DNA from: Burkholderiales bacterium
GTDB lineage: Bacteria; Pseudomonadota; Gammaproteobacteria; Burkholderiales; SG8-39
Direction: 5' to 3'
DNA length: 64,000 bases
NCBI GenBank assembly: GCA_050246035.1
Contig: JBFWWT010000006.1
Coordinates: 6,802-70,801, forward strand
Shown: piece by piece, positions 1 through 64,000 of the stretch
Position numbering within the stretch: position 1 is the first letter of the stretch
Layout of the letters: every line of letters starts with the position of its first letter
Program-made: the position numbers and the translations under genes
The notes under the pieces: generated by a model
The model's input: only the letters and a program-made list of their open reading frames with translations
The model's database searches: none
Told to the model about the DNA's origin: nothing

Positions 1-1489
1 CTCGCTCTACCCCGTGTTCGCCGGCTACATGCCGGGGCCGATCTCCGGCCTGCCCCGCGACCTTGCGGCCACCGCCTCCTTCCACTTCGCCTCCAGCGAA
101 AGCGCGCTCGGCATCCCGACGCGCGCCTTCGGCGAGCTGGTGATCGGCTTCGTCATGTTCGGCGCGGTGCTGCAGTACACGGGCGCGGCGACCTTCTTCA
201 ACAACCTCGCCTTCGCGCTCTTCGGCTCGGTGCGCGGCGGGCCGGCGAAGGTGTCCATCTTCGCGAGCGGCCTGATGGGCTCGGTCTCCGGCAGCGTGGT
301 CTCGAACGTGCTCACCACGGGCGTGGTGACGATTCCCGCGATGAAGCGCATCGGCTTCCAGCCCGCCTACGCGGGCGGCGTGGAGGCCTGCGCCTCGACC
401 GGCGGCGTGCTGATGCCGCCGGTGATGGGCGCCACCGCGTTCGTCATGGCGGCCTTCCTCGGCGTGCCCTACGTGACCATCGCCATCGCCGCGCTCGTGC
501 CGTCGCTGCTCTTTTACTTCGCGCTCTTCGTGCAGATCGACGGCTATGCGGCGAAACGCGGCCTCAAAGGACTGCCGCGCGCCGAGCTGCCCTCGCTCAA
601 GGCGACCTTCGCCGAGGGCTGGCAATACCTGTTCGTCTTCGCGCTGCTCGTCTGGATGCTGCTCGTGCTGCAGCGCGAGTCGCTGGCGCCGTTCTACGCC
701 ACGGCGCTGCTGCTCGTCATCAACCAGTTCTCGCGGCGCTACCGGCTCGACTGGGCGCGGCTGCGCACGCTGCTCGCCGGCGTGAGCGGCGCGCTCTCGG
801 AGCTCGCGGCGCTGCTCGCGGGCGTGGGCCTCATCATCGGCGCGCTCTCGGTGACCGGGCTCGCGGGCACGCTCGCCAACGACCTCGTCTACCTCGCCGG
901 CAACAACATCTACGTGCTGCTGGTGATGGGGGCGATCACCAGCTTCATCTTCGGCATGGGCATGACCATCACCGCCTGCTACATCTTCCTCGCCATCGTG
1001 CTCGCGCCGCCCCTGGTCGCCGCGGGCTTCGATCCGGTGGCCGTGCACCTGTTCATGATGTACTGGGGCATGGTGTCCTTCATCACGCCGCCGGTGGCGC
1101 TCGCCGCCTTCGTCGCCTCGGGCATCGCCAAGGCGCCGCCCATGCAGGTCGGGATGAATTCCGTGCGCCTCGGCGCGGCGATGTACTTCGTGCCGTTCTT
1201 CTTCGTGCTCAATCCCGCGCTCATACTGCGCGGCTCGCCCGGGGAGATCCTGGTGGTGGTGGGCACCGCGGTCGCCGGTATCGCGCTCATCGCCAGCGCG
1301 CTGGAAGGCTACGCGGTTGGCATCGGGCGCTTCGGCTGGATCCCGCGGCTGTTCGTCTTCGCCGGCGGCCTCATGATGGCGCTGCCGGGCGGCGGCGAGC
1401 TGGAGCTGTCGCACCTGCAGCTCTCGCTCGGGGGAATCGCGCTCGCGGGGGCGGGGCTGGCGATCGCCTGGGCGGCGCGAAGCCGCTAG
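1..1489 (+). CDS. TRAP transporter fused/large permease (DctM-like, TAXI-type), 5' end outside the window
   Basis: Frame is open from nt 2. The product is about 490 aa, polytopic and hydrophobic, with DctM-like sequence and core-like high-GC codon usage. Confidence 0.75.
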   Translation, partial: SLYPVFAGYMPGPISGLPRDLAATASFHFASSESALGIPTRAFGELVIGFVMFGAVLQYTGAATFFNNLAFALFGSVRGGPAKVSIFASGLMGSVSGSVVSNVLTTGVVTIPAMKRIGFQPAYAGGVEACASTGGVLMPPVMGATAFVMAAFLGVPYVTIAIAALVPSLLFYFALFVQIDGYAAKRGLKGLPRAELPSLKATFAEGWQYLFVFALLVWMLLVLQRESLAPFYATALLLVINQFSRRYRLDWARLRTLLAGVSGALSELAALLAGVGLIIGALSVTGLAGTLANDLVYLAGNNIYVLLVMGAITSFIFGMGMTITACYIFLAIVLAPPLVAAGFDPVAVHLFMMYWGMVSFITPPVALAAFVASGIAKAPPMQVGMNSVRLGAAMYFVPFFFVLNPALILRGSPGEILVVVGTAVAGIALIASALEGYAVGIGRFGWIPRLFVFAGGLMMALPGGGELELSHLQLSLGGIALAGAGLAIAWAARSR

Positions 1490-1494
1490 GAAGT

Positions 1495-1513
1495 CTGGCG
1501 CGCCCGGCGGGAT
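1495..1513. repeat. attL-like direct repeat (partial copy of the tRNA-Arg 3' end)
   Basis: CTGGCGCGCCCGGCGGGAT is identical to 23136-23154. Confidence 0.7.
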
Positions 1514-1857
1514 GAATCTGGGCACTGGTGCGAGATTGTATCAGTCGAGTAGCCGATTGAAACGATAGGAAAAATCATCCACCCCGCGCGCGTCCGTGGC
1601 CGCCGTGCGCTGCGGGGCAGGCGCGCGAACGCTCGGTTTGCGACGGGTTTGGCCGGTCATGAGCGTTCCTCCGGGGATTCGAGCATTGCGCAATCGGCGT
1701 GATGACGCATCTTGCCCGCGCGGGAGCGGTCGGCGCACGCTCGAGCGCCTGCGGCCGCCAACGCGGGTGCCGCTCGTCGCGTTGACTGCGGGACCGCCAT
1801 GTCATCTGGCAAGGACCAGCATTCGTCCACGGCAATGGGCCCGGCGTTGGTCGGTGG

Positions 1858-3129
1858 ATGCAAGCCGATCGCCCGGCGATCTATCGTCCGCGCAGGCCGC
1901 GCGCAAGCCCGCTGTGGCAGTGCGTGCGCCGGCACCTGCCGGAGCTGCGCGCCTCAGGCCGCGTGCGGCGCGCCGTCGAGCGGAGCGTACTCGAGCGCTT
2001 CCTCGATTGCGGCGACCCGCACCAGGGCTTCGCGCGCATCCGCTGCGGGGGCTGTGGCCATGATTTCCTGCTCGCTTTTTCCTGCAAGACGCGTTACTTC
2101 TGCCCCAGCTGCCACCAGAAGCGCGTCCTCGCCTGGGGCGAATGGGTCGAGCAGTTCGTGCTGCGGCCTGTGGCGCACCGGCAGTACGTCTTCACCGTGC
2201 CGAAGCTGATCCGGCCGTTCTTCGCCTACCGGCGGTCACTGCTTGGCGAGTTCTGCCGCATCGTGGCGCGCTCGCTCACCGAGGCCTACCGTGTCGCCTA
2301 TCCGCGCGGGTGCCCGGGATTCATCCTGTTCGTGCAGACCTTCGGCGACCTGGTCAACTTCAACCCCCACGTCCATGCGCTCGTCGCGGACGGCGTCTTC
2401 GAACCTTCCGGACGGTTCCTGCCGCTGCCGCCGGTGCCCGAGGCGCTGCTCGCCGAGCGGCTGCGCCGAGATGTGCTCGGCCTCCTCGTTCGAAGGGAAG
2501 CGATTCCTCCGCCTCTCGCCGCGCAGATGCTCAACTGGCGCCACAGCGGCTTCAGCGTCCACAACCGCGTTTGCGTCGCAGCGGGCGACGCCGAGGGCCG
2601 AAAGAGCCTCGCGGGCTACATGCTTCGGGCGCCGTTCTCCCTGGAGAAGATGACCTACGACGCGGCAAGGGGCGCCGTGATCTACCGCAGCCGGCTGCAC
2701 GCGACCCTGAAGCGCAACTTCCAGGCAATGCCCGGCGTGCAGTGGCTGGAGCTGCTCTGCAAGCACATCCCGGACAGGAACGAGCACATGGTGCGCTACT
2801 ATGGGCGCTATTCCAGCCGCACGCGAGGCGCGGAGCGCGAGCCCCCCGAACTGGAGGCCTCCGACACTGAAGTTCAAAGCCCGGCGCGCCAGGCCGCCAA
2901 AGCTGCCTGGGCCAAGCTGATCCGCAAGGTCTACGAGGTCGACCCGCTCGAGTGCCCCAGGTGCGGCGCGCAGATGCGCGTGATCGCCCTCATCGAGGAC
3001 CCGGCCGTCATCGAGCGCATCCTCAGCTGGCTCGGCCTCTGGGAGCCGCGGCGGCCCGGCGGACCTTCACCGCCCGCCGACAGCCCGAGCCTTCCGCTCA
3101 CCTACCATCCCGTCCCCGACATCGCCTGA
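1858..3129 (+). CDS. IS91-family (rolling-circle, HUH) transposase
   Basis: N-terminal zinc-binding block (CGGCGHDFLLAFSCKTRYFCPSCHQKR), HUH-like NPHVHALVADGVF, and the catalytic Tyr pair region MVRYYGRYSSRTRG. Confidence 0.9.
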   Translation: MQADRPAIYRPRRPRASPLWQCVRRHLPELRASGRVRRAVERSVLERFLDCGDPHQGFARIRCGGCGHDFLLAFSCKTRYFCPSCHQKRVLAWGEWVEQFVLRPVAHRQYVFTVPKLIRPFFAYRRSLLGEFCRIVARSLTEAYRVAYPRGCPGFILFVQTFGDLVNFNPHVHALVADGVFEPSGRFLPLPPVPEALLAERLRRDVLGLLVRREAIPPPLAAQMLNWRHSGFSVHNRVCVAAGDAEGRKSLAGYMLRAPFSLEKMTYDAARGAVIYRSRLHATLKRNFQAMPGVQWLELLCKHIPDRNEHMVRYYGRYSSRTRGAEREPPELEASDTEVQSPARQAAKAAWAKLIRKVYEVDPLECPRCGAQMRVIALIEDPAVIERILSWLGLWEPRRPGGPSPPADSPSLPLTYHPVPDIA

Positions 3130-3197
3130 GCCCGCTCCAAGCGGCGCTCGCTGTCTACGCTTTCTCTGAACTTGCCGAAACGCGCCGAAGGGGCGCA

Positions 3198-3335
3198 GTA
3201 TTTGCCATAACGCCCCTTGTGCGCCCCCCGGAGCTGAGCGCAGGGGCCGAATGTGGCAGAAACCGCTACTCAGCGACCTGAATCCGGGCGCAATCGCCCG
3301 CATGGTGCGGAACGGACGAGAAGGAAATTCCTATC
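3198..3335 (+). repeat. IS91 right-end (oriIS-like) segment, copy A
   Basis: This 138-nt segment downstream of the tnpA stop recurs at 19547-19684. The first 22 nt are identical and the last 29 nt differ at one position. Confidence 0.6.
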
Positions 3336-3340
3336 TCTGA

Positions 3341-3553
3341 GCGCGCCCGGCGTTTTTCGGGCGCGACCGATGCAAGTCTCGGTAGCTGCCGCTGCGTAAC
3401 GTCGCGTGGCCGCCTGCCACCCGCAAGGCAAGTGCGCGGTACGTTTAGTTCACTTCACGATTGACGCACAGGGCGGCGCCCTCAGGCAGCGGACGTCGCG
3501 AATTGGTGCGCGCGTGCACCCATGATCCGGTGCCAGAGGGGAGGGATTAGTGC
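3341..3553 (-). pseudogene. Remnant homologous to the alkB 3' end plus its downstream flank (copy A')
   Basis: Blocks 3358-3373 and 3487-3553 align with 18494-18509 and 18530-18596. The second block is about three-quarters identical by hand alignment. Homology stops at 3553, where GC drops. Confidence 0.5.
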
Positions 3554-3999
3554 ACGATACAGTCGCAATTGGAAGCAGACACTTTGTGTGGCTTACCACG
3601 GTCAAGGCTTCTGTTGTCGAGGACATAGGGCAGTCCGCATGGGACGCAGCCGATGTCTCTGTACGAAGGAAGTTCAAGCATGAGGGGATGAGTCAAAGGC
3701 ACACGGTAATCATTGCTGCAATACTCGAGGAACTTTGAGCAAACGGTTTACGCTCAAAGCACCTTATAGCAGGGTGGGGCGCTCTTCTTGCATATGCGGC
3801 GCAGATGGCGTCGAATTAGGATCAGGCTCCACCGGCCGTCCAGTCTGAATCCGCCGTTGGGACTTTTGGAATACGGTTGTTGAGAGAGTATGTCTCGGAA
3901 TCTCGTCCCCACTGGTAGCATCCCTTGATGTAGATCAAGCACGGACGTGCAATAGCAAGCTAAAAGAACTCTAATGAACAATATTTGGGGGTGACGACA

Positions 4000-4362
4000 A
4001 TGGTTCATCTGCTAGCCGTGTCGACCGGCGCGATCCTTGCGGTCGCAATTTCTGTCGCAATAGTTTATTCAATCGCGCTCGCGTTGCGGCGCGCGTTGCG
4101 TCAGGACGTGGCTCCTTTGATGAGGCACGCTATCCAGTCCGTGGGTCTGGCGACGGAGAACCGCAACACGACGAATCTTGTCTACGATGTGGCCGTAGCG
4201 ACACGGCGCTGCATCCTCTGTTCAAGCGGAGCCGAATGCCAATCATGGAGCAAGACGGGATTCGGAGAAGCGGAGGCTCATTGGTGCCCGAATAGCACAT
4301 ACTTCGCGACTCTAACGGGAGCGCCGAGTGGAAACCGCCATTCCGGGGCAGTGAGCAACTAG
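4000..4362 (+). CDS. Small membrane-anchored Cys-motif protein (DUF6455-like C-terminus, from memory)
   Basis: One N-terminal TM helix, then RRCILCSSGAECQSW...HWCPNSTYFATL (C-x2-C-x5-C ... CPN pattern). Confidence 0.35.
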   Translation: MVHLLAVSTGAILAVAISVAIVYSIALALRRALRQDVAPLMRHAIQSVGLATENRNTTNLVYDVAVATRRCILCSSGAECQSWSKTGFGEAEAHWCPNSTYFATLTGAPSGNRHSGAVSN

Positions 4363-4803
4363 CCACCGTCGCTTCAATGATTAGGGCACGCAAGCGACCA
4401 ATACCGTTCGCCAACATAACGACCCGCGCGATTGATCTCGAGGAGCTTGTGGTAGTCCTTGGCAACCGTAGAACGGCCGAAACGCTGCCCACGGAGGCGA
4501 GGAGATCGTACTTCAATCTTCTCGAGGCAATGCCTCGCGAAAACGGAAATTCGCACTGCGTTCATCTGCGTACGCGTCGAACCCCACAGACCACCCTGCG
4601 GCAGGACAGATCCGACAACCGCCACGTGCGCCAGCCCTCGGGCGTCAAGATGTAGGTGGAGCCGGCTGGCCACGTCGTGTTCGTTCCCTCGGCATTGAAC
4701 TGCCTGCCCGGGATGTTAGGTGCAAGCCTGTTGTCAGAGCTTAACCTTATGCTGATGAACGGTCAGCGTCGCTTCGAGGGCGCCCGAAGCAAGGCTGAGC
4801 GGA

Positions 4804-5260
4804 TCAGCCGGGTAACGCGCTCCTTCCCCCAAGGTTCGGCTCGGTCTTCGTACATCTCCAACTTGTCTGGAATATCCGCGAAGAAAAAGTCTGTCCCGCC
4901 GCCATCCGCTTCGACCTACAAAACTGCTTGCGGCTTTTCGGCGAGGGGATGCACGGGGTTTGCCACGCCTCGGCCGTGGACCTTGTCGTTGCATGGGCGG
5001 GCGTCAAGCTGATCCGGAGCTGACTTCGGGCGCTCAATGTATTCAGCCCGGTGAGCTGGCCCAGAACCCGTGCATTAGCAGTACAACTGGACCTTCCGCG
5101 AGGGCGTTCTGAAGGCCTGCTTCTTCGACCATCTTGCGCAGATGCGCGAGTTCAGCCCGACCTGGCGCAAGACGCGAAGAACTGCCTTATGAAGTGCTGC
5201 TAAGCCTGCGCGAAGACCCCTGCACGCGCTTCGCGAATCCAACATAAACGCTGCTTGCAT
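4804..5260 (-). pseudogene. Possible decayed alpha/beta-hydrolase gene fragments
   Basis: The minus-strand frame reads ...LRKMVEEAGLQNALAEGPVVLLMHGFWASSPG and then hits a stop. Continuation requires frame changes and no intact ORF exists. Confidence 0.25.
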
Positions 5261-5541
5261 TCGTTTGACGAGGCAGCTCGCGCCTATCTCCTTACTCGTG
5301 GGGAGCTCACCCCATAGGCCTAGTGTCTATAAATCTACGTCATGGTTAGTACTCAATAAGTCAATTCCGTCCTGGCTGGTAGGGGCCGGATACTACGACG
5401 CTCGAAGGATCTGACAGTCGCGCTCGCTAGACAGTTTCATAGAGACGGCGTGGGTCAGGTCGGTTCACTCAGACAGTAAAGGACTCAGCAAGAACGAATG
5501 CGTATGCGACCCCAGTCACGTTCGAAAGCAGGAGGATATTA

Positions 5542-6894
5542 ATGGCCGAACAAGCAAAGGTGGGACTCGTTAGAACGCCATACAGCGCGTATTTTCAGCG
5601 TACTGTGCCTAAGTACAGCACAGAACTTGCGTGTACTGGGCCGGATACGGTAATGGGCGAGTACTTCCGCCGATTCTGGCAACCGGTGTGTCTATCGAGT
5701 CAGCTCAGGGAATTGCCCCTGGCGATCAAGATACTTGGAGAGGAGCTTGTCGCATTTCGCGACAAGAGTGGCCGCGTGGGTCTACTGAATCGTCATTGTA
5801 GCCACCGGGGCACATCGCTGGAGTTCGGTCAGGTCGAGAACCACGGAATCCGGTGCTGTTATCACGGTTGGCTCTTTGACATAGACGGATCCATCCTTGA
5901 AACGCCTGGCGAACCGCCGGAGAGCCGTCTCAAGAGGAGCTTCTGCCACGGGGCGTATCCGGCGATCGAATACCACGGAATCGTTCATGCATATATGGGA
6001 CCGCCCGAGGGCAAACCCGAGTTTCCCAAACGCGACCTGTTCGAAATACCCGGCTTAACGTTCATTCCGTCCTCGATCGCATATAACAATAACTGGCTCC
6101 AAAGCTATGAGAACAACCTAGATCCAATTCATTCCGCGTTTCTTCACACGCGGATAACTCAGCATTTCGGTGCCCCGTTTGCAGTGTTGCCCAAGCTTTC
6201 ATGGCACGTAACGAGTTCTGGAGATGGCGTCTTCTATATAGCTCTGCGCCGTCTAAGTGATGAATTGATTTGGGTTCGGATGTTGCATTGCATTCTGCCC
6301 AACGAAGCCTACGTGCCATCCGTGTTTGACTTGGGAAATGATCCGCTCTATTTCCAACAAGCGTTTCATGCCAGACGGGTTGTTCCTAACGACGATGAAC
6401 ATTGCACGTACTTTAGCTGGCGTATTTCGGGAAAAGGTTTTGAGGGAGGCGAACCAGAGAAGAACGGCCTGAATCTCATTGATATCGGAGCTCAAGTCGA
6501 GCAACCGACCTATGAGCTCAAGCAGAAGCAGCCTGGAGACTTCGAGGCGCAAGGGGGCCAACGGCCGGTCGCTGTGCATGCCTTGGAGCATCTCGGTACA
6601 ACCGACGGCGGGGTCGCTCTAATACGACGAGCTCTCCGCAACGTCATGAACGGCGAGCGGCGCAGCACGGAAACTGCTGACCACAGTGAGAAGAGCTCAC
6701 TAAAGAATGTCTATTCTGGTGACTCGTTGTTGCGTATCTCGCGCCGGCCTGACCCCGCACAAGACCAAGAAGTGCTTGACATAGTGGGGCGCGAGGTAGC
6801 TCAGGCAGTAATTGCGGGGGATAGATTCGACGGCGAAGAGCGAAGGCAATTTATTATCGGCAAGATAAGAGCAGTCGAGGCTCAATATCAATAA
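5542..6894 (+). CDS. Rieske non-heme iron oxygenase, class IA (phthalate-family) catalytic subunit
   Basis: Rieske motif CSHRGTSL...CCYHGW, mononuclear iron motif NNWLQSYENNLDPIHSAFLH, and a strong SD (AGGAGG) before the ATG. No beta subunit or ferredoxin is nearby. Confidence 0.9.
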   Translation: MAEQAKVGLVRTPYSAYFQRTVPKYSTELACTGPDTVMGEYFRRFWQPVCLSSQLRELPLAIKILGEELVAFRDKSGRVGLLNRHCSHRGTSLEFGQVENHGIRCCYHGWLFDIDGSILETPGEPPESRLKRSFCHGAYPAIEYHGIVHAYMGPPEGKPEFPKRDLFEIPGLTFIPSSIAYNNNWLQSYENNLDPIHSAFLHTRITQHFGAPFAVLPKLSWHVTSSGDGVFYIALRRLSDELIWVRMLHCILPNEAYVPSVFDLGNDPLYFQQAFHARRVVPNDDEHCTYFSWRISGKGFEGGEPEKNGLNLIDIGAQVEQPTYELKQKQPGDFEAQGGQRPVAVHALEHLGTTDGGVALIRRALRNVMNGERRSTETADHSEKSSLKNVYSGDSLLRISRRPDPAQDQEVLDIVGREVAQAVIAGDRFDGEERRQFIIGKIRAVEAQYQ

Positions 6895-6925
6895 TCGTAG
6901 GCGATTAACAAGGGACGATCGCGAT

Positions 6926-7900
6926 ATGTCTGCCTATACGCGGATTCTTACAATACTTGTCGGTACGGCAATGGCGGGATATGCAACTCTTAGCCATGCA
7001 GAGGGCACCACTTTGCGCGTGGTGAGTGCGTTTGCCGAAAATTCTCTGTTCTTTAAGAATTTCGAACAGTTCATGGCGAAGGTGAACGCTGAGGGCGCAG
7101 GTACGCTGCACCTTAAGTACATTGGAGGGCCAAGCGCGCTGCCTCCGTTTGAAGTTGGCAACGCGGTTCGAACTGGCGTTATCGACATGGCAATGTCGTC
7201 AGCGGCTTTTTACACCAGCCTCGTACCCGAGGCCGACGCGATTAAATTGGCGCAAGTAACTGCCGTAAAGCAACGCGAGAATGGTGCCTACGATCTCATC
7301 AACAAGATCTGGAAAGAAAGGGCCAACATGGTGTATCTCGGTCGCTTTATGGACTACACGCCCTTTCATATTTACCTTGTCAAACCTATCCGAACTCTCG
7401 CGGACCTGCGCGGCATGAAGCTCCGCAGCACTCCGATCTACCGCGATTTCTTCAAGGCGCTTGGAGCATCACTCGTGACTACTGCGCCAGGGGAGATCTA
7501 TACCGCTCTTGATCGTGGGGCGATAGACGGTTACGGCTGGACGATATACGGGATCTTTGACCTTAATTTGGCCAAGAAGACGAGGTATCGAATTGACCCT
7601 GGTTTCTACAGCGGGGATATCACAGTAATTATGAATCTCGACAAATGGAATCAGTTAAGCCGCGCACAGCGCGATCTGCTGACACGCCTTGCAGCCGCCC
7701 ATGAGTCGCAGAATGTCACGTGGGAGAAGATCAACGACGAAGAGAGGCGTAAGCAGAAGGAAATTGGAATTCAGTCAATAGAACTCAGCTCCGACGTCGC
7801 AACTCAATACCTAGACAAGGCATATGAGGTCGGTTGGGAGCACGTTATCAAGGTTAGCCCCAAGTATGGTTCCCAGCTTAGAAGGCTCCTCAGTCGATAA
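6926..7900 (+). CDS. TRAP transporter substrate-binding protein (DctP family)
   Basis: Signal peptide ending ATLSHA-EG, about 300-aa mature DctP-like sequence, followed by DctQ and DctM genes. Confidence 0.85.
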   Translation: MSAYTRILTILVGTAMAGYATLSHAEGTTLRVVSAFAENSLFFKNFEQFMAKVNAEGAGTLHLKYIGGPSALPPFEVGNAVRTGVIDMAMSSAAFYTSLVPEADAIKLAQVTAVKQRENGAYDLINKIWKERANMVYLGRFMDYTPFHIYLVKPIRTLADLRGMKLRSTPIYRDFFKALGASLVTTAPGEIYTALDRGAIDGYGWTIYGIFDLNLAKKTRYRIDPGFYSGDITVIMNLDKWNQLSRAQRDLLTRLAAAHESQNVTWEKINDEERRKQKEIGIQSIELSSDVATQYLDKAYEVGWEHVIKVSPKYGSQLRRLLSR

Positions 7901-8133
7901 CTTGGACGCCTCGGAATTTATTGAATGGATGAGAGTTCAAGGCACTACCACGATTTCGGGAGGTTGGTCTCGGAATTCGAGAGCGTTCGCTCGCCAACGT
8001 GACTTCCACTGCCTGGCCGTCGCAGCGGTGATCTCCGGTGTCGAGATCGACCTATTTCGGCGCCGCGCGTGAGCACCCGCCAATCTGTAGTCGCTGCCGC
8101 TTGTCGTTGAACACGCTACCGGACATCGCCTGA

Positions 8134-8607
8134 ATGACAGGAATAATCTATAGGAAATTCGTTCTGGCTCTCGGCTGGCTGGCGGCATTTCTCCTCGGAA
8201 TTGTCGCTCTCCTTGTGACAGCTGAGGTTGTTGCGCGCAATACCGGTATTGGAGACATTCCGTGGGTAGTTGAAGTATCGGAGTACAGTCTGTCGCTCGC
8301 GACCTTTCTGGTCGCTCCGCTGCTTCTGCACAAGAACGAGCATGTGCGGATAGACGTCTTCGTCCCGATGCTTCCGCGCACTGTAGCTCGCAACATTGAG
8401 CGACTGACAGATCTAATAGGCTTTCTGATAAGCGCCGTATTCTCGCTATATGGTCTCAAGCTGGTGTTTGATTCCATGAATGTTCATGCAATGGTGGTGA
8501 AGAATCTCGCGATACCGGAATGGTGGCAGTACGTGCCTGTCGTACTATGTTTCTTCCTACTAGGAATCGAATTCGCCCGTCGCGTTGTTGTAAAGCGTCC
8601 CGCCTAA
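8134..8607 (+). CDS. TRAP transporter small permease (DctQ family)
   Basis: 157 aa with 4 predicted TM segments, positioned between the DctP and DctM genes. Confidence 0.8.
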   Translation: MTGIIYRKFVLALGWLAAFLLGIVALLVTAEVVARNTGIGDIPWVVEVSEYSLSLATFLVAPLLLHKNEHVRIDVFVPMLPRTVARNIERLTDLIGFLISAVFSLYGLKLVFDSMNVHAMVVKNLAIPEWWQYVPVVLCFFLLGIEFARRVVVKRPA

Positions 8608-8636
8608 AACATGCTAAAACATGCTAAGGCGATAGG

Positions 8637-9956
8637 ATGACCTGGTGGTTAGCCGCAATCGGTCTATTCGGCGGGCTCTTGCTCCTCCTTGTGTGCGGTC
8701 TGCCGGCTGCGATCGGATTCTTCGGCATAAATCTCGTCGGCGCATGGGTCTACCTTGGCCACGGCGCGGGCATTATGCAACTCATGCGGGACGGCGTGAG
8801 TTCCATTACGAACTTCTCACTTACACCCATTCCGTTTTTTATTCTTATGGGCGAGGTGTTGTACCACACGGGCATCGGACATCGAGCGATTGACGCACTA
8901 GACCAGTTCATTTGGCGAGTACCTGGAAGGTTGTCAATTGTTGCGGTGGTCGCGGGAACGCTGTTTTCCACAATTTCCGGGTCTACGATCGCCGCGACCG
9001 CGCTACTCGGCAGCGCACTTCTGCCACAAATGCTGCGCCGTGGCTATCATCCCAGCATGGCGCTGGGCCCGATTCTGGCGGTCGGAAGCCTGGACATGCT
9101 CATTCCTCCATCGGCACTGGCCGTGCTGCTTGGCAGCTTGTCCAAGATACCAGTTGCGGATTTGTTGATCGCCGGAATCCTGCCGGGAGCATTGCTTTCA
9201 GTCACGTTCATCGCCTACATCATACTAAGGGTGTTGCATAACAGAGCCCTAGCGCCATCGTTTGGGCATGAGACACCACTGTCTCGATGGAAGCGCTGGA
9301 GAGCGCTGCTCCAGCATGTGGCGCCTCTTGTGTTGATCTTTGCGTTGGTTGTTGCGGCGATGGTAGCTGGATGGGCGACACCTACGGAAGCGGCGGCAAT
9401 CGGTGCCGTATCAACTGTGTTAGCTGCATGGATGTACGGTGCACTTAGGTGGTCGGCGCTGGCGGAGGCGCTGTTGGGTACCGCAAAGATCTCCGGCGTT
9501 ATGCTGTTCATTGTCGTTGGATCAACAACGTTCGCCCAAGTGCTGACTTTTTCTGGAGCCACTCAAGGCGTACTAGAGGTGGTCCAAAATGCCCAGCTTT
9601 CGACGCCTCTCCTTATTGCAGCAATGATTCTCACCTTATTGGTGCTTGGCTGTTTCTTAGATCAAGTGAGCATGATGCTCATGTGCCTTCCATTCTTTAT
9701 GCCGTTAGTAACCAATCTGGGCGTCGACCAAGTATGGTTCGGCATTCTCTTCCTGATCGGCATGCAACTAGGACTCCTGACTCCTCCCTTTGGGATCCTG
9801 TTGTTTGTGCTAAAGAGCGTTGCGCCAAAGGAGATTACTATGCGTCAGATATATCAGGCGGTTACTCCGTACATCATCCTTTGCCTGCTAGTACTTGTGT
9901 TTGTCTTCTTTTTTCCGCCAATCGCCACTTGGCTGCCCAGAGTCCTTTTGGGATAG
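8637..9956 (+). CDS. TRAP transporter large permease (DctM family)
   Basis: 439-aa polytopic protein with DctM-like sequence throughout. Confidence 0.9.
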   Translation: MTWWLAAIGLFGGLLLLLVCGLPAAIGFFGINLVGAWVYLGHGAGIMQLMRDGVSSITNFSLTPIPFFILMGEVLYHTGIGHRAIDALDQFIWRVPGRLSIVAVVAGTLFSTISGSTIAATALLGSALLPQMLRRGYHPSMALGPILAVGSLDMLIPPSALAVLLGSLSKIPVADLLIAGILPGALLSVTFIAYIILRVLHNRALAPSFGHETPLSRWKRWRALLQHVAPLVLIFALVVAAMVAGWATPTEAAAIGAVSTVLAAWMYGALRWSALAEALLGTAKISGVMLFIVVGSTTFAQVLTFSGATQGVLEVVQNAQLSTPLLIAAMILTLLVLGCFLDQVSMMLMCLPFFMPLVTNLGVDQVWFGILFLIGMQLGLLTPPFGILLFVLKSVAPKEITMRQIYQAVTPYIILCLLVLVFVFFFPPIATWLPRVLLG

Positions 9957-10266
9957 CTGTCCGCCGTGGCTCTTAGCGCACCAGATCGCATGATAGGCGC
10001 CCGGGGATGAAAGCGATGTGCGCGGACTCGGTGGAGGCCCAGGCATTAGACGCTGGGCCCCTCCGATTCGGAAGGCTCAAGAAAGGTCCTAGGATCGGGG
10101 TGGCAGCGGGAGGTGGCCCTGTGAATCCATGAACACTTCTACGTTAACAAGAAATGATCGCGTCGACTCGCAGTTCATTGCGTCCTCAACCGCTAGCAAG
10201 TGCCTGAGTGTGAACCGAGCACATCCTTTGTATATCACCCGAAATCCTTAAGAGGGAGAAGCGGGA

Positions 10267-11190
10267 CTAGGCGCTCGAAGTCAATAGAGTCTCGTAACGA
10301 GACCGTAGCGCTACGCATGCGGAGGCAACATAGTCGGTGAAGCGCTCTGTGTAGACCGATGGTGGACGGTGCTTCGCGTAAAGTGCACTGACATCGAATT
10401 CTATTGATGGAAGGAGTGGTCGAAGGGAGACAGCATTGATGTCTGCCTTTGACGCCGTGAACTCGTCGATCACCGCGATACCCGCCCCATGCGTAACAAA
10501 CCAGAGTGCGAGATGGCAAGTCATCACGCTGATCGCAGGATTCAGAGCTACTCTCGCTTGCTCGCATCTCTTCCGTAGGGCAGCGGACAACGGATTCACG
10601 TTCTCCATTAAGGATATAAACGGATATCTCGATAGTTCTCTTACCCCGAGGGACCTCTTCTTGGGCTTCTTCTCGCGAGGGAATGCAGCGATCATACGGC
10701 CGTTATGTAAGCTCCGCCGGTGGATCGCCGGATGATCTAGCGGAGCGTCGGCAAAAGCTATGTCGACCTTACTCGTCAGCAGCGCACTAAATACTTCCTG
10801 CCAATGGTGCGTTTCCAGAGTGCAAGTAATACCAGGATATTTGGACCGAAACCGCTCGATAGCGGTAGGTAGAAGCTCTTGCGCGAGAACTGGCGTTGCG
10901 GAAATGCGGAGATGACCCTTGTCTGCTGCTTTTAAATTCTGGGCAAGAGTACGAACTGCTGCGAGGGCTTGCGAGACACTTTCTACTTCCCTATAGAGAG
11001 CTGTGGCTTCCGGCGTAGGGTACAGACGCCCTTTGATACGGTGGAAAAGCCTGAAGCCAAGTTGGGACTCGGCATGTTGAAGTGTTCGAGTCACGGCGGG
11101 CTGCGAGATGTGAATGAGGTCCGCGGCGCCAGTTACGGAGCCGCTTCGCATGATCGCTTCAAAGACTTCGATGTGTCTCAGCCTCATCAC
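10267..11190 (-). CDS. LysR-family transcriptional regulator
   Basis: N-terminal HTH (MRLRHIEVFEAIMRSGSVTGAADLIHISQPAVTRTLQHAE) and a LysR substrate-binding domain. It is divergent from the reductase/pca genes. Confidence 0.9.
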   Translation of the reverse strand: MMRLRHIEVFEAIMRSGSVTGAADLIHISQPAVTRTLQHAESQLGFRLFHRIKGRLYPTPEATALYREVESVSQALAAVRTLAQNLKAADKGHLRISATPVLAQELLPTAIERFRSKYPGITCTLETHHWQEVFSALLTSKVDIAFADAPLDHPAIHRRSLHNGRMIAAFPREKKPKKRSLGVRELSRYPFISLMENVNPLSAALRKRCEQARVALNPAISVMTCHLALWFVTHGAGIAVIDEFTASKADINAVSLRPLLPSIEFDVSALYAKHRPPSVYTERFTDYVASACVALRSRYETLLTSSA

Positions 11191-11259
11191 AATTTCTCGA
11201 TCGCTACTCTGCAGTGAAGCTTAACATGCCCATGTCCTTGTGTTATGGGAACCCATAGA

Positions 11260-11287
11260 TTATCGATTTGATTCAACGGTTCGATAA
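11260..11287. promoter_or_regulatory. Inverted repeat TTATCGA-N14-TCGATAA in the LysR/reductase divergent intergenic region
   Basis: Perfect 7-bp arms at 11260-11266 and 11281-11287. This is a candidate regulator binding site. Confidence 0.3.
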
Positions 11288-11306
11288 CGTCTAACCTCGT
11301 TTGTGT

Positions 11307-12272
11307 ATGTCGAACGAGTCAACATATCGCGCGCTGATTCAGGTCCGCGTGTCTCGTATAGATAATGTTGCACGCGATGTGAAGGCGTTCGAACTCATGC
11401 CGCTCCATGCGGAGACACTACCGCCTTTCACTCCTGGAGCACATTTAACAGTCTTTCTCCCCCAAGGATTTGCTCGTAAGTATTCGTTATGCGGCGATCC
11501 ACTGCAGCAGAAGCATTACACAATTGCGGTTTTGCGGCAGACAGGATTCGGATCGACTTACATGCACGATGTGTTGGAGATCGGCGATACGCTCGAGATC
11601 TCCCATCCACGAAATCACTTCCCTCTGGCTCAAGATGGGACCAACTATCTTCTCATAGCAGGCGGTATTGGAGTCACGCCGCTCCTGTCAATGGCAAAGG
11701 AGCTCGCCAGTCGAGGCGCGCCATTTTCTTTCCTGTACTGTGCGAGGACACGAGAGCGATCTGCGTACATTGATCAGCTGGAAGCACTTTGCACAAAAGG
11801 GCAACTCGCTCTCCATTTCGACGGAGGAGACCCAAAACGGCAGTTCGACATACGGTCTTTAGTCCAAAGTGCCGGCCGGGATACGCATGTTTATTGCTGC
11901 GGTCCCACCAGCCTCATGAAAGCCGTAAGAGACTGTACTAGGGAGTGGTCGCCGCGCACCGTCCATTTCGAAGACTTCTCTTCCGGCAATTCCAATGGCC
12001 AATTCGAAGACGATGGCTTCGAAATCGTCCTTCGAAAGCGTGGCATCAAGCTTGTGGTACCGCCAGGAAAATCGATAGTCCGTGTCCTGCTAGAGCACGG
12101 CGTTCAAGTAGACACGTCGTGTGAGGCGGGAACATGTGGAACATGCCGTACTCGCTATTTAAGCGGGAATCCTATTCACAACGATTTTGTGCTCACTGAA
12201 CAAGAACAATCGCAGTTTGTAATGATTTGCTGCGCACGGGCCACGGATACACCGCTGGTACTTGATCTATAG
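11307..12272 (+). CDS. Phthalate-dioxygenase-reductase-type oxidoreductase (FMN/NAD-binding plus C-terminal plant-type 2Fe-2S)
   Basis: RKYSL flavin motif, LLIAGGIGVTPLLSM NAD fold, and CEAGTCGTCRTRY...MICC cluster motif. The ATG at 11307 is preferred over the TTG at 11301. Confidence 0.85.
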   Translation: MSNESTYRALIQVRVSRIDNVARDVKAFELMPLHAETLPPFTPGAHLTVFLPQGFARKYSLCGDPLQQKHYTIAVLRQTGFGSTYMHDVLEIGDTLEISHPRNHFPLAQDGTNYLLIAGGIGVTPLLSMAKELASRGAPFSFLYCARTRERSAYIDQLEALCTKGQLALHFDGGDPKRQFDIRSLVQSAGRDTHVYCCGPTSLMKAVRDCTREWSPRTVHFEDFSSGNSNGQFEDDGFEIVLRKRGIKLVVPPGKSIVRVLLEHGVQVDTSCEAGTCGTCRTRYLSGNPIHNDFVLTEQEQSQFVMICCARATDTPLVLDL

Positions 12273-12588
12273 GACGTGAGGCCTGTGGGGGTAGGCCGGC
12301 GAGTAACACTAGATGAATCGATATGGACTTACACAAGGACGCAGACGCGATGCCTAATTCTTGCCCTCATTCGTGAGCGACACCGAGGCTAAGAATAACT
12401 GCGCATCGGCGACCCATAAACAGGATTCGCTCGGAAGCGGGCTCCAAAGCTGAATGCGCAATGCGTTGAGCGCGTCTTCGGTCTTACAAAAATGCGCTAT
12501 CGCCGTAAGGGGAAGGAATCTCTCGCGATAGCCTCGGCAGGTTCTCGTAACTGAAGAAGCAAACATACACTGATATGAGGAGATTCAG

Positions 12589-13296
12589 ATGGCTGAGACC
12601 GTGATTCCGCATCCTTGCGTTTTCGCAGACAAGAAGCGGCTTGAGCTGATCAAAGGCTACCGAGTGCACGAACAGCGCACTCCGTCAAAACCACTTCTGC
12701 TCTTAACACCCTCCCAGACAATCGGTCCGTTCTTCAATTTGAGTTTGATTCGCGACGTGGATGACGATATCGCCCGCAAGGAGCCAGGCGGTGCGCGCGC
12801 GCAGGGAACGCCGATTGTGGTTACCGGGCGCGTCGTCGATGAGCAAGGCAAGCCGGTGCGCAAGGCTTTGATCGAGGTCTGGCAGGCCAACAAGTGGGGC
12901 AAGTACGAGCACCCCGACGACATTACCGACGCGCCGCTTGATCCGAACTTCAAGGGCTGGGGGCGCATGCTGACGGACTCGGAGGGGCGCTACCGCTTTC
13001 GCTCGATCAAGCCCGGCCCGTACCCTAATCCCGGCTACGACAACTGGATGAGACCCCCTCACATCCACTTTTCGATTTTTGCGGCTGGAGTGATGCAGCG
13101 CCTAATCACTCAACTCTATTTCCCGGACGAACCGTTGAACGATATCGATCCGATACTGAATGGTGTCGAGGACCTGAATGCACGCAGTGCGCTCATCGCA
13201 CGCCAACTCCCAGAGGAACCGGACGGCGCACTCGGGTTTCAGTTTGACATCGTGTTGCGCGGCAAGGCCGAGACTGCTTTCTTTGTAGACCATTGA
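12589..13296 (+). CDS. Protocatechuate 3,4-dioxygenase beta-subunit-like intradiol dioxygenase (no alpha subunit adjacent)
   Basis: PcaH-like throughout: EVWQANKWGKYEH, LDPNFKGWGR, KPGPYPNPG, PPHIHFSIFA. The Tyr/Tyr/His/His iron ligand positions appear retained. GAGGAG SD precedes the start. Confidence 0.85.
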   Translation: MAETVIPHPCVFADKKRLELIKGYRVHEQRTPSKPLLLLTPSQTIGPFFNLSLIRDVDDDIARKEPGGARAQGTPIVVTGRVVDEQGKPVRKALIEVWQANKWGKYEHPDDITDAPLDPNFKGWGRMLTDSEGRYRFRSIKPGPYPNPGYDNWMRPPHIHFSIFAAGVMQRLITQLYFPDEPLNDIDPILNGVEDLNARSALIARQLPEEPDGALGFQFDIVLRGKAETAFFVDH

Positions 13297-14639
13297 CCTC
13301 TTGCGTCGTGACTGAAGGTACGGTTGCCAGGATCTTTTCAGAGCGTGCGACGCTTGACACTTATTTGCGTGTGGAAGCTGCCTTGGCGCAGGCGGAGGCC
13401 GACCTTGAAATATTGCCGCAAGCGGCAGCTCGCGAGATCGCGCAAAAGGCAACCATGGACCTGCTCGACCTCACAGCTCTACGCGAACAGTCTGAACGAG
13501 TTGGCTACCCGATTGCACCCTTGGTGCGGCAGCTCACTACGTTATGCGGTGAGCACGGCCGCTACGTACACTGGGGCGCGACGACGCAGGATATCGTTAA
13601 TAGCGCGTTTGCCTCGCAGGTTAACGAAAGCCTCTCAGTATTCGCGTCCGACCTGGCATCGGCGCTGGAGCATCTTGCGGCGCTTGCACGGGAGTATCGC
13701 AAGACAGTGATGGCGGCGCGCACGTTCGGCGGGCATGCATTACCGATCACTTTCGGCTTCAAGGTGGCGGTATGGCTTTCAGGGTTGCTGCGCCACGCCG
13801 AGCGGCTCGAAACGCTGCTCCGCAGGCCGATGGATGGTGAATTTTCCGGTGTCGCTGGCACTCTCGCTTCGCTTGGTACGAAAGGCCAGCAAGTGCGGCG
13901 GCGTCTCATGCAATTGCTTGGACTGTCCGAGCCGATCGTCACTTGGGCACCCATGCGCGACGCCGTGTTTGAGCGCGTCGCATTCCTCGCTGGCTTGACC
14001 GCCACGCTCGCCAAGATTGCGGGTGACGTATCGGAGCTTTCCAGCACGGAAATCGGCGAACTGGAGGAGCCTCTATCAGGAGGCAGGGACACGAGCAGCG
14101 CCTTGCCGTTTAAATCGAACCCAATCTACTGCGCGCAGGTAATGACAAGCGCTTCACTCGTCGCTCAGCACCTCGCGTGCGTGCTCGAAGCGACGCGCCA
14201 GCACCAAGAGAGAAGCGGCGAAGGCTTGCTCGAATTTGTAGCGGCGCCGCAGGCTTTCGTGCAGGCGGAACGTTGCCTGACCTGCTTCCGTCTTCTGATC
14301 GACGGCCTCCGGGTGTATCCCGAGCGCATGTTTGCCAATCTAGGCATGACCCGAGGGGTATTGTTGGCTGAGCGCTACATGATGGCGCTCGCTCCGCACC
14401 TTGGGCGGCTTCCCGCTCATGACCTGGTGCACGAGGCTTGCCGGCGAGCAGTGGTTCAACACGACGATCTACGCACTGTGCTGGCCAACATGCCAGAGAC
14501 AAGGAAGCACCTTAACCCCGATCAACTGGCGGCACTCTCCGATCCCAAGACCTATCTTGGCACTGCCCTCGAAACGGTCGACGAGGTACTCGCCGCAACC
14601 CGGCGCTTCCTGGACGCGCGAGGAAACGAAATAAGATGA
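13293..14639 (+). CDS. 3-carboxy-cis,cis-muconate cycloisomerase-like (fumarate-lyase superfamily, PcaB-like)
   Basis: Lyase signature TSSALPFKSNP in a 448-aa product. The start overlaps the preceding stop; the exact start (TTG 13293 or GTG 13308) is uncertain. Confidence 0.85.
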   Translation: MTSCVVTEGTVARIFSERATLDTYLRVEAALAQAEADLEILPQAAAREIAQKATMDLLDLTALREQSERVGYPIAPLVRQLTTLCGEHGRYVHWGATTQDIVNSAFASQVNESLSVFASDLASALEHLAALAREYRKTVMAARTFGGHALPITFGFKVAVWLSGLLRHAERLETLLRRPMDGEFSGVAGTLASLGTKGQQVRRRLMQLLGLSEPIVTWAPMRDAVFERVAFLAGLTATLAKIAGDVSELSSTEIGELEEPLSGGRDTSSALPFKSNPIYCAQVMTSASLVAQHLACVLEATRQHQERSGEGLLEFVAAPQAFVQAERCLTCFRLLIDGLRVYPERMFANLGMTRGVLLAERYMMALAPHLGRLPAHDLVHEACRRAVVQHDDLRTVLANMPETRKHLNPDQLAALSDPKTYLGTALETVDEVLAATRRFLDARGNEIR

Positions 14640-15520
14640 ACATGCATATACCAGAGTGTCACGGTCCAGTTCCACAGCCATCGCCCCCGAGGCGAACGCT
14701 TCCTAAGGGGTCGTGGGACACGCACTTCCATGTACTCGGCCCGCAAGCGCGCTTCCCGTATTCGCGAGCGCGCAAATACACGCCACCGGACGCTCCACTG
14801 GAAGCTTGCTTGAGCCTGCATGGAACGCTTGGTATCGACCGCGGACTTGTGGTGCATGCCAACACGCACGGCTTTGACAACTCGGTCGATCTCGACGCAG
14901 TGGCGCGCTCGAATGGCAGGTACCTCGCAGTGGTGAGGCTCGACGCTTCCGCCACGCGTGACAGCTGCAGGAATTTGCACGCTGCGGGGGCACGAGGAGT
15001 GCGTTTTGCCTTCAACCCGCAGCATGGGGGTACGCTCGATCTAAATGTGTTTGAGCACGTACTCCGATGCATTGAGGGGCTCGACTGGTTCATTGATCTG
15101 CATTTCGATGGTGCGATGCTGCCGGATCTGCGGCGATGGATAGAAACTATCCCGGCACCAGTGGTAATCGACCATTTGGGCCGCATTGATCCCGGCCATG
15201 GCCTGGACCAGGAACCGTTCCGCGCACTGGCTGCCATCGCTCAACGCGGTAACACCTGGATCAAGATCACCGGTGCCGACCGAATTGTCCGAGGGGGCTA
15301 TCCGTACGCGGACGTGAAACCGTTTGTGCGTCGACTCCTGGAGGTAGCGGCCGATCGCCTCCTCTGGGGTAGCGACTGGCCGCACACCGGGTACTTCAAC
15401 TCGGCGGCGGTGCCGGACGACGGCAGGCTGTTGGACGCGCTCGCGGATTTCGTTGAGAGCGAGGCATTGCTTCACTCCATCCTCGTTGCCAATCCGTTGA
15501 GATTAATCCGGGGTGCCTAA
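14636..15520 (+). CDS. Amidohydrolase_2 family lactone hydrolase (LigI / 4-sulfomuconolactone-hydrolase-like)
   Basis: WDTHFHVLGP, VVIDHLGR and LLWGSDWPHTGY metal and catalytic motifs. ATGA start/stop overlap with the cycloisomerase gene. Confidence 0.8.
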   Translation: MNMHIPECHGPVPQPSPPRRTLPKGSWDTHFHVLGPQARFPYSRARKYTPPDAPLEACLSLHGTLGIDRGLVVHANTHGFDNSVDLDAVARSNGRYLAVVRLDASATRDSCRNLHAAGARGVRFAFNPQHGGTLDLNVFEHVLRCIEGLDWFIDLHFDGAMLPDLRRWIETIPAPVVIDHLGRIDPGHGLDQEPFRALAAIAQRGNTWIKITGADRIVRGGYPYADVKPFVRRLLEVAADRLLWGSDWPHTGYFNSAAVPDDGRLLDALADFVESEALLHSILVANPLRLIRGA

Positions 15521-15684
15521 TTCGCCTACAGTGGACTCCGCCGACTCAATGGACGGGAGCGATGCCCGAAATAAATGTATGACCACCTTTTGACAAGAGC
15601 TAAATCTATTGTGATCGAAGGGGCTCCAGACTGCCAGCGAACTGGCCGCAGTGGAACGATGCTTATTCCAGCTCGAGAGGAGCC

Positions 15685-16743
15685 ATGAAGCCGTTCATCT
15701 ATACCGGCTTCGCGTCCCGCGTCGTGTTTGGTGCCGGCTGCATTGAGCAACTCCCTGACGAGGTCGAGCGCCTGGGCGTCAAACGTGCCCTGATCCTTTC
15801 CACTTCCGAGCAGGCGAACAGTGCGCGAGAGGTAATGAAGGCGCTGGGCGCCCGTGCCGTGGGTGTCTACGACAAGGCCATGATGCACGTGCCCATCGAA
15901 ACGGCCGAGGAAGCGCGACTAGTAGCACGCGAGCTTGAGGCAGACTGCTACGTCACGGTCGGTGGCGGTTCGACTACGGGGTTAGGGAAGGCGATCGCCT
16001 TGACGTCGGGTCTGCCGATCCTTGCCGTACCGACCACCTACGCCGGCTCCGAGATGACGCCGATCTATGGCCTGACCCAAGGCGGAATGAAGAAGACGGG
16101 GCGCGACGCGCGCGTGCTGCCAAAGACGGTGATTTACGATCCGACGCTCACGATAGCGCTACCCCCGACCGTGTCAGCGGTGAGCGGCATGAACGCAATC
16201 GCACACTGCGTCGAGGCGCTCTATGCCCATGACGGGAATCCGATTGTGTCGATCATGGCCGAAGAGGGGATCCGGGCCCTTGCCGCAGCCCTTCCGGTTG
16301 TGGTCGAGAATCCCTCTGACATCCAGGCGCGAAGCAATGCGCTCTACGGGGCATGGCTTGGTGGCATATCGCTCGGTGGCGCCGGAATGGCGTTGCACCA
16401 CAAGCTATGCCACATACTCGGCGGCAGCTACAATCTGCCGCACGCCGACACTCACTCGATCGTGCTCCCGCACGCGGCGCACTACAACGATACGGCGACG
16501 GACGCAATGGTACGGATCGCCCGTGCGCTCGGCGCCAAGGAAGCGCCTAGGGGATTGTGGGATCTCGCATCGAACCTTGGCATCCCCATGGCCCTGCGGG
16601 ACCTCGCTTTCAAGGAAACCGACCTTGAACGCGCGGCAGAGATGGCCACAGAGAGTCCTTATCCCAACCCGAGGCCGGTCGAATATGCCGGCGTGCTCGC
16701 ACTGCTGCGCGACGCGTACGACGGCCGGCCGCCCGGGACCTGA
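15685..16743 (+). CDS. Maleylacetate reductase (iron-containing alcohol dehydrogenase family)
   Basis: FIYTGFASRVVFGAG, VGGGSTTGLGKAIAL and ILAVPTTYAGSEMTPIYG are typical of maleylacetate reductases. Confidence 0.85.
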   Translation: MKPFIYTGFASRVVFGAGCIEQLPDEVERLGVKRALILSTSEQANSAREVMKALGARAVGVYDKAMMHVPIETAEEARLVARELEADCYVTVGGGSTTGLGKAIALTSGLPILAVPTTYAGSEMTPIYGLTQGGMKKTGRDARVLPKTVIYDPTLTIALPPTVSAVSGMNAIAHCVEALYAHDGNPIVSIMAEEGIRALAAALPVVVENPSDIQARSNALYGAWLGGISLGGAGMALHHKLCHILGGSYNLPHADTHSIVLPHAAHYNDTATDAMVRIARALGAKEAPRGLWDLASNLGIPMALRDLAFKETDLERAAEMATESPYPNPRPVEYAGVLALLRDAYDGRPPGT

Positions 16744-16991
16744 CCGCCACGCGCGAAGAGGTCTTGGTTCGGGCTACCGCATCGATCTCTTTCTGTACAT
16801 GTACTTGCGTCAATCGTTGGAACGATGCCCTTTAAGGACCAGCTTCCCTTCATCGCGGGGTGGTACTAGCTGCGCTCTGCGAGGCGTTTCAGGTCGACGA
16901 TGCGCTCGATTAACTGGCCTATGCCTCAACGCGATAATCAGCCTACTCGAGACGCAGTTTGTTCACTGGCGAGGCAGGTAATCGACTGACC

Positions 16992-17657
16992 ATGATTGAT
17001 AAGCGAGCAACTTCGGTCGAAGAAGCGATCTCGGTAGTCAAAGACGGCGCGGTGGTTCTTGTTGGTGGTTTTGGGGACATCGGTGTGCCGCTGAACCTTG
17101 TGTCGGCGCTTGCTGAGCGCGGGGCGCGAAATCTCACAGTGGTGTCGAACAACGCTGGAACGGGCGAAAAGGGTTTGGCGCTGCTCTTTAAGCACGGCCT
17201 TGTCCGAAAGCTGATCGCCTCGTTTCCCGCGCAAGCTGGTGCCGATCACTTCTTTGCTGCCCATGAGCGAGGCGAGGTAACGGTAGAGCTCGTACCGCAA
17301 GGTACTCTCGCCGAGAGGCTGCGCGCAGGTGGGGCGGGACTCGCCGGAATCTTTACGCCGACGGGCTACGGGACAGAGCTAACCGAAGGGAAAGAAACCC
17401 GGCAAATCAATGCACGCGGCTATGTATACGAATCCGCGCTAAGGGGCGATATTGCGCTGGTACGCGCTCAGACCGCGGATCGCTTTGGCAACCTGCGATA
17501 TCGCCTCGCAAGCCGCAACTTCAACCCCCTGATGGCAATGGCAGCCAATCACACGATCGCGGAGGTGAGAAAGGTCGCCGAGCTTGGTGAAATTGATCCT
17601 GACGATATCCATACCCCAGGCGTCTATGTCGACCAGGTCGTAGAGTGCACCGCATGA
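16992..17657 (+). CDS. pcaI: 3-oxoadipate CoA-transferase subunit A
   Basis: CoA-transferase family I alpha sequence (VLVGGFGDIGVPLNLV, ELVPQGTLAERLRAGG). It is followed by the beta subunit with an ATGA overlap. Confidence 0.85.
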   Translation: MIDKRATSVEEAISVVKDGAVVLVGGFGDIGVPLNLVSALAERGARNLTVVSNNAGTGEKGLALLFKHGLVRKLIASFPAQAGADHFFAAHERGEVTVELVPQGTLAERLRAGGAGLAGIFTPTGYGTELTEGKETRQINARGYVYESALRGDIALVRAQTADRFGNLRYRLASRNFNPLMAMAANHTIAEVRKVAELGEIDPDDIHTPGVYVDQVVECTA

Positions 17658-18295
17658 GCAATGGATGGACAGACGATCAACTCGCGCGGCGCGTCGCCAA
17701 AGAGTTCCCCGACGGCTCTTACGTAAATCTCGGCATCGGATTGCCCACAAAGGTGGCCGATCACATTCCGAGTGGCCGAGAAGTTCTCATTCACAGTGAA
17801 AACGGGATCATCGGAATGGGTCCGGCCCCAAAACCCGGAAGTGAGGACCCGGACGTTGTAAATGCCGGAAAGAAGTCTGTGACGCTGGTTAGAGGTGCGG
17901 CGATTGTCCACCAAGCAGACTCGTTCTCCCTCATTCGTGGCGGGCGGCTTTTCGCGTCGGTACTTGGCGGGTTACAGGTTTCCCAGAACGGAGACCTTGC
18001 AAATTGGAAAGTGCCCAACAGCGGCGTGGGAGGGGTCGGTGGTGCGATGGATCTCGCGGCGGGAGCGCAGCGTGTCTTCGTCATGATGCGCCACCGCGAC
18101 AAGACCGGTGGCTCAAAGCTGGTCAAGCGATGCACCTTCTCGCTGACTGCGCCGAATTGCGTCACGACCGTATTTACGGATTTGGGCGTCTTTGATTGCA
18201 AGGACGGACGCTTCATCTGCCGAGAGCTTGCCTCAGATGTTTCCCGTGAGACAGCGATCGGCGCAACCGAGGGTCGCCTTGAGTTTCAGCTCTAG
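17654..18295 (+). CDS. pcaJ: 3-oxoadipate CoA-transferase subunit B
   Basis: Beta-subunit sequence with SENG catalytic Glu motif (LIHSENGIIGMGP). Confidence 0.85.
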   Translation: MSNGWTDDQLARRVAKEFPDGSYVNLGIGLPTKVADHIPSGREVLIHSENGIIGMGPAPKPGSEDPDVVNAGKKSVTLVRGAAIVHQADSFSLIRGGRLFASVLGGLQVSQNGDLANWKVPNSGVGGVGGAMDLAAGAQRVFVMMRHRDKTGGSKLVKRCTFSLTAPNCVTTVFTDLGVFDCKDGRFICRELASDVSRETAIGATEGRLEFQL

Positions 18296-18451
18296 CGGAA
18301 GTATGACTATCGCTACTCGGTGCTCACGGGCGTGTTCGGCCGTCTGCTTGCCGAAGGCTGGATCAGTGAGAAAGACCTTCGTGGGCTTGACACTGAGAAA
18401 CTCGAGCTCATTCGGCGCAGCGCTGGAACAGTGAAGGAACTCGATGCCTGA
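18296..18451 (+). pseudogene. Orphan C-terminal gene fragment (51 codons) directly after the pcaJ stop
   Basis: Protein-like translation RKYDYRYSVLTGVFGRLLAEGWISEKDLRGLDTEKLELIRRSAGTVKELDA with no start codon. I did not recognise the family. Confidence 0.3.
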
Positions 18452-18473
18452 CGCCGAAGCGAAGCCCGGGTAG

Positions 18474-18596
18474 CGCGCGGGCCCGCGCCGCTCCGGGCGC
18501 GACCGATGCGGGGGGCAGGGCGCCTCAACCAGCGGACGTCGCGAATCGCCGCGCCCGAGCATCCATGAGCCGGCGCCAGAGGGAAGGAATCAGTGC
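18474..18596. repeat. Copy B' of the alkB 3' end/downstream repeat
   Basis: Aligns with 3341-3553, apart from about 95 nt extra in the left copy. Confidence 0.55.
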
Positions 18597-19652
18597 GGGG
18601 AAGAAGAGCGCCAAGTAGCCCGCTGGCAGCACGGGCATCGATTCGATGTGTCTGAGGTCGTAGTACGGCACGTCCGCGTCCAGGTGATGATGGACGTGAC
18701 GCGTGATGTTCAGCGTGAACGCGTTCGTCATGAAGCCGTTGCTGTTCCAGGAAAGGCTGCCGCGCGGCGGAGCGGGCGCGTCCCGGCTCAAGCCGTAGTG
18801 CTGCGCGTAGTTCACGTACTCGGTCGTGAATATTCCAAACGCAGCCTGGGCAAGAAAGAGCGCCAAGCCCCATGGCCCGCCGATCATCGCGAACACGACG
18901 ATGACGAAGGCGGTGAGAAGCCACTGCTGAACGTATCGATTGAGGACGAGCCGCTGGCGCTTGGCGAGCTGGCGCCGGCGCTCGATCCGCCAGGCGCTGC
19001 GAAGCGTGAACTGGGCATTCTTCGTCACGGCGCCCCAGACGCTTTGGCCGAGGGGCGGGGTGGTGCCTTCGCTTGCTACGCCGACCTTCGCGTGGTGATG
19101 CAGGTGCTCGAACGGAAAGGGGCCGTAGGCGACGGTCGCCATGATCAGGCGGGCGAGGCCCCGATCAAAGGCCGACGGCCAATGCACCAGTTCGTGCGCG
19201 ACGCAGGTCGCGAACGCAGTGGCTATTGCGACCGACACCACGAGCCAGACAGCTGTCGGGCCGGTTGCCTCATAAGCGAGCGTATGCGCAGCCCAGGCCA
19301 GCGTGCCGAGCCACAGAAAGACGTAGAGGCGGGGCATCGTGCGCAACCACGCGGTGGCAAGGCGCGGTGCACTGCTGTCCAGCGGTTCCGTTCGGTCCGG
19401 GCCGATCGCAAGATCCAGCGCGGGTATGCCGACGAACGCAATGGCCGGCAGCAGCCAAGGGACGTCGGCGTAATACCCGACAAGCACGAGCAGAGGAAGC
19501 GCGGGAAACGCGCTGAACGCGAGAAGCTTGCCGTAATACCAGTGGCGTATTTGCCATAACGCCCCTTGCACAGCCCCCTCGACGCCGTGGGCATGACCGA
19601 TTGTGGCACCAATCCACCGCTCAGCAGCCCAGATCCGGCCGCTGACGAGCAT
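18525..19652 (-). CDS. alkB: Alkane 1-monooxygenase-like integral-membrane di-iron hydroxylase (AlkB / fatty-acid-desaturase family)
   Basis: His boxes HELVHW, EHLHHH and ITRHVHHH plus NYAQHYGL. The first ~35 codons of the ORF lie inside the IS91-end repeat, so the true N-terminus is uncertain. Confidence 0.75.
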   Translation of the reverse strand: MLVSGRIWAAERWIGATIGHAHGVEGAVQGALWQIRHWYYGKLLAFSAFPALPLLVLVGYYADVPWLLPAIAFVGIPALDLAIGPDRTEPLDSSAPRLATAWLRTMPRLYVFLWLGTLAWAAHTLAYEATGPTAVWLVVSVAIATAFATCVAHELVHWPSAFDRGLARLIMATVAYGPFPFEHLHHHAKVGVASEGTTPPLGQSVWGAVTKNAQFTLRSAWRIERRRQLAKRQRLVLNRYVQQWLLTAFVIVVFAMIGGPWGLALFLAQAAFGIFTTEYVNYAQHYGLSRDAPAPPRGSLSWNSNGFMTNAFTLNITRHVHHHLDADVPYYDLRHIESMPVLPAGYLALFFPALIPSLWRRLMDARARRFATSAG

Positions 19653-19684
19653 GACGCGGAACGGACGAAAAGGAAATTCCTATC
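19547..19684 (+). repeat. Solo IS91 right-end (oriIS-like) segment, copy B
   Basis: 138 nt in the same orientation as 3198-3335, ending in GGAAATTCCTATC. No transposase gene lies upstream of it. Confidence 0.6.
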
Positions 19685-19773
19685 CCTCGCTTCGCCCGAA
19701 TTCCGCAAGTTCGTCAACATCACGCTCTCCCGCACCAGCCGCTTCGGCGCGTTGCACGGGGCCTTCTGCTGTT

Positions 19774-20064
19774 TCATTCATGTAACGCCTCAATCGCCTT
19801 CGGGTTTGAAGCAACGATCTTGAGCAGCGCCCTGGCAGGCCCGGTGGGCTGCGTGCGGTGCTGCTCCCAGTTTTGCAACGTGCGCAGATTCACGCCGATC
19901 AATTTCGCGAACTGGCTCTGGCTGATCCGGGCCGCTTCGCGGATGGTGCGCACGTCCGGCTCGGGCAGTTCGGTCGTTCTTGCGCCACGCACACTTTTGC
20001 CTGCCATATGGCGCTTCATTTCACGCACGCCTTTGACCAGTTGGTCGAAATGCTGCTTATCCAT
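19774..20064 (-). CDS. higA: HigA-type antitoxin (XRE-family HTH)
   Basis: 96 aa with HTH segment IREAARISQSQFAKLIGVNLRTLQNWEQ. It overlaps the upstream toxin gene by 8 nt. Confidence 0.8.
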   Translation of the reverse strand: MDKQHFDQLVKGVREMKRHMAGKSVRGARTTELPEPDVRTIREAARISQSQFAKLIGVNLRTLQNWEQHRTQPTGPARALLKIVASNPKAIEALHE

Positions 20065-20377
20065 TTTCGATGTCCTTCATCAATTGTGCCAGCGTGTTGA
20101 TCTGCTTGGGTGTCAGGTCAGCTTGCGCACTCTTGACGTAAGCGTAAATCAGGTAGATGCGTTCCATCGGCACATGCCTGTAGTAGATCACCCTCGCACC
20201 ACCCCGCTTGCCGTGTCCTCGTACAGCCCAGCGCAGCTTGCGCAAACCGAAACCGCCTGCGATCACGTCGCCTGCGTCCGGCGTGGCAAGCAGGAAATTC
20301 TGCAGGCCGCGCAAATCTTCGTCGTTCCACTGCTCGGCACGAAAAGCGATGAACGGCGTGAGCTCGACAAAGACCAT
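20057..20377 (-). CDS. higB: HigB/RelE-family toxin
   Basis: 106 aa counted from the internal ATG at 20377. Contains GGARVIYY...IYLIYAYVKSAQADLTP. The toxin-first gene order is typical of higBA. Confidence 0.8.
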   Translation of the reverse strand: MVFVELTPFIAFRAEQWNDEDLRGLQNFLLATPDAGDVIAGGFGLRKLRWAVRGHGKRGGARVIYYRHVPMERIYLIYAYVKSAQADLTPKQINTLAQLMKDIENG

Positions 20378-20385
20378 TTCGCTAA

Positions 20386-20406
20386 CTATACGCGGCACGC
20401 GTATAG
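20386..20406. promoter_or_regulatory. Perfect palindrome CTATACGCG-GCA-CGCGTATAG, 9 nt upstream of the higB start
   Basis: 9-bp arms that overlap a TATAGT -10-like hexamer on the minus strand. Candidate HigA operator. Confidence 0.4.
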
Positions 20407-20468
20407 CCTGCAACCATGAACAAAATTCCGAGCGTTGGGGGCGATTTCCGGGGAAGTTGAAACGCCGA

Positions 20469-20487
20469 CTGTTAGCACTGCTAACAG
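20469..20487. promoter_or_regulatory. Perfect palindrome CTGTTAGCA-C-TGCTAACAG upstream of higBA
   Basis: 9-bp arms, about 90 nt upstream of the higB start. Confidence 0.35.
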
Positions 20488-20803
20488 TTTGAAGCCATAG
20501 CACCGACGGCCGAGCGCGTGGGAACTTTCAATTCGAATGCGCGGTCACACTTTCAATCCGGTTGATGCCCGTCATCGCATCCTCGCTCGCAAGAGCGCCG
20601 AAACCGGCCTCATTTCCTGAAAGCCGGTGGCCGCAAGGCTTGGAGATACTCGTTAGCATCAGCCCCTCGGGGCGTCCAGTGCTGCGCATGACGCAATAAT
20701 TCGCGTCCCCCGCGGCAGCGCCTCGTACTGAAACAACCCATCCGGCGCGATCCCTGCGCCAACCCTCGTCCGCATCGCTGCGGCAATTCGTCTGCGCCAA
20801 CAG

Positions 20804-20837
20804 CAGCGTCACTACCCGCTAGTGGGTAGTGACGCTG
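20804..20837. other. 14-bp perfect stem / 6-nt loop hairpin in the ORF-poor spacer
   Basis: CAGCGTCACTACCC-GCTAGT-GGGTAGTGACGCTG. Confidence 0.5.
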
Positions 20838-21555
20838 CGCACAGGTACGCAACGGCGGGGGTTTCCAGCCGATTTTGCCAGTGCCGCAACCCAGTGATGA
20901 GCTCCCTGGCGCATCACGCCGTACAACCGCGCAATGCGGTTCGTCCCTCTGCCCGTTCCCCAACGGGCGTCGTTTGTCCTCGCGCGCACCCCGCGCACTC
21001 CCGAGCCTTGGGTATTGGTTCAACTCGATGGGTCGAGTTCCCACAGGAACCGCCATCGAAGCCAAGAGCGGGTGCAGCCGCGGCGAGCAGCAAAAGGAAG
21101 CACTGCACAAATCGGGAGTGGTGTCCCGGGTCCCTCGTAGATCTCGTTCTGCCTAGGCAGGCGAGACGGACAGAAACACTAACCGGACAGGCAGCACACA
21201 CCAGCAGCAGCAACGCAGCAAGCGGAAGGCAGCAAGACGCGACGGATCGGGTTGGAAAGGGAATCGATGGCAGCTAGCGCAAAGACGGCGAATCGACTGC
21301 AACTGGACTGCAGGCCATTTGCTCTCCGGTGCGTACCAGCGTGAGGCGCTGTGCCTAGCACGCCGGGCAAACGGAACGGTACGGCCGGGGCGCAAGGTGC
21401 GCCCGCCTCTGTTAAGCTCTTGGTTCCGCTACCCGAGGATGCGTTGGTTCCCGGCGAACTCGAACTCATCTGGGCCCACCTTGCGGGGCTCTTGCATCGG
21501 GTAATACCGCCAGAAGTCGATTTCGACCCTTCCTTTGATTCGGAGGCGAACCGCC

Positions 21556-23202
21556 ATGGCCGTAGCCCTGTATGCGCGAGTTTCGACGACTCGCCAAGCC
21601 GAGAACGATCTGTCGATCCCGGATCAACTGCGCCAGCTCCGGGAGCACTGCAAGACCCATAACCTGCCCGTTGCCTCGGAGTACGTGGAACCAGGCGCGT
21701 CCGCGAGCGATGATCGGCGCCCCGTGTTTCAGCAGATGATTGCGGATGCGACGCAGCCGCCTGCGCCGTTCGAGGCGATCCTGGTCCACAGCCGTTCGCG
21801 CTTCTTCCGGGACCTGTTCCAGTTCCTGCACTACGAGAGGGTGCTGAAGAAGGTCGGGGTCAAAATCGTCTCGATCACCCAGCAAACGAGCGATGACGCG
21901 GCCGGCGAAATGGCGAGCAAGCTCTTCAGCCTGTTCGATGAGTACCAGAGCAAGGAGAACGCGAAGCACACCCAGCGGGCGATGCAGGAGAACGCCCGCC
22001 AGGGGTACTGGAACGGCTCCGTGCCGCCCTTTGGCTTCCGGGCAGCAACGACCGAGATCGTCGGGAATCGGGGCCGACACAAGCGCCGGCTCGAGCTCGA
22101 TCCGGTGGAAGCGGAAACCGTGCGGGAGATCTACCGCCTGTACCTCGCCGGCCACGACGGCAACGTCATGGGCATGAAGGCGATCGCGACGCACCTGAAC
22201 CGCCAAGGCCTCACCATGCGCGGGCGCCCGTGGCGCATCCAGAAAGTGAATCGGCTGCTCGCCGACCCGCTCTACGCGGGCTGTTTTTACTTCAATCGGC
22301 GCGACTCCCGGACCCACAAGGAGCGGCCCCAGCAGGAGTGGATCGCGGTAGCGGTCCCGGCGATCATCGATGCCGGCGCCTTCGAGCGGGTGGCAAAGCG
22401 CCGCGCCATGAGCAACCCGAACGCGTTCCCGCCGCGGGCGATGGCCTCGCCCGCACCGCTCGTGGGCCTGCTCAAGTGCGGACACTGCGGGGCGGGGATG
22501 ACCCAGGCGTCTGGCAAATCGGGGCGCTACCGCTACTACAAGTGCACCACGCGCATGGCGCAGAACGTAGATGCCTGCACGGCGAAGAACCTGCCGCGCG
22601 AGCAGACCGATGGGCTGGTGCTGCACGCGTTATCCGAGCGGGTATTCACGCCCAAGCGCGTGTCCCTGATGCTCAACGAGCTGCTGCGGCACCAGCGCCA
22701 GGCGAAGACCGCCGAGGATGCCCGGCTCATCACGATGAAGACGGAACTCGACCGGGCGACGACGGGCCTGGATCGCCTCTATAAGGCCGTGGAGGAAGGC
22801 GCCCTGTCCATCGACGAGACACTGCGCACGCGCACGCAGAAGCTCAAAGCGCGTCGTAGCGAAGTGCTCACCGAGATGGCGAAGCTCAAGGACCGGCAGG
22901 CGCTCGCGGTGCGGCGGGTGAACGCGGACACCGTGAAAGCGTTCTGCGCGGCGCTGCAAGAGCGCTTCACCGACCCATCCTCGGGCCTGGGCAAAGCCTA
23001 CCTGCGCTTGCTGGTGGACGAAATCAAGCTCGACGGGAACGAACTGGTAGTTACGGGCAGCCACCGGCGCCTCGCGGACGCCTTCGGCTTCATGCAGAAA
23101 ACAAAGCTGGGAGAAGTGCCCAGCTTCGTGAATGACTGGCGCGCCCGGCGGGATTCGAACCCACGACCCTTGGCTTCGGAGGCCAATACTCTGATCCGCT
23201 GA
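21556..23202 (+). CDS. Large serine recombinase (resolvase catalytic domain, recombinase domain, zinc ribbon, coiled coil)
   Basis: MAVALYARVSTTRQ catalytic Ser motif, GYWNGSVPPFGF, and LLKCGHCGAGM...YYKC zinc ribbon. GGAGG lies 9 nt before the ATG at 21556. The last ~22 codons are antisense to the tRNA. Confidence 0.9.
   Translation: MAVALYARVSTTRQAENDLSIPDQLRQLREHCKTHNLPVASEYVEPGASASDDRRPVFQQMIADATQPPAPFEAILVHSRSRFFRDLFQFLHYERVLKKVGVKIVSITQQTSDDAAGEMASKLFSLFDEYQSKENAKHTQRAMQENARQGYWNGSVPPFGFRAATTEIVGNRGRHKRRLELDPVEAETVREIYRLYLAGHDGNVMGMKAIATHLNRQGLTMRGRPWRIQKVNRLLADPLYAGCFYFNRRDSRTHKERPQQEWIAVAVPAIIDAGAFERVAKRRAMSNPNAFPPRAMASPAPLVGLLKCGHCGAGMTQASGKSGRYRYYKCTTRMAQNVDACTAKNLPREQTDGLVLHALSERVFTPKRVSLMLNELLRHQRQAKTAEDARLITMKTELDRATTGLDRLYKAVEEGALSIDETLRTRTQKLKARRSEVLTEMAKLKDRQALAVRRVNADTVKAFCAALQERFTDPSSGLGKAYLRLLVDEIKLDGNELVVTGSHRRLADAFGFMQKTKLGEVPSFVNDWRARRDSNPRPLASEANTLIR
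23136..23154. repeat. attR-like direct repeat (within the tRNA-Arg 3' end)
   Basis: Identical to 1495-1513. Confidence 0.7.
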
Positions 23203-23213
23203 GCTACGGGCGC
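23137..23213 (-). tRNA. tRNA-Arg (anticodon CCG)
   Basis: The reverse complement is a 77-nt cloverleaf: acceptor GCGCCCG/CGGGCGC, anticodon stem TTGGC/GCCAA with loop CU-CCG-AA, T-loop GGTTCGAATCC, encoded CCA. Confidence 0.9.
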
Positions 23214-23259
23214 TTTCAAGCTAAAATCATACCTTTATAAACGCCCGACGGCCACGAGC

Positions 23260-23775
23260 ATGAGCGCACCCGAAGAGCATTCCTCGTTCATCAAGACCCC
23301 GCAGCAGCTGATCGTCGTCGTGCTGCTCGCGTTCCTCGTGCCGATCATCGGCATCGTGCTGATCGTCAATCTCGTGCTGTCGCGGCCGGGCGCGGATCCC
23401 GCGGCGCTCGCGCCCGAGGCGGTGGCCGAGCGCATCCAGCCGGTGGGCAGCGTGGCGTTCGCCGGCGCGGCTCCCGGCGCCGCCACTTCCGGCGCGAAGA
23501 GCGGCGAGGAGGTCTACAACTCCGTGTGCGCCGCCTGCCACGGCACGGGCGTCGCGGGCGCGCCGAAGGTGGGCGACAACGCGGCCTGGGCGAAGCCGGT
23601 CCAGCAGGGCTTCGACACTCTGCTCAAGCACGCCATCGACGGCATCCGCGCCATGCCGCCGCGCGGCGGCAATCCCGGGCTCTCGGACCTGGAAATGGCG
23701 CGCGCGGTCGCGCACATGGCGAACCGCTCGGGCGGCAAGTTCAAGGAACCGGCCGCGCCCGCGGCCGGGAAGTAA
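23260..23775 (+). CDS. Membrane-anchored c-type cytochrome (cytochrome c5-like)
   Basis: N-terminal TM helix and a CAACH heme-binding motif. Confidence 0.8.
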   Translation: MSAPEEHSSFIKTPQQLIVVVLLAFLVPIIGIVLIVNLVLSRPGADPAALAPEAVAERIQPVGSVAFAGAAPGAATSGAKSGEEVYNSVCAACHGTGVAGAPKVGDNAAWAKPVQQGFDTLLKHAIDGIRAMPPRGGNPGLSDLEMARAVAHMANRSGGKFKEPAAPAAGK

Positions 23776-23812
23776 TCCCGGCCGGCGCCGGCCGCCGGCG
23801 CCCGACTCGCGC

Positions 23813-24757
23813 GTGGACCTGCTCTTCATCATCGATCCGCCGGAAGAGCTCAAGGCGTACAAGGACACGACCGTCTGCATGATGCGCGCCGCGCAGCGCC
23901 GCGGCCACGCCGTGCACGTGTGCACGCAGGACGCCCTCGCCTGGCGCGCCGGCCCGGTGACCGCGCGCGCCACGCGCCTCGCGCTCACCGACAACGACGA
24001 GGACTGGTACCGCCGCGACGGCACGGCCGAGCGCGCGCTGCCTGCCTTCGGCGCCGTGCTCATGCGCAAGGACCCGCCCTTCGACATGGAGTACGTGGCG
24101 AGCACTTGGCTGCTCTCGGAGGCCGAGCGGCAGGGCGCGCGCGTGTTCAACGCGCCGCAGGCCCTGCGCGACCTGAACGAAAAGTTCGCCATCGCCGAGT
24201 TCGCCGGGCTCACCGTGCCCTCGCTGGTCACGCGCGACATGCAGGCGCTGCAGGCCTTCGTCGACGAGCACCGCGACACGGTGCTCAAGCCCCTGTCCGG
24301 CATGGGCGGCGCGGGCATCTTTCGCGTGCGCCGCGACGATCCCAACCGCAACGTGATCGTCGAGACGCTCGCCCGCCACGGCGCCGAGAGCGTCATGGCG
24401 CAGCGCTACATCCCCGAGATCACGGAAGGCGACAAGCGCATCATCGTCATCGAAGGCAGGCCCGCGCCCTATGTTCTCGCGCGCATCCCCAAGGCGGGCG
24501 AGACGCGCGGCAACCTCGCCGTGGGCGGCACGGGCGTGGCGCGCCCGCTCGGCCCGCGCGACCGCGAAATCGCCGAGATCATGGGGCCGCCGCTCGCCGC
24601 GCGCGGCGTGCTGTTCGCCGGCCTCGACGTGATCGGCGACTGGCTGACCGAGGTGAACGTCACCAGCCCCACGTGCTTCCGCGAGATCCAGGACCAGACG
24701 GGCTACGACGCGGGCGAAGTCTTCATCGCGGCGCTGGAAGCGCGGCTCGCGGCATGA
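23813..24757 (+). CDS. gshB: Glutathione synthetase
   Basis: Prokaryotic GshB sequence with ATP-grasp fold; GTG start. Confidence 0.9.
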   Translation: MDLLFIIDPPEELKAYKDTTVCMMRAAQRRGHAVHVCTQDALAWRAGPVTARATRLALTDNDEDWYRRDGTAERALPAFGAVLMRKDPPFDMEYVASTWLLSEAERQGARVFNAPQALRDLNEKFAIAEFAGLTVPSLVTRDMQALQAFVDEHRDTVLKPLSGMGGAGIFRVRRDDPNRNVIVETLARHGAESVMAQRYIPEITEGDKRIIVIEGRPAPYVLARIPKAGETRGNLAVGGTGVARPLGPRDREIAEIMGPPLAARGVLFAGLDVIGDWLTEVNVTSPTCFREIQDQTGYDAGEVFIAALEARLAA

Positions 24758-25161
24758 TCGGCGTGCTCGTCATCTCGCACGGCGCTATCGGCGAGACGTT
24801 GCTCGCGAGCGCCGAGCAGATCCTCGGCGCACCGCAGCCGCAGGTCGCCGCGCTCGGCGTGTCGCGCGGCGACGAGCCCGATGCGGTGCTGGCACGCGCG
24901 CGCGCACTGGTGGCGGCGCTCGACGCGGGCGACGGCCTGCTCGTACTCACCGACATGTTCGGCGCGACGCCCTGCAACGTCGCGGCGCGCCTGCTCGCCG
25001 ACGGCCGCGTCGAGGGCGTCTCCGGCGTGTCGCTGCCGATGCTCGTGCGCGTGCTCTCGTCGCGCAACGGCTCGCTCGCCGCCCTGGTGCAGCGCGCGCT
25101 CTCGGGCGGCGCCGAGGGCGTGGTGCACATCAACACGGACCGTTGCGGTGCCAAGCGCTGA
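24754..25161 (+). CDS. PTS EIIA component, mannose/fructose family (PtsM-like)
   Basis: MIGVLVISHGAIGETLL N-terminus with the phosphorylatable His. ATGA overlap with gshB. The longer tracked ORF (23920-25161) is an artefactual extension. Confidence 0.8.
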   Translation: MIGVLVISHGAIGETLLASAEQILGAPQPQVAALGVSRGDEPDAVLARARALVAALDAGDGLLVLTDMFGATPCNVAARLLADGRVEGVSGVSLPMLVRVLSSRNGSLAALVQRALSGGAEGVVHINTDRCGAKR

Positions 25162-25417
25162 GCTGGTCATCGCCAACAAGCTCGGCCTGCACGCGCGCGC
25201 CTCGGCCCGGCTCACCGAGTTGGCGAGCGGCTTCAAGAGCGAAGTCTGGCTCACGCGCAACGGCCGCCGCGTGAACGCGAAGAGCATCATGGGCGTGATG
25301 ATGCTCGCCGCGGGCCGCGGCGCCGCGGTGCTGGTGGAGGCCGAAGGCGAGGACGCCGAGGCCGCGCTCGCCGCCATCCGCGCCCTGGTGACGGCGCGCT
25401 TCGGCGAGGCCGAATGA
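25148..25417 (+). CDS. ptsH: Phosphocarrier protein HPr
   Basis: 89 aa with the NKLGLHARASA active-site His motif; GTG start. Confidence 0.85.
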   Translation: MPSAELVIANKLGLHARASARLTELASGFKSEVWLTRNGRRVNAKSIMGVMMLAAGRGAAVLVEAEGEDAEAALAAIRALVTARFGEAE

Positions 25418-27138
25418 ACTTCGTGCTGCACGGCTCGTCGGTGGCCGCGGGCATCACCATCGGCCATGCCCACCTCGTCTCCAGCGCGCGGCTGGAGGCC
25501 GCGCACTACGAGATTCCCGGGGAGGCGGTGGCCGGGGAGATCCAGCGCTTCGACGCCGGCATCGCGCGCGCCCGCGCGGAGCTCGCGCAGCTCGAGGGCC
25601 AGATCCCGGCGGGCTCGCCGGCGGAGTTCGGCGCCTTCATCAACCTGCACCGCCTGATGCTGGAGGACTCGTCGCTGTCGCATGCGCCGCGCGACATCAT
25701 CCGCGAGCAGCGCTGCAACGCCGAGTGGGCGCTGGTGCAGCAGATGGAAGCGCTGGTCGAGCAGTTCGAGCTCGCCGAGGACGCCTACCTGCGCGAGCGG
25801 AAGGCCGACATCCAGCAGGTGGTCGAGCGCGTGCTCAAGGCGCTGCGCGGGGAGGCCGCGGCGGCCGAGCCGCCGCGCTCTGAGGAGCGCAAGCTGATCG
25901 TGGTGGCGCACGACCTGTCGCCGGCGGACATGCTGCTGTTCAAGCGCCACGAGTTCGGCGGCTTCGTCACCGACGTGGGCGGGGTCACCTCGCACACCGC
26001 GATCCTCGCGCGCAGCCTCTCGATCCCGGCCCTCGTCGGCCTGCACCACGCGCGCCACATGATCCGCGAGGGCGAGCTCCTCATCGTGGACGGCGATCAG
26101 GGCGTGCTGGTGGTCAACCCCGACGCGCTGGTCCTCGCCGAGTACCAGCGGCGCCAGTCGCAGCACGCGCTCGAGCGCACCCGGCTCGGGCGCCTGAAGT
26201 CCACGCCGGCGGCGACCGCCGACGGCACGCCCGTGGAGCTCTATGCGAACATCGAGCTGCCGCAGGACCTGGACCGGGTGCGCGAGGCGGGCGCCGAGGG
26301 CGTGGGGCTGTTCCGCACCGAGTTCCTGTTCATGAACCGCGCCAGCCTGCCCGGCGAAGACGAGCAGTTCGAGGCCTACCGCCAGGTGGCGCAGGCACTC
26401 GAGGGCAAGCCGGTCGTCATCCGCACGCTCGACATCGGCGCCGACAAATCCTACGACGGCCACAGCGACGCCATGCCCAACCCGGCCCTGGGTCTGCGCG
26501 CCATCCGCTACTGCCTGGCCGAGCCGCAGATGTTCCTCGAGCAGCTGCGCGCCATCCTGCGCGCCTCGCACTACGGCCGCGTGAGGATCCTGCTGCCGAT
26601 GGTGGCGCACGCGCACGAGGTGGACCAGGCGCTCGCGCTCGTGCGCCAGGCGAAGCAGCAGCTCGACGCGCGCGGCCAGCCCTACGCGCGGGACGTCGAG
26701 GTGGGCGGCATGATCGAGATCCCGGCGGCGGCGATCGCCCTGCCGATGTTCATGCGGCGGCTGGACTTCCTCTCGCTCGGCACGAACGACCTCATCCAGT
26801 ACACGCTCGCCATCGACCGCACCGACGACGCGGTGGCGCACTTGTACGATCCCCTGCACCCGGCCGTGCTGCAGCTCGTCGCGCACGTGATCCAGGCCGC
26901 GGGCCGCGCGCGCAAGCCCGTGGCCGTGTGCGGCGAGATGGCCGGCGATCTCGCGCTCACGCGCCTGCTGCTCGGCTTCGGGCTGCGCAATTTCTCCATG
27001 CACCCCGCGCAGCTTCCCGCGATCAAGGAGCGCGTGCTCGGCTCGCGGCTCGCGGAGGCGAAGCCGCTCGCGCAGAAGTTGCTGCGCGCCCGCGACCCGG
27101 CGAAGGCGCGCGCGCTGCTCGCCCGCCTGAACGCCTGA
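25414..27138 (+). CDS. ptsI: Phosphoenolpyruvate-protein phosphotransferase (Enzyme I)
   Basis: 574 aa with the GGVTSHTAILARSL phospho-His motif and a PEP-utilising C-terminal domain. Confidence 0.92.
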   Translation: MNFVLHGSSVAAGITIGHAHLVSSARLEAAHYEIPGEAVAGEIQRFDAGIARARAELAQLEGQIPAGSPAEFGAFINLHRLMLEDSSLSHAPRDIIREQRCNAEWALVQQMEALVEQFELAEDAYLRERKADIQQVVERVLKALRGEAAAAEPPRSEERKLIVVAHDLSPADMLLFKRHEFGGFVTDVGGVTSHTAILARSLSIPALVGLHHARHMIREGELLIVDGDQGVLVVNPDALVLAEYQRRQSQHALERTRLGRLKSTPAATADGTPVELYANIELPQDLDRVREAGAEGVGLFRTEFLFMNRASLPGEDEQFEAYRQVAQALEGKPVVIRTLDIGADKSYDGHSDAMPNPALGLRAIRYCLAEPQMFLEQLRAILRASHYGRVRILLPMVAHAHEVDQALALVRQAKQQLDARGQPYARDVEVGGMIEIPAAAIALPMFMRRLDFLSLGTNDLIQYTLAIDRTDDAVAHLYDPLHPAVLQLVAHVIQAAGRARKPVAVCGEMAGDLALTRLLLGFGLRNFSMHPAQLPAIKERVLGSRLAEAKPLAQKLLRARDPAKARALLARLNA

Positions 27139-27148
27139 GGGAAAGCCG

Positions 27149-28342
27149 ATGCCCGGACCGCTCGACGGCGTGCGCGTGCTGGACCTGACCACGGTGGTGA
27201 TGGGTCCGTACGCCACGCAGATCCTCGCCGACTTCGGCGCCGACGTGGTGAAGGTGGAGCCCCCCGAGGGCGACATCATGCGTTACGCCTGGCCTTTCCG
27301 CTCCAAGGGCATGGGCCACATCTACCTCAACGCGAACCGCAACAAGCGCGGCATCGTCCTCGACCTGAAGAAGGACGAGGCGCGCGAGGCCTGCCTCGCG
27401 CTGGCGAAGACGGCCGACGTGCTCGTCTACAACATCCGCCCGCAGGCCATGGCGCGCCTCAAGCTCGGCTACGAGGACGTGCACGCGGTGAACCCGCGCA
27501 TCATCTACGTCGGCTGCTTCGGCTACAGCCAGTCGGGCCCGTATGCCGCCAAGGCGGCCTACGACGACCTGATCCAGGGCGCGGCGGGCCTGCCGTGGCT
27601 GTCGCGCGAAGCAAGCGGCGATTCGCCGCGCTATACCCCGGTGATCATCGCGGATCGCTCGGTGGGCCTGCATACGGCGAACGCGGTGTGCGCGGCGCTC
27701 TACGCGCGCGAGAAGACCGGCAGGGGCCAGCGCGTGGACGTGCCGATGTTCGAGAGCCTGCTGCAGTCCGTGCTCGGCGAGCACCTGGGCGGGCTCACCT
27801 TCGTGCCGCGCCTCGGCGAAGGCGGCTACCGGCGCATGCTCACGCGCTTTCGCCGGCCCTACGAGACGAAGGACGGCTACGTCTGCGCGCTCATCTACAA
27901 CGACAAGCACTGGAGGGCCTTCTTCGAGATGGTCGGACGCCCCGACATGGTGACGGACCCGCGCTTCGCGTCCCTCGAGGGCCGCAGCCAGAACTTCGAC
28001 GCGGTATACAGCTTCGTCGCCGACGAGATGCACAAGCGCACCACCGAGGAGTGGCTGCAGGCCCTGGAGCGCGCCGACATCCCGGTGCAGCGCATGAACA
28101 GCCTGGAGGACATCCTGCGCGACCCGCACCTCGAGGCGATCGGTTACTTCACCCCGGTGGAGCACCCGAGCGAGGGGACGCTGCTGTCCATGAAGGTGCC
28201 CTCGGAATGGTCGGAGACCAAGCCGGAGCTGCGGCGCCACGCGCCGCGCTTCGGCGAGCACACGCGAGAGGTGCTCCGGGAGGCCGGCTACAGCGACGCG
28301 CAGATCGACGCGCTCGCCGCGAGCGGCGCCGCCCGGCTATAA
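27149..28342 (+). CDS. Family III CoA-transferase (CaiB/BaiF)
   Basis: GVRVLDLTTVVMGPYATQILADFGADVVKVE N-terminus; 397 aa. Confidence 0.85.
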   Translation: MPGPLDGVRVLDLTTVVMGPYATQILADFGADVVKVEPPEGDIMRYAWPFRSKGMGHIYLNANRNKRGIVLDLKKDEAREACLALAKTADVLVYNIRPQAMARLKLGYEDVHAVNPRIIYVGCFGYSQSGPYAAKAAYDDLIQGAAGLPWLSREASGDSPRYTPVIIADRSVGLHTANAVCAALYAREKTGRGQRVDVPMFESLLQSVLGEHLGGLTFVPRLGEGGYRRMLTRFRRPYETKDGYVCALIYNDKHWRAFFEMVGRPDMVTDPRFASLEGRSQNFDAVYSFVADEMHKRTTEEWLQALERADIPVQRMNSLEDILRDPHLEAIGYFTPVEHPSEGTLLSMKVPSEWSETKPELRRHAPRFGEHTREVLREAGYSDAQIDALAASGAARL

Positions 28343-28364
28343 TCCCCCGCCAGCGCCGATTTGA

Positions 28365-28448
28365 CGTTCAGCTTGCGGGCGCTCTACAAATGCCGCTAAA
28401 GAGACCGGCTGGAAAAGCCCGTTCTCGCGAAAGCTGAACGGGCTTTTT
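28365..28448 (+). promoter_or_regulatory. metX leader with mutually exclusive antiterminator and terminator helices (candidate riboswitch or attenuator)
   Basis: CGTTCAGCTT (28365-28374) is complementary to AAGCTGAACG (28431-28440). That segment overlaps the 3' arm of the terminator stem 28413-28423/28437-28447. Confidence 0.45.
28413..28448 (+). terminator. Intrinsic terminator hairpin in the metX 5' leader
   Basis: 11-bp stem AAAAGCCCGTT/AACGGGCTTTT running into a T-tract, about 15 nt before the metX ATG. Confidence 0.6.
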
Positions 28449-28462
28449 CGTTGCGAGGGCGC

Positions 28463-29584
28463 ATGAGCGGCTCGGTCGGCATGGTGGAAGCGAAGCGCGC
28501 GGCGTTCGAGGAGCCGTTCGCCTTCCGCAGCGGCGCGGTCATCCCGCGCTTCGAGCTCGCCTACGAGACCTACGGCACGCTGAACCCCGCGCGCTCGAAC
28601 GCGGTGCTCGTCTGCCACGCGCTCAACGCCTCGCACCACGTCGCGGGCGCCTACGCGGACGACCCCGCGAACGTCGGCTGGTGGGACAACCTCGTCGGCC
28701 CGGGCAAGCCGCTCGACACGAACCGCTTCTTCGTCGTCGGCTCGAACTACATCGGCGGCTGCTTCGGCTCGACCGGACCGACCTCGGTCAACCCGGCGAC
28801 CGGCAAGCCCTACGGCGCCGATTTCCCCGTCGTCACCGTGGAGGACTGGGTCGCCGCGCAGGCGCGCCTCGCCGACCAGCTCGGCATCGAGCGCTTCGCG
28901 GCGGTGATCGGCGGGTCGCTCGGCGCCATGCAGGCGCTGCAGTGGGCGCTCGCCTACCCCGAGCGCGTGAGGCACTCGCTCGTCATCGCCTCCACGCCCA
29001 GGCTCTCGGCGCAGAACATCGCCTTCAACGAGGTGGCGCGCCAGGCCATCGTCACCGATCCGGACTTCCACGGCGGGCATTACTACGAGCACGGCGTGGT
29101 GCCCCGCCGGGGCTTGCGCATCGCGCGCATGATCGGCCACATCACCTACCTCTCGGACGACGCGATGATGGAGAAGTTCGGCCGCGTGCTGCGCCGCGCC
29201 GCGCTCGGCTTCGACTTCGACATCGACTTCGAGATCGAGAGCTACCTCCGGTACCAGGGCGACAAGTTCTCGACCTACTTCGACGCCAACACCTACCTGC
29301 GCATCACCAAGGCGCTCGACTACTACGACCCGGCGGCCGACTACGGCGGCGACCTGTCGGCCGCCCTCGCGCGCGCCCGGGCGGCCTTCCTCGTCGTGTC
29401 GTTCAAGTCCGACTGGCGCTTCGCCCCGGCACGCTCGCGCGCCATGGTGAAGGCGCTGCTCGATAACCGGCGCATCGTCTCCTACCTCGAGCTGGACGCG
29501 CCCGGCGGCCACGACGCGTTCCTGCTCGAGGATCCCCGCTACCACGGGGCGCTCGCCGCCTACTTCCGGAACATCGACCTGTGA
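28463..29584 (+). CDS. metX: Homoserine O-acyltransferase (MetX family)
   Basis: Alpha/beta-hydrolase MetX sequence ([13 protein letters not shown] nucleophile elbow), followed by metW. Confidence 0.9.
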
Positions 29585-30159
29585 AACGCCCCGACCTCGA
29601 GGCGATCGCGCAGTGGGTGGCGCCCGGCGCGCGGGTGCTGGACCTCGGCTGCGGCGACGGCTCGCTCCTCAAGCACCTGTGGGAGAAGAACCAGGCGCAC
29701 GGCTACGGCGTCGAGATCGACGACGCGGAGGTGCTCGCCTGCATGCGCAACGACGTGAACGTCCTGCAGCTCGACCTGGAGTCGGGCCTGGCGCTCTTCC
29801 AGGACGATTCCTTCGACTGCGTGATCCTCTCGGAGACGCTGCAGACCATTCATCGCATCGAGCTCCTGATGCGCGAGATGCTGCGCGTGGGCACGGAGGC
29901 CATCGTCTCGTTCCCGAATTTCGGCTACTGGCGCGACCGCCTGCAGGTGCTCGCGGGCCGCATGCCGGTGTCCGAGGAGCTGCCGCACCAGTGGTACGAC
30001 ACGCCCAACGTGCACCTGTGCACGCTCGCCGACTTCGAGGACCTGTGCGCTCGGCTGGGCGCCAGGATCCGCGAGCGCGCGGTGCTGCATCGCGGCCGGC
30101 CGGTGCGCGTGCTGCCGAACCTCTTCGGCAGCATCGCCGTCTATCGCGTCACCGGCTAG
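29581..30159 (+). CDS. metW: Methionine biosynthesis protein MetW
   Basis: 192 aa, SAM-methyltransferase-like [12 protein letters not shown]. The GTG start overlaps the metX stop. Confidence 0.9.
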
Positions 30160-31463
30160 CGCCGCGCGTCGTCCTCGCCCTCGATGCCCGCCGATCCGAC
30201 CGACAGATCGGCGAGCCCCGAGCGCATCATGAGCCAGAAGAGTATGACGCCCGGCAGCGCCACGACGGTCGTCAGCACATAGAAGCTCACGTAGCCCATG
30301 GCCTCGATCATGGACCCGGCGGTGGTGCCCGTGAGAAAGCGCCCGGCGATGCTCGCCAGCGCCGAGAGCAGCGCGTACTGGGTCGCGGTGAATCGGAGGT
30401 TGCACAGCGCCGAGAGGTAGGCGACCACCGTCACGCCGCCGACGCCGCTCGCGAAGTTCTCGAAGCCGACCGCGGCGGCCATGCCCCAGTTCGTATGGCC
30501 GACCGCGGCAAGCGCGGCGAAGCCGAAGTTCGACAGCGCCATCAGGATCAGGCTGACCAGCACCGCGAGCTTCATCCCCAGGCGAACGTACAGGACACCG
30601 CCCGCGAAAATGCCGGCAAGGAGCGCCGCAAAGCCGATGCCGACGTCGTAGAACGCGATCTCGTGGTTGGTGAACCCCAGGTTGTCGAAGAGCAGCCGCA
30701 GCGTGAGGTTGGCGAGCGTGTCGCCGACCTTGTGGATCAGCACGAACAGCAGCACCACGAGCGCCCCCTGGCGCTTCAGGAACTCCGCCAGCGGGCTGAA
30801 GTAGGCGGCGAGCGCCGCGGCCACGCCGCGCGCGGGCACGGGCGCGCGATGCCGCGGCGGCTCGCCCATCACGAGGCCGACCGCCATGGCCGGCAGCGCA
30901 AAGGCCGCGCAGGCGATGTAGGCGGCGCTCCAGCCAAGGTGCTGCGCGAGCACCAGCGCGAGCCCGCCCGCGGCCGCCGCGCCGATGCGCCAGCCGTACT
31001 GGGACATGCCGGAGCCGACGCCGAGCTGGCGCGGCTCCAGCAGCTCGATGCGATACGCATCGATGACGATGTCGAAGGTCGCCCCGGCGAACCCGACCGC
31101 GATCGCCGCCGCCGCGACCAGCAGCAGCGACTCGCCGGGGTCCGCCAGGCCGAGGAACGCCACGGCGGCCATCACCAGCACGCCGACGAGCCACAGCCAG
31201 CTGCGCCGCTGCCCGTAGCGCCCGATCAGCGGCAGGCGCACGTTGTCGACGATGGGCGCCCACAGGAACTTCAGGTTGTAGGCGAGGAAGGTGAGCGCGA
31301 AGGCGGTGACCGCGCTCTTGCTGATGCCGTGCTGCGCGAGGCGCGTGGTGAGCGTCGCGCCGATCATGGCAAAGGCGAATCCCGAGGAGACGCCGAGGAA
31401 GAGCGCCGCGAGCGGCGCGGGCTCGAGGTAGGGCCGGAGCGCGCTAGCCCAGCGGCCCGTCAT
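30156..31463 (-). CDS. ampG: AmpG-family muropeptide MFS permease
   Basis: 435-aa MFS protein; LAYNLKFLWAPIVD is typical of AmpG. Confidence 0.85.
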   Translation of the reverse strand: MTGRWASALRPYLEPAPLAALFLGVSSGFAFAMIGATLTTRLAQHGISKSAVTAFALTFLAYNLKFLWAPIVDNVRLPLIGRYGQRRSWLWLVGVLVMAAVAFLGLADPGESLLLVAAAAIAVGFAGATFDIVIDAYRIELLEPRQLGVGSGMSQYGWRIGAAAAGGLALVLAQHLGWSAAYIACAAFALPAMAVGLVMGEPPRHRAPVPARGVAAALAAYFSPLAEFLKRQGALVVLLFVLIHKVGDTLANLTLRLLFDNLGFTNHEIAFYDVGIGFAALLAGIFAGGVLYVRLGMKLAVLVSLILMALSNFGFAALAAVGHTNWGMAAAVGFENFASGVGGVTVVAYLSALCNLRFTATQYALLSALASIAGRFLTGTTAGSMIEAMGYVSFYVLTTVVALPGVILFWLMMRSGLADLSVGSAGIEGEDDARR

Positions 31464-32220
31464 AGTCGATCGTGAGCGGCGCGTGGTCGGAGAAGCGCCG
31501 CCGCTTGTAGATCGACGCCTTGCGCGCGCGCGCCGCGATGCCCGGCGTCGCGATCTGATAGTCGATGCGCCACCCTACGTTCTTCGCCCAGGCCTGGCCG
31601 CGGTTCGACCACCACGTGTACTGCTCGGGCCGGGGATCGACGCGACGGAACACGTCCACGAAGCCCGCCTGACCGAGCACTCGCGTGAGCCAGGCGCGCT
31701 CCTCCGGCAGGAAGCCCGAGTTCTTCTGGTTGGAGCGCCAGTTCCTCAGGTCGATCTCCTTGTGCGCGATGTTCCAGTCGCCGCACAGGATCACCTCGCG
31801 CCCGCTTCGCTTCAGCTTGCGCAGATGCGGCAGGAACGCCGCCAGGAAGCGGAACTTGGAAGCCTGCCGGTGCGGCCCCGCCGAGCCCGAGGGCAGGTAG
31901 AGCGAGATCACCGAGAGCCGCCCGAAGCGCGCCTCGAGGTAGCGCCCTTCGTCGTCGAACTCCTTCACGCCGAAGCCCTCGAGGACCTTGTCGGGCCGCG
32001 CGCGGCTGTAGAGCGCCACGCCCGCGTAGCCCTTCCTGGCGGCGTGGGAGAAGTGACCATGCAGGCCGCGCGGCGCGCGCATCGTGGCGTCGAGGTCGCC
32101 GTCGTGCGCCTTGATCTCCTGCAGGCAGGCCACGTCGGCCTTCTGCGCCGCGAGCCAGCCGAAGAAGCCCTTGCGCGCCGCCGACCGGATGCCGTTGACG
32201 TTTAGGGTGACGACCCTCAA
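31444..32220 (-). CDS. xthA: Exodeoxyribonuclease III
   Basis: [13 protein letters not shown]-terminus and SDHAPL C-terminal motif. A TTG start at 32220 gives a product of about 258 aa; the tracked 397-aa ORF is over-extended. Confidence 0.85.
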
Positions 32221-32906
32221 GACGAGGGAAAACTCGAGGCGCCGCCGTGCGCGGCGGACCACTCGGCCGGCGCGTTCAGGAACTTCTCCACCTGCTCGAC
32301 CTGCGCCGCGGCCAGGTAGCCGCCCTGCTTCACCACCCCGAGCACATCCCACCAGGTGGCCAGGCAATGCAGCCGCACGCCGAGGTCCGCCATCACCTTC
32401 TTCGAGTCGGGAAAGATGTCGTAATAGAAGTTGACGAACACGTGCTCGACCACCGCGCCCGCCTCGCGCAGCGCCTTGCAGAAATTGATCTTCGAGCGCC
32501 CGTCGGTGGTCAGGTCCTCGACCAGCAGCGTCCTCGCGCCCTCGCGGATGTCGCCCTCGATCTGCGCGTTGCGCCCGAAGCCCTTGGGCTTCTTGCGGAT
32601 GTACTGCATCGGCAGCCCGAGCCGGTCGGCGATCCACGCCGCGTACGGAATGCCCGCGGTCTCGCCGCCCGCCACCACGTCGAACTGCTCGAAGCCGGCG
32701 TCGCGCGCGAGCGTCGCCGTCGCGAACTCCACGAGCTGCCCGCGGATGCGCGGATAGAAGATGAGCTTGCGGCAGTCGATGTACACCGGGCTCGCCCAGC
32801 CCGAGGTGAAGATGAAGGGCTTCGCCTCGGAGAAGAGCACCGCCTTCACCTCGAGGAGCATCTTCGCGGTGGTCTCGGCGATGAACGCGCGGTCGGCGGA
32901 ATGCAT
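32217..32906 (-). CDS. pyrE: Orotate phosphoribosyltransferase
   Basis: PRPP-binding motif [12 protein letters not shown]; 229 aa. Confidence 0.85.
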
Positions 32907-32944
32907 GGGGAGCGCGCGGATTCTAGCAGGGTTAGAATCGCGCG

Positions 32945-33664
32945 ATGACCGGTCTACGGGGGGTCTCGATGTTCCGCATGCCAGTCTTCGCCGCCGCGTG
33001 CCTGCTGCTCGTTGCCGCGCCGGCCAGCGCGCCGCTCGCGCAAGCGAAGTCGGACGAAGCGAAGGAGCGTGCGCGCATCAACGCCCTGCGCGCGCAGGTG
33101 CGCTCATACCGCTGCACCACGAAGGCGGGTCGAAAGTACTACGGCTCGACGATTCCCGGGCAATGCAAGGGCGAGCTGGTCGAGGCGCTCTCCGCTCAGG
33201 GCACGGTGCTGTTCCGCATCGAACCGCCGCTCACGCCCGAGCAGAAGGCGGCCCAGGCGGCCGAGGAAAAGCGCCAGGCCGAGGCCGAGGCGGCCCGTCG
33301 CGAAGCCGCGCGGCAGGCCGGGCTGCAGGCGCGGCGCGACCAGGCGCTGCTGCAGACCTATGCCGACGAGGCCGACATCGAGCGCGCGCGCAAGCGCGCG
33401 CTCGCGAGCAACCGCGAGGCCGCCGCGCAGGTCGAGCAGCGCATCCAGCAGCTCAGGCAGCGCCAGGACCAGCTCGCCAAGGAATCGGCGAAGTACAAGG
33501 GTGAGGCCGAGGTGCCGCACAAGTTCCAGGAGGACGTGAAGGCCGTGGCCTACGACCTGTCGCTGCAGGAGCAGCTGCTCGAGTCGCGCAAGAAGGAGGC
33601 CGCGGAGATCAACGCCCGCTTCGACGCCGACAAGCGCAAGTACCGCGAGCTCACCAGCAAGTAA
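32945..33664 (+). CDS. Secreted coiled-coil protein (DUF4124-like N-terminal region)
   Basis: Signal peptide [21 protein letters not shown] (alternative start at 32969), followed by a long charged A/E/Q/R-rich helix. Confidence 0.6.
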
Positions 33665-33670
33665 ACAGGC

Positions 33671-35104
33671 TCAGCCGCCGAGCCTGCGCTTCAGGATCTC
33701 GTTCACCTGGGCCGGGTTGGCCGCGCCCCTGGTCGCCTTCATCACCTGGCCGACGAGCGAGTTGAAAGCCTTGGCCTTGCCGGCGCGATAGTCCTCGACC
33801 TGCTTCGCGTTCGCGGCGAGGACCTCGTCGACGACTCCCTCCAGCGAGCCCGCGTCCGAGATCTGCTTCAGGCCTCGCCGCGCGATGATCTCGTCGGCCG
33901 CGCCTTCGCCGTTCCACATCGCGTCGAACACCTCCTTCGCCATCTTCCCGGACAGCGTGCCGTCGGCGAGCCGGCGCAGCAGCGCGCCCAGGGCCTCGGC
34001 GCCCACGGGGCTCTGCGCGATGTCGAGCCCCGCGCGGTTGAGCGCGCCCGCGAGCTCGCCGGTCACCCAGTTCGCGCTCAGCTTCGCCTGCCCCTCGCCC
34101 GCGGCGGCCAGGCAGGCCTCGTAGTAGTCGGCAAGCTCCTTGTCCGCGACCAGCGCGGCCGCGTCGGCCGCGGACAGACCGAGCGCGGCGAGGCGCGCGC
34201 GGCGCGCCTCCGGGAGTTCCGGCAAGGCGGCGCGGATGCGCTCGATGTCGGCTTCCGCGACGACGAGCGGCAGCAGGTCCGGGTCGGGGAAGTAGCGATA
34301 GTCGTGCGCCTCCTCCTTGGAGCGCATGGGGCGCGTCTCGCCCTTGTCGGGGTCGAACAGGCGCGTCTCCTGCACGACCGCGCCGCCGTCCTCGATGAGC
34401 TCGATCTGGCGGCGCGCCTCGTACTCGATCGCCTGCTCCATGAAGCGGAACGAGTTCAGGTTCTTCAGCTCGCAGCGCGTACCGAGCTTCGCCTCGCCGA
34501 TCCGGCGCACTGAGACGTTGGCGTCGCAGCGGAAGGAGCCCTCCTGCATGTTGCCGTCGCAGATGCCGATCCAGCGCACGAGCGCGTGCAGCGCGCGCGC
34601 GTAGGCCACCGCCTCCTTCGCGCCGCGCAGCTCCGGCTCGGAGACGATCTCGAGCAGCGGCGTGCCCGCGCGGTTCAGGTCGATGCCGGTCATGCCGTGA
34701 AAGTCCTCGTGCAGGGACTTGCCGGCGTCCTCCTCCAGGTGCGCGCGCGTCAGGCGGATCTCCTTCTCCGCCTCGCCCACGCGGATGCGCATCGCGCCGC
34801 CCTGCACGATCGGCAGCTCGTACTGGCTGATCTGGTAGCCCTTGGGCAGATCCGGGTAGAAGTAGTTCTTGCGCGCGAACACCGAGCGCCGATGGACGGT
34901 CGCGCCGACCGCGAGGCCGAACCTCACCGCCATCTCCACCGCCGCCGCGTTGGCCACCGGCAGCACGCCCGGCAGCGCGATGTCCACGGCGCAGGCCTGA
35001 GTGTTGGGCGGCGCACCGAAGGCGGTCGCGGCCCCCGAGAACATCTTGCTCCGCGTGGCGAGCTGCGCGTGCGTCTCGATGCCGACGACGATTTCCCAGG
35101 CCAT
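33671..35104 (-). CDS. gatB: Asp/Glu-tRNA amidotransferase subunit B
   Basis: Full-length GatB sequence ([13 protein letters not shown]...). Confidence 0.95.
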
Positions 35105-35108
35105 CGCG

Positions 35109-35840
35109 CTACCCCGCCTGCGGACGCAGCAGGCGGCAGTCGCCGCCCCGATCGACCAGCACCGGCTCGAGATAGGCCTGCGAGCCGCAGAAGTCCTCGC
35201 AGCGCTCCGCGACGAGGCGCACGTACTCGCCCAGGTCGCGCAGCGTCACGGCGCAGCGCCCGGCGGCGAAGCGCAGCCCGCCCTCATAGGGGCGCTGCTC
35301 GAGCCCCGCGAGCGCGCAAGTGTGCCCCGAGGGCGCCACGCGCGAGCGCCACTCCAGTCGCTCCAGGCGCCCCTTCGCCACCGCGTACTCGAGCGTGGCG
35401 CGGTAACGCCCCTGCGCGAGCTCGCAGCGCACCTCGGCGCCGTAGCCGCTCATGTCGGGAAAACGCTCGCCGAACTCGAAGCGCTCGCGCTCCTGCCCGC
35501 CGGGCCCGTAGCGCGCGCCCTTCAGCACGCCGGCGTTCCAGGTGCCCTGCAACGTCGCCGTGCCCGGCCGCCCGTAAAGGATCGGCGAGTTCCCCTCCTT
35601 CAGGAAGGTAACGCCGAGCTGCGGGCCGCGCTCGCCCTCCACGTAGCGCACTTGCAGCGTCGGCAGCAGGAGGTACTCGCCCGAGAGCCGCGCCGAGCCG
35701 TCGGCGCGCGGATTGTCGTGCAGCAGCAGGACCGCAACGCGCCCGCCCAGGTGCCCGATAAGCTCCCGCGTGCCCGCGGACTCCGCGGCGAGCGCGGACG
35801 CGGCGCTCGCGAGCAGCACGATCGCGATGCGGGCCTTCAT
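35109..35840 (-). CDS. Secreted protein of unknown function embedded between gatA and gatB
   Basis: Signal peptide [18 protein letters not shown]. 243 aa with six Cys in the C-terminal half of the mature protein. The start overlaps the gatA stop (ATGA) and the stop lies 4 nt from the gatB start. Confidence 0.65.
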
Positions 35841-37297
35841 AGCGGCGCATGTCCCGGCACGCGCCGGTGCCAGTCCGTGTCGCCCTGGAAGCGGTGCGCG
35901 GCGCCGAGCAGCCGGGCTTCGGCGAAATGCGGTCCCATGATCTGCAGCCCGACCGGCAAGCCCCTGCCGTCGAGGCCACAGGGCACCGATAGCGCCGGCA
36001 GCCCGGCGAGCGGCGCCGGAATGGTGAAGATGTCGTTCAGGTACATCTGCACGGGGTCGTCGATCTTCGCGCCGATCGCGAACGCGGTGGTGGGCGTGGT
36101 CGGGCCCATGATCAGGTCGCACTGCGCGAAGGCGGCGGCGAAGTCGCGCGCGATGAGGCGCCTGACCTGCTGCGCCTTCAGATAGTAGGCGTCGTAGTAG
36201 CCGTGCGAGAGCACGTAGGTGCCCACGAGGATGCGCCGCTTCACCTCCGTGCCGAACCCTTCCGCGCGGGTGCGGCGGTACATGTCGAGGAGGTCGGCAT
36301 ACTCGGCCGCACGGTGGCCGTAGCGCACGCCGTCGAAGCGCGACAGGTTGGACGACGCCTCGGCCGGCGCGATCACGTAGTAAACGGGCACCGCGAGCGC
36401 CGTGTTCGGCAGCTCGATCGGCACGGTGCGCGCGCCCTGCGACTCGAACCAGGCGATCGCGGCGCGCACCGCGGCGAGCACGCCCGGTTCCACGCCCTCG
36501 CCGAAGTACTCGCGCGGCAGGCCGATGCGCAGACCGCCGAGCGGCAGGTCCAGCTCGCGCGTGTAGTCCTCGACGGGCCGGCTCACGCTGGTCGAATCGC
36601 GCGCATCGTGTCCCGCCATGACATTGAGGAGCAGCGCCAGATCGGCCGCGCTCCTCGCGAGCGGACCGCCCTGGTCGAGCGACGAGGCGAAAGCGACCAT
36701 GCCGTAGCGCGACACCAGGCCGTAGGTCGGCTTCAGACCGCACACGCCCGCGAGCGCCGCCGGCTGGCGGATGGAGCCGCCGGTGTCCGTGCCGGTGGCT
36801 GCGGGGGCCATGCGCGCGGCCACGGCGACCGCCGATCCGCCGGAGGAGCCCCCGGGCACGAGGGCGGGGTTCCAGGGATTGCGCACGGGACCGAAGTACG
36901 AGGTCTCGTTGGACGAGCCCATGGCGAACTCGTCCATGTTCGTCTTGCCGAGGAGCACCGCGCCGGCTTGCGCGAAGCGCTCGATCACGTGCGCGTCGAA
37001 CGGGCTCGCGTAATGCTCGAGCATGCGCGAGCCGCAGGTGGTGCGCAGCTCGCGCGTGCAGAAGATGTCCTTGTGCGCGACCGGGATGCCCGTGAGCGGC
37101 CCCGCCTCGCCGCGGGCCCGTCGCTCGTCGGCGCGGCGGGCGTGCGCCAGGCTTATCTCCTCGTCCACGTGCAGGAAAGCGTTCAGGCCCTCGTTCAGGG
37201 CGGCGATACGCGCGAGGAACAGCCGCGTCAGCTCGAGCGCGGAGACCCGCTTCGAGGCGAGCGCCCGCTGCAGCTCCGCGAGACTTGCGTCGAGCAC
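35837..37297 (-). CDS. gatA: Glu-tRNA(Gln) amidotransferase subunit A
   Basis: Amidase signature [13 protein letters not shown]; 486 aa. Confidence 0.95.
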
Positions 37298-38766
<1,469 letters not shown>

Positions 38767-38801
38767 AGCGGGGGTGAAGGGCCCCCGATCCCTTCGCTGA
38801 C

Positions 38802-39719
38802 GTGGAGCACTCGCCCCCACCGTTCTTCCTGCGCGGGCCCGCTCCCCTCGTCCGGCTCGCGTTCTACGCGTCGCTCTCGCTCACGCTCCTCGTGCTGGAT
38901 GCGCGCTTCGGCTACGCCGAGTCGATCCGCGCCGTGCTCGCCTTCGTCGCCTACCCGGTACAGCAGGCCGCGCGCCTGCCCGTCCTCGCCGCCGAGGGCG
39001 TCGCGGGCTACTTCGCCACGCAGTCGCGCCTGCGCGAAGACAACGCCAATCTGCGCGCGCAGCTGCTCACCGCGTCGCTGGACGCGCAGCGCTTCGAGGC
39101 CGCGGAGGCCGAGGCCGCCAACCTGCGCCGGCTGATCGGCGCCGCGGAGCGATTGCCGCGCCAGTCGATTCCGGCGGAGATCCTGTACTCGGGACGCGAC
39201 CCTTACACGCGCAAGGTATTCGTCGACCGCGGCACGCAGCACGGCGTGCAGCCAGGCAGCCCCGTGGTGGACGAGGCCGGGGTGATCGGCCAGCTCACGC
39301 GCGCGCATGCCTTCCTGTCCGAGGTGACGCTGCTCACCGACAAGGGCCAGGCCATCCCGGTGCAGGTGCTGAGGAACGGCTTGCGCGCCATCGCGTTCGG
39401 CGACGGCGCCTCCGGCATGCTGGAGCTGCGCTACATGTCGGCCGACATCGACGTGGAAAGCGGCGACCTGCTCGTCACCTCGGGGCTGGACGGCACGTAT
39501 CCGCCGGGCCTGCCGGTAGGCCACGTCGTGCGCGTGGAGCGCGACGCCTCCTACACGTTCGCGCGCGTGCTGGCGCGGCCGGTGGCCGGGGTCGAGCGCG
39601 GCCGCTACGCGCTCGTGCTCTCGGCAGGGGCCCGCCGGCCCGAGCCGCCGGCGGCGGAAGGCGATACCAAGCGCGAGCGCACGCGGCGCTCGAAGCGGGC
39701 GGCGACCGATGGTTCCTGA
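38802..39719 (+). CDS. mreC: Rod shape-determining protein MreC
   Basis: PPPFF N-terminus and the position after mreB. Confidence 0.9.
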   Translation: MEHSPPPFFLRGPAPLVRLAFYASLSLTLLVLDARFGYAESIRAVLAFVAYPVQQAARLPVLAAEGVAGYFATQSRLREDNANLRAQLLTASLDAQRFEAAEAEAANLRRLIGAAERLPRQSIPAEILYSGRDPYTRKVFVDRGTQHGVQPGSPVVDEAGVIGQLTRAHAFLSEVTLLTDKGQAIPVQVLRNGLRAIAFGDGASGMLELRYMSADIDVESGDLLVTSGLDGTYPPGLPVGHVVRVERDASYTFARVLARPVAGVERGRYALVLSAGARRPEPPAAEGDTKRERTRRSKRAATDGS

Positions 39720-40227
39720 CCGCCCGCAGGCGCTCCTGCTGCCGGTGCGCACCGGCACGATCGTCGCGTCCTTCGCCGGCGCGCTCGTGCTCGCGTTCCT
39801 GCCGTGGCCGAACCTCGCGCTCACGCCGGACTTCGTGGCCCTGGTGATCGCTTTCTGGTGCGTGCACCAGCCTCGGCGCGTGGGCCTGGGCACGGCATGG
39901 GCGCTCGGCCTGCTCGTGGATGCCGGCAACGGCGTGCTGCTCGGGCAGCACGCCCTCGCCTACTCGGCGCTCGCATTCGCCGCGCTCGCGCTTTCGCGCC
40001 GCATCCTCTGGTTCGATCTCTGGGGGCAGATGCTGCACCTGCTGTTCCTGCTCGAGGGCGCGCAGGCCGTGGCGCTCGGCGTGCGCCTCGCCGCCGGCGA
40101 GGCGTTCCCCGGATGGTCGCTCGCAGCGGGGCCCGCGATCGCGACGCTGCTCTGGCCGATCGTGACCTGGCTGCTGCTGCTGCCGCAGCGCCGGCCGGCG
40201 GCACTGGACGACCGCGGCGCGCTGTGA
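39709..40227 (+). CDS. mreD: Rod shape-determining protein MreD
   Basis: 172-aa polytopic protein located between mreC and mrdA. Confidence 0.85.
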   Translation: MVPDRPQALLLPVRTGTIVASFAGALVLAFLPWPNLALTPDFVALVIAFWCVHQPRRVGLGTAWALGLLVDAGNGVLLGQHALAYSALAFAALALSRRILWFDLWGQMLHLLFLLEGAQAVALGVRLAAGEAFPGWSLAAGPAIATLLWPIVTWLLLLPQRRPAALDDRGAL

Positions 40228-42137
40228 GCTTCGCCGAGCTGCGCAACACCGAGCGCGAGCTGTACGCCTTCCGGCTGCGCCTGGGCGTGGCCGGCATCGC
40301 GGTGCTCGTCGCCTTCGCGCTGCTGCTCGCGCGCTTCGTGTGGCTGCAGGTGCTGCAGCGCGACGCCTATCGCGCGAAGGCGGAGGAAAACCGCATCGCC
40401 ATCGTGCCGCTCGCGCCCAGCCGCGGGCTGGTGCTCGACCGCAACGGCGAGGTGCTGGCGCGCAACTATCTCGCCTACACGCTCGAGATCTTTCCGGCGC
40501 AGGTGCGCGACCTGGAGGCGACGATCGCCGCGCTCGCCGAGTTCGTCGACATCCAGCCGCGCGATCGCGCGCGCTTTCGCAAGCTCCTCCAGGAAACGCG
40601 CAACGCCGAGAGCCTGCCGATCCGCACGCGACTCTCGGACGACGAGGTGGCGCGCATCGCCGCCAACCGCTGGCGCTTCAGGGGCGTCGACATCCGCGCG
40701 CGGCTGTTCCGCCAGTACCCGTACGGGGAAACCGCTTCGCACGTCATCGGCTACATCGGCCGCATCACCACGAACGACCTCGAGCAGATGGAGGAGTCGC
40801 AGACGGCCGCCAACTACCGCGGCACCGACTACATCGGCAAGGCGGGCATCGAGGCGAGCTACGAAGCGCAGCTGCACGGCATCACCGGCTTCGAGCGCGT
40901 GGAGATCGACGCCGCCGGCCGCGGCATCCGCACGCTGTCGAGCACCCCCGCGCAGGCGGGCAACAACATCAGCCTCACGCTCGACATCCGCCTGCAGGAG
41001 ATCGCCGAGCGCGCCTTCGGCGAGCGGCGCGGCGCCCTCGTGGCGCTGGAGCCCGCCACCGGCGCCGTGCTCGCGTTCGTCTCCATGCCCGGCTACGACC
41101 CGAATCTCTTCGTCGACGGCATCGACCCGCAGGCCTGGGAAGCGCTCGTCGGATCGCCGGACCGCCCGCTCAACAACCGCGCGCTCGCGGGCCTGTATCC
41201 GCCGGGCTCGACCTTCAAGCCGTTCATGGCGCTCGCCGCGCTCGAGCTCGGCAAGCGCACGGCGCGCTTCGCCATCCAGGACCCGGGCTACTTCGTGTTC
41301 GGCGACCGGCGCTTTCGCGACTCCAAGCCGGGCGGCCACGGCACGGTGGACCTGTACAAGTCGATCGTCCTGTCCTCGGATACCTACTACTACATGCTCG
41401 CCAACGACATGGGCATCGAGGCGATCGCGGGATTCATGAAGCGCTTCGGCTTCGGCGCGCGCACCGGCATCGACCTCGAGGGCGAGCTCGCCGGCGTGCT
41501 GCCCTCGCCCGAGTGGAAGCTCGCACGCTACTCGCGCCCCGAGCAGCAGCGCTGGTACGCCGGCGAGACGATCTCCATCGGCATCGGCCAGGGCTACAAC
41601 GCCTACACGCCGCTGCAGCTGGCGCAGGCGCTCGCCACGCTCGCCAACAGCGGCGCGATGTACCGGCCGCACCTGGTCTCGCACATCGACGACCCGCGCA
41701 CCGGCGAGCGCGACTACGTCGAGCCGGAGCTGGTGCGGCGCGTGCCGCTGCGCGCCGACCACGTCGCCCTGGTGAAGCAGGCCATGGCCGGCGTGAACCT
41801 CGAGGGCACCGCGCGCTGGGCGTTCAGCGGCGCGCAGTACACGAGCGGAGGCAAGACCGGCACCGCGCAGGTCTTCGGCATGAAGGCGGGCGAGAAGTAC
41901 GAGGAGGAGAAGGTCGCCGAGCGGCTGCGCGACCATTCGCTGTACATCGGCTTCGCGCCGCTGGACAGCCCGAAGATCGCGCTCGCCGTGCTGGTCGAGA
42001 ACGGCGGCTTCGGCGCGCGAGCGGCGGCGCCCATCGCGCGCACCGTGCTCGACTACTTCCTGCTCGGCAAGCTGCCGCGCGAGCCGCAGCGGGCCACCCC
42101 GGAAGCCGAGGTGGCGAGCGACGCGGAGAGCGACTGA
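40224..42137 (+). CDS. mrdA: Penicillin-binding protein 2 (elongasome transpeptidase)
   Basis: STFK, SSD and KTGTA motifs are present. The GTG start overlaps the mreD stop. Confidence 0.9.
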   Translation: MSFAELRNTERELYAFRLRLGVAGIAVLVAFALLLARFVWLQVLQRDAYRAKAEENRIAIVPLAPSRGLVLDRNGEVLARNYLAYTLEIFPAQVRDLEATIAALAEFVDIQPRDRARFRKLLQETRNAESLPIRTRLSDDEVARIAANRWRFRGVDIRARLFRQYPYGETASHVIGYIGRITTNDLEQMEESQTAANYRGTDYIGKAGIEASYEAQLHGITGFERVEIDAAGRGIRTLSSTPAQAGNNISLTLDIRLQEIAERAFGERRGALVALEPATGAVLAFVSMPGYDPNLFVDGIDPQAWEALVGSPDRPLNNRALAGLYPPGSTFKPFMALAALELGKRTARFAIQDPGYFVFGDRRFRDSKPGGHGTVDLYKSIVLSSDTYYYMLANDMGIEAIAGFMKRFGFGARTGIDLEGELAGVLPSPEWKLARYSRPEQQRWYAGETISIGIGQGYNAYTPLQLAQALATLANSGAMYRPHLVSHIDDPRTGERDYVEPELVRRVPLRADHVALVKQAMAGVNLEGTARWAFSGAQYTSGGKTGTAQVFGMKAGEKYEEEKVAERLRDHSLYIGFAPLDSPKIALAVLVENGGFGARAAAPIARTVLDYFLLGKLPREPQRATPEAEVASDAESD

Positions 42138-43249
42138 TGGAGATCGCCGGCTACCCCCTGCGCCGTCTGCGCGCGCGCCTGGTCGAGGGCATCGATGCGC
42201 CGCTGCTCGCGCTGGCGCTGCTGCTCAGCCTCGTCGGCCTCGCGGTGCTGTACTCGGCGAGCTACGAGAACGCCGCGCGTGTCCTCGCCCAGGTCGCCAA
42301 CCTGGCGGTGGCGCTCGCCGCGATGTGGGCGGTGGCGCAGGTGCCGCCGCAGACGCTCGCGCGCCTCGCGGCGCCGGCGTACGCCCTGGGTCTCGCGCTG
42401 CTCGTCGCGGTGGCGCTGGGCGGCGAGGTGGTGAACGGCGCGCGCCGCTGGCTCAACCTCGGCGTCGTGCGCTTCCAGCCCTCGGAGATGATGAAAATCG
42501 CCGTCCCGATGATGCTCGCGTGGTACTTCCACTGCCGCGAGGGGGCCACGCGCCTTCGCGACTTCGCGCTCGCCGGGGGGCTGCTCGCCCTGCCCGTGGC
42601 GCTCATCGTGCGCCAGCCCGATCTCGGTACCGCGGTGCTGGTCGCGGCGGCGGGCTTCTACGTCATCTACTTCGCCGGCATCGGCTGGAAGGTGCTCGCG
42701 GTGCTCGGCGGGCTCGCGGCCGCGAGCGCCCCGCCGCTCTGGGGACTGCTGCACGACTACCAGCGGCGCCGCATCCTCACCCTGCTCGATCCGTCCCAGG
42801 ACCCGCTCGGCGCGGGCTACCACATCATCCAGTCGACCATCGCCGTGGGCTCGGGCGGCATCGCGGGCAAGGGCTGGCTGAACGGCTCGCAGACGCACCT
42901 CGAGTTCATCCCGGAGCGCCACACCGACTTCATCTTCGCCGTCTATTCGGAAGAGTTCGGCCTGCTCGGCAACATCGTCCTGCTCGCGCTGTACGCGTTG
43001 CTCGTCGCGCGCGGGCTGTCGATCGCCGCGCAGGCGGCGACGCTCTTCGCGCGGCTGCTCGCGGGCGCCGTGACGCTCGTGTTCTTCACCTACGCCTTCG
43101 TCAACATGGGGATGGTCTCGGGCATCCTGCCGGTCGTGGGCGTGCCGCTGCCCTTCATTTCCTATGGCGGCACCGCCCTGCTGACGCTGTATATCGGCAT
43201 CGGCCTGCTGATGAGCATTCATCGCAATCGACGGCTCGTGCCGGCCTGA
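42137..43249 (+). CDS. rodA: SEDS glycosyltransferase RodA
   Basis: 370-aa FtsW/RodA family sequence. The ATG overlaps the mrdA stop. Confidence 0.9.
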   Translation: MEIAGYPLRRLRARLVEGIDAPLLALALLLSLVGLAVLYSASYENAARVLAQVANLAVALAAMWAVAQVPPQTLARLAAPAYALGLALLVAVALGGEVVNGARRWLNLGVVRFQPSEMMKIAVPMMLAWYFHCREGATRLRDFALAGGLLALPVALIVRQPDLGTAVLVAAAGFYVIYFAGIGWKVLAVLGGLAAASAPPLWGLLHDYQRRRILTLLDPSQDPLGAGYHIIQSTIAVGSGGIAGKGWLNGSQTHLEFIPERHTDFIFAVYSEEFGLLGNIVLLALYALLVARGLSIAAQAATLFARLLAGAVTLVFFTYAFVNMGMVSGILPVVGVPLPFISYGGTALLTLYIGIGLLMSIHRNRRLVPA

Positions 43250-43426
43250 TTTGATGCATAGCAGCAGTTGCATGAAATCAGCCACCGTATGGTGAAATCA
43301 ACACGCGCTAACCCCCTGTAGCGCCTTGTTTAAGTTGGCATTCGGGGCTCGCGGCGTATCCTTGCTGCGACGCAGCGGCTTGGCTATCGTCGACGGAACC
43401 TCAACCCACCCCGGAGACACTACGCC

Positions 43427-44737
<1,311 letters not shown>

Positions 44738-44738
44738 T

Positions 44739-46508
44739 GTGACGGCGCCGGCGAAGGTCGTTGCCATCCACGAGGCCCGCGGCGAGCGGGCCGCGGAGGT
44801 GGCGCGCGCGATCCTCGCCGGCTTCGACAAGCACTACCGGCTGTTCCGCGAGGCCTCGGCGCGCGCGAAGACGCTCTTCGAGCGCGCCGACTGGGCGGCG
44901 CTGCGGCTGCTCGCGCGCGAGCGCATCCAGATGTACGACCAGCGCGTGCTCGAGGCGGTGGAGGAGGTGCGCGCGCGCTTCCCCGAAGCCGAGCGCGACG
45001 AGTCGCTGTGGCGCGCGGTCAAGCTCGCGTATATCCCGCTCCTGCACGAGCACAAGCAGCCCGAGTGCGCCGAGACCTTCTACAACTCGGTGGCCTGCGC
45101 CGTGCTGCACCGTCGCTACTACCGCAACGAGTTCATCTTCTGGCGGCCGGCGGTGGCCACCGAGCACCTGGAGGGCGAGGAACCCGCTTACCGCAGCTAT
45201 TACCCGCTGAGGAAGGGCCTGCGCCGCACGCTGCGCGCCATCGTGCAGGGCTTCGGCCTCGCCAACCCCTGGGAGGATCTGCCGCGCGACCTGAGGAGCG
45301 TCGTGCGCGCGCTGCGCCAGCGTTTCCCGCGCCCGACGCGCGCGCGGCCCAGCCTGCAGATCCAGATGCTGGGCTCGCTCTTTTTCCGCAACAAGGCCGC
45401 CTACGCGGTGGGCCGGATCGTGAACGGCTCGGAGGAGGTGCCCTTCGCGGTGCCGATCCTGCAGAACGAGCGCGGCGAGCTCTACCTCGACGCCCTGCTG
45501 CTCGACACTGACCGGCTGCTGGTGCTCTTTTCCTTCGCGCGCGCCTACTTCTTCGTCGACATGGAGGTGCCGGCCGCGTACGTGTCGTTCCTGCGCCTGC
45601 TCATGCCGAGGAAGCCGCGCGCCGAGATGTACATGGCGGTGGGCCTCGCCAAGCAGGGCAAGACGCTCTTCTACCGAGACCTCTTCTATCACCTGAAGCA
45701 TTCCTCGGACCGCTTCGTCGTCGCCCCCGGCATTCGCGGCATGGTGATGCTCGTGTTCACGCTGCCGTCGTTTCCCTACGTGTTCAAGCTGATCCGCGAC
45801 CGCTTCGCGCCGCCCAAGGACATCGACCGGCAGACGGTGAAGGACAAGTACCAGCTGGTGAAGATGCACGACCGCGTCGGGCGCATGGCCGACACCCTGG
45901 AGTACTCCCTGGTCGCGCTGCCGCTCGAGCGCTTCGACGAAGCCTTGCTCGAGGAGCTGAAGGCCGAGGCCGCCTCCGGCATCGAGTTCGAGGGCGACAA
46001 GATCGTCTTCCGGCACGTCTACATCGAGCGCCGCATGCAGCCGCTCAACCTCTACCTCGCCGAGGCCGCGGCCGACGGCGACGCCGCGCGCGTGCGCGCC
46101 GCGCTGCACGAGTACGGCGACGCCATCAAGGAGCTGGCCGGCGCCGGCATCTTTCCCGGCGACATGCTGCTCAAGAACTTCGGCGTCACGCGCCACGAGC
46201 GCGTCGTCTTCTACGACTACGACGAGATCGCGGACATGGCCGAGTGCAATTTCCGCCGCATCCCGCCGCCGCGCTCGATCGAGGACGAGATGTCGGCGGA
46301 GCCCTACTACTCGGTGGGCCCGCACGACGTGTTTCCCGAGCAGTTCGCGAGCTTCCTCGTCACCGAGCCGCGCGCGCGCGCGGTGTTCCTGGAGAAGCAC
46401 GCCGACCTCATGGACCCGGCGTTCTGGACGGGCAGGCAGGCGCGGCTGCGCGCCGGGCTGCAGGAAGACGTCTTTCCCTACCCGGAGGCGATCCGCTTCA
46501 GGCGCTAG
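44739..46508 (+). CDS. aceK: Isocitrate dehydrogenase kinase/phosphatase
   Basis: 589-aa AceK-like sequence immediately after aceA. Confidence 0.9.
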   Translation: MTAPAKVVAIHEARGERAAEVARAILAGFDKHYRLFREASARAKTLFERADWAALRLLARERIQMYDQRVLEAVEEVRARFPEAERDESLWRAVKLAYIPLLHEHKQPECAETFYNSVACAVLHRRYYRNEFIFWRPAVATEHLEGEEPAYRSYYPLRKGLRRTLRAIVQGFGLANPWEDLPRDLRSVVRALRQRFPRPTRARPSLQIQMLGSLFFRNKAAYAVGRIVNGSEEVPFAVPILQNERGELYLDALLLDTDRLLVLFSFARAYFFVDMEVPAAYVSFLRLLMPRKPRAEMYMAVGLAKQGKTLFYRDLFYHLKHSSDRFVVAPGIRGMVMLVFTLPSFPYVFKLIRDRFAPPKDIDRQTVKDKYQLVKMHDRVGRMADTLEYSLVALPLERFDEALLEELKAEAASGIEFEGDKIVFRHVYIERRMQPLNLYLAEAAADGDAARVRAALHEYGDAIKELAGAGIFPGDMLLKNFGVTRHERVVFYDYDEIADMAECNFRRIPPPRSIEDEMSAEPYYSVGPHDVFPEQFASFLVTEPRARAVFLEKHADLMDPAFWTGRQARLRAGLQEDVFPYPEAIRFRR

Positions 46509-46725
46509 GCGACTCGATCACCACGCGCTTGCGGCGGGACTTCAGCCCCGCTTCGATGCGCACGCAGCGCCTGGGCACGCCGTAGTGCGCGGCGAGAAAC
46601 TCCACCAGCGCCTCGTTCGCCTTGCCGTCCACCGCGCGCGCCGCGAGGCGCAGCTTCACGCGCTCGCCGTGCATGCCGGCGAACTCCGTGCGCGAGGCGC
46701 CCGGCTGCACGTGCAGCTCGAGCAC
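46498..46725 (-). CDS. yggU: DUF167 (YggU) family protein; start uncertain
   Basis: LELHVQPGASRTEF...AVDGKANEALVEFLA. No ATG in the frame; the GTG at 46725 gives the minimal version. Confidence 0.6.
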   Translation of the reverse strand: MLELHVQPGASRTEFAGMHGERVKLRLAARAVDGKANEALVEFLAAHYGVPRRCVRIEAGLKSRRKRVVIESPSA

Positions 46726-46736
46726 CGTGCGGCCGC

Positions 46737-47288
46737 TCAGAGCGCGCCCCAGGCCGCCGTGCGCAGGTGCGCGAGCACGATGAGCGCCACCTGCGCGAGC
46801 ACGAGCAGCACGAGCGGCGACAGGTCCACGCGCCCCAACAGCGGCACGACGCGGCGGATCGGGCGCAGGAACGGGCGCGTGATGGCATCGAACAGATAGG
46901 CGACGGGCGAACCCGGATTCACCCAGGACAGCACCACCATCACGATCACGGCGAACACCAGGATGTACAGGCTGTAGCGCACGAGGTCGAAGGCGGCAGC
47001 CGCGAACACGAGCGCCGAGGCGCCGCCGCCCGCGAGGGCGAATAGCAGCGTAAGCGCGAGCGCCTGCAGCAGCCAGGCGGCGACCAGCGTGGCGAGATCC
47101 AGGCCGGCGGCCGGCGGCACCAGGCGCCGCGCCGGCAGCACGATCCAGTTGGTCACCGCGATCAGGAACTCGCCGACCGGGTTGCGGAAAGGCACGCGCA
47201 GCCACTGGAAGTGAAAGCGCGCGAGCAGGCAGAAGACGAGGAAGCTGCCGACGACGTCGACGAGGAACTGGCCGATCTGGACGAGCAT
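46737..47288 (-). CDS. yggT: YggT-family membrane protein
   Basis: 183-aa duplicated YGGT-type TM repeats, placed between proC and yggU. Confidence 0.8.
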   Translation of the reverse strand: MLVQIGQFLVDVVGSFLVFCLLARFHFQWLRVPFRNPVGEFLIAVTNWIVLPARRLVPPAAGLDLATLVAAWLLQALALTLLFALAGGGASALVFAAAAFDLVRYSLYILVFAVIVMVVLSWVNPGSPVAYLFDAITRPFLRPIRRVVPLLGRVDLSPLVLLVLAQVALIVLAHLRTAAWGAL

Positions 47289-48100
47289 CAGTCGCGCCCG
47301 AGCTCGTCGCCCAGCTGCGCGCCGCGCCGGCTCGCCGCCGCCACCGCGCGGCGGAAATGCGCGGCGAGGCGCGCCTCGGCGAACACCTCGAGCGCGGCGG
47401 CGGTCGTGCCGCCCTTCGAGGTCACGCGCTCGCGCAGCAGCGCGGGCGCCTCCGGGCTCGAGGCCGCGAGCTTCGCCGCGCCGAGCGTGGTCTCGAGCGC
47501 GAGCCGGCGCGCCACGTCCGCCGGCAGTCCGAGCTCGAGCGCCGCGGCCTCCAGCTGCTCGATGAACCAGAAGACGTAGGCGGGGCCGCTCGCCGAGACC
47601 GCGGTCACGGGGTCGAGCAGCGCCTCGCGCTTCACCCAGACGACTTCGCCCACGGCCGAGAGAATACGCGCGGCGCGGCGCCGGTCCGCGGCCCGCGCCC
47701 CGGGCGGCGCGAACAGGCCGGCGATGCCCGCGCCGATGAGCGCGGGAGTGTTCGGCATGCAGCGCACGATGCGCGGGTGCCCGCCCAGCCAGCGCGCGAG
47801 GTCCTTGACGCGGATGCCGGCGGCGACGCTGACCACGAGCTTGCCGCGCGCCCGCCCGGCGAGGGCCGCTGCGGCCGCACGCATGTCCTGGGGCTTCACC
47901 GCGAGCACCACGGTATCGGCCGCCGCGGTGCGCGCGTCCGGCGCGGCGCTCGCGTGCACCTTGAATTTCGCCGCCAGGCGGCGCCGCGCGGCGGGCGATG
48001 CCTCGACGACCGAGATCGCGTGCGGCTTCATGCCCCGCGCGAGCAGGCCGCCGATCAGCGCGCTCGCCATGTTGCCGCCGCCGACGAAGGCGAGCTTCAC
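47288..48100 (-). CDS. proC: Pyrroline-5-carboxylate reductase
   Basis: MKLAFVGGGNMASALIGG Rossmann N-terminus and the SKGGTT motif. Confidence 0.9.
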   Translation of the reverse strand: MKLAFVGGGNMASALIGGLLARGMKPHAISVVEASPAARRRLAAKFKVHASAAPDARTAAADTVVLAVKPQDMRAAAAALAGRARGKLVVSVAAGIRVKDLARWLGGHPRIVRCMPNTPALIGAGIAGLFAPPGARAADRRRAARILSAVGEVVWVKREALLDPVTAVSASGPAYVFWFIEQLEAAALELGLPADVARRLALETTLGAAKLAASSPEAPALLRERVTSKGGTTAAALEVFAEARLAAHFRRAVAAASRRGAQLGDELGRD

Positions 48101-48783
48101 GCGGCGTCCCTGACCTTCGGCCGCGCGCCGAAGATCGCCGTGCCGATGCGCACCATGGTCGAGCCCGCGGCGATCGCGTCCTCGAGGTCTGCGCTCATGC
48201 CGAGCGACAGGGTGTCGAGGCCGAACTCCCCGCGCAGCCCCGCATACAGCTCGCCGATTTCGCGGTAGCGCGCCGCCGGCGCGCCCGGCTCGGGGATCGC
48301 CATCAGGCCGCGCAGGCGCAGCGTCGGCAACCCGGCGATCGCCGACGCGAGCGCGCGCACCGCGCCCGGCGCGACGCCGCTCTTCGAGGCCTCGCCCGAG
48401 GCGTTCACCTGGATGAGGACGTTGAGCGGCGCCATCCCGGCGGGCCGCTGCTCCGCGAGCCGGCGCGCGACTTTTTCACGCTCCACGCTGTGCACCCACT
48501 GGAAGCGCTCGGCGGCCGCACGCGTCTTGTTGCTCTGAAGAGGGCCGAGGAGATGCCACTCGAGCGGCAGGTCGGCGAGCCGCGCCATCTTGTCGAGCGC
48601 CTCCTGCACGTAGTTCTCGCCGAAGGCGCGCTGCCCGGCGGCGAAGGCCTCGCGAATGCGCTCGGCAGCATGGGTCTTGGAGACCGCGAGCAGGCGCACC
48701 GCGCCGGGGTCGCGGCCCGCGGCGCGCTCGGCGGCCGCGATGCGCGCCCTGACTGCTTGCAAGTTATCGGGGATTAAGCCCAT
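48097..48783 (-). CDS. yggS: YggS-family pyridoxal-phosphate homeostasis protein
   Basis: LLAVSKTH PLP-Lys motif. 228 aa counted from the internal ATG at 48783. Confidence 0.9.
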   Translation of the reverse strand: MGLIPDNLQAVRARIAAAERAAGRDPGAVRLLAVSKTHAAERIREAFAAGQRAFGENYVQEALDKMARLADLPLEWHLLGPLQSNKTRAAAERFQWVHSVEREKVARRLAEQRPAGMAPLNVLIQVNASGEASKSGVAPGAVRALASAIAGLPTLRLRGLMAIPEPGAPAARYREIGELYAGLRGEFGLDTLSLGMSADLEDAIAAGSTMVRIGTAIFGARPKVRDAA

Positions 48784-48814
48784 ACTTTGCCCGTACGCAC
48801 CGCCGAGGATTGTA

Positions 48815-49858
<1,044 letters not shown>

Positions 49859-49888
49859 GGCCGCGGCCGCGCTCGAGGAGACCAGGCT

Positions 49889-51025
49889 ATGGAACGCGAA
49901 CAAGCCACGAAGTTCATGTACGACCTGCTGCGCGCGCTGGTCGCCAAGCGCGGCTCGGACCTGTTCATCACCACCGGCTACCCGCCGGCGATGAAGATCG
50001 ACGGCAAGATGACGCCGGTATCGCAGCAGGGGCTGTCGCCGCAGCACACCTCGATGCTCGCGCGCTCGATCATGAACGACAAGCAGGCGGCCGAGTTCGA
50101 GTCCAGCAAGGAGTGCAACTTCGCCATCAGCCCGGCGGGCATCGGGCGCTTCCGCGTCAACTGCTTCGTGCAGCAGGGCCACGTCGGCATGGTGCTGCGC
50201 GTGATCACCACCACCATTCCGAACTTCGAGGACCTGAAGCTGCCGCCCGTGCTGAAGGAGGTGGCGATGACCAAGCGGGGCCTCGTGATCTTCGTCGGCG
50301 GCACCGGCTCGGGCAAGAGCACGTCGCTCGCGGCGATGATCGGCTACCGCAACGAGAACTCCCACGGCCACATCATCACCATCGAGGACCCCGTGGAGTA
50401 CGTGCACCCTCACAAGAACTGCATCGTCACGCAGCGCGAGGTGGGCGTGGACACGGACTCCTGGGAGTCGGCGCTGAAGAACACGCTGCGCCAGGCGCCC
50501 GACGTGATCCTGATCGGCGAGGTGCGCGACCGCGAGGTGATGGAGCACGCCATCGCCTTCGCCGAGACGGGCCACCTGGCGCTGTGCACGCTGCACGCCA
50601 ACAACTCCAACCAGGCCATGGACCGCATCATCAACTTCTTCCCCGAGGAGCGGCGCCCGCAGCTGCTCATGGACCTGTCGCTCAACCTCAAGGCCGTGAT
50701 CTCGCAGCGTCTGATTCCGGTGAAGGAGGGCCGCGGGCGCGCGGCGGCGGTGGAGGTGCTGCTCAACTCGCCGCTCATCTCGGACCTCATCTTCAAGGGC
50801 GAGGTGCACGGCATCAAGGAGATCATGAAGAAGTCGCGCGAGCTCGGCATGCAGACCTTCGACCAGGCGCTGTTCGACCTGTACGAGCAGGGCCGCATCA
50901 GCTACGAGGACGCGCTGCGCTTCGCCGACTCCACGAACGAGGTGCGCCTCGCCATCAAGCTGCACGGCAAGGAAGCGAAAGACCGGGACCTGTCCAAGGG
51001 CATCGAGCACCTGGACATCGTCTAG
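49889..51025 (+). CDS. pilU: Type IV pilus ATPase PilU
   Basis: Walker A GGTGSGKST; PilT paralogue immediately downstream of pilT. Confidence 0.9.
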   Translation: MEREQATKFMYDLLRALVAKRGSDLFITTGYPPAMKIDGKMTPVSQQGLSPQHTSMLARSIMNDKQAAEFESSKECNFAISPAGIGRFRVNCFVQQGHVGMVLRVITTTIPNFEDLKLPPVLKEVAMTKRGLVIFVGGTGSGKSTSLAAMIGYRNENSHGHIITIEDPVEYVHPHKNCIVTQREVGVDTDSWESALKNTLRQAPDVILIGEVRDREVMEHAIAFAETGHLALCTLHANNSNQAMDRIINFFPEERRPQLLMDLSLNLKAVISQRLIPVKEGRGRAAAVEVLLNSPLISDLIFKGEVHGIKEIMKKSRELGMQTFDQALFDLYEQGRISYEDALRFADSTNEVRLAIKLHGKEAKDRDLSKGIEHLDIV

Positions 51026-51205
51026 GCCGCGGGCGTCGCGTCCCGCCATGCGGGTCGCCAGGCCCCGTCCGCACCGCGCCTTCCTGCCGCGCGTTGAAGA
51101 CCTTGCCGGTTCGCCCTTGGATCCGGAGCTCGACTGAACACGCGCTGCCCGCACTGCGGCCACGACCTCGCCGCGCGCAAGCTCTCGCGCGCGATCGTCG
51201 CGCGC

Positions 51206-51451
51206 ATGGAGATCGACTGCCCGGCGTGCCAGCGCCGCCTGCGACTCAACCTGCACCCGCACGAGACCGCGGTCGTGCTCGTGGGCGCCGGCGCCTTCGT
51301 CGCCGTGGCGCTGCTCGCCTACCAGCGCCAGAGCCAGGGGCTGCTGCTCGCCGCCCTGGCCGTGGGCATGGCGGCCATGGGGGCCGTGCACGTGGTGGAG
51401 CGTTACTGGCTGCGCGACTGGCCGCGCTACGTGCCGCGGCCGATGGAATAA
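51206..51451 (+). CDS. Small membrane protein; the frame continues upstream into a zinc-ribbon half-site without a canonical start
   Basis: CPAC followed by 2 TM helices. The same frame upstream (51134-51205) encodes L-NTRCPHCGHDL, but no ATG, GTG or TTG is available there. Confidence 0.5.
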   Translation: MEIDCPACQRRLRLNLHPHETAVVLVGAGAFVAVALLAYQRQSQGLLLAALAVGMAAMGAVHVVERYWLRDWPRYVPRPME

Positions 51452-51672
51452 TGCGGACCATGAAGATGATCGGCGTCGCACTCATCGTCGCGGGGACCCT
51501 GGCGCTCGCCTACGGCGGCTTCACGTACACGCGGGCATCGCACGACGTGAAGCTCGGCCCCCTTCAGTTCTCGGTCAAGGAAAAGGAAACGGTCAACGTG
51601 CCCGCCTGGGCGGGCACGGGCGCCATCGCCCTCGGCGTCGTGCTGCTGCTCGCCGGCGGGCGGCGCAAGTGA
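51451..51672 (+). CDS. Small two-TM membrane protein
   Basis: 73 aa; MKMIGVALIVAGTLALAYGG ... AWAGTGAIALGVVLLLAGG. TAATG stop/start overlap with the previous ORF. Confidence 0.6.
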   Translation: MRTMKMIGVALIVAGTLALAYGGFTYTRASHDVKLGPLQFSVKEKETVNVPAWAGTGAIALGVVLLLAGGRRK

Positions 51673-51679
51673 CGGCGCG

Positions 51680-52132
51680 ATGAGCGCGCTCTTCGCGTTC
51701 CTGCACCACGTGGCGGCCTTCGCGCTGGTCGGCGCGCTGGCCGTCGAGTTCGCGCTGCTGCGCGCCGCGCTCGACCTGCGCACGGCGCGCTGGCTGCAGC
51801 GTGCCGACCTCGTCTACGGGCTATCCTCCGGCGTGCTGCTCGCCGTGGGCCTGCTGCGCGTGTTCCAGTTCGAGAAGGGCCCGGACTACTACTTCCACAG
51901 CGTGCCCTTCCTCGCCAAGCTGCTGCTCTTTCTCGCCGTGGGCCTCGTTTCCATCGCGCCCACGCGCGAGTTCCTGTCCTGGTCGAAGGCGCTGAAGGCG
52001 CGCCAGGTGCCCGAGCTCGGCGAGGCGCGGCGCCGGCGGCTGCGCGCCATCGTGCACCTGGAGCTCGCCGGCGTGGTGCTGATCGTCCTGTGCGCCGCGC
52101 TCACCGCGCGCGGCATCGGCCAACTGGGCTGA
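51680..52132 (+). CDS. DUF2214-like membrane protein
   Basis: 150 aa with 4 TM helices. Confidence 0.65.
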   Translation: MSALFAFLHHVAAFALVGALAVEFALLRAALDLRTARWLQRADLVYGLSSGVLLAVGLLRVFQFEKGPDYYFHSVPFLAKLLLFLAVGLVSIAPTREFLSWSKALKARQVPELGEARRRRLRAIVHLELAGVVLIVLCAALTARGIGQLG

Positions 52133-53097
52133 TGCGCGCGCTGAAGTGGACGCTCGCCGTCCTCGGGGCGCTGGGCGCGCTCGTCGTCGGCGCGGGCCTC
52201 TACTTCTACTTCAGCGCCCCCGAGCGCGCGGTGCGCGCCGCGATCGCCTACGAGCGCGGCCTCGCCGGGCTGGCGCTCAAGTCGGCGGACCTGCCCGGCG
52301 GGCTGCACTTCGCGTATCTCGAGGGCGGCGAGGGCGAGCCGCTCGTGCTGCTGCACGGCTTCGGCGCCAACAAGGATCACTTCGTGCGCGTGGCGCGCCA
52401 ACTGACGCCGCGCTTTCGCCTCATCCTGCCCGACCAGCTCGGCTTCGGCGAGTCGGCCAAGCCGCCGCAGGCGGACTATGCGCCCAAGGCCCAGGCCGAG
52501 CGGCTGCGCCGGCTGCTGCGCCACCTCGGCCTGACCAGCGTGCACCTCGGCGGCAGTTCCATGGGCGGGCAGATCGCGCTCACCTACGCGGCCCTCTACC
52601 CGAAGGAGGTGGCGAGCCTGTGGCTGCTGAATCCCGCCGGAGTGTGGAGCGCCCCTCCCAGCGAGGTCGCGCAGCGCATCGCGCGGGGCGGGGAGAACCC
52701 GATGCTCGTCCAGGACGAGGACGACTTCGCGCGGCTCGTCGAGCTCGTCATGGCCAAGCCGCCCGCCATCCCTCGGCTCTTCCTCGACGTCTGGGCGCAG
52801 GACCGCATCCGCAACTACCCCTTGGAGGAGCGCATCTTCAAGCAGATCGCCGCCGACTCGGTGGAGGCGCGCGTCCGCGGGCTGGATGTCCCGGCGCTCG
52901 TCGTCTGGGGCCAGCAGGACCGCGTGCTGCACCCGGGGAGCGCGGGCATCCTGCAGATGCTGCTCGTGCGCTCCGAAGTGGCGATGATGCGGAACGTCGG
53001 CCACGTTCCCGCGGTCGAAGCTCCCGAGGAAAGCGCGGCCGAGTACCTGCGGTTTCGCGCGCGCCTCGCCGCGTCCACGAGCCCCCGATCTCCTTGA
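52132..53097 (+). CDS. Membrane-anchored alpha/beta-fold hydrolase
   Basis: N-terminal TM helix, HGFGANKDHF oxyanion region and GGSSMGG nucleophile elbow. The ATG overlaps the previous stop. Confidence 0.8.
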   Translation: MRALKWTLAVLGALGALVVGAGLYFYFSAPERAVRAAIAYERGLAGLALKSADLPGGLHFAYLEGGEGEPLVLLHGFGANKDHFVRVARQLTPRFRLILPDQLGFGESAKPPQADYAPKAQAERLRRLLRHLGLTSVHLGGSSMGGQIALTYAALYPKEVASLWLLNPAGVWSAPPSEVAQRIARGGENPMLVQDEDDFARLVELVMAKPPAIPRLFLDVWAQDRIRNYPLEERIFKQIAADSVEARVRGLDVPALVVWGQQDRVLHPGSAGILQMLLVRSEVAMMRNVGHVPAVEAPEESAAEYLRFRARLAASTSPRSP

Positions 53098-53969
53098 CCG
53101 AGTCCCGCGAGCAGCCGCTGGTCATCATCCTGGCCGATATCAGCGGCTACACCCGCTTCATGCTGGAGAACCAGACCTCCGCGGTGCACGGCCAGCAGTG
53201 CATTACCTTCCTCATCGAGACGCTGCTGCGCGAGGTCGACATCCCGCTGCGGCTGCAGGAGATCGAGGGCGACGCGGTGTTCCTGTACGCCGCGCGCGAG
53301 GGCGACGAGGCCGCCTGGCGCGCCGCGCTCGACGAGGTGCGCGCGAAGCTGCCCCGCTTCTTCGCCGCGTTCCTCGACGGCATGCGCCTCGCGGCCGAGG
53401 CCACGCCCTGCCAGTGCTCCATCTGTCGCGACTCCGGCAGCCTCAAGCTCAAGCTCGTCGTGCACAGCGGGCGCGCGGTGTTCCACGCGATCGGCGGCCG
53501 CGCGCTCGTCTCCGGCGCCGACGTCATCCTCGCGCACCGGCTGCTGAAGAACTCTGTCGAGGGCGATGAGTACCTGCTGATGACCGAGCCGGCCTACCGC
53601 GACATCGGACGCGGGATGGACGGCGAGTTCGTAGCCGGCGAAGAGCACTACGACGAGTTCGGCACCGTGAAGACCTTCGTGCGGCACATGGGCGACGAAT
53701 GGGCGCGCAAGCGCGAAGTGCTCTACGCCCTGTCCGAGGGCGAGCTCGCTTCACGCGCGCGGCTCTACGTCGCCGGCGGCATCCTGGGCGAGTACCGCGC
53801 GGTGCTGCACCAGCTTCTCTCGCCCGCGCGCAGGATCGGGTGGCCGCGGCGCGCGGGCTATGCGCTCGCGCGCTTCGTCACGCTGCCGGCCGAGCTGCTC
53901 TACTACCTCGCGGTCATTCCGCGGCGGCTCAAGGCGCGGCGCCGTGAGTCCACGGACCCTGTAAAGTAG
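53094..53969 (+). CDS. DUF2652-like protein (nucleotidyl-cyclase-like fold)
   Basis: IILADISGYTRFM ... EIEGDAVFLY resembles DUF2652 and class III cyclase cores. The TTG start overlaps the hydrolase stop. Confidence 0.6.
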   Translation: MTESREQPLVIILADISGYTRFMLENQTSAVHGQQCITFLIETLLREVDIPLRLQEIEGDAVFLYAAREGDEAAWRAALDEVRAKLPRFFAAFLDGMRLAAEATPCQCSICRDSGSLKLKLVVHSGRAVFHAIGGRALVSGADVILAHRLLKNSVEGDEYLLMTEPAYRDIGRGMDGEFVAGEEHYDEFGTVKTFVRHMGDEWARKREVLYALSEGELASRARLYVAGGILGEYRAVLHQLLSPARRIGWPRRAGYALARFVTLPAELLYYLAVIPRRLKARRRESTDPVK

Positions 53970-53976
53970 CGGCCGC

Positions 53977-54243
53977 ATGCACGAGGAAAGAATCAAGGTC
54001 CGCGTCACCGCCACCGGCCAGCTGCTGGACGTCGCGGTGTTCAGCAAGCGCCCGGAGGTGATCACCGTCGTGCTCGGCACGGGCGTGCACAGCGTGCGCT
54101 GCGCCCTGACGCCCACCCGCAACGGCCTCGCCTACGCGGGCAGCGCCCTGGGGCGCGAGATCGTCTACGAGCGCAGCCAGGCGCAGGTGCGCGCAGACAT
54201 CGACAAGCTCAACCCCGTGGTGCGAGGACCGCGCGGACGCTAG
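53977..54243 (+). CDS. Hypothetical 88-aa protein
   Basis: Protein-like composition, 7 nt after the preceding stop. No family recognised. Confidence 0.45.
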   Translation: MHEERIKVRVTATGQLLDVAVFSKRPEVITVVLGTGVHSVRCALTPTRNGLAYAGSALGREIVYERSQAQVRADIDKLNPVVRGPRGR

Positions 54244-55397
54244 GTCCGGTGGCTCCCCGCCACCATGCGGAACTCGTACAGCCGGCACTCGAGCGCGCCG
54301 TTGTAGAGCACCGTGCGCCGCGAGGTCTGCAGGCGGATGAGCTTCTCCATGCGGCGATCGGCGGTGAAGAACAGGCAGTTCCAGCCGGCGAAGTTCCGCT
54401 TCAGGGCATCCCCCAGCTTCGGGTAGAAGCGCGCCAGCGCCTCGGCCTCGCCCAGGCGCTCGCCGTAGGGCGGATTGGCGATCATCACGCCGGAGGGCGC
54501 GGGCGCCTTGCGCTCGAGGATGTCCACGGCCTCCAGGCTCACCCAGCGCTCGACGCCCGCCGCGGCGAGATTGCGCCGCGCCGAGCTCAGCGCTTTCGCG
54601 TCCGCGTCGCTGCCGAAGAGCGCGAGCCGCGGCGCGTGCCTCGCCGGCTGCGCGGCCTCCTCGCGCAGGGCCTTCCACAGCACGCCGTTGAAGGTGTCGA
54701 GCTTCTCGAAGCCGAAGTCGCGCCGCAGGCCCGGCGCGCGTCCACGCGCCATGGCCGCGGCTTCCACGAGCAGCGTCGCGCCGCCGCACATCGGATCGAG
54801 CAGCGGCTGCTCGGGCGTCCAGCCGGCGAGCATCACGATCCCCGCGGCGAGGTTCTCGCGCAAGGGCGCCTCCACGGTCTCGGCGCGCCAGCCGCGCTTG
54901 AAGAGCGCCTCGCCCGAGGTATCGAGATAGAGCGCCCCGCGCCGCTCCTCCAGGAAAACGTGCACGCGCACGTCGGGCTGCACCCGCTCCACGTCCGGGC
55001 GCCGGCCCACGTCGTCGCGGAAGCGGTCGCACACGGCGTCCTTCACGCGAAGCGTCGCGAACTCGAGGCTTTTCAATGGGCTCTTCTGCGCCGTGACGTA
55101 AACGCGCAGCGTGCGGCGCACGTCGAAAAGGTCGAACCAGTTCACCGCGCGCGCGGCGGCGTAGAGCTCGTCCTCGTCGCGGTACTCGAACTCGGCGACG
55201 CGCCAGAGCACGCGCGAGGCCAGGCGCGACCACAGGTTCGCCCGATAGCAGGCCTCCCAGTCCCCGGAAAAGCCCACGCCCCCGGGCACCGGCTGCGGCG
55301 CGACCGCGCCCAGGCGCGCGAGCTCGCCCGCGAGCAGCGCTTCCAGCCCGCGCGGGCAGGTCGCGAAGAAGGCTTCAGCCCGGCTTGAAGACGGCAA
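54240..55397 (-). CDS. THUMP-domain class I SAM-dependent RNA methyltransferase (RlmL/RlmK N-domain-like)
   Basis: 385 aa with DPMCGGATLLVEAA SAM motif and ANPPYGERL catalytic motif. Confidence 0.85.
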   Translation of the reverse strand: MPSSSRAEAFFATCPRGLEALLAGELARLGAVAPQPVPGGVGFSGDWEACYRANLWSRLASRVLWRVAEFEYRDEDELYAAARAVNWFDLFDVRRTLRVYVTAQKSPLKSLEFATLRVKDAVCDRFRDDVGRRPDVERVQPDVRVHVFLEERRGALYLDTSGEALFKRGWRAETVEAPLRENLAAGIVMLAGWTPEQPLLDPMCGGATLLVEAAAMARGRAPGLRRDFGFEKLDTFNGVLWKALREEAAQPARHAPRLALFGSDADAKALSSARRNLAAAGVERWVSLEAVDILERKAPAPSGVMIANPPYGERLGEAEALARFYPKLGDALKRNFAGWNCLFFTADRRMEKLIRLQTSRRTVLYNGALECRLYEFRMVAGSHRT

Positions 55398-55788
55398 GGA
55401 AGACCACGGCGAGGAGCACCAGCACCGGGAACTCGTTGAACCAGCGGAACCACACGTGCGAGTGCCCGTCGCGATCGGCGCGGAAATCGAGCATCAGCTT
55501 GCCGCACCAGGCGTGGTACGCCACCAGAACGGCGACCAGCGCGAGCTTGGCGTGCAGCCACCCGCCGCCGAACCCCCAGCCGAGCCACAGCCACAGGCCG
55601 AAGGCGATCGTCAGCACGCCGCCCGGCGTCATGATGCCCCAGAAGAGCTTGCGCTCCATCACCTTGAAGCGCTCGCGCGAGGGCGCGTCCTCGGCCATCG
55701 CGTGGTAGACGAAGAGCCGCGGCAGGTAAAAGAGCCCCGCGAACCACGTCACCATGAAGACGATGTGCAGCCACTTCACCCAGAGCAT
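55375..55788 (-). CDS. hemJ: Protoporphyrinogen IX oxidase HemJ
   Basis: MLWVKWLHIVFMVTWFAGLFYLPRLFVYH is typical of HemJ (UPF0093). Confidence 0.85.
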   Translation of the reverse strand: MLWVKWLHIVFMVTWFAGLFYLPRLFVYHAMAEDAPSRERFKVMERKLFWGIMTPGGVLTIAFGLWLWLGWGFGGGWLHAKLALVAVLVAYHAWCGKLMLDFRADRDGHSHVWFRWFNEFPVLVLLAVVFLAVFKPG

Positions 55789-55795
55789 GGCGCGC

Positions 55796-56395
55796 CTACT
55801 TCCAGTTGGCCGTCACCGCCATCTTGAGCGCGGGCAGCTTGCGGTGGAAGAAGTGATCGGCGCCCGGCACCACCAGCACCGGCAGGTCCTGCGGCCGCGC
55901 CCAGTCGAGCACCGCGGCGAGGGGCACCGTCTCGTCCGCTTCGCCGTGGATGACCAGCGTGCCGGCGGGCACGGCGGGCACGTCGAGCCCGAGGCGGCTC
56001 ACGGCGAGCCCCACGAGCACCAGGCGTTCGGCCGCCACGCGCGCGGCGAGCTTGGCTTGCATCGCCGCGCCGAAGGAGAACCCCGCGAGCACCAGGCGCC
56101 CGGCGCCCAGGTGCGCAAGCACCGCCGCAAGATCCTCGACCTCGCCGCGGCCCTCGTCGTGCGCGCCCTCGCTCGCCCCGACGCCGCGGAAGTTGGGCCG
56201 CCAGGCCGTATAGCCGAGCTCGACGAAGGCGCGCGCGAGCGTCTGCACCACCTTGTTGTCGAGCGTCCCGCCGTAGAGCGGGTGCGGGTGCGCGATGAGC
56301 GCGACGCCGCGCGGCGCTCCTTCCGGCTCGTCCACCGCGCACTCCAGGGCCCCGGCGGGGCCGCGCAGGGTCTCGCGGCGCGTGGCCGCGCGCAT
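55796..56395 (-). CDS. Alpha/beta-fold hydrolase (COG2945-like)
   Basis: 199 aa counted from the internal ATG at 56395; HPHPLYGGTLDNKVV and GFSFGA nucleophile elbow. Confidence 0.75.
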   Translation of the reverse strand: MRAATRRETLRGPAGALECAVDEPEGAPRGVALIAHPHPLYGGTLDNKVVQTLARAFVELGYTAWRPNFRGVGASEGAHDEGRGEVEDLAAVLAHLGAGRLVLAGFSFGAAMQAKLAARVAAERLVLVGLAVSRLGLDVPAVPAGTLVIHGEADETVPLAAVLDWARPQDLPVLVVPGADHFFHRKLPALKMAVTANWK

Positions 56396-56709
56396 CAGAT
56401 TCTCAATCGCTCGACGACGCGGCCGTGCTGCAGGTGCTCCTCGACGATCTCGTCGATGTCGCCGCGGTCCACGTAGGTGTACCAGACCGCGTCCGGATAC
56501 ACCACGACACAGGGCCCTTCCTCGCAGCGGTCGAGGCAGCCCGCCTGGTTGATGCGCACCTTGCCCGCGCCCGCGAGTCCCAGCGCCTTCACGCGCTGCT
56601 TGGCGTAGTCGCGCAGCTCGGAAGCGCCCTTGCCGTTGCAGCAGCCGCGCGGGTCCGACGCGTCGCGCTGGTTGCAGCAGAAGAAAACGTGCCGCTCGTA
56701 GTAGGACAT
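56395..56709 (-). CDS. Thioredoxin-like [2Fe-2S] ferredoxin-domain protein
   Basis: Cys pattern FFCCNQR...GCC...GCLDRCEEGP; 104 aa. Confidence 0.8.
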   Translation of the reverse strand: MSYYERHVFFCCNQRDASDPRGCCNGKGASELRDYAKQRVKALGLAGAGKVRINQAGCLDRCEEGPCVVVYPDAVWYTYVDRGDIDEIVEEHLQHGRVVERLRI

Positions 56710-56721
56710 GGGGCGCGAATT

Positions 56722-57780
56722 CTACAGGAGACCCTCGTCGCGCCGCCGCGCCGCGAGCACGATGAGGTAGGCCACGGCGGCGAACGGCCAAAGCGTGGCC
56801 ACGACCCGCGTCAGGCCGTTGAAATTGAGGAAGTGCCCCTGGTGCCAGAGCCTCAGGATCTCCGAGAGGTACGGATTGGGCGGCGCGTGATTGACCAGCA
56901 CGGCCGCCGCCGCGAGCAGCACCGCGGCGAGCGCCATGCGGGATACTCGCGGCAGCGCCACCGCGAGCAGCGCGAGGGCGAGCCCCATGGCGAGGCCGCG
57001 CAGGGCGCCCGGGGTGAGCCATGCGAAGCTGTCCTGCGCGCGCAGGATGACGGTGAAGGCAAAGGTCTTCACGGCGAGCGCGGCGGCGACGAGCAGCACG
57101 ATCAGACGCCGCACGGGGGCGCCCGGCGCGACGATGGCCGAAGCAAGCAGCGCGACCGCCGCCAGGTTGGCTGCCGAGGTGATCGTCTCGATGGCGGCAA
57201 AGAACTCCGGCGAGCGCGCCGGGCCCGTCGGCGCCGCGATGAGGCTGCGCAGGTCGCCGCCCCCGAAGAGCAGCATCGCCGGGTTGAGCTGCATGAACAG
57301 CCACAGGCCGAGCAGCGCTACGCCCAGGTCGGTAAGCGCGCCCGGCAGGAAGAGTCGCACGCGCCAGCCGCGCCAGGCCGGCGAGAGCGGCGCGAGCCCG
57401 AGACCCAGGAGCGCGCCGGCGAGCGCGCCCGTGGCATTGCAGAGCACGTCGACGTTGGAGGCCACACGCGCGGGCAGGTAGGTCTGCAGCGACTCCAGCG
57501 CGACCGAGAGCAGGAGGCCCGCCGCCGTCGCCGCCAGCACCGCGCGGCCGCGGCGCAGATGCGGGTGCCAGGCGAAGACCGCGAGCGCGCCCAGAACTGC
57601 ATAGCCAAGCACGTCCGCGGCGACGTCGAAGGCAACGACGTAGCGTGGCCACGGCGCGGCGAGGAACTCGAACGGCAGCGCGCCGTGGTCGCGCCAGCCC
57701 GTCAGCGGATAGAGCGAGGCGTAGACGACCAGCAGCGTGTAGACGGCGAGCAGCTGGCGCGCGAGCGGCGTGCCGCGCAC
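56722..57780 (-). CDS. Polytopic membrane protein with VanZ-like N-terminal region
   Basis: 352 aa with about 10 TM segments. The family call is tentative. Confidence 0.55.
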   Translation of the reverse strand: MRGTPLARQLLAVYTLLVVYASLYPLTGWRDHGALPFEFLAAPWPRYVVAFDVAADVLGYAVLGALAVFAWHPHLRRGRAVLAATAAGLLLSVALESLQTYLPARVASNVDVLCNATGALAGALLGLGLAPLSPAWRGWRVRLFLPGALTDLGVALLGLWLFMQLNPAMLLFGGGDLRSLIAAPTGPARSPEFFAAIETITSAANLAAVALLASAIVAPGAPVRRLIVLLVAAALAVKTFAFTVILRAQDSFAWLTPGALRGLAMGLALALLAVALPRVSRMALAAVLLAAAAVLVNHAPPNPYLSEILRLWHQGHFLNFNGLTRVVATLWPFAAVAYLIVLAARRRDEGLL

Positions 57781-57783
57781 GCG

Positions 57784-59220
57784 CTAGCCGTGGTGCGCGC
57801 GCGACGCCGGGGCGCCCGCGCGCGCCGCGTAGCTGCCGAGCACCATGCCGAACAGCGACGCCGCGAGCCCGGCAAGCTGGGGCGGCAGCGTCGCCTCGGG
57901 CGCGGCGAACTCCGCCGTGATCCAGGTGCCCAGGCCGAAAATCACCGAGATCATCGCGCCGGCGTTGTTCGCGCGCTTCCAGAAGATGCCCGCCGCGAGC
58001 GGCACCAGGCAGGAAACGAGCGTCACCTTGTAGGCGTTCTGCACCATCTCGTACATGGTGCTGGTTGAATTGAGCGCGAAGATGAGCGCCGCGCAGCTGA
58101 AGGTCACGAGCACCAGGCGCAGCAGCATGAGGAACTGCCGGTCGTCCAGCTTGCGGAAGAAGGGCCGCACGATGTTCTCGGTGGCGAGCGCGGTCGGCGC
58201 GATCAGCGCCCCCGAGGCCGTGGACAGGATCGCCGAGAGCAGGGCCCCGAAGAACAGCACCTGCGCCCAGAGCGGCGTGCGGTTCAGGATCAAGTCGGGG
58301 AGGATGCGCTGGATCTCGCGGTCGTCCTCGGCGGCGAACAGCTGCGACATCCCCGGGTCGATCACCAGCGCCGCATAGGCGATGAACATCGGCACGAACG
58401 CGAAGCAGAAATAGATCGCCGCCCCGCCCAGCGTGGCGCGCACCGCGGTCTTCTCGTCCTTCGCCGAGGTGACCCGCTGGAACACGTCCTGCTGCGGAAT
58501 CGAGCCGATGGCGAGCGTCATCCAGGCGGCGACGAACCACAGCCAGTCCTTCGTCCCGCCCTTCGGCCAGAACTCGAACTTGCCCGCCTCGTAGGCCGCC
58601 GCGATCACCGTGCCGGCGCCCCCGGCCATGCCGCTCACCAGCCAGGCGATCGCCCACAGGCCGACCAGGATGACGAACGACTGGAACAGGTCGGTCATGG
58701 CCACCGACCACATGCCGCCCCAGATCGTGTACCCGAGCACGATCGCCGCGCCGATGAGAATGCCGGTATTGAGGCCGATCGCGCCGCCGGAGAGCACCGA
58801 GAACACCAGGCCGAGCGCGGTGAGCTGCGCCGAGGTCCAGCCAAGGTAGGACGCCGTGATCGCCACGCTGGTCACGACCTCCACCGGCTTGCCGTAGCGC
58901 TTGCGGTAGAAGTCGCCGATGGTGAGCAGGTCCATGCGGTAGAAGGCGCGCGCGAAGAACAGCGCGACGAACACCAGGCAGAACGACGCGCCGAAGGGAT
59001 CGGCGACGATGCCGCCCAGCCCGTCGCGCGAGAAGGTCGCCGACACCGAAAGCACGGTCTCGGCGCCGAACCACGTCGCGAACACCGTGGCCGTGGTCAT
59101 GAGCAGCGGCAGGCTGCGCCCGGCGACCAGATAGTCCTTGGCGTTGTGCACGCGGCGCGCTGCCCACAACCCGATGCCGATGGTGACCGCGAGGTAGAGC
59201 AGGACGAAGACGACCAGCAT
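57784..59220 (-). CDS. Sodium:solute symporter family transporter
   Basis: 478 aa counted from the ATG at 59220; YLVAGRSLP...ATWFGAETV SSS motifs. Confidence 0.85.
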   Translation of the reverse strand: MLVVFVLLYLAVTIGIGLWAARRVHNAKDYLVAGRSLPLLMTTATVFATWFGAETVLSVSATFSRDGLGGIVADPFGASFCLVFVALFFARAFYRMDLLTIGDFYRKRYGKPVEVVTSVAITASYLGWTSAQLTALGLVFSVLSGGAIGLNTGILIGAAIVLGYTIWGGMWSVAMTDLFQSFVILVGLWAIAWLVSGMAGGAGTVIAAAYEAGKFEFWPKGGTKDWLWFVAAWMTLAIGSIPQQDVFQRVTSAKDEKTAVRATLGGAAIYFCFAFVPMFIAYAALVIDPGMSQLFAAEDDREIQRILPDLILNRTPLWAQVLFFGALLSAILSTASGALIAPTALATENIVRPFFRKLDDRQFLMLLRLVLVTFSCAALIFALNSTSTMYEMVQNAYKVTLVSCLVPLAAGIFWKRANNAGAMISVIFGLGTWITAEFAAPEATLPPQLAGLAASLFGMVLGSYAARAGAPASRAHHG

Positions 59221-60686
59221 CAGCGCGCCATGATAAGCACAATGAGCGCCGCCGCAAGCAGCGCCGCGACGAGCGCGAGCAGCCGGTTGCGGCGCGCGCC
59301 CTGCGCGGCGAGCCGATCGAGCGCCGCGTCGATCGAGGCGAGCCGGTCCTCGGCGAGCAGGCGGTGCGCCAGGCGCGGCAGCTGCGGCAGCGTCGCCGCC
59401 CAGTAGGGCGCCTCCTGGCGCAGCGCCTTCACGAGGCCCCGCCAGCCGACCTGCTCGCTCATCCAGCGCTCGAGGTAGGGCTTGGCGGTCGCCCACAGGT
59501 CGAGGTCCGGGTCGAGCTCGCGTCCGAGCCCCTCGATGTTGAGCAGCGTCTTCTGCAGCATCACCAGCTGCGGCTGGATCTCGACGTTGAAGCGCCGCGA
59601 GGTCTGGAAGAGCCGCAGCAGCAGCTTGCCGAAGTAGATCTCCTTCAGCGGCCGCGCAAAGATCGGCTCGCACACCGCGCGGATCGCGCCCTCGAAGTCG
59701 TCCAGCCGGGTGCCCTCGGGCACCCAGCCCGCGTCCAGGTGGGCCTGCGCCACGCGCCGGTAGTCGCGGTTGAAGAAGGCGAGGAAGTTCTGCGCGAGGT
59801 AGTTCTGGTCGGTGGCGGTGAGCGTGCCCATGATGCCGAAGTCGAGCGCGACGTAGCGGCCGTCGTCGGTGACCAGGATGTTGCCGGGGTGCATGTCGGC
59901 GTGGAAGAAGCCGTCGCGGAACACCTGCGTGAAGAAGATCTCCACGCCGGCGCGCGCCAGGCGCGGGATGTCGACGCCCTTCTCGCGCAGCCGCGCCACC
60001 TGCGACACCGGCGTGCCGTGCATGCGCTCCATGACCATCACGCGCCGCGCGCACCACTCCCAGTGCACGCGCGGCACCACGAGCAGGGGCGAGCCCTCGA
60101 AATTGCGCGCGAGCTGGCTCGCGTTGGCGGCTTCGCGCAGCAGGTCGAGCTCTTCGTCCAGGTGATGCGCGAATTCGGCCACCACCTCGCGGGGCTTCAG
60201 GCGCCGGCCGTCGGCCCACAGCCGCTCCAGCAGCCACGCCGCCGAGCGCAGCATGGCGACGTCGCGCGCGATCGCGCGCTCCACGTCCGGGCGCAGCACT
60301 TTCACCGCCACCTCGGTGCCGTCGAGCAGCGTGCCGAGGTGCACCTGCGCGATGGAGGCGCTCGCCACCGGCTCGGCCTCCAGCGTCGCGAACACCTCCT
60401 CGATCGGGCTGCCGACGCCGCGCGCAATCTCGGTGCGCGCCGCCTCCGCGGGAAACGGCGGCACGCGGTCCTGCAGCTTCGCCAGCTCGTCGGCGAGGTC
60501 GAGCGGCAGCAGGTCGCGCCGCGTGGAGAGCACCTGCCCGAACTTGACGAAGATGGGGCCGAGCGCCTCGAGCGCCTCTCGCAATCGCACCGCGCGCCCC
60601 GGGTCCTCTTCGCGCGCGAAGCGCGGCAGGAACCGGTACAGCCGGAAGCGCAGCGCGATCGCGAGGATGCGCGCGAGCCGCCTCAC
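59220..60686 (-). CDS. ubiB: Ubiquinone biosynthesis protein kinase-like UbiB (ABC1 family)
   Basis: [26 protein letters not shown] and [10 protein letters not shown] motifs. Confidence 0.9.
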
Positions 60687-61252
60687 GTCATCCGCCCGAT
60701 GCGCTGCTCGAGCCGCTCGAGCGCGTCGCGCAAGGTGGCGACCTCGGCGGCGAGCGCGCCGTGCTCGGCGCGCGAAGCGAGCAGTCGCGCCTCGTGCTGC
60801 GCGTAGTCCATGACGCTTTCGGCGAGGCGCCTGGCCGCGTCGAGCTGCCAGCTCGCGACATCGCGCGCCAGCCCCATCAGGCGATGCGCCGCGGCGTCGC
60901 CCACGAGGCGCGAAAGGTCTTCCTCGGCGTCCCAGCGCAGGTGCCGCGCCAGATGCAGGATCTCGCGCGCGAGGGCGTCGTTGCCCTGGATCGCCACGCT
61001 GCGCATGAAGTACTCCTCGCCGCGCGCGAGCGCCGTCAGCGACGCCGGCGCAAGCGTCAGCACAAGGCCGGCCTCGCCGCCGCCCGGCGCGAGGCGAGCG
61101 CCCTCGCCGATCGCCAGGCGCAGCGCCGGCAGCGGCGGCGCGCGCAGCTCCACGGTCTCGCCGGCGAAGGGCGCGAGGCGCTCGCGCGCCCAGGTCTCGC
61201 GCTCCAGCAATCGGTTGAGCGCCGCGGCGAGCGGCGTTTCCAGGGCGGCCAT
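60683..61252 (-). CDS. ubiJ: Ubiquinone biosynthesis accessory factor UbiJ (SCP2-like)
   Basis: 189 aa counted from the ATG at 61252, located between the Tim44-like gene and ubiB. N-terminal SCP2-like region and C-terminal helix. Confidence 0.7.
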
Positions 61253-61302
61253 GAAAGCAAAAAGGGCCACCCTAGGGTGGCCCTCGCGGAAGTATAGAGC
61301 GA

Positions 61303-62139
61303 TCAGTGCATCTGCTGGATGCCGGCGAGGAGCCAGCCGCTCGAGCCGTCGACCGGCTTGACCAGGTTCCAGACCTCCTCGAAGCCCGCCGGCTCGGCGC
61401 CCGGCGCCTCGCGCACCAGGCCCGAGAAGCGCACGCTCGCCCAGTGACGTGCGCCCTCGGTGGCGACCTCGAGCAGATCCGCGTGCAGCGTGACGACGTC
61501 GGTCTGCTGCCCGCCGCCCGCGCCGCTGCGCAGCGCCTCGAACATTTCGCTCGTGGTCACCTCGCGCAGCTCGTCCAGGCGCCCGCTGTCGTTCGCCATC
61601 TGCAGCCGGATGAAGTTCTCCTTCGCCGCGCGCACGAACGCCGTCGCGTCGAATCCGGCCGGCAGGCGCACGCGCGGCCCGGTGTCCGGCATGCGCGCAT
61701 CGAAGCCCGCGGCCTGCGAGGGCGGGGGCGCCGCCACGGTCTCGCTGCCCAGGCCCGCGTACTGCAGCGGGCCCGGCGCCGGGCGCGGAGCGCGCAGCGC
61801 GCGCACCAGCGCGAACGCGCCCCAGGCGAGCATGCCGATGAACAGTGCCGTGATCAGGGTGCCGAGTATGGGATTGCCGGCGAACAGCGCGCCGATCAGC
61901 CCGCCCAGCGCGAGTCCGCCGAGCAGCGGCATCCACTTGCTGCCCGCCTGCGCGGGTGCGGGGGCGGCCTGCGGCTGCGCCGGCTTGGCCGCGGCCGTTG
62001 CCGGCGGCGGCGACACCGTGCGCTGCACGCCGAGCGATCGCGCGCCGCCGAGCCTTCTTGCTTCCGCCTCCGGCAGCGCCAAGGCGAATCCCAGTGCCAG
62101 CGTCGCGATTCCCAGCCAGAACCTGCTCATGAAGCTCAC
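61303..62139 (-). CDS. Tim44-like domain membrane protein
   Basis: Signal/TM region, Gly- and Ala-rich linker and a C-terminal Tim44-like domain. Conserved position after ubiE. Confidence 0.7.
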   Translation of the reverse strand: MSFMSRFWLGIATLALGFALALPEAEARRLGGARSLGVQRTVSPPPATAAAKPAQPQAAPAPAQAGSKWMPLLGGLALGGLIGALFAGNPILGTLITALFIGMLAWGAFALVRALRAPRPAPGPLQYAGLGSETVAAPPPSQAAGFDARMPDTGPRVRLPAGFDATAFVRAAKENFIRLQMANDSGRLDELREVTTSEMFEALRSGAGGGQQTDVVTLHADLLEVATEGARHWASVRFSGLVREAPGAEPAGFEEVWNLVKPVDGSSGWLLAGIQQMH

Positions 62140-62169
62140 TCTCCTCGTTTGTCCTTTTGTCCTGCCATG

Positions 62170-62904
62170 CTACCCGAGTTTGACGCCGCGGTGCACGGCG
62201 GCGACGCCGCCGCTCAGGTTGAAGTATTCGACCTGCGCGAAGCCCGCCTGTTCCATCATCGCGGCCAGTTCGGCCTGCGCGGGATGGCGGCGGATCGATT
62301 CGGCGAGGTAGCGATAGGCGGCGGCATCGCCCGCCACGCGCTCGCCGAGCCACGGCAGGACGTTGAACGAGTACCACTCGTACGGCTTTTCCAGCGCGGG
62401 CGCGACGCGCGAGAACTCCAGGATCACCAGGCGGCCGCCCGGGCGCAGCACGCGCGCCATCTCGGCGAGCGCGGCATCCTTGTGCGTCATGTTGCGCAGG
62501 CCGAAGGCCACGCTCGCGCAGTCGAAGTAGCCCGGGGGGAACGGCAGGCGCTCGGCGTCGCACTGCACGGCCGGCAGCAGCCGCCCGGCATCGATCAGCC
62601 GGTCGCGTCCGCGCGCGAGCATCGCGCGATTGATGTCGGTCATCCAGACCTCGCCCGATGCGCCGGCGCGCCTGGCGAATGCGCGCGCCAGGTCGCCGCT
62701 GCCCGAGGCGATGTCGAGTACCCGCTCGCCCTCGTGCACCCGGGCGACCTGCACCGCGAATGCCTTCCACAGGCGGTGCAGGCCGAGCGACATGAGGTCG
62801 TTCATCAGGTCGTAGCTCGGCGCGACGCGATCGAACACCCCCGCGACGCGTCGGCGCTTCTCGGCTTCCGGAACCCGCTCGAAGCCGAAATCGGTCTCGC
62901 TCAT
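62170..62904 (-). CDS. ubiE: Ubiquinone/menaquinone C-methyltransferase
   Basis: [16 protein letters not shown] and [12 protein letters not shown] motifs. Confidence 0.95.
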
Positions 62905-62923
62905 AAGTAAGTGGCCGCTTGCG

Positions 62924-63271
62924 CTATCGGCTCTGACCGGCAGCCTCGAGTCGCTTCAGATAGGACTCCCAGCGCGCGTCCTGCTCGAGCCCGAGCTCGT
63001 AGAGATAATCCCAGGAGTAGATGCCGGTGTCGTGCCCGTCGGAAAAGATCGGCTGAATCGCGTAGGACCCCACCGGCTCGACACGGCGGATGTCGACGTC
63101 GCGCTTGCCGACCTGGAGCACCTCCTGGCCGGGGCCGTGGCCGCGAACCTCGGCCGAGGGCGAGAACACCCTCAGGTACTCGTAAGGGAGCCGGAAGCTG
63201 CGTCCGTCATCGAAGGCGACCTCCAGCACCCGGGATTTCTGGTGCAGCTTTATCTCGGTTGGCGTGGGCAT
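62924..63271 (-). CDS. DUF971 (gamma-butyrobetaine hydroxylase-like N-terminal domain) protein
   Basis: 115 aa; [19 protein letters not shown]. Confidence 0.8.
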
Positions 63272-63337
63272 GACCGGGGGATCATACCGCTCGCGGCTGC
63301 AACATTTCCGTCACAAAATGTTCTTAATATCGTCACC

Positions 63338-64000
63338 ATGCCCGCCAATATCCTTGTCGTGGAGGACGAGCCCGCCATCCAGGAATTGATCGCGGTGAAC
63401 CTGGAGCACGCCGGTCACCACGTGATCCGAGCCGCCGACGCCGAGACCGCGATGGGCGTCGTGAGGAACGCGCTGCCCGACCTGATGCTGATCGACTGGA
63501 TGCTGCCCGGCCTGTCCGGCGTGGCGCTCGCGCGGCAGTTGCGCCAGGACGAGCGCACCCGGGCCATCCCGATCATCCTGCTCACGGCCCGCGGCGCGGA
63601 AGCCGACAAGGTCGCGGGCCTGGACGCGGGCGCGGACGACTACATCACCAAGCCGTTCTCGCCGCGCGAGCTCCTCGCGCGCATCAAGGCGCTGCTGCGG
63701 CGGCGCGCGCCGCAGATGACCGACGATCCGGTGGAGCTGGCCGGACTGCGCCTGGAGCCGGAGACCCGGCGCGTGTACGGGGCGAAGCGCCCCCTCGAGC
63801 TGGGGCCGACCGAGTTCCGGCTCCTGCACTTCCTCATGACGCACGCCGAGCGCGTGCATTCGCGCACGCAGCTCCTCGACCAGGTGTGGGGCGACCACGT
63901 CTTCGTCGAGGAGCGCACGGTCGACGTGCACATCCGGCGGCTGAGAAAGTCGCTGGAGCCTTCGGGCCACGACCGCCTCATCGAGACCGTGCGCGGCTCG
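63338..64000 (+). CDS. phoB: Phosphate regulon response regulator PhoB, 3' end outside the window
   Basis: ILVVEDEPAIQELI, LMLIDWMLPG and DDYITKPFSPRELLARI receiver motifs, followed by an OmpR-type winged helix. The frame is open to the window end and is absent from the ORF track. Confidence 0.9.
   Translation, partial: MPANILVVEDEPAIQELIAVNLEHAGHHVIRAADAETAMGVVRNALPDLMLIDWMLPGLSGVALARQLRQDERTRAIPIILLTARGAEADKVAGLDAGADDYITKPFSPRELLARIKALLRRRAPQMTDDPVELAGLRLEPETRRVYGAKRPLELGPTEFRLLHFLMTHAERVHSRTQLLDQVWGDHVFVEERTVDVHIRRLRKSLEPSGHDRLIETVRGS

Follow-up and report, generated by a model that had tools for sequence, protein, structure and literature searches.

A putative 4-sulfocatechol-type modified ortho-cleavage pathway encoded on a tRNA-Arg genomic island of an uncultured Burkholderiales bacterium

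Closest described pathway

The 4-sulfocatechol cluster of Hydrogenophaga intermedia PBC is arranged pcaH2-pcaG2-(tnp)-pcaB2-4SLH-MAR, and that of Novosphingobium resinovorum SA1 reads scaA (pcaB2)-scaB (4SLH)-scaC (MAR)-oxidoreductase-pcaH2-pcaG2 (PMC5632844). An earlier annotation of the present locus from its letters alone (the sequence-only reading) had pointed to a pathway in which a LigI-related hydrolase and maleylacetate reductase follow type II dioxygenase and cycloisomerase, and the published clusters agree with that description (PMC5632844). Does the locus described here follow the same chemistry?

A catabolic island at tRNA-Arg

The window, by which we mean the whole 64 kb stretch of DNA analyzed, contains a catabolic operon set that is complete in itself and lies on an island of 21.6 kb. 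The island has inserted at tRNA-Arg in the genome of an uncultured Burkholderiales bacterium. Exact 19-nt att repeats bracket a low-GC block at the tRNA gene. The foreign composition claimed earlier is borne out, the block between the repeats having a GC content of 52-63% against approximately 70% for the host. The features are as follows.

1495..1513, unstranded: left-hand att repeat of the island at tRNA-Arg (CTGGCGCGCCCGGCGGGAT), an exact 19-nt direct repeat of 23136-23154 (repeat family D9)
1858..3129, + strand: IS91-family transposase within the island (Pfam Zn_Tnp_IS91 and Y2_Tnp)
5542..6894, + strand: alpha-only Rieske oxygenase of the phthalate-dioxygenase family (Pfam Rieske)
6926..9956, + strand: TRAP transporter, DctP 6926-7900, DctQ 8134-8607 and DctM 8637-9956 (DctQ by Pfam; DctP and DctM by the L001 annotation)
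10267..11190, - strand: LysR-type regulator, oriented divergently to the reductase and the ring-cleavage genes (Pfam HTH_1 and LysR_substrate)
11301..12272, + strand: PDR/VanB-type reductase with FNR-like domain and plant-type 2Fe-2S (Pfam NAD_binding_1 and Fer2)
12589..13296, + strand: PcaH(beta)-like intradiol dioxygenase, single subunit (Dioxygenase_C 3.7e-41; PcaH model 5.2e-70)
13293..14639, + strand: PcaB-like cycloisomerase of the fumarase/adenylosuccinate-lyase superfamily (Lyase_1 and ADSL_C; PcaB model 9.2e-110)
14636..15520, + strand: cog3618 lactone hydrolase, sister to 4-sulfomuconolactone hydrolases (Amidohydro_2 1.8e-44)
15685..16743, + strand: maleylacetate reductase (Fe-ADH)
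16959..18295, + strand: PcaI and PcaJ, 3-oxoadipate/3-oxoacid CoA-transferase subunits A and B (TIGR02429, TIGR02428)
21535..23202, + strand: large serine recombinase of the island (Pfam Resolvase, Recombinase and Zn_ribbon_recom)
23136..23213, - strand: tRNA-Arg(CCG) at 23137-23213 (ARAGORN) with the right att repeat at 23136-23154 (repeat family D9)

The open reading frames of the ring-cleavage operon were found where they had been placed, each with strong family matches. Seven co-directional genes had been counted between 12589 and 18295; they are co-directional, but the interval holds six (dioxygenase, cycloisomerase, amidohydrolase, maleylacetate reductase, PcaI and PcaJ, in that order), the seventh being the reductase at 11301-12272. 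The stop/start overlaps reported at 13293 and 14636 are both present. The stop codon of the dioxygenase (13294-13296) shares bases with a TTG at 13293, with an alternative GTG start 12 nt further downstream. At 14636-14639 the hydrolase ATG and the cycloisomerase stop share the sequence ATGA, and the ribosome-binding site GAGGAA lies 10 nt upstream. The PcaI and PcaJ frames overlap too; their probable starts, following the L001 annotation, are 16992 and 17654. PcaI (16959/16992-17657) and PcaJ (17645/17654-18295) both score over the cutoffs of their models, at 326 bits (TIGR02429) and 289 bits (TIGR02428). The top solved structures for the maleylacetate reductase are all maleylacetate reductases (3JZD, 451 bits; 3HL0 and 3W5S, ~350 bits).

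Upstream, the Rieske oxygenase, whose top solved structures are the phthalate 4,5-dioxygenases 7FHR and 7FJL, is presumed to make a substituted catechol. Its predicted partner is the PDR/VanB reductase, which likely starts at ATG 11307 and shares 41% identity along its entire length with a Delftia PDR/VanB reductase. No diol dehydrogenase is encoded alongside the two. The top solved structure for DctP is 4MNC (340 bits), and the nearest TRAP system among the fetched loci is that of locus L093 (44% identity for DctP, 58% for DctM).

What does the window lack? A tblastn search with a CMD-family protein gave no PcaC-like match in the 64 kb. A PcaD-like gene is absent from the island as judged indirectly, by alpha/beta-hydrolase signals rather than with a true PcaD query; the two such signals in the window, MetX (28451-29584) and a weak match near 52.3 kb, both lie off the island. 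The earlier remark that neither enzyme could be recognized thus holds, for PcaC across the window and for PcaD, by this indirect test, on the island. No relative of TauE was found by tblastn within the 64 kb, nor does the window contain a sulfite/sulfate exporter or sulfite dehydrogenase.

The lactone hydrolase

The motifs HFH, VIDHLGR and GSDWPH, noted previously, are all found in the hydrolase. Its sole NCBIfam match is the 4-sulfomuconolactone hydrolase model NF042924, at 355.8 bits, below the cutoff of 500; on this model the SA1 enzyme scores 607, Pseudaminobacter 594, L068 454, L071 425, Delftia 368 and the window 356. Identity is 50.5% to SA1 ScaB and 38% to LigI. In a neighbor-joining tree, true 4-sulfomuconolactone hydrolases form a superclade with a Burkholderiales sister clade that includes the window hydrolase, and LigI is a distant outgroup. 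No biochemically characterized member of the window-type clade was found in the literature searched.

The catalytic residues H31, H33, H180 and D248 and the carboxylate-binding R124 (LigI numbering) are kept. LigI residues A47/Q75/S77/N126/R130/Y156/N253 are replaced by R/H/N/A/Q/H/G in both the window hydrolase and ScaB, which share the signature N77/A126/Q130/G253 and differ only at LigI positions 78 and 154 among the active-site positions compared. An intermediate clade with S77/N126/H130/N253, equidistant (45-47% identity) from all three references, is tied to protocatechuate 4,5-cleavage and in Roseomonas adjoins a CHA aldolase and a class III extradiol dioxygenase. Identity as a LigI-type 2-pyrone-4,6-dicarboxylate (PDC) lactonase was rejected on the sequence identity, the missing LigI signature and the outgroup position of LigI. 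Clustering with PDC lactonases, named earlier as what would overturn the reading, was not seen. PDC is an unlikely substrate because the second carboxylate-binding arginine of LigI is absent.

Dioxygenase and cycloisomerase

The dioxygenase, whose ATG is preceded by a GAGGAG ribosome-binding site, keeps all iron ligands and second-sphere residues (Y408, Y447, H460, H462, R457, Q477 and Y324). It scores 235.6 bits on TIGR02422, under the cutoff of 296.4, and is only 40% identical to a characterized type II enzyme. In tblastn searches for PcaG and a second PcaH, the 64 kb window gave no match besides the dioxygenase itself, and the 316 nt spacer on its 5' side (12273-12588) leaves no room for an alpha-subunit gene. 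The alpha subunit described earlier as missing is indeed absent from the window, but local loss does not explain it, since the whole dioxygenase clade is without an alpha partner. By sequence, the enzyme belongs to a distinct monophyletic beta-like clade rather than being a truncated PcaHG.

The cycloisomerase (367.5 bits on NF006554, under the cutoff of 595) has 3C8T as its top solved structure (362 bits), followed by Tad1, a PcaB-like trans-aconitate decarboxylase (284 bits), and scores 263 bits on PcaB 1Q5N. It is 46.5-60% identical to the cycloisomerases of related modules and 34% identical to SA1 ScaA, an identity at which we regard it as not orthologous to PcaB2. Because of these low identities (34% for the cycloisomerase, 40% for the dioxygenase), the substrate of the type II enzymes cannot be assumed to be shared.

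Might the operon instead encode a protocatechuate branch built from non-orthologous enzymes? In that case the PcaB-like enzyme would both lactonize and decarboxylate 3-carboxymuconate, in the manner of trans-aconitate decarboxylase; the amidohydrolase would replace PcaD as enol-lactone hydrolase, PcaIJ would then act, and the maleylacetate reductase would be accessory. Retention of Tyr324 with all PcaH catalytic residues, the rank of Tad1 among the solved structures, the presence of PcaIJ and relatives with no maleylacetate reductase nearby are consistent with this. We nevertheless regard it as very improbable: the hydrolase is tied to maleylacetate reductase in both clades and in many architectures, its signature is that of known maleylacetate-forming enzymes, and in the window a dedicated maleylacetate reductase lies between it and pcaIJ.

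Related loci

The module is not confined to this genome but occurs widely. Across approximately 90 related loci the hydrolase clade co-occurs with maleylacetate reductase, intradiol dioxygenase and PcaB-like enzyme, and in >30 loci, from both clades, maleylacetate reductase adjoins the hydrolase even without dioxygenase or cycloisomerase. The feeder enzymes upstream differ between loci while the ring-cleavage module stays constant, and all suit para-substituted aromatic anions. A Bradyrhizobium locus has a PobA-like hydroxylase and TRAP; in Delftia and L096 the feeder genes are ibuprofen (Ipf)-like and serve to remove a side chain via CoA (CoA ligase or transferase, thiolase, DUF35). Orthologs of the window Rieske oxygenase (50-56% identity) immediately precede dioxygenase-cycloisomerase-hydrolase in L068, L079 and L081; the hydrolase of the modules that they adjoin reaches 454 bits on the sulfomuconolactone model.

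Locus L093 encodes, in order, TRAP, a Rieske oxygenase with a glutamine-synthetase-like protein (the sadA/sadB layout), maleylacetate reductase, dioxygenase (73.5% identical to that of the window), cycloisomerase (60%) and hydrolase (67%). The module is followed by a PF03601/YeiH-family protein that is 51% identical to the YeiH of pSA3, which lies beside a TauE sulfite exporter and scaA.

Would another leaving group serve? A 4-halo-, 4-nitro-, 4-amino-, 4-alkoxy/aryloxy- or other heteroatom-substituted catechol could pass through the same scheme, its substituent being expelled at or after lactone hydrolysis. Ordinary environmental metagenomes yielded 1294 matches to the family at E<=1e-20, and such abundance in non-industrial samples favors a natural substrate over a rare xenobiotic. 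This wide occurrence, the position of the hydrolase clade below the 4-sulfomuconolactone equivalog cutoff and the lack of a sulfite-handling gene in the window speak for another leaving group. So does the range of phthalate-family Rieske oxygenases, which include chlorobenzoate- and phenoxybenzoate-acting enzymes; one homolog, at 32% identity, is annotated as phenoxybenzoate dioxygenase. The only characterized relatives are, however, desulfonating enzymes, with which the signature agrees at all compared positions save 78 and 154, and L093, the most informative relative, pairs the module with a YeiH-family transporter as in the SA1 sulfanilate cluster. A halo substituent is further disfavored because halocatechols are normally processed by enolase-type cycloisomerases and alpha/beta-fold dienelactone hydrolases. 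We consider a group other than sulfonate unlikely.

Approximately 22 species-level genomes carry a Rieske-TctC-dioxygenase-hydrolase operon (dioxygenase 70-78%, hydrolase 63-71% identical to the window) and have neither a cycloisomerase nor a maleylacetate reductase within 10 kb of it, and L071 and L080 encode PcaHG-hydrolase-maleylacetate reductase, again without cycloisomerase. The lactone may thus form otherwise than proposed below, or a cycloisomerase may be supplied in trans. Dioxygenase and hydrolase could then be a functional pair whose substrate, a catechol or a compound of the pyrogallol type, gives a cleavage product that lactonizes unaided, for example to a pyrone, the cycloisomerase being optional or having another lyase-type role. 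This appears improbable, as half of the cycloisomerase-less loci share one wider neighborhood and so represent few independent events, the cycloisomerase is inserted in the same operon frame in L002, L009, L010 and L096, PDC is a poor candidate substrate, and the window cycloisomerase is translationally coupled at both ends.

Proposed pathway

As the best explanation of the locus we favor, with moderate confidence, a modified ortho pathway of the 4-sulfocatechol type, whose substrate the neighboring Rieske oxygenase, reductase and TRAP system would supply. What each enzyme would do, and which group would leave, we infer from gene identities, order, coupling, family placement, active-site signature and neighborhoods. 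The TRAP system would import an anionic, para-substituted aromatic compound, which the phthalate-family Rieske oxygenase and PDR-type reductase would convert to a 4-substituted catechol. Because no diol dehydrogenase is encoded, this step would either monohydroxylate a phenol or dioxygenate a compound that then loses a leaving group spontaneously. A homo-oligomeric beta-type dioxygenase would then give the 3-substituted cis,cis-muconate, and the PcaB-like enzyme the 4-substituted muconolactone. The cog3618 hydrolase would open the lactone; the carbon bearing both OH and the substituent would become a ketone, with the substituent expelled and maleylacetate left. Maleylacetate reductase would yield 3-oxoadipate and PcaIJ 3-oxoadipyl-CoA, for which a thiolase from elsewhere would be required.

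Elimination at the lactone step, already proposed by the sequence-only reading for a 4-substituted catechol, is supported by the placement and signature of the hydrolase and its adjacency to maleylacetate reductase, and we think this general scheme of eliminative hydrolysis to maleylacetate quite probable. The caution, also voiced there, that the sequence does not reveal the leaving group is upheld by a hydrolase score of 356 against a cutoff of 500 and the lack of a sulfite/sulfate exporter in the window. The likeliest substituent would be sulfonate, leaving as sulfite, to which we give slightly less than an even chance. If it is sulfonate, the operon is a non-orthologous variant of the 4-sulfocatechol pathway; if this reading is true, an uncharacterized variant of a rare pathway routes carbon to central metabolism.

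Comparison with known systems

The reaction logic is shared with the 4-sulfocatechol systems of Hydrogenophaga intermedia S1/PBC, Agrobacterium radiobacter S2 and Novosphingobium resinovorum SA1. The cycloisomerase-hydrolase-maleylacetate reductase order is the same in the window, the characterized clusters and pSA3, all share a location on mobile DNA, and maleylacetate reductase is 54% identical to that of the SA1 cluster, the hydrolase 50.5% with a common signature. In contrast to the PcaH2/PcaG2 pair, the window has one beta-like subunit; its cycloisomerase is of another lineage than ScaA (34% identity, closest to 3C8T) and its hydrolase, unlike theirs, falls below the equivalog cutoff. It also differs in having pcaIJ within the operon, a phthalate-type Rieske oxygenase in place of SadABD, and no TauE/YeiH exporter.

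With the protocatechuate beta-ketoadipate branch (PcaHG, PcaB, PcaC, PcaD, PcaIJ, PcaF) the window shares homologous dioxygenase and cycloisomerase folds, both below the PcaH and PcaB equivalog cutoffs, and genuine PcaIJ. It lacks PcaG, PcaC and PcaF, and the island, by the indirect test, a PcaD-like gene; amidohydrolase and maleylacetate reductase occupy the place of the missing enzymes. LigI, the 2-pyrone-4,6-dicarboxylate hydrolase (PDB 4D8L), has the same cog3618 amidohydrolase fold and is the top solved-structure match to the window hydrolase (1e-52). Both have His31, His33, His180, Asp248 and Arg124, but at 38% identity Arg130, Tyr156, Ser77, Asn126 and Asn253 of LigI become Gln, His, Asn, Ala and Gly, and the genes around the window hydrolase are those of the ortho-cleavage/maleylacetate route rather than to the protocatechuate 4,5-cleavage route of LigI.

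The same parts list recurs in an uncharacterized IS1071-flanked cluster on Delftia acidovorans plasmid NZ_CP065696.1, found also in Verticiella alkaliphila. That cluster has additional CoA-transferase, thiolase and DUF35 genes, lacks TRAP and pcaIJ, and lies in a composite transposon, compared with the tRNA island of the window. The two Rieske oxygenases, both phthalate-type, are only 31% identical, but the Delftia cluster shares the PDR reductase, single-subunit dioxygenase (59%), cycloisomerase (46.5%), hydrolase (66%) and maleylacetate reductase (55%), and its hydrolase is the nearest branch to that of the window in the hydrolase tree.

Operon layout and genomic setting

Six co-directional open reading frames occupy 12589-18295; the sequence-only reading had counted seven genes in this span, a number reached only if the reductase at 11301-12272 is added. 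Each product gave a strong match to its family:

12589-13296, + strand: Dioxygenase_C protein, 235 aa
13293-14639, + strand: Lyase_1/ADSL_C protein, 448 aa (the cycloisomerase)
14636-15520, + strand: Amidohydro_2 protein, 294 aa (the hydrolase)
15685-16743, + strand: Fe-ADH protein, 352 aa
16959/16992-17657 and 17645/17654-18295, + strand: two CoA-transferase subunits

The dioxygenase stop codon overlaps a TTG start, with an alternative GTG 12 nt further downstream, and the overlap between the cycloisomerase and hydrolase genes is ATGA, preceded by a GAGGAA ribosome-binding site. Promoter and terminator scans of 9900-18700 returned nothing beyond shuffled expectation. The catabolic block extends beyond these six genes to include those upstream:

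5542-6894, + strand: phthalate-family alpha-only Rieske oxygenase (best solved structures 7FHR and 7FJL)
6926-9956, + strand: TRAP transporter
upstream of the ring-cleavage genes, divergent: LysR regulator
11301-12272, + strand: PDR/VanB-type reductase

The GC content is 52-63% from ~4 to ~22 kb of the window versus ~70% elsewhere. An exact 19-nt direct repeat lies at 1495-1513 and 23136-23154, the latter copy being the 3' end of a tRNA-Arg(CCG) gene, and the two copies bound a 21.6 kb integrated island. A transposase of the IS91 family and a large serine recombinase are encoded within it. Three further features of the island, the first two taken from the annotation of the fetched locus L001, and the tRNA gene are as follows:

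18525-19652, - strand: membrane fatty-acid-desaturase/alkane-hydroxylase-family protein, 375 aa
19774-20064 and 20057-20377, - strand: HTH_3/RelE-like toxin-antitoxin pair
21535-23202: serine recombinase reading frame, running into the tRNA-Arg gene on the opposite strand
23137-23213, - strand: tRNA-Arg(CCG)

The desaturase-family protein and the HTH_3/RelE-like pair have no obvious tie to the pathway. Four collinear direct-repeat segments (76-88% identity) link 3198-3553 with 18477-19698; they duplicate the sequence on either side of the FA_desaturase/AlkB-like gene and leave out its interior. Degenerate repeats therefore flank the catabolic block, suggesting an insertion or a duplication event beside that gene. 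The ~2.4 kb at 3130-5541, from the IS91 transposase to the Rieske oxygenase gene, holds no convincing reading frame and may consist of regulatory DNA or of genes in decay. Identical sequence occurs in the Burkholderiales metagenome-assembled genome (MAG) GCA_050178625.1; a search for near-identical DNA in plasmids gave a sole match, 446 nt of the maleylacetate reductase gene in Aureimonas at 73.9% identity. The host flank (23813-64000) is ordinary Burkholderiales housekeeping DNA in which metX, metW and a YggT-family gene are supported by Pfam; its translations indicate a probable gshB, a probable gatCAB, mreB/mreC, proC and an isocitrate-lyase-like gene, and no aromatic catabolic genes were seen there.

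The lactone hydrolase

All three core enzymes (dioxygenase, cycloisomerase and hydrolase) miss their equivalog cutoffs. Among NCBIfam models the hydrolase matched one only, NF042924 (4-sulfomuconolactone hydrolase), at 355.8 bits, below the cutoff of 500. On this model the enzyme of Novosphingobium resinovorum SA1 scores 607, that of Pseudaminobacter salicylatoxidans 594, two intermediate relatives 454 and 425, Delftia 368 and the window 356. Identity to ScaB, the 4-sulfomuconolactone hydrolase of the SA1 sulfanilate cluster, is 50.5%. In a neighbor-joining tree of 80 genome-derived homologues, the window falls in a clade drawn mainly from Burkholderiales that is sister to the ScaB clade, with LigI, the 2-pyrone-4,6-dicarboxylate (PDC) hydrolase, as a long outgroup; our trees were built without the type I and type II sequences of H. 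intermedia S1 and A. radiobacter S2.

Of the active-site positions of LigI, the catalytic His31, His33, His180 and Asp248, plus Arg124, are invariant, while A47, Q75, S77, N126, R130, Y156 and N253 of LigI become R, H, N, A, Q, H and G in ScaB and the window hydrolase alike. Hobbs et al. are said to have identified, in 2012, Arg124 and Arg130 as LigI's two carboxylate-binding arginines. A third hydrolase clade, 45-47% identical to all three references, retains the LigI-like S77, C78, N126, V154 and N253, and in Roseomonas it lies in a LigI-type setting, beside genes for a class III extradiol dioxygenase and CHA aldolase. Since the signature is shared by ScaB and the window and absent from the third clade, N77/A126/Q130/G253 marks a superclade associated with maleylacetate reductase.

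Could the enzyme nonetheless be a PDC hydrolase? LigI is its best solved structure (1e-52), yet identity is 38%, and this identity, the tree position and the loss of Arg130 to Gln rule the assignment out; the neighbours, moreover, are genes of an ortho pathway and not of protocatechuate 4,5-cleavage. Grouping with true PDC lactonases would have counted against the sequence-only reading, and the hydrolase does not group with them. A PcaB-like cycloisomerase lies upstream and maleylacetate reductase downstream, matching the order on the SA1 plasmid pSA3; published 4-sulfocatechol clusters likewise have a PcaB-like gene before the hydrolase and maleylacetate reductase after it (PMC5632844). The window hydrolase is a candidate for the conversion of 4-sulfomuconolactone to maleylacetate and sulfite.

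A single-subunit dioxygenase

The dioxygenase shares 40% identity with SA1 PcaH2 and 37.5% with PcaG2, and on TIGR02422 (PcaH beta) it scores 235.6 bits, under the cutoff of 296.4, versus 335 for SA1 PcaH2. It retains the Fe(III) ligands Tyr408, Tyr447, His460 and His462, Arg457 and Gln477, and likewise Tyr324 and Ile491. At position 449 the window enzyme has Asn where Pseudomonas putida has Trp and the beta subunits of SA1, Bradyrhizobium and Pseudaminobacter have Val.

Why is there no alpha subunit? No second PcaG/PcaH-like sequence that could be a separate pcaG product exists across the 64-kb window. The dioxygenase and its relatives, all single-gene, form a monophyletic clade sister to the beta subunits; the absence is therefore a character of the clade. 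Local deletion of an alpha subunit gene is ruled out by the short AT-rich upstream spacer (316 nt) together with this single-gene state.

Cycloisomerase, maleylacetate reductase and CoA transferase

The cycloisomerase has the fumarase/adenylosuccinate-lyase fold (Pfam Lyase_1 and ADSL_C; structure matches 3C8T, 1Q5N and 1RE5). The uncharacterised 3C8T ranks first at 362 bits, followed by the trans-aconitate decarboxylase Tad1 (284) and PcaB 1Q5N (263), and identity to SA1 ScaA (PcaB2) is only 34%. Its scores lie under the PcaB cutoffs (NF006554, 367.5 versus 595; TIGR02426, 247.6 versus 355.75), a test that does not discriminate because ScaA also falls under both (377 and 319). The cycloisomerase was probably recruited independently of PcaB2.

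The Fe-ADH protein (15685-16743) best matches maleylacetate reductase structures (3JZD, 451 bits; 3HL0 and 3W5S, ~350 bits), is 54% identical to the maleylacetate reductase of the SA1 cluster and is predicted to have that activity. PcaI and PcaJ exceed their cutoffs (TIGR02429, 326.3 versus 128.5 bits; TIGR02428, 289.4 versus 243.55); as these are subfamily-level models, the acyl substrate, 3-oxoadipate, is a prediction.

Related loci and their feeder enzymes

The module is widespread and mobile. Its family counts 1294 homologues at E<=1e-20, the top 120 with at least 64% identity, and maleylacetate reductase adjoins this hydrolase clade in >30 loci in several arrangements. Across related loci the module is constant and the feeder enzymes differ:

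Delftia acidovorans plasmid NZ_CP065696.1, the window's nearest branch: divergent Rieske oxygenase, CoA-transferase, thiolase and DUF35; then dioxygenase-cycloisomerase-hydrolase-maleylacetate reductase-PDR reductase and an IS1071 transposase
Locus L096: ibuprofen (Ipf)-like side-chain removal via CoA, as in Delftia
Bradyrhizobium betae plasmid: maleylacetate reductase, hydrolase, TRAP, PcaHG, PobA-like hydroxylase and PcaB
Alphaproteobacterial MAG loci L068, L079 and L081: orthologues (50-56%) of the window's Rieske oxygenase immediately before dioxygenase-cycloisomerase-hydrolase
Locus L093, 685-11541, upstream half: TRAP (DctM 58% to the window's), Rieske oxygenase, glutamine-synthetase-like protein and maleylacetate reductase; downstream half: dioxygenase (73.5%), cycloisomerase (60%), hydrolase (67%) and a PF03601/YeiH-family protein

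The expected product of every one of these feeders is a 4-substituted catechol, made from an aromatic anion with a para substituent; the documented examples have sulfonate in common as that substituent. The Delftia-type cluster, with its Ipf-like CoA-transferase, thiolase and DUF35, is a candidate for sulfophenyl carboxylate degradation. Module proteins are 94-100% identical among Delftia, Verticiella alkaliphila and two MAGs that carry the labels Chloroflexota and Phycisphaerae (L007, the Delftia locus, with L021, L022 and L083); recent transfer or artefacts of binning probably account for these labels. Outside the window's own cluster, the hydrolase's nearest relative with gene context (77% identity; L091, 723-4396) lies on a short contig, where a sulfatase (PF00884 and SGSH_C), TctC and a LysR regulator are its neighbours.

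In L093 the Rieske oxygenase is paired with a glutamine-synthetase-like protein in the same layout as sadA/sadB of the 4-aminobenzenesulfonate dioxygenase (PMC5632844). The latter protein is 65% identical to one named gamma-glutamylanilide synthase, the single such name among otherwise generic ones returned by its search. An arylamine oxygenase system is supported for this pair; a tie to Hydrogenophaga SadB is putative. The L093 Rieske gene is seemingly split or mis-called, with its N-terminal domain at ~3615-4100. The YeiH protein, a member of PF03601, the 'putative sulfate exporter' family, is 51% identical to pSA3 YeiH, which adjoins the TauE sulfite exporter and scaA. L093 has the look of a full pathway for an arylamine sulfonate (sulfanilate-like), with a window-type module at its base.

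Operons without a cycloisomerase

In ~22 species-level genomes the genes for a LigXa-type Rieske oxygenase, TctC, the dioxygenase and the hydrolase stand in that order as a conserved operon, in many cases with an SDR after them; neither a cycloisomerase nor a maleylacetate reductase gene lies within 10 kb. About half of these loci share one wider neighbourhood and so are not independent. The set comprises L013, L014, L016, L018, L020/L089, L023-L031, L037, L038, L042, L046, L050, L051, L061-L063 and L097, and its proteins are 63-78% identical to the window's. The same frame with a cycloisomerase, and sometimes maleylacetate reductase, inserted is found in L002, L009, L010 and L096, and the order in L071 and L080 is PcaHG-hydrolase-maleylacetate reductase, again lacking a cycloisomerase. 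Clustering of neighbours in the cycloisomerase-free operons yielded mostly antisense shadow reading frames and no hidden cycloisomerase; the recurrent neighbours are the SDR, common on the downstream side, and an EamA/methyltransferase pair upstream. The cycloisomerase may act in trans, lactonisation may not always depend on an enzyme, or these operons may have another function.

Proposed pathway and significance

Read from gene content, order, homology and signatures, the substrate would enter through the TRAP transporter and be oxygenated by the Rieske enzyme to a 4-substituted catechol. As no diol dehydrogenase is encoded, this step would be phenol hydroxylation or an eliminating dioxygenation. 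Intradiol cleavage and PcaB-type lactonisation would then give a 4-substituted muconolactone, whose hydrolysis would expel the substituent and leave maleylacetate, to be reduced to 3-oxoadipate and passed to CoA transfer; each catalytic step and the substituent itself are predictions. No sulfite or sulfate exporter was found in the 64-kb window, and tblastn with PcaG, PcaH, a CMD-family protein and TauE returned nothing there besides the dioxygenase.

How general might this chemistry be? We consider it improbable, though worth stating, that all of the following hold together: that the single-subunit dioxygenase, the PcaB-like enzyme and the cog3618 hydrolase act as a widespread cassette of general use for 'eliminative ortho-cleavage', stripping heteroatom substituents from para-substituted aromatic acids; that its feeders are interchangeable; that its protocatechuate 3,4-dioxygenase form is homo-oligomeric with an iron site per subunit; and that undescribed dioxygenase/hydrolase chemistry operates where the cycloisomerase is missing. 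The substituents would be sulfonate (surfactant-derived sulfophenyl carboxylates, sulfanilate, natural aryl sulfonates) and perhaps further oxyanion groups. To our knowledge, aromatic sulfonate desulfonation via 4-sulfocatechol is confined to a handful of sulfanilate-grown isolates. If this variant does the same, the capacity would be far commoner in Burkholderiales than those isolates imply. It would also be highly mobile, since the modules lie on a tRNA island (window), on an IS1071 composite transposon (Delftia, Verticiella) and beside type IV secretion genes (L093). The genes would then be candidates for the lower pathway of linear alkylbenzenesulfonate (LAS) intermediates (4-sulfophenol, sulfophenyl carboxylates), and a relative of protocatechuate 3,4-dioxygenase that is homo-oligomeric and encoded by one gene would be useful for enzymology and pathway engineering. 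The analysis yields concrete candidates for aromatic desulfonation and a putative homomeric relative of that enzyme.

Comparison with known systems

No description of this variant or of a homologous cluster was found in the searchable literature, including full-text searches; to a specialist the operon should appear plausible rather than astonishing. Unlike the classical protocatechuate branch of the beta-ketoadipate pathway, the window has no match to PcaC (CMD family) in its 64 kb, and the island has no PcaD-like gene, as judged indirectly from alpha/beta-hydrolase signals without a true PcaD reference; the alpha/beta hydrolases of the window are MetX (beside MetW) and a weak match near 52.3 kb, both in the host part. 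It differs from the 4-sulfocatechol pathway in that its dioxygenase is one beta-like gene, its cycloisomerase is of a different lineage and its feeder is another, with pcaIJ included. The two would nevertheless work in the same way, and they share a hydrolase-maleylacetate reductase core common by descent.

Follow-up and report, generated by a model that had tools for sequence, protein, structure and literature searches.

Layout of the island and its IS91-family element

The window, which is the whole 64,000-nucleotide stretch of a Burkholderiales contig that was analysed, contains a genomic island of 21.6 kb at about 1516-23136. The island is integrated at a tRNA-Arg(CCG) gene on the minus strand (23137-23213, attR), and its left limit is attL (1497-1514), a direct-repeat copy of the tRNA-Arg 3' end, 18-19 nt of which recur at 23137. 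A large serine recombinase of the island is encoded on the plus strand (21535-23202). The empty site is found in four genomes (G002, G023, G014 and G021), in which dctM (14-1489) is joined directly to the sequence of the window from 23136 onwards. The backbone of the island also carries genes for an Xre-type antitoxin and a RelE-type toxin on the minus strand (19774-20503), in a stretch that is 98% identical in genome G008.

An IS91-family element occupies 1759-3334 on the plus strand. It is made up of a left-end palindrome, the transposase gene tnpA (1858-3129), a 69-nt spacer and a right-end module. The transposase is an HUH enzyme with two catalytic tyrosines and an N-terminal zinc-binding domain: the Pfam domains Zn_Tnp_IS91 (1.6e-18) and Y2_Tnp (2.8e-17) are both present, HVH and YYGRY motifs are visible in the translation, and the NCBIfam model transpos_IS91 scores 155 bits against a cut-off of 125. 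The score on the NCBIfam model of ISCR clade Ia is 109 bits against a cut-off of 925. The left end is a single palindrome at the boundary, CAACGCG..CGCGTTG (1758-1785), which begins at a homology limit common to four copies of the IS. The right end lies 3' of tnpA and has no terminal inverted repeats; its subterminal palindromes are an inverted repeat of 10 bp and a 4-bp hairpin at the very tip. It adjoins a specific tetranucleotide, beyond which the DNA is unrelated. IS91, IS801 and IS1294 have the same kind of two-tyrosine HUH transposase with a zinc-binding N-terminus and the same two different ends; in the described IS91 layout, oriIS has subterminal palindromes beside the target tetranucleotide and lies 3' of tnpA, while terIS has one palindrome at the cleavage site (PMC13181058). 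Judged from its sequence, the element is a new member of the IS91 family and lies outside the ISCR clade.

The DNA immediately to the left of the IS (1564-1758, minus strand) is a remnant of another IS91-family element, IS-X. It represents the right end of IS-X in inverted orientation; read in its own direction, it ends in ...TTTTCCTAT/CGTT (here and below, a slash marks a limit). A full copy of IS-X is present in G008 (contig C111), with a tnpA at about 65% amino acid identity, and the sequence of the remnant is found there about 209 nt after the stop codon. The homology limit of the IS-X end in G008 and in G007 is AACG/ATAGGAAAA. An 8-bp sequence at 1564, GATAGGAA, had been considered as a left inverted repeat of the IS; it was rejected because comparison with G004, G125, L036, G008 and G007 places the start of the IS at 1759 and assigns 1564-1758 to the end of IS-X.

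To the right of the IS lies an alkB locus that is split by cargo. Its tail, on the minus strand (3341-3592), consists of a terminator-like hairpin (3341-3373) and a remnant of the last 36 codons (3592-3482), the peptide of which, ALIPPLWHRIMGARAHQFATSAA followed by the stop, was compared with the alkB C-terminus. About 15 kb of low-GC (50-61%) catabolic cargo (3554-18522) is inserted in the 3' end of alkB, bracketed by 74-nt repeats of the alkB end (3480-3553 and 18523-18596) that are 82% identical. The gene for the alkB-type alkane hydroxylase follows on the minus strand (18525-19652). Its own first three codons are missing, and its 5' end overlaps a solo second copy of the right-end module, which is located at 19548-19683. 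With the cargo insert subtracted, the DNA between the two module copies is a 1.3-kb piece of the alkB locus.

Nearly all full-length alkB homologues listed have 335-360 residues, typically 343, covering about 90% of the 375-residue frame, and the six closest start with MxxRxWYY and have no extension of 32-35 residues. The DNA of the nearest homologue (81% identical) aligns to 18515-19547 and stops one base before the solo module, and there is no module upstream of alkB in that DNA. Among the circumstances that, according to the initial annotation, would speak against its reading was that the second copy belongs to a conserved alkB upstream region in genomes free of the IS; this was looked for in the homologues and is not the case. 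At the left edge of the module, alkB here is missing precisely the first three of its codons, along with its promoter. By its reading frame, it can only be translated from a GTG at 19571, which is preceded by GAGGGGG, or from an ATG at 19652, both of which are within the module. The solo copy lies at the junction between a captured alkB fragment, now with a 15-kb insert, and the backbone of the tRNA-Arg island.

The 136-nt right-end module

Two 138-nt stretches on the same strand, 3198-3335 (copy A) and 19547-19684 (copy B), have identical first 22 nt, and their last 29 nt differ by a single G/A substitution. By blastn within the 2.85-Mb assembly, A and B align with 76% identity over 141 columns (E = 1.5e-17), and no third copy is detected, A and B being the sole two. 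In an alignment of 14 sequences, the tips of A and B are identical at 21/21 and 27/28 positions, while the interior, which has small indels, is identical at 55 of 90 (61%). The sequence and blastn thus confirm the pair of copies in the same orientation, with conserved tips and a diverged interior, that had been described initially. Comparison with other copies sets the limits of the repeat proper at 136 nt, 3199-3334 for A and 19548-19683 for B, both on the plus strand, running from TATTTGCC to TTCCTAT. These limits are sharp: the left one is N/TATTTGCCATAACG and the right one GGAAATTCCTAT. The tetranucleotide to the right of the repeat is CTCT at A (3335-3338), the copy linked to tnpA, and CCCT at B (19684-19687). 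The module has no match to any Rfam family.

Four or five conserved blocks are common to the 14 module copies. In the consensus fold, the left tip (TGCCATAACG) pairs with a block in the middle of the repeat (CG-ATTGTGGCA) through 10 almost invariant base-pairs, and the right tip forms a GGAA/TTCC hairpin. The two tips had been recognised as conserved from the start, but the third conserved block, in the middle of the repeat (TGACCGATTGTGGCA), and its pairing with the left tip had gone unnoticed. Since the stem is invariant, it gains no support from covariation, and what speaks for it is that its two arms are conserved together. When the copies are folded one by one as single strands, the result is significant for A (z = -3.2) and not for B or for those of G125, and only the shared 10-bp stem is taken as a real feature of the predicted fold.

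The distance between the stop codon of tnpA and the start of the module is 69 nt here and 69-74 nt across the window, G125, G195, G193, the L036 metagenome-assembled genome (MAG) and G004. In all six, the DNA to the left of the module is a conserved spacer preceded by the 3' end of tnpA. Homologues of tnpA are present in 52 of 317 genomes of the same family, and 23 of them reach the C-terminus. In 12 of these 23, with amino acid identities of 52-95%, TTCCTAT occurs 198-238 nt after the stop codon and is directly followed by C-N-N-T, four times as CCGT; distant members retain the left-tip block in the form GACATAAGCGCCGTTGTGCG. Because TTCCTAT and the left-tip block track tnpA across the subfamily, the 138-nt stretch is the element's own right end, as the initial annotation had proposed; both the linkage to tnpA and the survey of its relatives support this assignment. 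Where the right flank is readable, the tetranucleotide is CCCT in 14 of 18 copies and in 8 of 11 metagenome copies. Its variants are CTCT, CCCC, CCTT and CCGA, and beyond them the DNA is unrelated. Matching flank repeats that would indicate a target duplication are not seen, except for TCCT/CCCT around the copy shared by G185 and G190.

About 30 copies retain the tips, whereas their interiors diverge by 20-30% from one genome to another, which points to selection on DNA sites. A coding role is excluded, as the indel lengths are not divisible by three and a conserved start is lacking. The proposal that DNA sites rather than a protein are under selection is therefore supported. A correction applies to the left tip, which had been counted among the recognition or cleavage sites of the transposase: it forms one arm of an inverted repeat and is not obviously a cleavage site. 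Relative to the consensus of the 14 copies, B deviates in 1 of 94 conserved columns and A in 8. The deviations of A include a mismatch in the stem, and A is also the copy with CTCT instead of CCCT.

Solo copies, arrays and exchanged modules

Pattern and BLAST searches found the repeat in 8 of 317 genomes of the same family, in 13 stretches among 185,579 species genomes and in 11 metagenome stretches. All copies come from MAGs or metagenomes, mostly of Burkholderiales. About 30 further copies were tabulated, roughly 8 of them linked to tnpA and more than 25 solo. It had been asked whether the conserved tips always follow the stop codon of an IS91-family tnpA by about 70-200 nt; the tnpA-linked copies do, and the solo copies do not. 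More than 20 solo copies have the same fixed left limit, N/TATTTGCC.

Modules that are adjacent to each other are always in direct orientation (10 of 10 pairs). Direct pairs 1.5-1.9 kb apart occur in G015, L038, L065 and L075, and six modules stand in a row in genome G125, which has the same type of island at tRNA-Arg and an IS that is 92% identical to that of the window. The array in G125 consists of a tnpA-linked module, five solo modules and a 32-nt partial tip, all on one strand. Its inter-module segments have 57-63% GC, compared with 70% outside, and contain partial genes: an ABC membrane domain, a CoA-transferase III without its N-terminus, an rve fragment and a type IV secretion system (T4SS) coupling protein. 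The last module of the array adjoins CCCT and the final 40 codons of the island recombinase.

The initial annotation had also asked whether other solo copies flank cargo: the array in G125 brackets low-GC gene fragments, and elsewhere solo modules join truncated, unrelated genes. Genes for a CoA-transferase and a DUF5615 protein are cut at right junctions of solo modules; a GAF domain gene and an ORF6N-like Rha-type frame, the latter named from its translation alone, are cut at left junctions. No solo module with contiguous flanks, as in a simple insertion, was found, and unrelated or truncated genes meet at each junction that was amenable to testing. When the flanks of 23 units were joined, long frames spanned the junction for L068, L067, the L075 pair and the L038 pair, and no Pfam domain is continuous across any junction among these units. 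The spanning frame of L068 is antisense, and it was rejected as a simple insertion. The flank of L075 has no relative in its genus, and the locus shared by G185 and G190 is a variable intergenic region in which the inserted unit has no definable limits. Classification as a MITE-type derivative was also rejected, as only the right-end module is present and no simple insertion with an empty site was found.

Within a genome, module copies are usually 90-100% identical (G125, G015, G193 and L038), whereas A and B share only 76% identity. Each of the six modules of G125 is 90-92% identical to B, while A is 68-76% identical to all other copies. A and B are thus not a local duplicate whose centre has drifted, as the initial description implied; they belong to different module lineages, and mosaics exist. 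The spacer to the left of A is identical to that of G125 at 30 of 31 positions, yet the module of A is only about 75% identical overall to that of G125: the tip is near-identical and the interior beyond it diverges. In G195, the IS body is 96.4% identical to that of the window, and the module is a mosaic that is of the G125 type for 64 nt and of another type after the middle block. L008 and L072 have in common a 98% identical unit consisting of the module and 711 nt, with left flanks that are unrelated from the first base. In G194 (contig C161), which has the same island backbone (90-93% identical), a solo module sits at the position of B beside the toxin-antitoxin genes, and the DNA on its left differs from that of the window. 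The mosaics and the swapped flanks indicate that modules have been exchanged at the conserved blocks. The module seems to remain linked to its right flank more often than to its left flank, which varies, as seen in three cases: the L008/L072 unit, the solo module of G194, and B, which is closer than A to the tnpA lineage.

Origin and possible role of the solo modules

The 136-nt repeat is probably a functional right-end (oriIS-type) module of an IS91-family rolling-circle element, with B as a solo copy that could make a composite mobilisable. It is also conceivable, though we doubt it, that B is an inert scar with no present part in moving DNA, left behind by recombination and deletions from an older IS copy or from the original IS end of the island, and that the arrays are debris of homologous recombination among dispersed copies. 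B has no neighbouring transposase, the equivalent solo module beside the same backbone in G194 shows that B is old, and the repeats are subject to homologous recombination, as the mosaic modules and swapped flanks demonstrate. Movement of the composite was not detected either: no circle junction, composite empty site or second location of the 17.9-kb unit was found, and the other carrier assemblies (L123 and L124) are from the same population, as are other contigs with the exact alkB protein, at 99.99-100% identity. However, B matches 93 of the 94 conserved columns even though its interior is 20-30% different from those of other lineages, which argues for continuing constraint. Random deletion would not yield one sharp left limit in more than 20 solo copies, and the uniformly direct orientation of the adjacent pairs also speaks against a scar.

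Two further explanations were weighed. In one of them, the 136-nt unit is an independent repeat, either a recombination site such as an integron attC or a miniature element of another system, that is no more than a preferred target of the IS, whose true end would lie at about 3197. Solo copies outnumber tnpA-linked ones by about 3:1, and three IS bodies that are 94-96% identical bear three different modules, the break being at the left tip. The unit recalls integron attC sites, which also form direct arrays; these sites are 60-140 nt long, their tips are conserved and their centres variable, and they resemble each other inside one genome but differ from one genome to the next. In G194, an integron integrase gene (TIGR02249, 483 bits) lies 206 nt away from one of the solo modules. 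Nevertheless, this explanation is improbable, since TTCCTAT with its tetranucleotide and the left-tip block, at a constant distance from the stop codon, co-vary with tnpA in relatives with as little as 52% identity, and IS-X ends with the same heptamer. Identification as an attC site itself was rejected: the left tip pairs with the middle block and not with the right tip, unlike the R''/R' boxes of attC, both ends lack RYYYAAC/GTTRRRY boxes, the module is linked to an IS91 transposase gene and not to intI, and truncated gene fragments rather than whole promoterless cassettes lie between the copies. Neither the window nor the G125 arrays have an integrase, and the solo module of G194 is 3' of intI, not on the attI side. 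The other explanation takes copy B as the native 5' region of alkB and copy A as the remnant of a second alkB that was hit by the IS. The alkB frame does run through B, with a GTG and its GAGGGGG Shine-Dalgarno sequence inside, the first 22 nt would encode QGALWQI, and an alkB 3' remnant is 144 nt from copy A. This reading was rejected on the lengths and the upstream DNA of the homologues described above, and it has almost no chance of being correct: the homologues have their own start without the extension, the alignment with the nearest one ends at 19547, the module occurs about 30 times without alkB, and at A the alkB-end repeat and the module stand in a permuted order.

If the repeat is a functional right end, we infer the following mode of action, which may still operate today. 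Since the rule for IS91 is a nick between the right end and the tetranucleotide, the transposase would nick at TAT/CCCT of any intact module, and the strand would be displaced leftwards through tnpA to the left-end palindrome, where transfer would end. B could act as a second origin, in which case 1759-19683 (17.9 kb) would move as one unit, the weaker inner copy A being read through. The DNA between the two copies could drop out or be swapped, either when transfer from one origin terminates at the next or through homologous recombination in the conserved blocks, which would account for the mosaic and exchanged modules. Two routes could produce solo modules: copying might halt at the hairpin of the module itself, a structure similar to the left-end palindrome, or recombination between modules might delete everything else. 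The fixed left limit of the solo modules suggests that copying can stop at the hairpin beside the boundary. Repeated rounds would give arrays such as those in other genomes. Independent movement of the 136-nt module is hypothetical, and no simple insertion is found among the solo copies examined. A simple leftward, one-ended model does not predict that the module and its right flank persist together. Such persistence would fit either recombination at the module or a joining or growth point at its left edge. In a more speculative form, which we consider rather unlikely, the module would be a trans-acting, self-contained "cassette end" in HUH-driven gene assembly, with the right tip initiating transfer and the left hairpin terminating or joining it. 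Modules with adjacent DNA would then be cut out, exchanged and stacked one after another 3' of the transposase gene, as in an integron but by single-strand nicking and joining.

Although the element has the general plan of IS91, IS801 and IS1294, it has its own distinctive features. The tetranucleotide is CCCT or C-N-N-T, whereas that of the three known elements is CTTG/GTTC. The extra DNA carried by IS91 comes from beyond its left (terIS) end, while here it is on the side of the right end and is closed by further right ends. No description of discrete solo right-end modules was found in the open-access text of the papers searched. Helitrons with several 3' termini, which are eukaryotic and encode a Rep-helicase fusion, have direct arrays of one type of end with captured fragments of host genes downstream of a Rep-type gene, the repeated end being a terminator. 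By description, the arrays of one kind of end with captured fragments seen here recall them, but the repeated end here would be the origin by the IS91 rule. In ISCR elements (ISCR1 and ISCR2), repeated or truncated direct copies likewise flank cargo, and circular forms have been inferred in the literature (PMC5737581, PMC7722449). The cargo on the origin side also recalls ISCR elements (PMC6218425). The ISCR remnants, however, are truncated at variable points, while the solo modules have one fixed left limit, and the cargo consists of catabolic genes and gene fragments instead of resistance genes.

Rolling-circle capture by IS91-family elements and ISCRs is believed to disseminate genes for resistance, virulence and catabolism, but the debate over how DNA comes to lie on the origin side of the transposase gene still draws on a small number of clinical structures. 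The clade described here provides a cleaner natural record, with a short module of fixed limits, solo copies, direct arrays of up to six and readable junctions. In the tRNA-Arg islands of the window and of G125, different contents are stacked between the IS and the outermost module, and in G194 different DNA lies beside the equivalent solo module. The alkB gene and the 15-kb aromatic-degradation cargo are inside a potential transposable unit of 17.9 kb that is nested in an integrative island. If the module alone can start or stop transfer, a sequence of 136 nt would suffice for neighbouring genes to be mobilised in trans. The solo ends, which recur at junctions of unrelated DNA, probably help this transposon family to acquire and shuffle foreign genes.

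The alkB gene and the borders of the cargo

The alkB gene runs on the minus strand from 18525 to 19652, with both its promoter and its own first three codons missing. Translation in frame could begin only at a GTG at 19571, with the motif GAGGGGG, or at an ATG at 19652. Both come from copy B, the solo IS91-family right-end module, so that any expression of alkB would depend on a transposon end. Two copies of the alkB 3′ end, 82% identical (3480-3553 and 18523-18596), border the 15-kb low-GC catabolic cargo. Such flanking 3′ ends are the pattern of an element that integrates into the 3′ end of a gene and brings a replacement end with it. Within 3554-5540, no integrase was recognised.

Right-end modules and IS91-type ends in the window and in related genomes

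In G125 (L027:12493-12680), the last 32 nt of the sixth module, together with CCCT, are repeated in tandem after it. This 37-nt repeat carries two differences and could be the product of re-initiation or slippage at the nick site. G004 carries a copy of the insertion sequence (L010:8291-9227, contig G004:C217) with an internal tnpA deletion equivalent to 2052-2594 of the window; the assembly breaks inside the module, which suggests that several copies are present in G004. In G194 (L028:6950-8283, contig G194:C134), a gene scoring as an integron integrase (TIGR02249, 483 bits) has a solo module 206 nt beyond its 3′ end. The reading frame between them, labelled ORF6N-like by eye from its translation rather than by a family search, is cut at the left edge of the module. 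Loci related to this integrase occur in 26 of the 34 genomes of that genus.

In the window, an inverted right-end remnant of IS-X, a second IS91-family element, occupies 1564-1758 and is abutted or interrupted by the insertion sequence; read in the IS-X orientation, it ends in TTTTCCTAT directly followed by CGTT. In G125, IS-X is preserved over a further stretch of about 600 nt that contains a tnpA fragment, and the two islands therefore differ at this junction. At L072:977-1000, the end of a shared unit consisting of a module plus 711 nt adjoins AACG directly followed by AATAGGAAAGCCTAT, apparently a further inverted end of the IS-X type. It seems that IS91-type ends cluster and nest.

The tRNA-Arg island and the probable exchange of its backbone

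The 21.6-kb island at tRNA-Arg(CCG), with limits at 1497-1514 and 23137-23213, has a large serine recombinase. An island of the same type is present in G125 (L026 and L027, contig G125:C4). Because its recombinase has been cut back by the module array to the last 40 codons, this island can probably no longer excise. To the right of copy B, the antitoxin region (19724-20009) is 98% identical to contig G008:C111, far above the 84-91% of the neighbouring chromosomal DNA, and this difference points to backbone DNA of the island having been exchanged recently among species of the genus.

Follow-up and report, generated by a model that had tools for sequence, protein, structure and literature searches.

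The recombinase gene, the tRNA gene and the island

The window, the whole stretch of 64,000 nucleotides analysed here, contains an inserted island bounded by two copies of a short repeat. At one boundary, the gene for a large serine recombinase (LSR) converges on a tRNA gene and reads into it. The features on which the analysis draws are as follows, in coordinates of the window.

21556–23202, plus strand: LSR open reading frame (ORF), 548 aa from ATG (sequence, Pfam, homologue starts and AlphaFold2)
23137–23213, minus strand: complete tRNA-Arg(CCG) (ARAGORN), whose 3' 66 nt are read antisense by the LSR ORF
1514–23135, no strand: inserted island, 21,641 bp counting one core (GC content, gene content and empty sites)
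23136–23154, no strand: att core copy adjoining the recombinase, encoding W528–D533 of the LSR
1495–1513, no strand: att core copy at the other island end, a displaced tRNA 3' fragment
23116–23127, plus strand: P arm GTGCCCAGCTTC of the inferred attP, encoding the conserved V521-P-S-F524; inverted partner of 1514–1525
1514–1525, plus strand: P' arm GAATCTGGGCAC of the inferred attP, encoding E-S-G-H of the joined-form tail
1514–1552, plus strand: joined-form C-terminal tail with its TAG (in silico junction of the island ends)
23093–23129, minus strand: terminator-like hairpin, stem 23119–23129/23101–23111 (11 bp) followed by a T-rich tail (folding)

The LSR frame has an alternative upstream start, a TTG at 21535; the ATG at 21556 (MAVALYARVS) is the start used by homologues. 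Pfam recognized the Resolvase (PF00239, E = 1.7e-27), Recombinase (PF07508) and Zn_ribbon_recom (PF13408) domains. The N-terminal resolvase catalytic domain, with its serine nucleophile, carries the motif YARVSTTRQ, and R8, S10 and Q14 are invariant in an alignment of 33 sequences. The protein matched PHROG 95 ('integrase') with an E-value of 1e-97; its best NCBIfam match was CcrB, but this fell below the cut-off of that family. AlphaFold2 predicted a long coiled-coil insert made of helices 366–413 and 421–448. This domain set identifies the predicted enzyme as a large serine recombinase (serine integrase).

The original prediction held that the LSR frame runs antisense through the att core and about two-thirds of the tRNA. 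The overlap is there: we found no in-frame stop before 23200, and the ORF extends to 23202, well into the tRNA placed by ARAGORN at 23137–23213. Its extent had been underestimated, as the ORF covers 66 of the 77 nt (86%, stop codon counted). The core is a 19-bp direct repeat, exact between 1495–1513 and 23136–23154, that spans one flanking base, the CCA, the discriminator, the 3' strands of the acceptor and T stems and two nucleotides of the T loop. Past the core, the integrated LSR ends in 15 residues (S534–R548, SNPRPLASEANTLIR) that are all antisense tRNA, DSN being the antisense of the T loop. When the ends were joined in silico (23135–core–1514), these were replaced by 12 residues, ESGHWCEIVSVE, followed by TAG at 1550–1552, which is exactly the tail that had been foreseen for the joined form.

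GC content is 52–64% between the repeats compared with ~70% in the flanks. The island encodes an IS91-family transposase, a TRAP transporter, a Rieske oxygenase, a LysR regulator, a ring-cleavage operon, an AlkB-like gene and a RelE/HigB-like toxin, with the recombinase last. Three genomes of the same genus (L121, L125 and L127) have an empty site, in which both flanks are contiguous, overlap by an 18-nt core and contain that core once; there, ~8 nt separate the stop codon of DctM from the tRNA 3' end. The locus also carries the signature used by Islander, an intact tDNA and a displaced fragment in direct orientation with the LSR between them. Among the scanned ORFs of the island, we found neither a tyrosine recombinase nor a second ORF with a Resolvase domain or a DsiA-like small serine recombinase. 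We take the LSR to be the probable integrase of the island because it is the only recombinase found there. Two genes that precede the LSR in relatives, encoding proteins of ~76 aa (36 of 80 loci) and 355 aa (42 of 80), are absent from this island, and neither conserved protein matched a family in Pfam, PHROGs or NCBIfam. The island may therefore be unable to excise, and may lack a directionality factor.

Recurrence across the recombinase family

We compared the LSR with its best 120 homologues, which are 51–95% identical and mostly 536–548 aa long. Of these proteins, 104 end in W-x4-[D/E/G]-[S/L]-N..., the antisense of CCA, acceptor stem and T loop, and the classes of tail found among the homologues match different tRNAs. 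We then turned from proteins to genomic context, using 80 loci kept from a scan of species-representative genomes. In 52 of the 80, a complete antisense tRNA sits precisely where an ORF longer than 500 codons ends, and the targets are tRNAs for Arg (five anticodons), Asn, Glu, Lys, His and Ala. Some other loci adjoin a ~46-nt 3' tRNA fragment in place of a complete tRNA, as is expected where another island has since entered the same tRNA. The frame is fixed: across loci, CCA is always read as an invariant Trp. In the 33-sequence alignment, V521, P522 and W528 are invariant, and the Trp-528 codon is the antisense of CCA.

Recurrence in the same frame, in 104 of the best 120 proteins and at 52 loci, argues that the overlap is not due to chance. 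This bears on the alternative that the true LSR ends upstream and that the rest is chance read-through or a sequencing error. The original prediction had named two outcomes that would speak for that alternative, namely homologues that stop upstream at a conserved stop codon, and an unnoticed frameshift or sequencing error that truncates the ORF. Neither was observed. The homologues all continue into tRNAs, and more than 100 independent assemblies share the frame and have the ORF at full length. We attach next to no weight to this alternative.

In a phylogenetic tree, the tRNA targets group by clade yet switch repeatedly, with good support, and the architecture is kept at each switch. Examples are Arg/Glu sisters, Arg/Ala sisters and, within a single MAG, near-identical LSRs at tRNA-Arg CCG and ACG. 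Members occur in Pseudomonadota, Nitrospirota and Thermodesulfobacteriota, among other hosts. Few genomes carry one: matches (E ≤ 1e-60) were found in 2 of 400 genomes sampled across the class, the genome of the window among them. On the evidence of these predicted proteins, the exchange of tails is real and characteristic of this LSR family. In the part of the literature that we covered, we found no account of this tRNA-targeting clade of LSRs apart from DsiB, to which we return below.

The predicted attachment site and the hairpin in the coding end

The P-arm motif lies at a constant spacing (N13) from TGG in 73 family loci. Both island ends were found for four islands, that of the window and those at L023, L038 and L010. 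Identity into the tRNA extends over 18 nt in three of these two-ended islands and over 14 nt in that at L010. All four can be reconstructed in an attP form that reads GTGCCCAG-N13-(18 nt of tRNA 3' end)-GAAnCTGGGCAC-TGG. The P' motif also directly follows the core in L023, L010, L083 and L084. The two arms, GTGCCCAGyTTy and rAAnCTGGGCAC, form an inverted repeat of 12 nt and span 51 bp from outer edge to outer edge; such arms recur across six attP sites, reconstructed or observed, and the P' arm is degenerate in L038 and L085. The codons of the left arm are VPSF, and those of the right arm are E-S/T-G-H of the joined tail.

Three metagenomic contigs contain the attP-form junction directly. Their tails are DESGHWSEVPPIP (L083), DETGHWQLSVRC (L084) and DETDNYVSAGAL (L085, in which the P' arm is degenerate). 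The L084 contig, of 5,346 nt, has a terminal overlap of 121 nt and one gene split across its ends; it is therefore a circle of ~5.2 kb, or a tandem, in attP form. The claim that integrated and excised forms differ in their last 12–15 residues is thus borne out by the in silico junction of the window, by the three other two-ended islands and by these three attP-form relatives.

The symmetric centre of the arms falls on a single base ~5 nt inside the tRNA 3' end, which would place the crossover near nucleotides 4–6 of the tRNA antisense. Mismatches between the core copies of L010 put it in the first ~14 nt, and so narrow the region without singling out a dinucleotide. We note that the central candidate dinucleotides of the window island are palindromic and that the arms are symmetric about a single base, both of which are unusual for an LSR crossover. 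Separately, a 46-nt repeat at L029 was considered as an LSR attL and rejected, because it terminates within the anticodon loop and lacks a P' motif; it probably marks the edge of a further island in tandem.

The geometry of the arms also bears on whether the LSR made the insertion. The 19-bp duplication could also stem from a tyrosine integrase that acted in trans or was later lost, with the read-through as an incidental feature. Tyrosine integrases typically leave long blocks of identity at the 3' ends of tRNAs, serine recombinases have been stated as not known to target tDNAs (Islander 2014, PMC4383910), and a tyrosine-recombinase-like gene (PF12834/PF12835) lies upstream of the LSR in four relatives. 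That gene is present in just those 4 of 80 loci, whereas the LSR stands at a fixed distance and in a fixed frame from the tRNA end in all of them, and the island in the window yielded no such enzyme. Inverted arms of 51 bp from outer edge to outer edge fit the attP of an LSR, unlike the core site of a tyrosine recombinase. We consider a tyrosine integrase highly improbable here, and continue with the LSR as the enzyme that would have inserted the island.

On the strand of the tRNA, the same coding end can fold into a terminator-like hairpin. It starts 8 nt past the tRNA 3' end, within LSR codons ~513–525, and has a folding energy of −17.8 kcal/mol (z = −2.8). We searched the family with a custom script and one fixed rule, a stem of at least 7 pairs with 5 or more T among the 8 bases that follow. 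Hairpin sites were found at 35 of 73 family loci compared with 14 of 730 control intervals taken from within those genes, and on the opposite strand of the same interval at 9 of the 73. A scan of 22800–23500 for consensus promoters and terminators returned no match and left the hairpin of the window unflagged. RNAalifold gave a weak consensus (−1.3 kcal/mol) for 33 aligned hairpin regions, a mixed alignment; the distal arm and loop vary between loci and two registers occur, and the consensus is weak because MAFFT merged the two. Two congeners (L118 and L119) have, beside the same tRNA, just a remnant of the LSR 3' end, ~50 nt at the DNA level and 30–61 codons by protein match, and that in L119 retains the full hairpin sequence. 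The fold and its enrichment in the family suggest that the hairpin would terminate the tRNA transcript.

A related possibility is that the overlap serves to control expression. Strong convergent transcription of the tRNA would damp the LSR, by interference or antisense RNA, the circle would relieve it, and the terminator would limit invasion. The convergent arrangement is universal in the family, a minus-strand hairpin and T-run lie right past the tRNA in about half of the loci, and the remnants in L118 and L119 contain the hairpin stretch. A working terminator, however, would limit rather than cause antisense transcription, and the T-run is absent in alphaproteobacterial members. We regard expression control as improbable, at rather long odds.

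The exchanged tail and its precedents

We propose that the island (1514–23135) would have entered the 3' end of tRNA-Arg(CCG) by means of its own LSR, with an attP that would sit within the last ~110 nt of the LSR gene. In this stretch, the P arm would double as the VPSF codons, and 13 nt past it would follow a copy of the last 18 nt of the tRNA, in which CCA is read as Trp-528. The opposite strand of the same stretch would form the hairpin and T-run able to end the tRNA transcript, and the P' arm would be held at the other end of the island. The LSR frame has no stop codon itself and borrows one: in its chromosomal state it reads into the tRNA body as far as a first stop that occurs there by chance, and after excision as a circle it would enter the P' arm and stop 11–13 codons past the core. 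The sequence of the tail would be tolerated because functions at the DNA and RNA level dictate it.

What the two tails contain agrees with this proposal. The structured part of the LSR ends near residue 515, as the last helix predicted by AlphaFold2 spans 503–515 (33-sequence alignment, mean pLDDT of 80), and residues 523–543, with pLDDT below 50, are predicted to be disordered. Integrated tails comprise 8–30 residues after the Trp, and their length is set by the first stop in the antisense tRNA, that is, by the tRNA species. Tails of the joined form run for 11–13 residues after the core and share a recurrent E-S/T-G-H/Q-W. No shared C-terminal motif or tag was found in either form among the tails compared, which end in VSVE, DISV, LSL, PIP, VRC or GAL. 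The residues that do recur, VPSF, W and E-S/T-G-H-W, are exactly those encoded by DNA elements, which favours a passenger tail. We therefore read the swapped tail as probably a tolerated, disordered passenger or by-product rather than a required switch, with a probability of roughly 65%; its neutrality is our deduction from the comparison of tails and the structural model.

The tails could instead act as a regulatory switch and differ in stability, activity or directionality, such that the circle favours integration and the integrated state is stabilized, on the model of Mx8 IntP/IntX or of integration-dependent immunity in mycobacteriophages. The architecture has persisted across several phyla and through repeated switches of tRNA target, and there are precedents for an attP inside a gene whose protein is altered on integration (PMC6070905); the same idea was raised by the authors who described DsiB (PMC3146451). 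Joined tails always end 11–13 residues past the core and contain E-S/T-G-H/Q-W, but these shared residues are codons of the P' arm, so selection at the DNA level explains them. Against a switch, integrated tails vary with tRNA species in sequence as well as in length, neither form has a common degron-like ending and the region is predicted to be disordered. A switch thus seems unlikely to us.

A fuller version of the same idea would describe a widespread clade of LSRs specialized on tRNA 3' ends with a triple-overlap code, the last ~35 codons serving as attP arm, replacement tRNA 3' end and antisense terminator. Its integration-dependent tail would tune directionality or stability: the E-S/T-G-H-W tail would be active for integration, and the tRNA-encoded tail attenuated, stabilizing the island. 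We judge this combination unlikely. We note that the narrow range of joined-tail lengths and the recurrent E-S/T-G-H/Q-W could reflect selection on the protein too.

The closest precedent for the arrangement is DsiB, a ~540-aa CcrB-like LSR of ssrA islands in Dehalococcoides, the gene for which overlaps the att repeat at its 3' end (McMurdie et al. 2011, PMC3146451). The DsiB frame runs on antisense, either into the tRNA-like 3' end of its RNA target or into the island that follows, its stop was called 'unclear', and the authors speculated that DsiB has full function only on the circle (PMC3146451). Taken from its published description, DsiB resembles the LSR of the window in its size of ~540 aa, in a 3' end that lies over the att repeat, in its antisense reading into the target RNA gene and in a variable C terminus. 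The target of DsiB is ssrA (tmRNA), whereas the family described here uses true tRNA genes of six amino-acid classes. The Dehalococcoides islands also carry the small serine recombinase DsiA and other syntenic module genes, in contrast to the window island, with its single serine recombinase. Further differences are the fixed frame (CCA as Trp), the defined attP arms and the embedded terminator-like hairpin of the present family. ARAGORN found no tmRNA in the window, and there was none beside 30 Chloroflexota loci. The Chloroflexota LSRs found here (28–33% identical) use another frame as they run antisense into tRNA genes for Ala, Ile, Val, Asn, Met and Glu.

A second comparison is with the Int protein of phage Mx8, which we take to be a tyrosine recombinase. 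In this phage of Myxococcus xanthus, attP is contained in int, which acquires a new 3' end on integration, and the activity or specificity of the integrase changes with it (IntP/IntX; Tojo 1996, Magrini 1999, reviewed in PMC6070905). The window shares with Mx8 an attP inside the integrase ORF and a C terminus altered by integration, here by sequence alone. The change in activity or specificity is experimental in Mx8 (PMC6070905), whereas in the window ~12–15 residues, predicted to be disordered, are exchanged in a serine recombinase. Classical tDNA islands (PMC4383910) likewise have an intact tRNA and a displaced 3' fragment at their ends, an attP that restores the tRNA and an integrase gene that adjoins it. 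Those islands use tyrosine integrases, in contrast to the serine recombinase of the window, whose ORF itself holds the restoring fragment.

Phage serine integrases such as Bxb1, phiC31 and those of the A118 type have attP beside int, an attB that is usually in a protein-coding gene and a short identity between attP and attB. They share with the LSR of the window the same domain set, and the reconstructed attP of the window would resemble theirs in its length of ~50 bp and its imperfect inverted arms. They differ in that the inferred attP of the window lies within the coding end of int, with 18 nt common to attP and attB. In some mycobacteriophages, integration-dependent immunity reportedly depends on an attP within the repressor gene, such that integration removes an ssrA-like degradation tag (Broussard et al. 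2013). The original prediction had drawn this analogy, and it holds for an attP in a coding sequence and for a C terminus set by the state of integration. It is otherwise loose, since the gene concerned here is the integrase itself and not a repressor, and no recurrent tag-like ending or degradation tag was seen.

What we describe here is a DsiB-like arrangement, with the predicted attP inside the ORF, in a large clade, mostly proteobacterial, with true tRNA genes as its targets. Serine integrases are the principal tools for the insertion of large DNA, and the textbook cases target protein-coding genes; a clade that acts on conserved tRNA 3' ends in several phyla points to ready-made attB sites in many species. 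For annotation, C termini that depend on the host and an overlap with tRNA genes have to be reckoned with, and island finders that look for tyrosine integrases at tDNAs may overlook such islands or give them a wrong label. The idea of a tail swap, which dates from the description of DsiB in 2011, now has defined pairs of tails and is hence directly testable. For the family itself, the attP arm and the putative embedded terminator illustrate a constraint on coding, in that protein motifs, VPSF and the invariant Trp among them, can be fixed by functions at the DNA level.

Gene content of the element family

A minimal member of the family is found on a metagenomic contig (L084:1-5346), the ends of which overlap by 121 nt. 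It is an element of ~5.2 kb that is circular (or in tandem), and it carries the large serine recombinase (LSR) gene in its attP (excised or joined) form together with genes for an AAA_21/AAA_15 ATPase and for proteins of 355 and 57 amino acids, as well as small ORFs. Across the 80 family loci that we retained, the LSR gene is preceded by a gene for a ~355-aa protein at 42 and by one for a ~76-aa protein at 36; loci with this finding include L010, L014, L008, L084 and L085. Neither protein matched any entry of Pfam, PHROGs or NCBIfam, and we consider the ~76-aa protein a candidate directionality factor. The island in the window lacks both genes and has ~1 kb of ORF-poor DNA (20504-21555) in their place.

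Four relatives of the window's clade encode a tyrosine-recombinase-like protein (PF12834/PF12835) upstream of the LSR; no such gene was found in the window. In L083, this gene and the LSR form a single in-frame fusion with a 706-aa product. Within the window's island, diverged direct repeats adjoin an IS91-family transposase gene and an AlkB-like gene.

Features of the island and of related loci
L010:8575-9639, gene for the ~355-aa protein
L010:9588-9815, gene for the ~76-aa protein
L085:6760-7623, PF12834/PF12835 gene
L004:870-1733, PF12834/PF12835 gene
L008:3588-4451, PF12834/PF12835 gene
L083:859-1542, PF12834/PF12835 gene
Window 3198-3553 and 18477-19698, diverged direct repeats inside the island, ~82% identity

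Target range of the recombinases

One MAG has near-identical LSRs at tRNA-Arg(CCG) and at tRNA-Arg(ACG) (L067 and L077; tree branch lengths of 0.016 and 0.013). A single kind of LSR is apparently able to use both isoacceptor genes. LSRs with 28-33% identity from small Chloroflexota genomes (L088-L116) also read antisense into tRNA genes, here those for Ala, Ile, Val, Asn, Met and Glu, in a different reading frame in which the T loop is read as G-I-R-T. Such homologues were present in 21 of the 401 genomes sampled, and several of these 21 carry 2-3 copies.

Repeated use of one tRNA gene

In two genomes of the window's genus (L119:1031-1081 and L118:~526-553), only a remnant of an LSR 3' end (~50 nt as DNA; 30-61 codons by protein match) lies beside the same tRNA-Arg as in the window. 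The L119 remnant retains the full terminator-like hairpin and the P arm of attP. These remnants are scars left by lost elements.

At six loci (L028, L042, L043, L018, L022 and L026), the LSR abuts a tRNA fragment of ~46 nt that comprises the 3' part and breaks off in the anticodon loop, and L029 has such a fragment at the far end of its island. At all seven loci, the fragment indicates a second island in the same tRNA, probably one with a tyrosine integrase. Finally, the chromosomal flank left of the displaced core in L023 (~1660-1706) encodes Q-V-P-S-F-V-Y-D-W. This stretch is what remains of an older, related element, and islands have therefore accreted in tandem at one tRNA.
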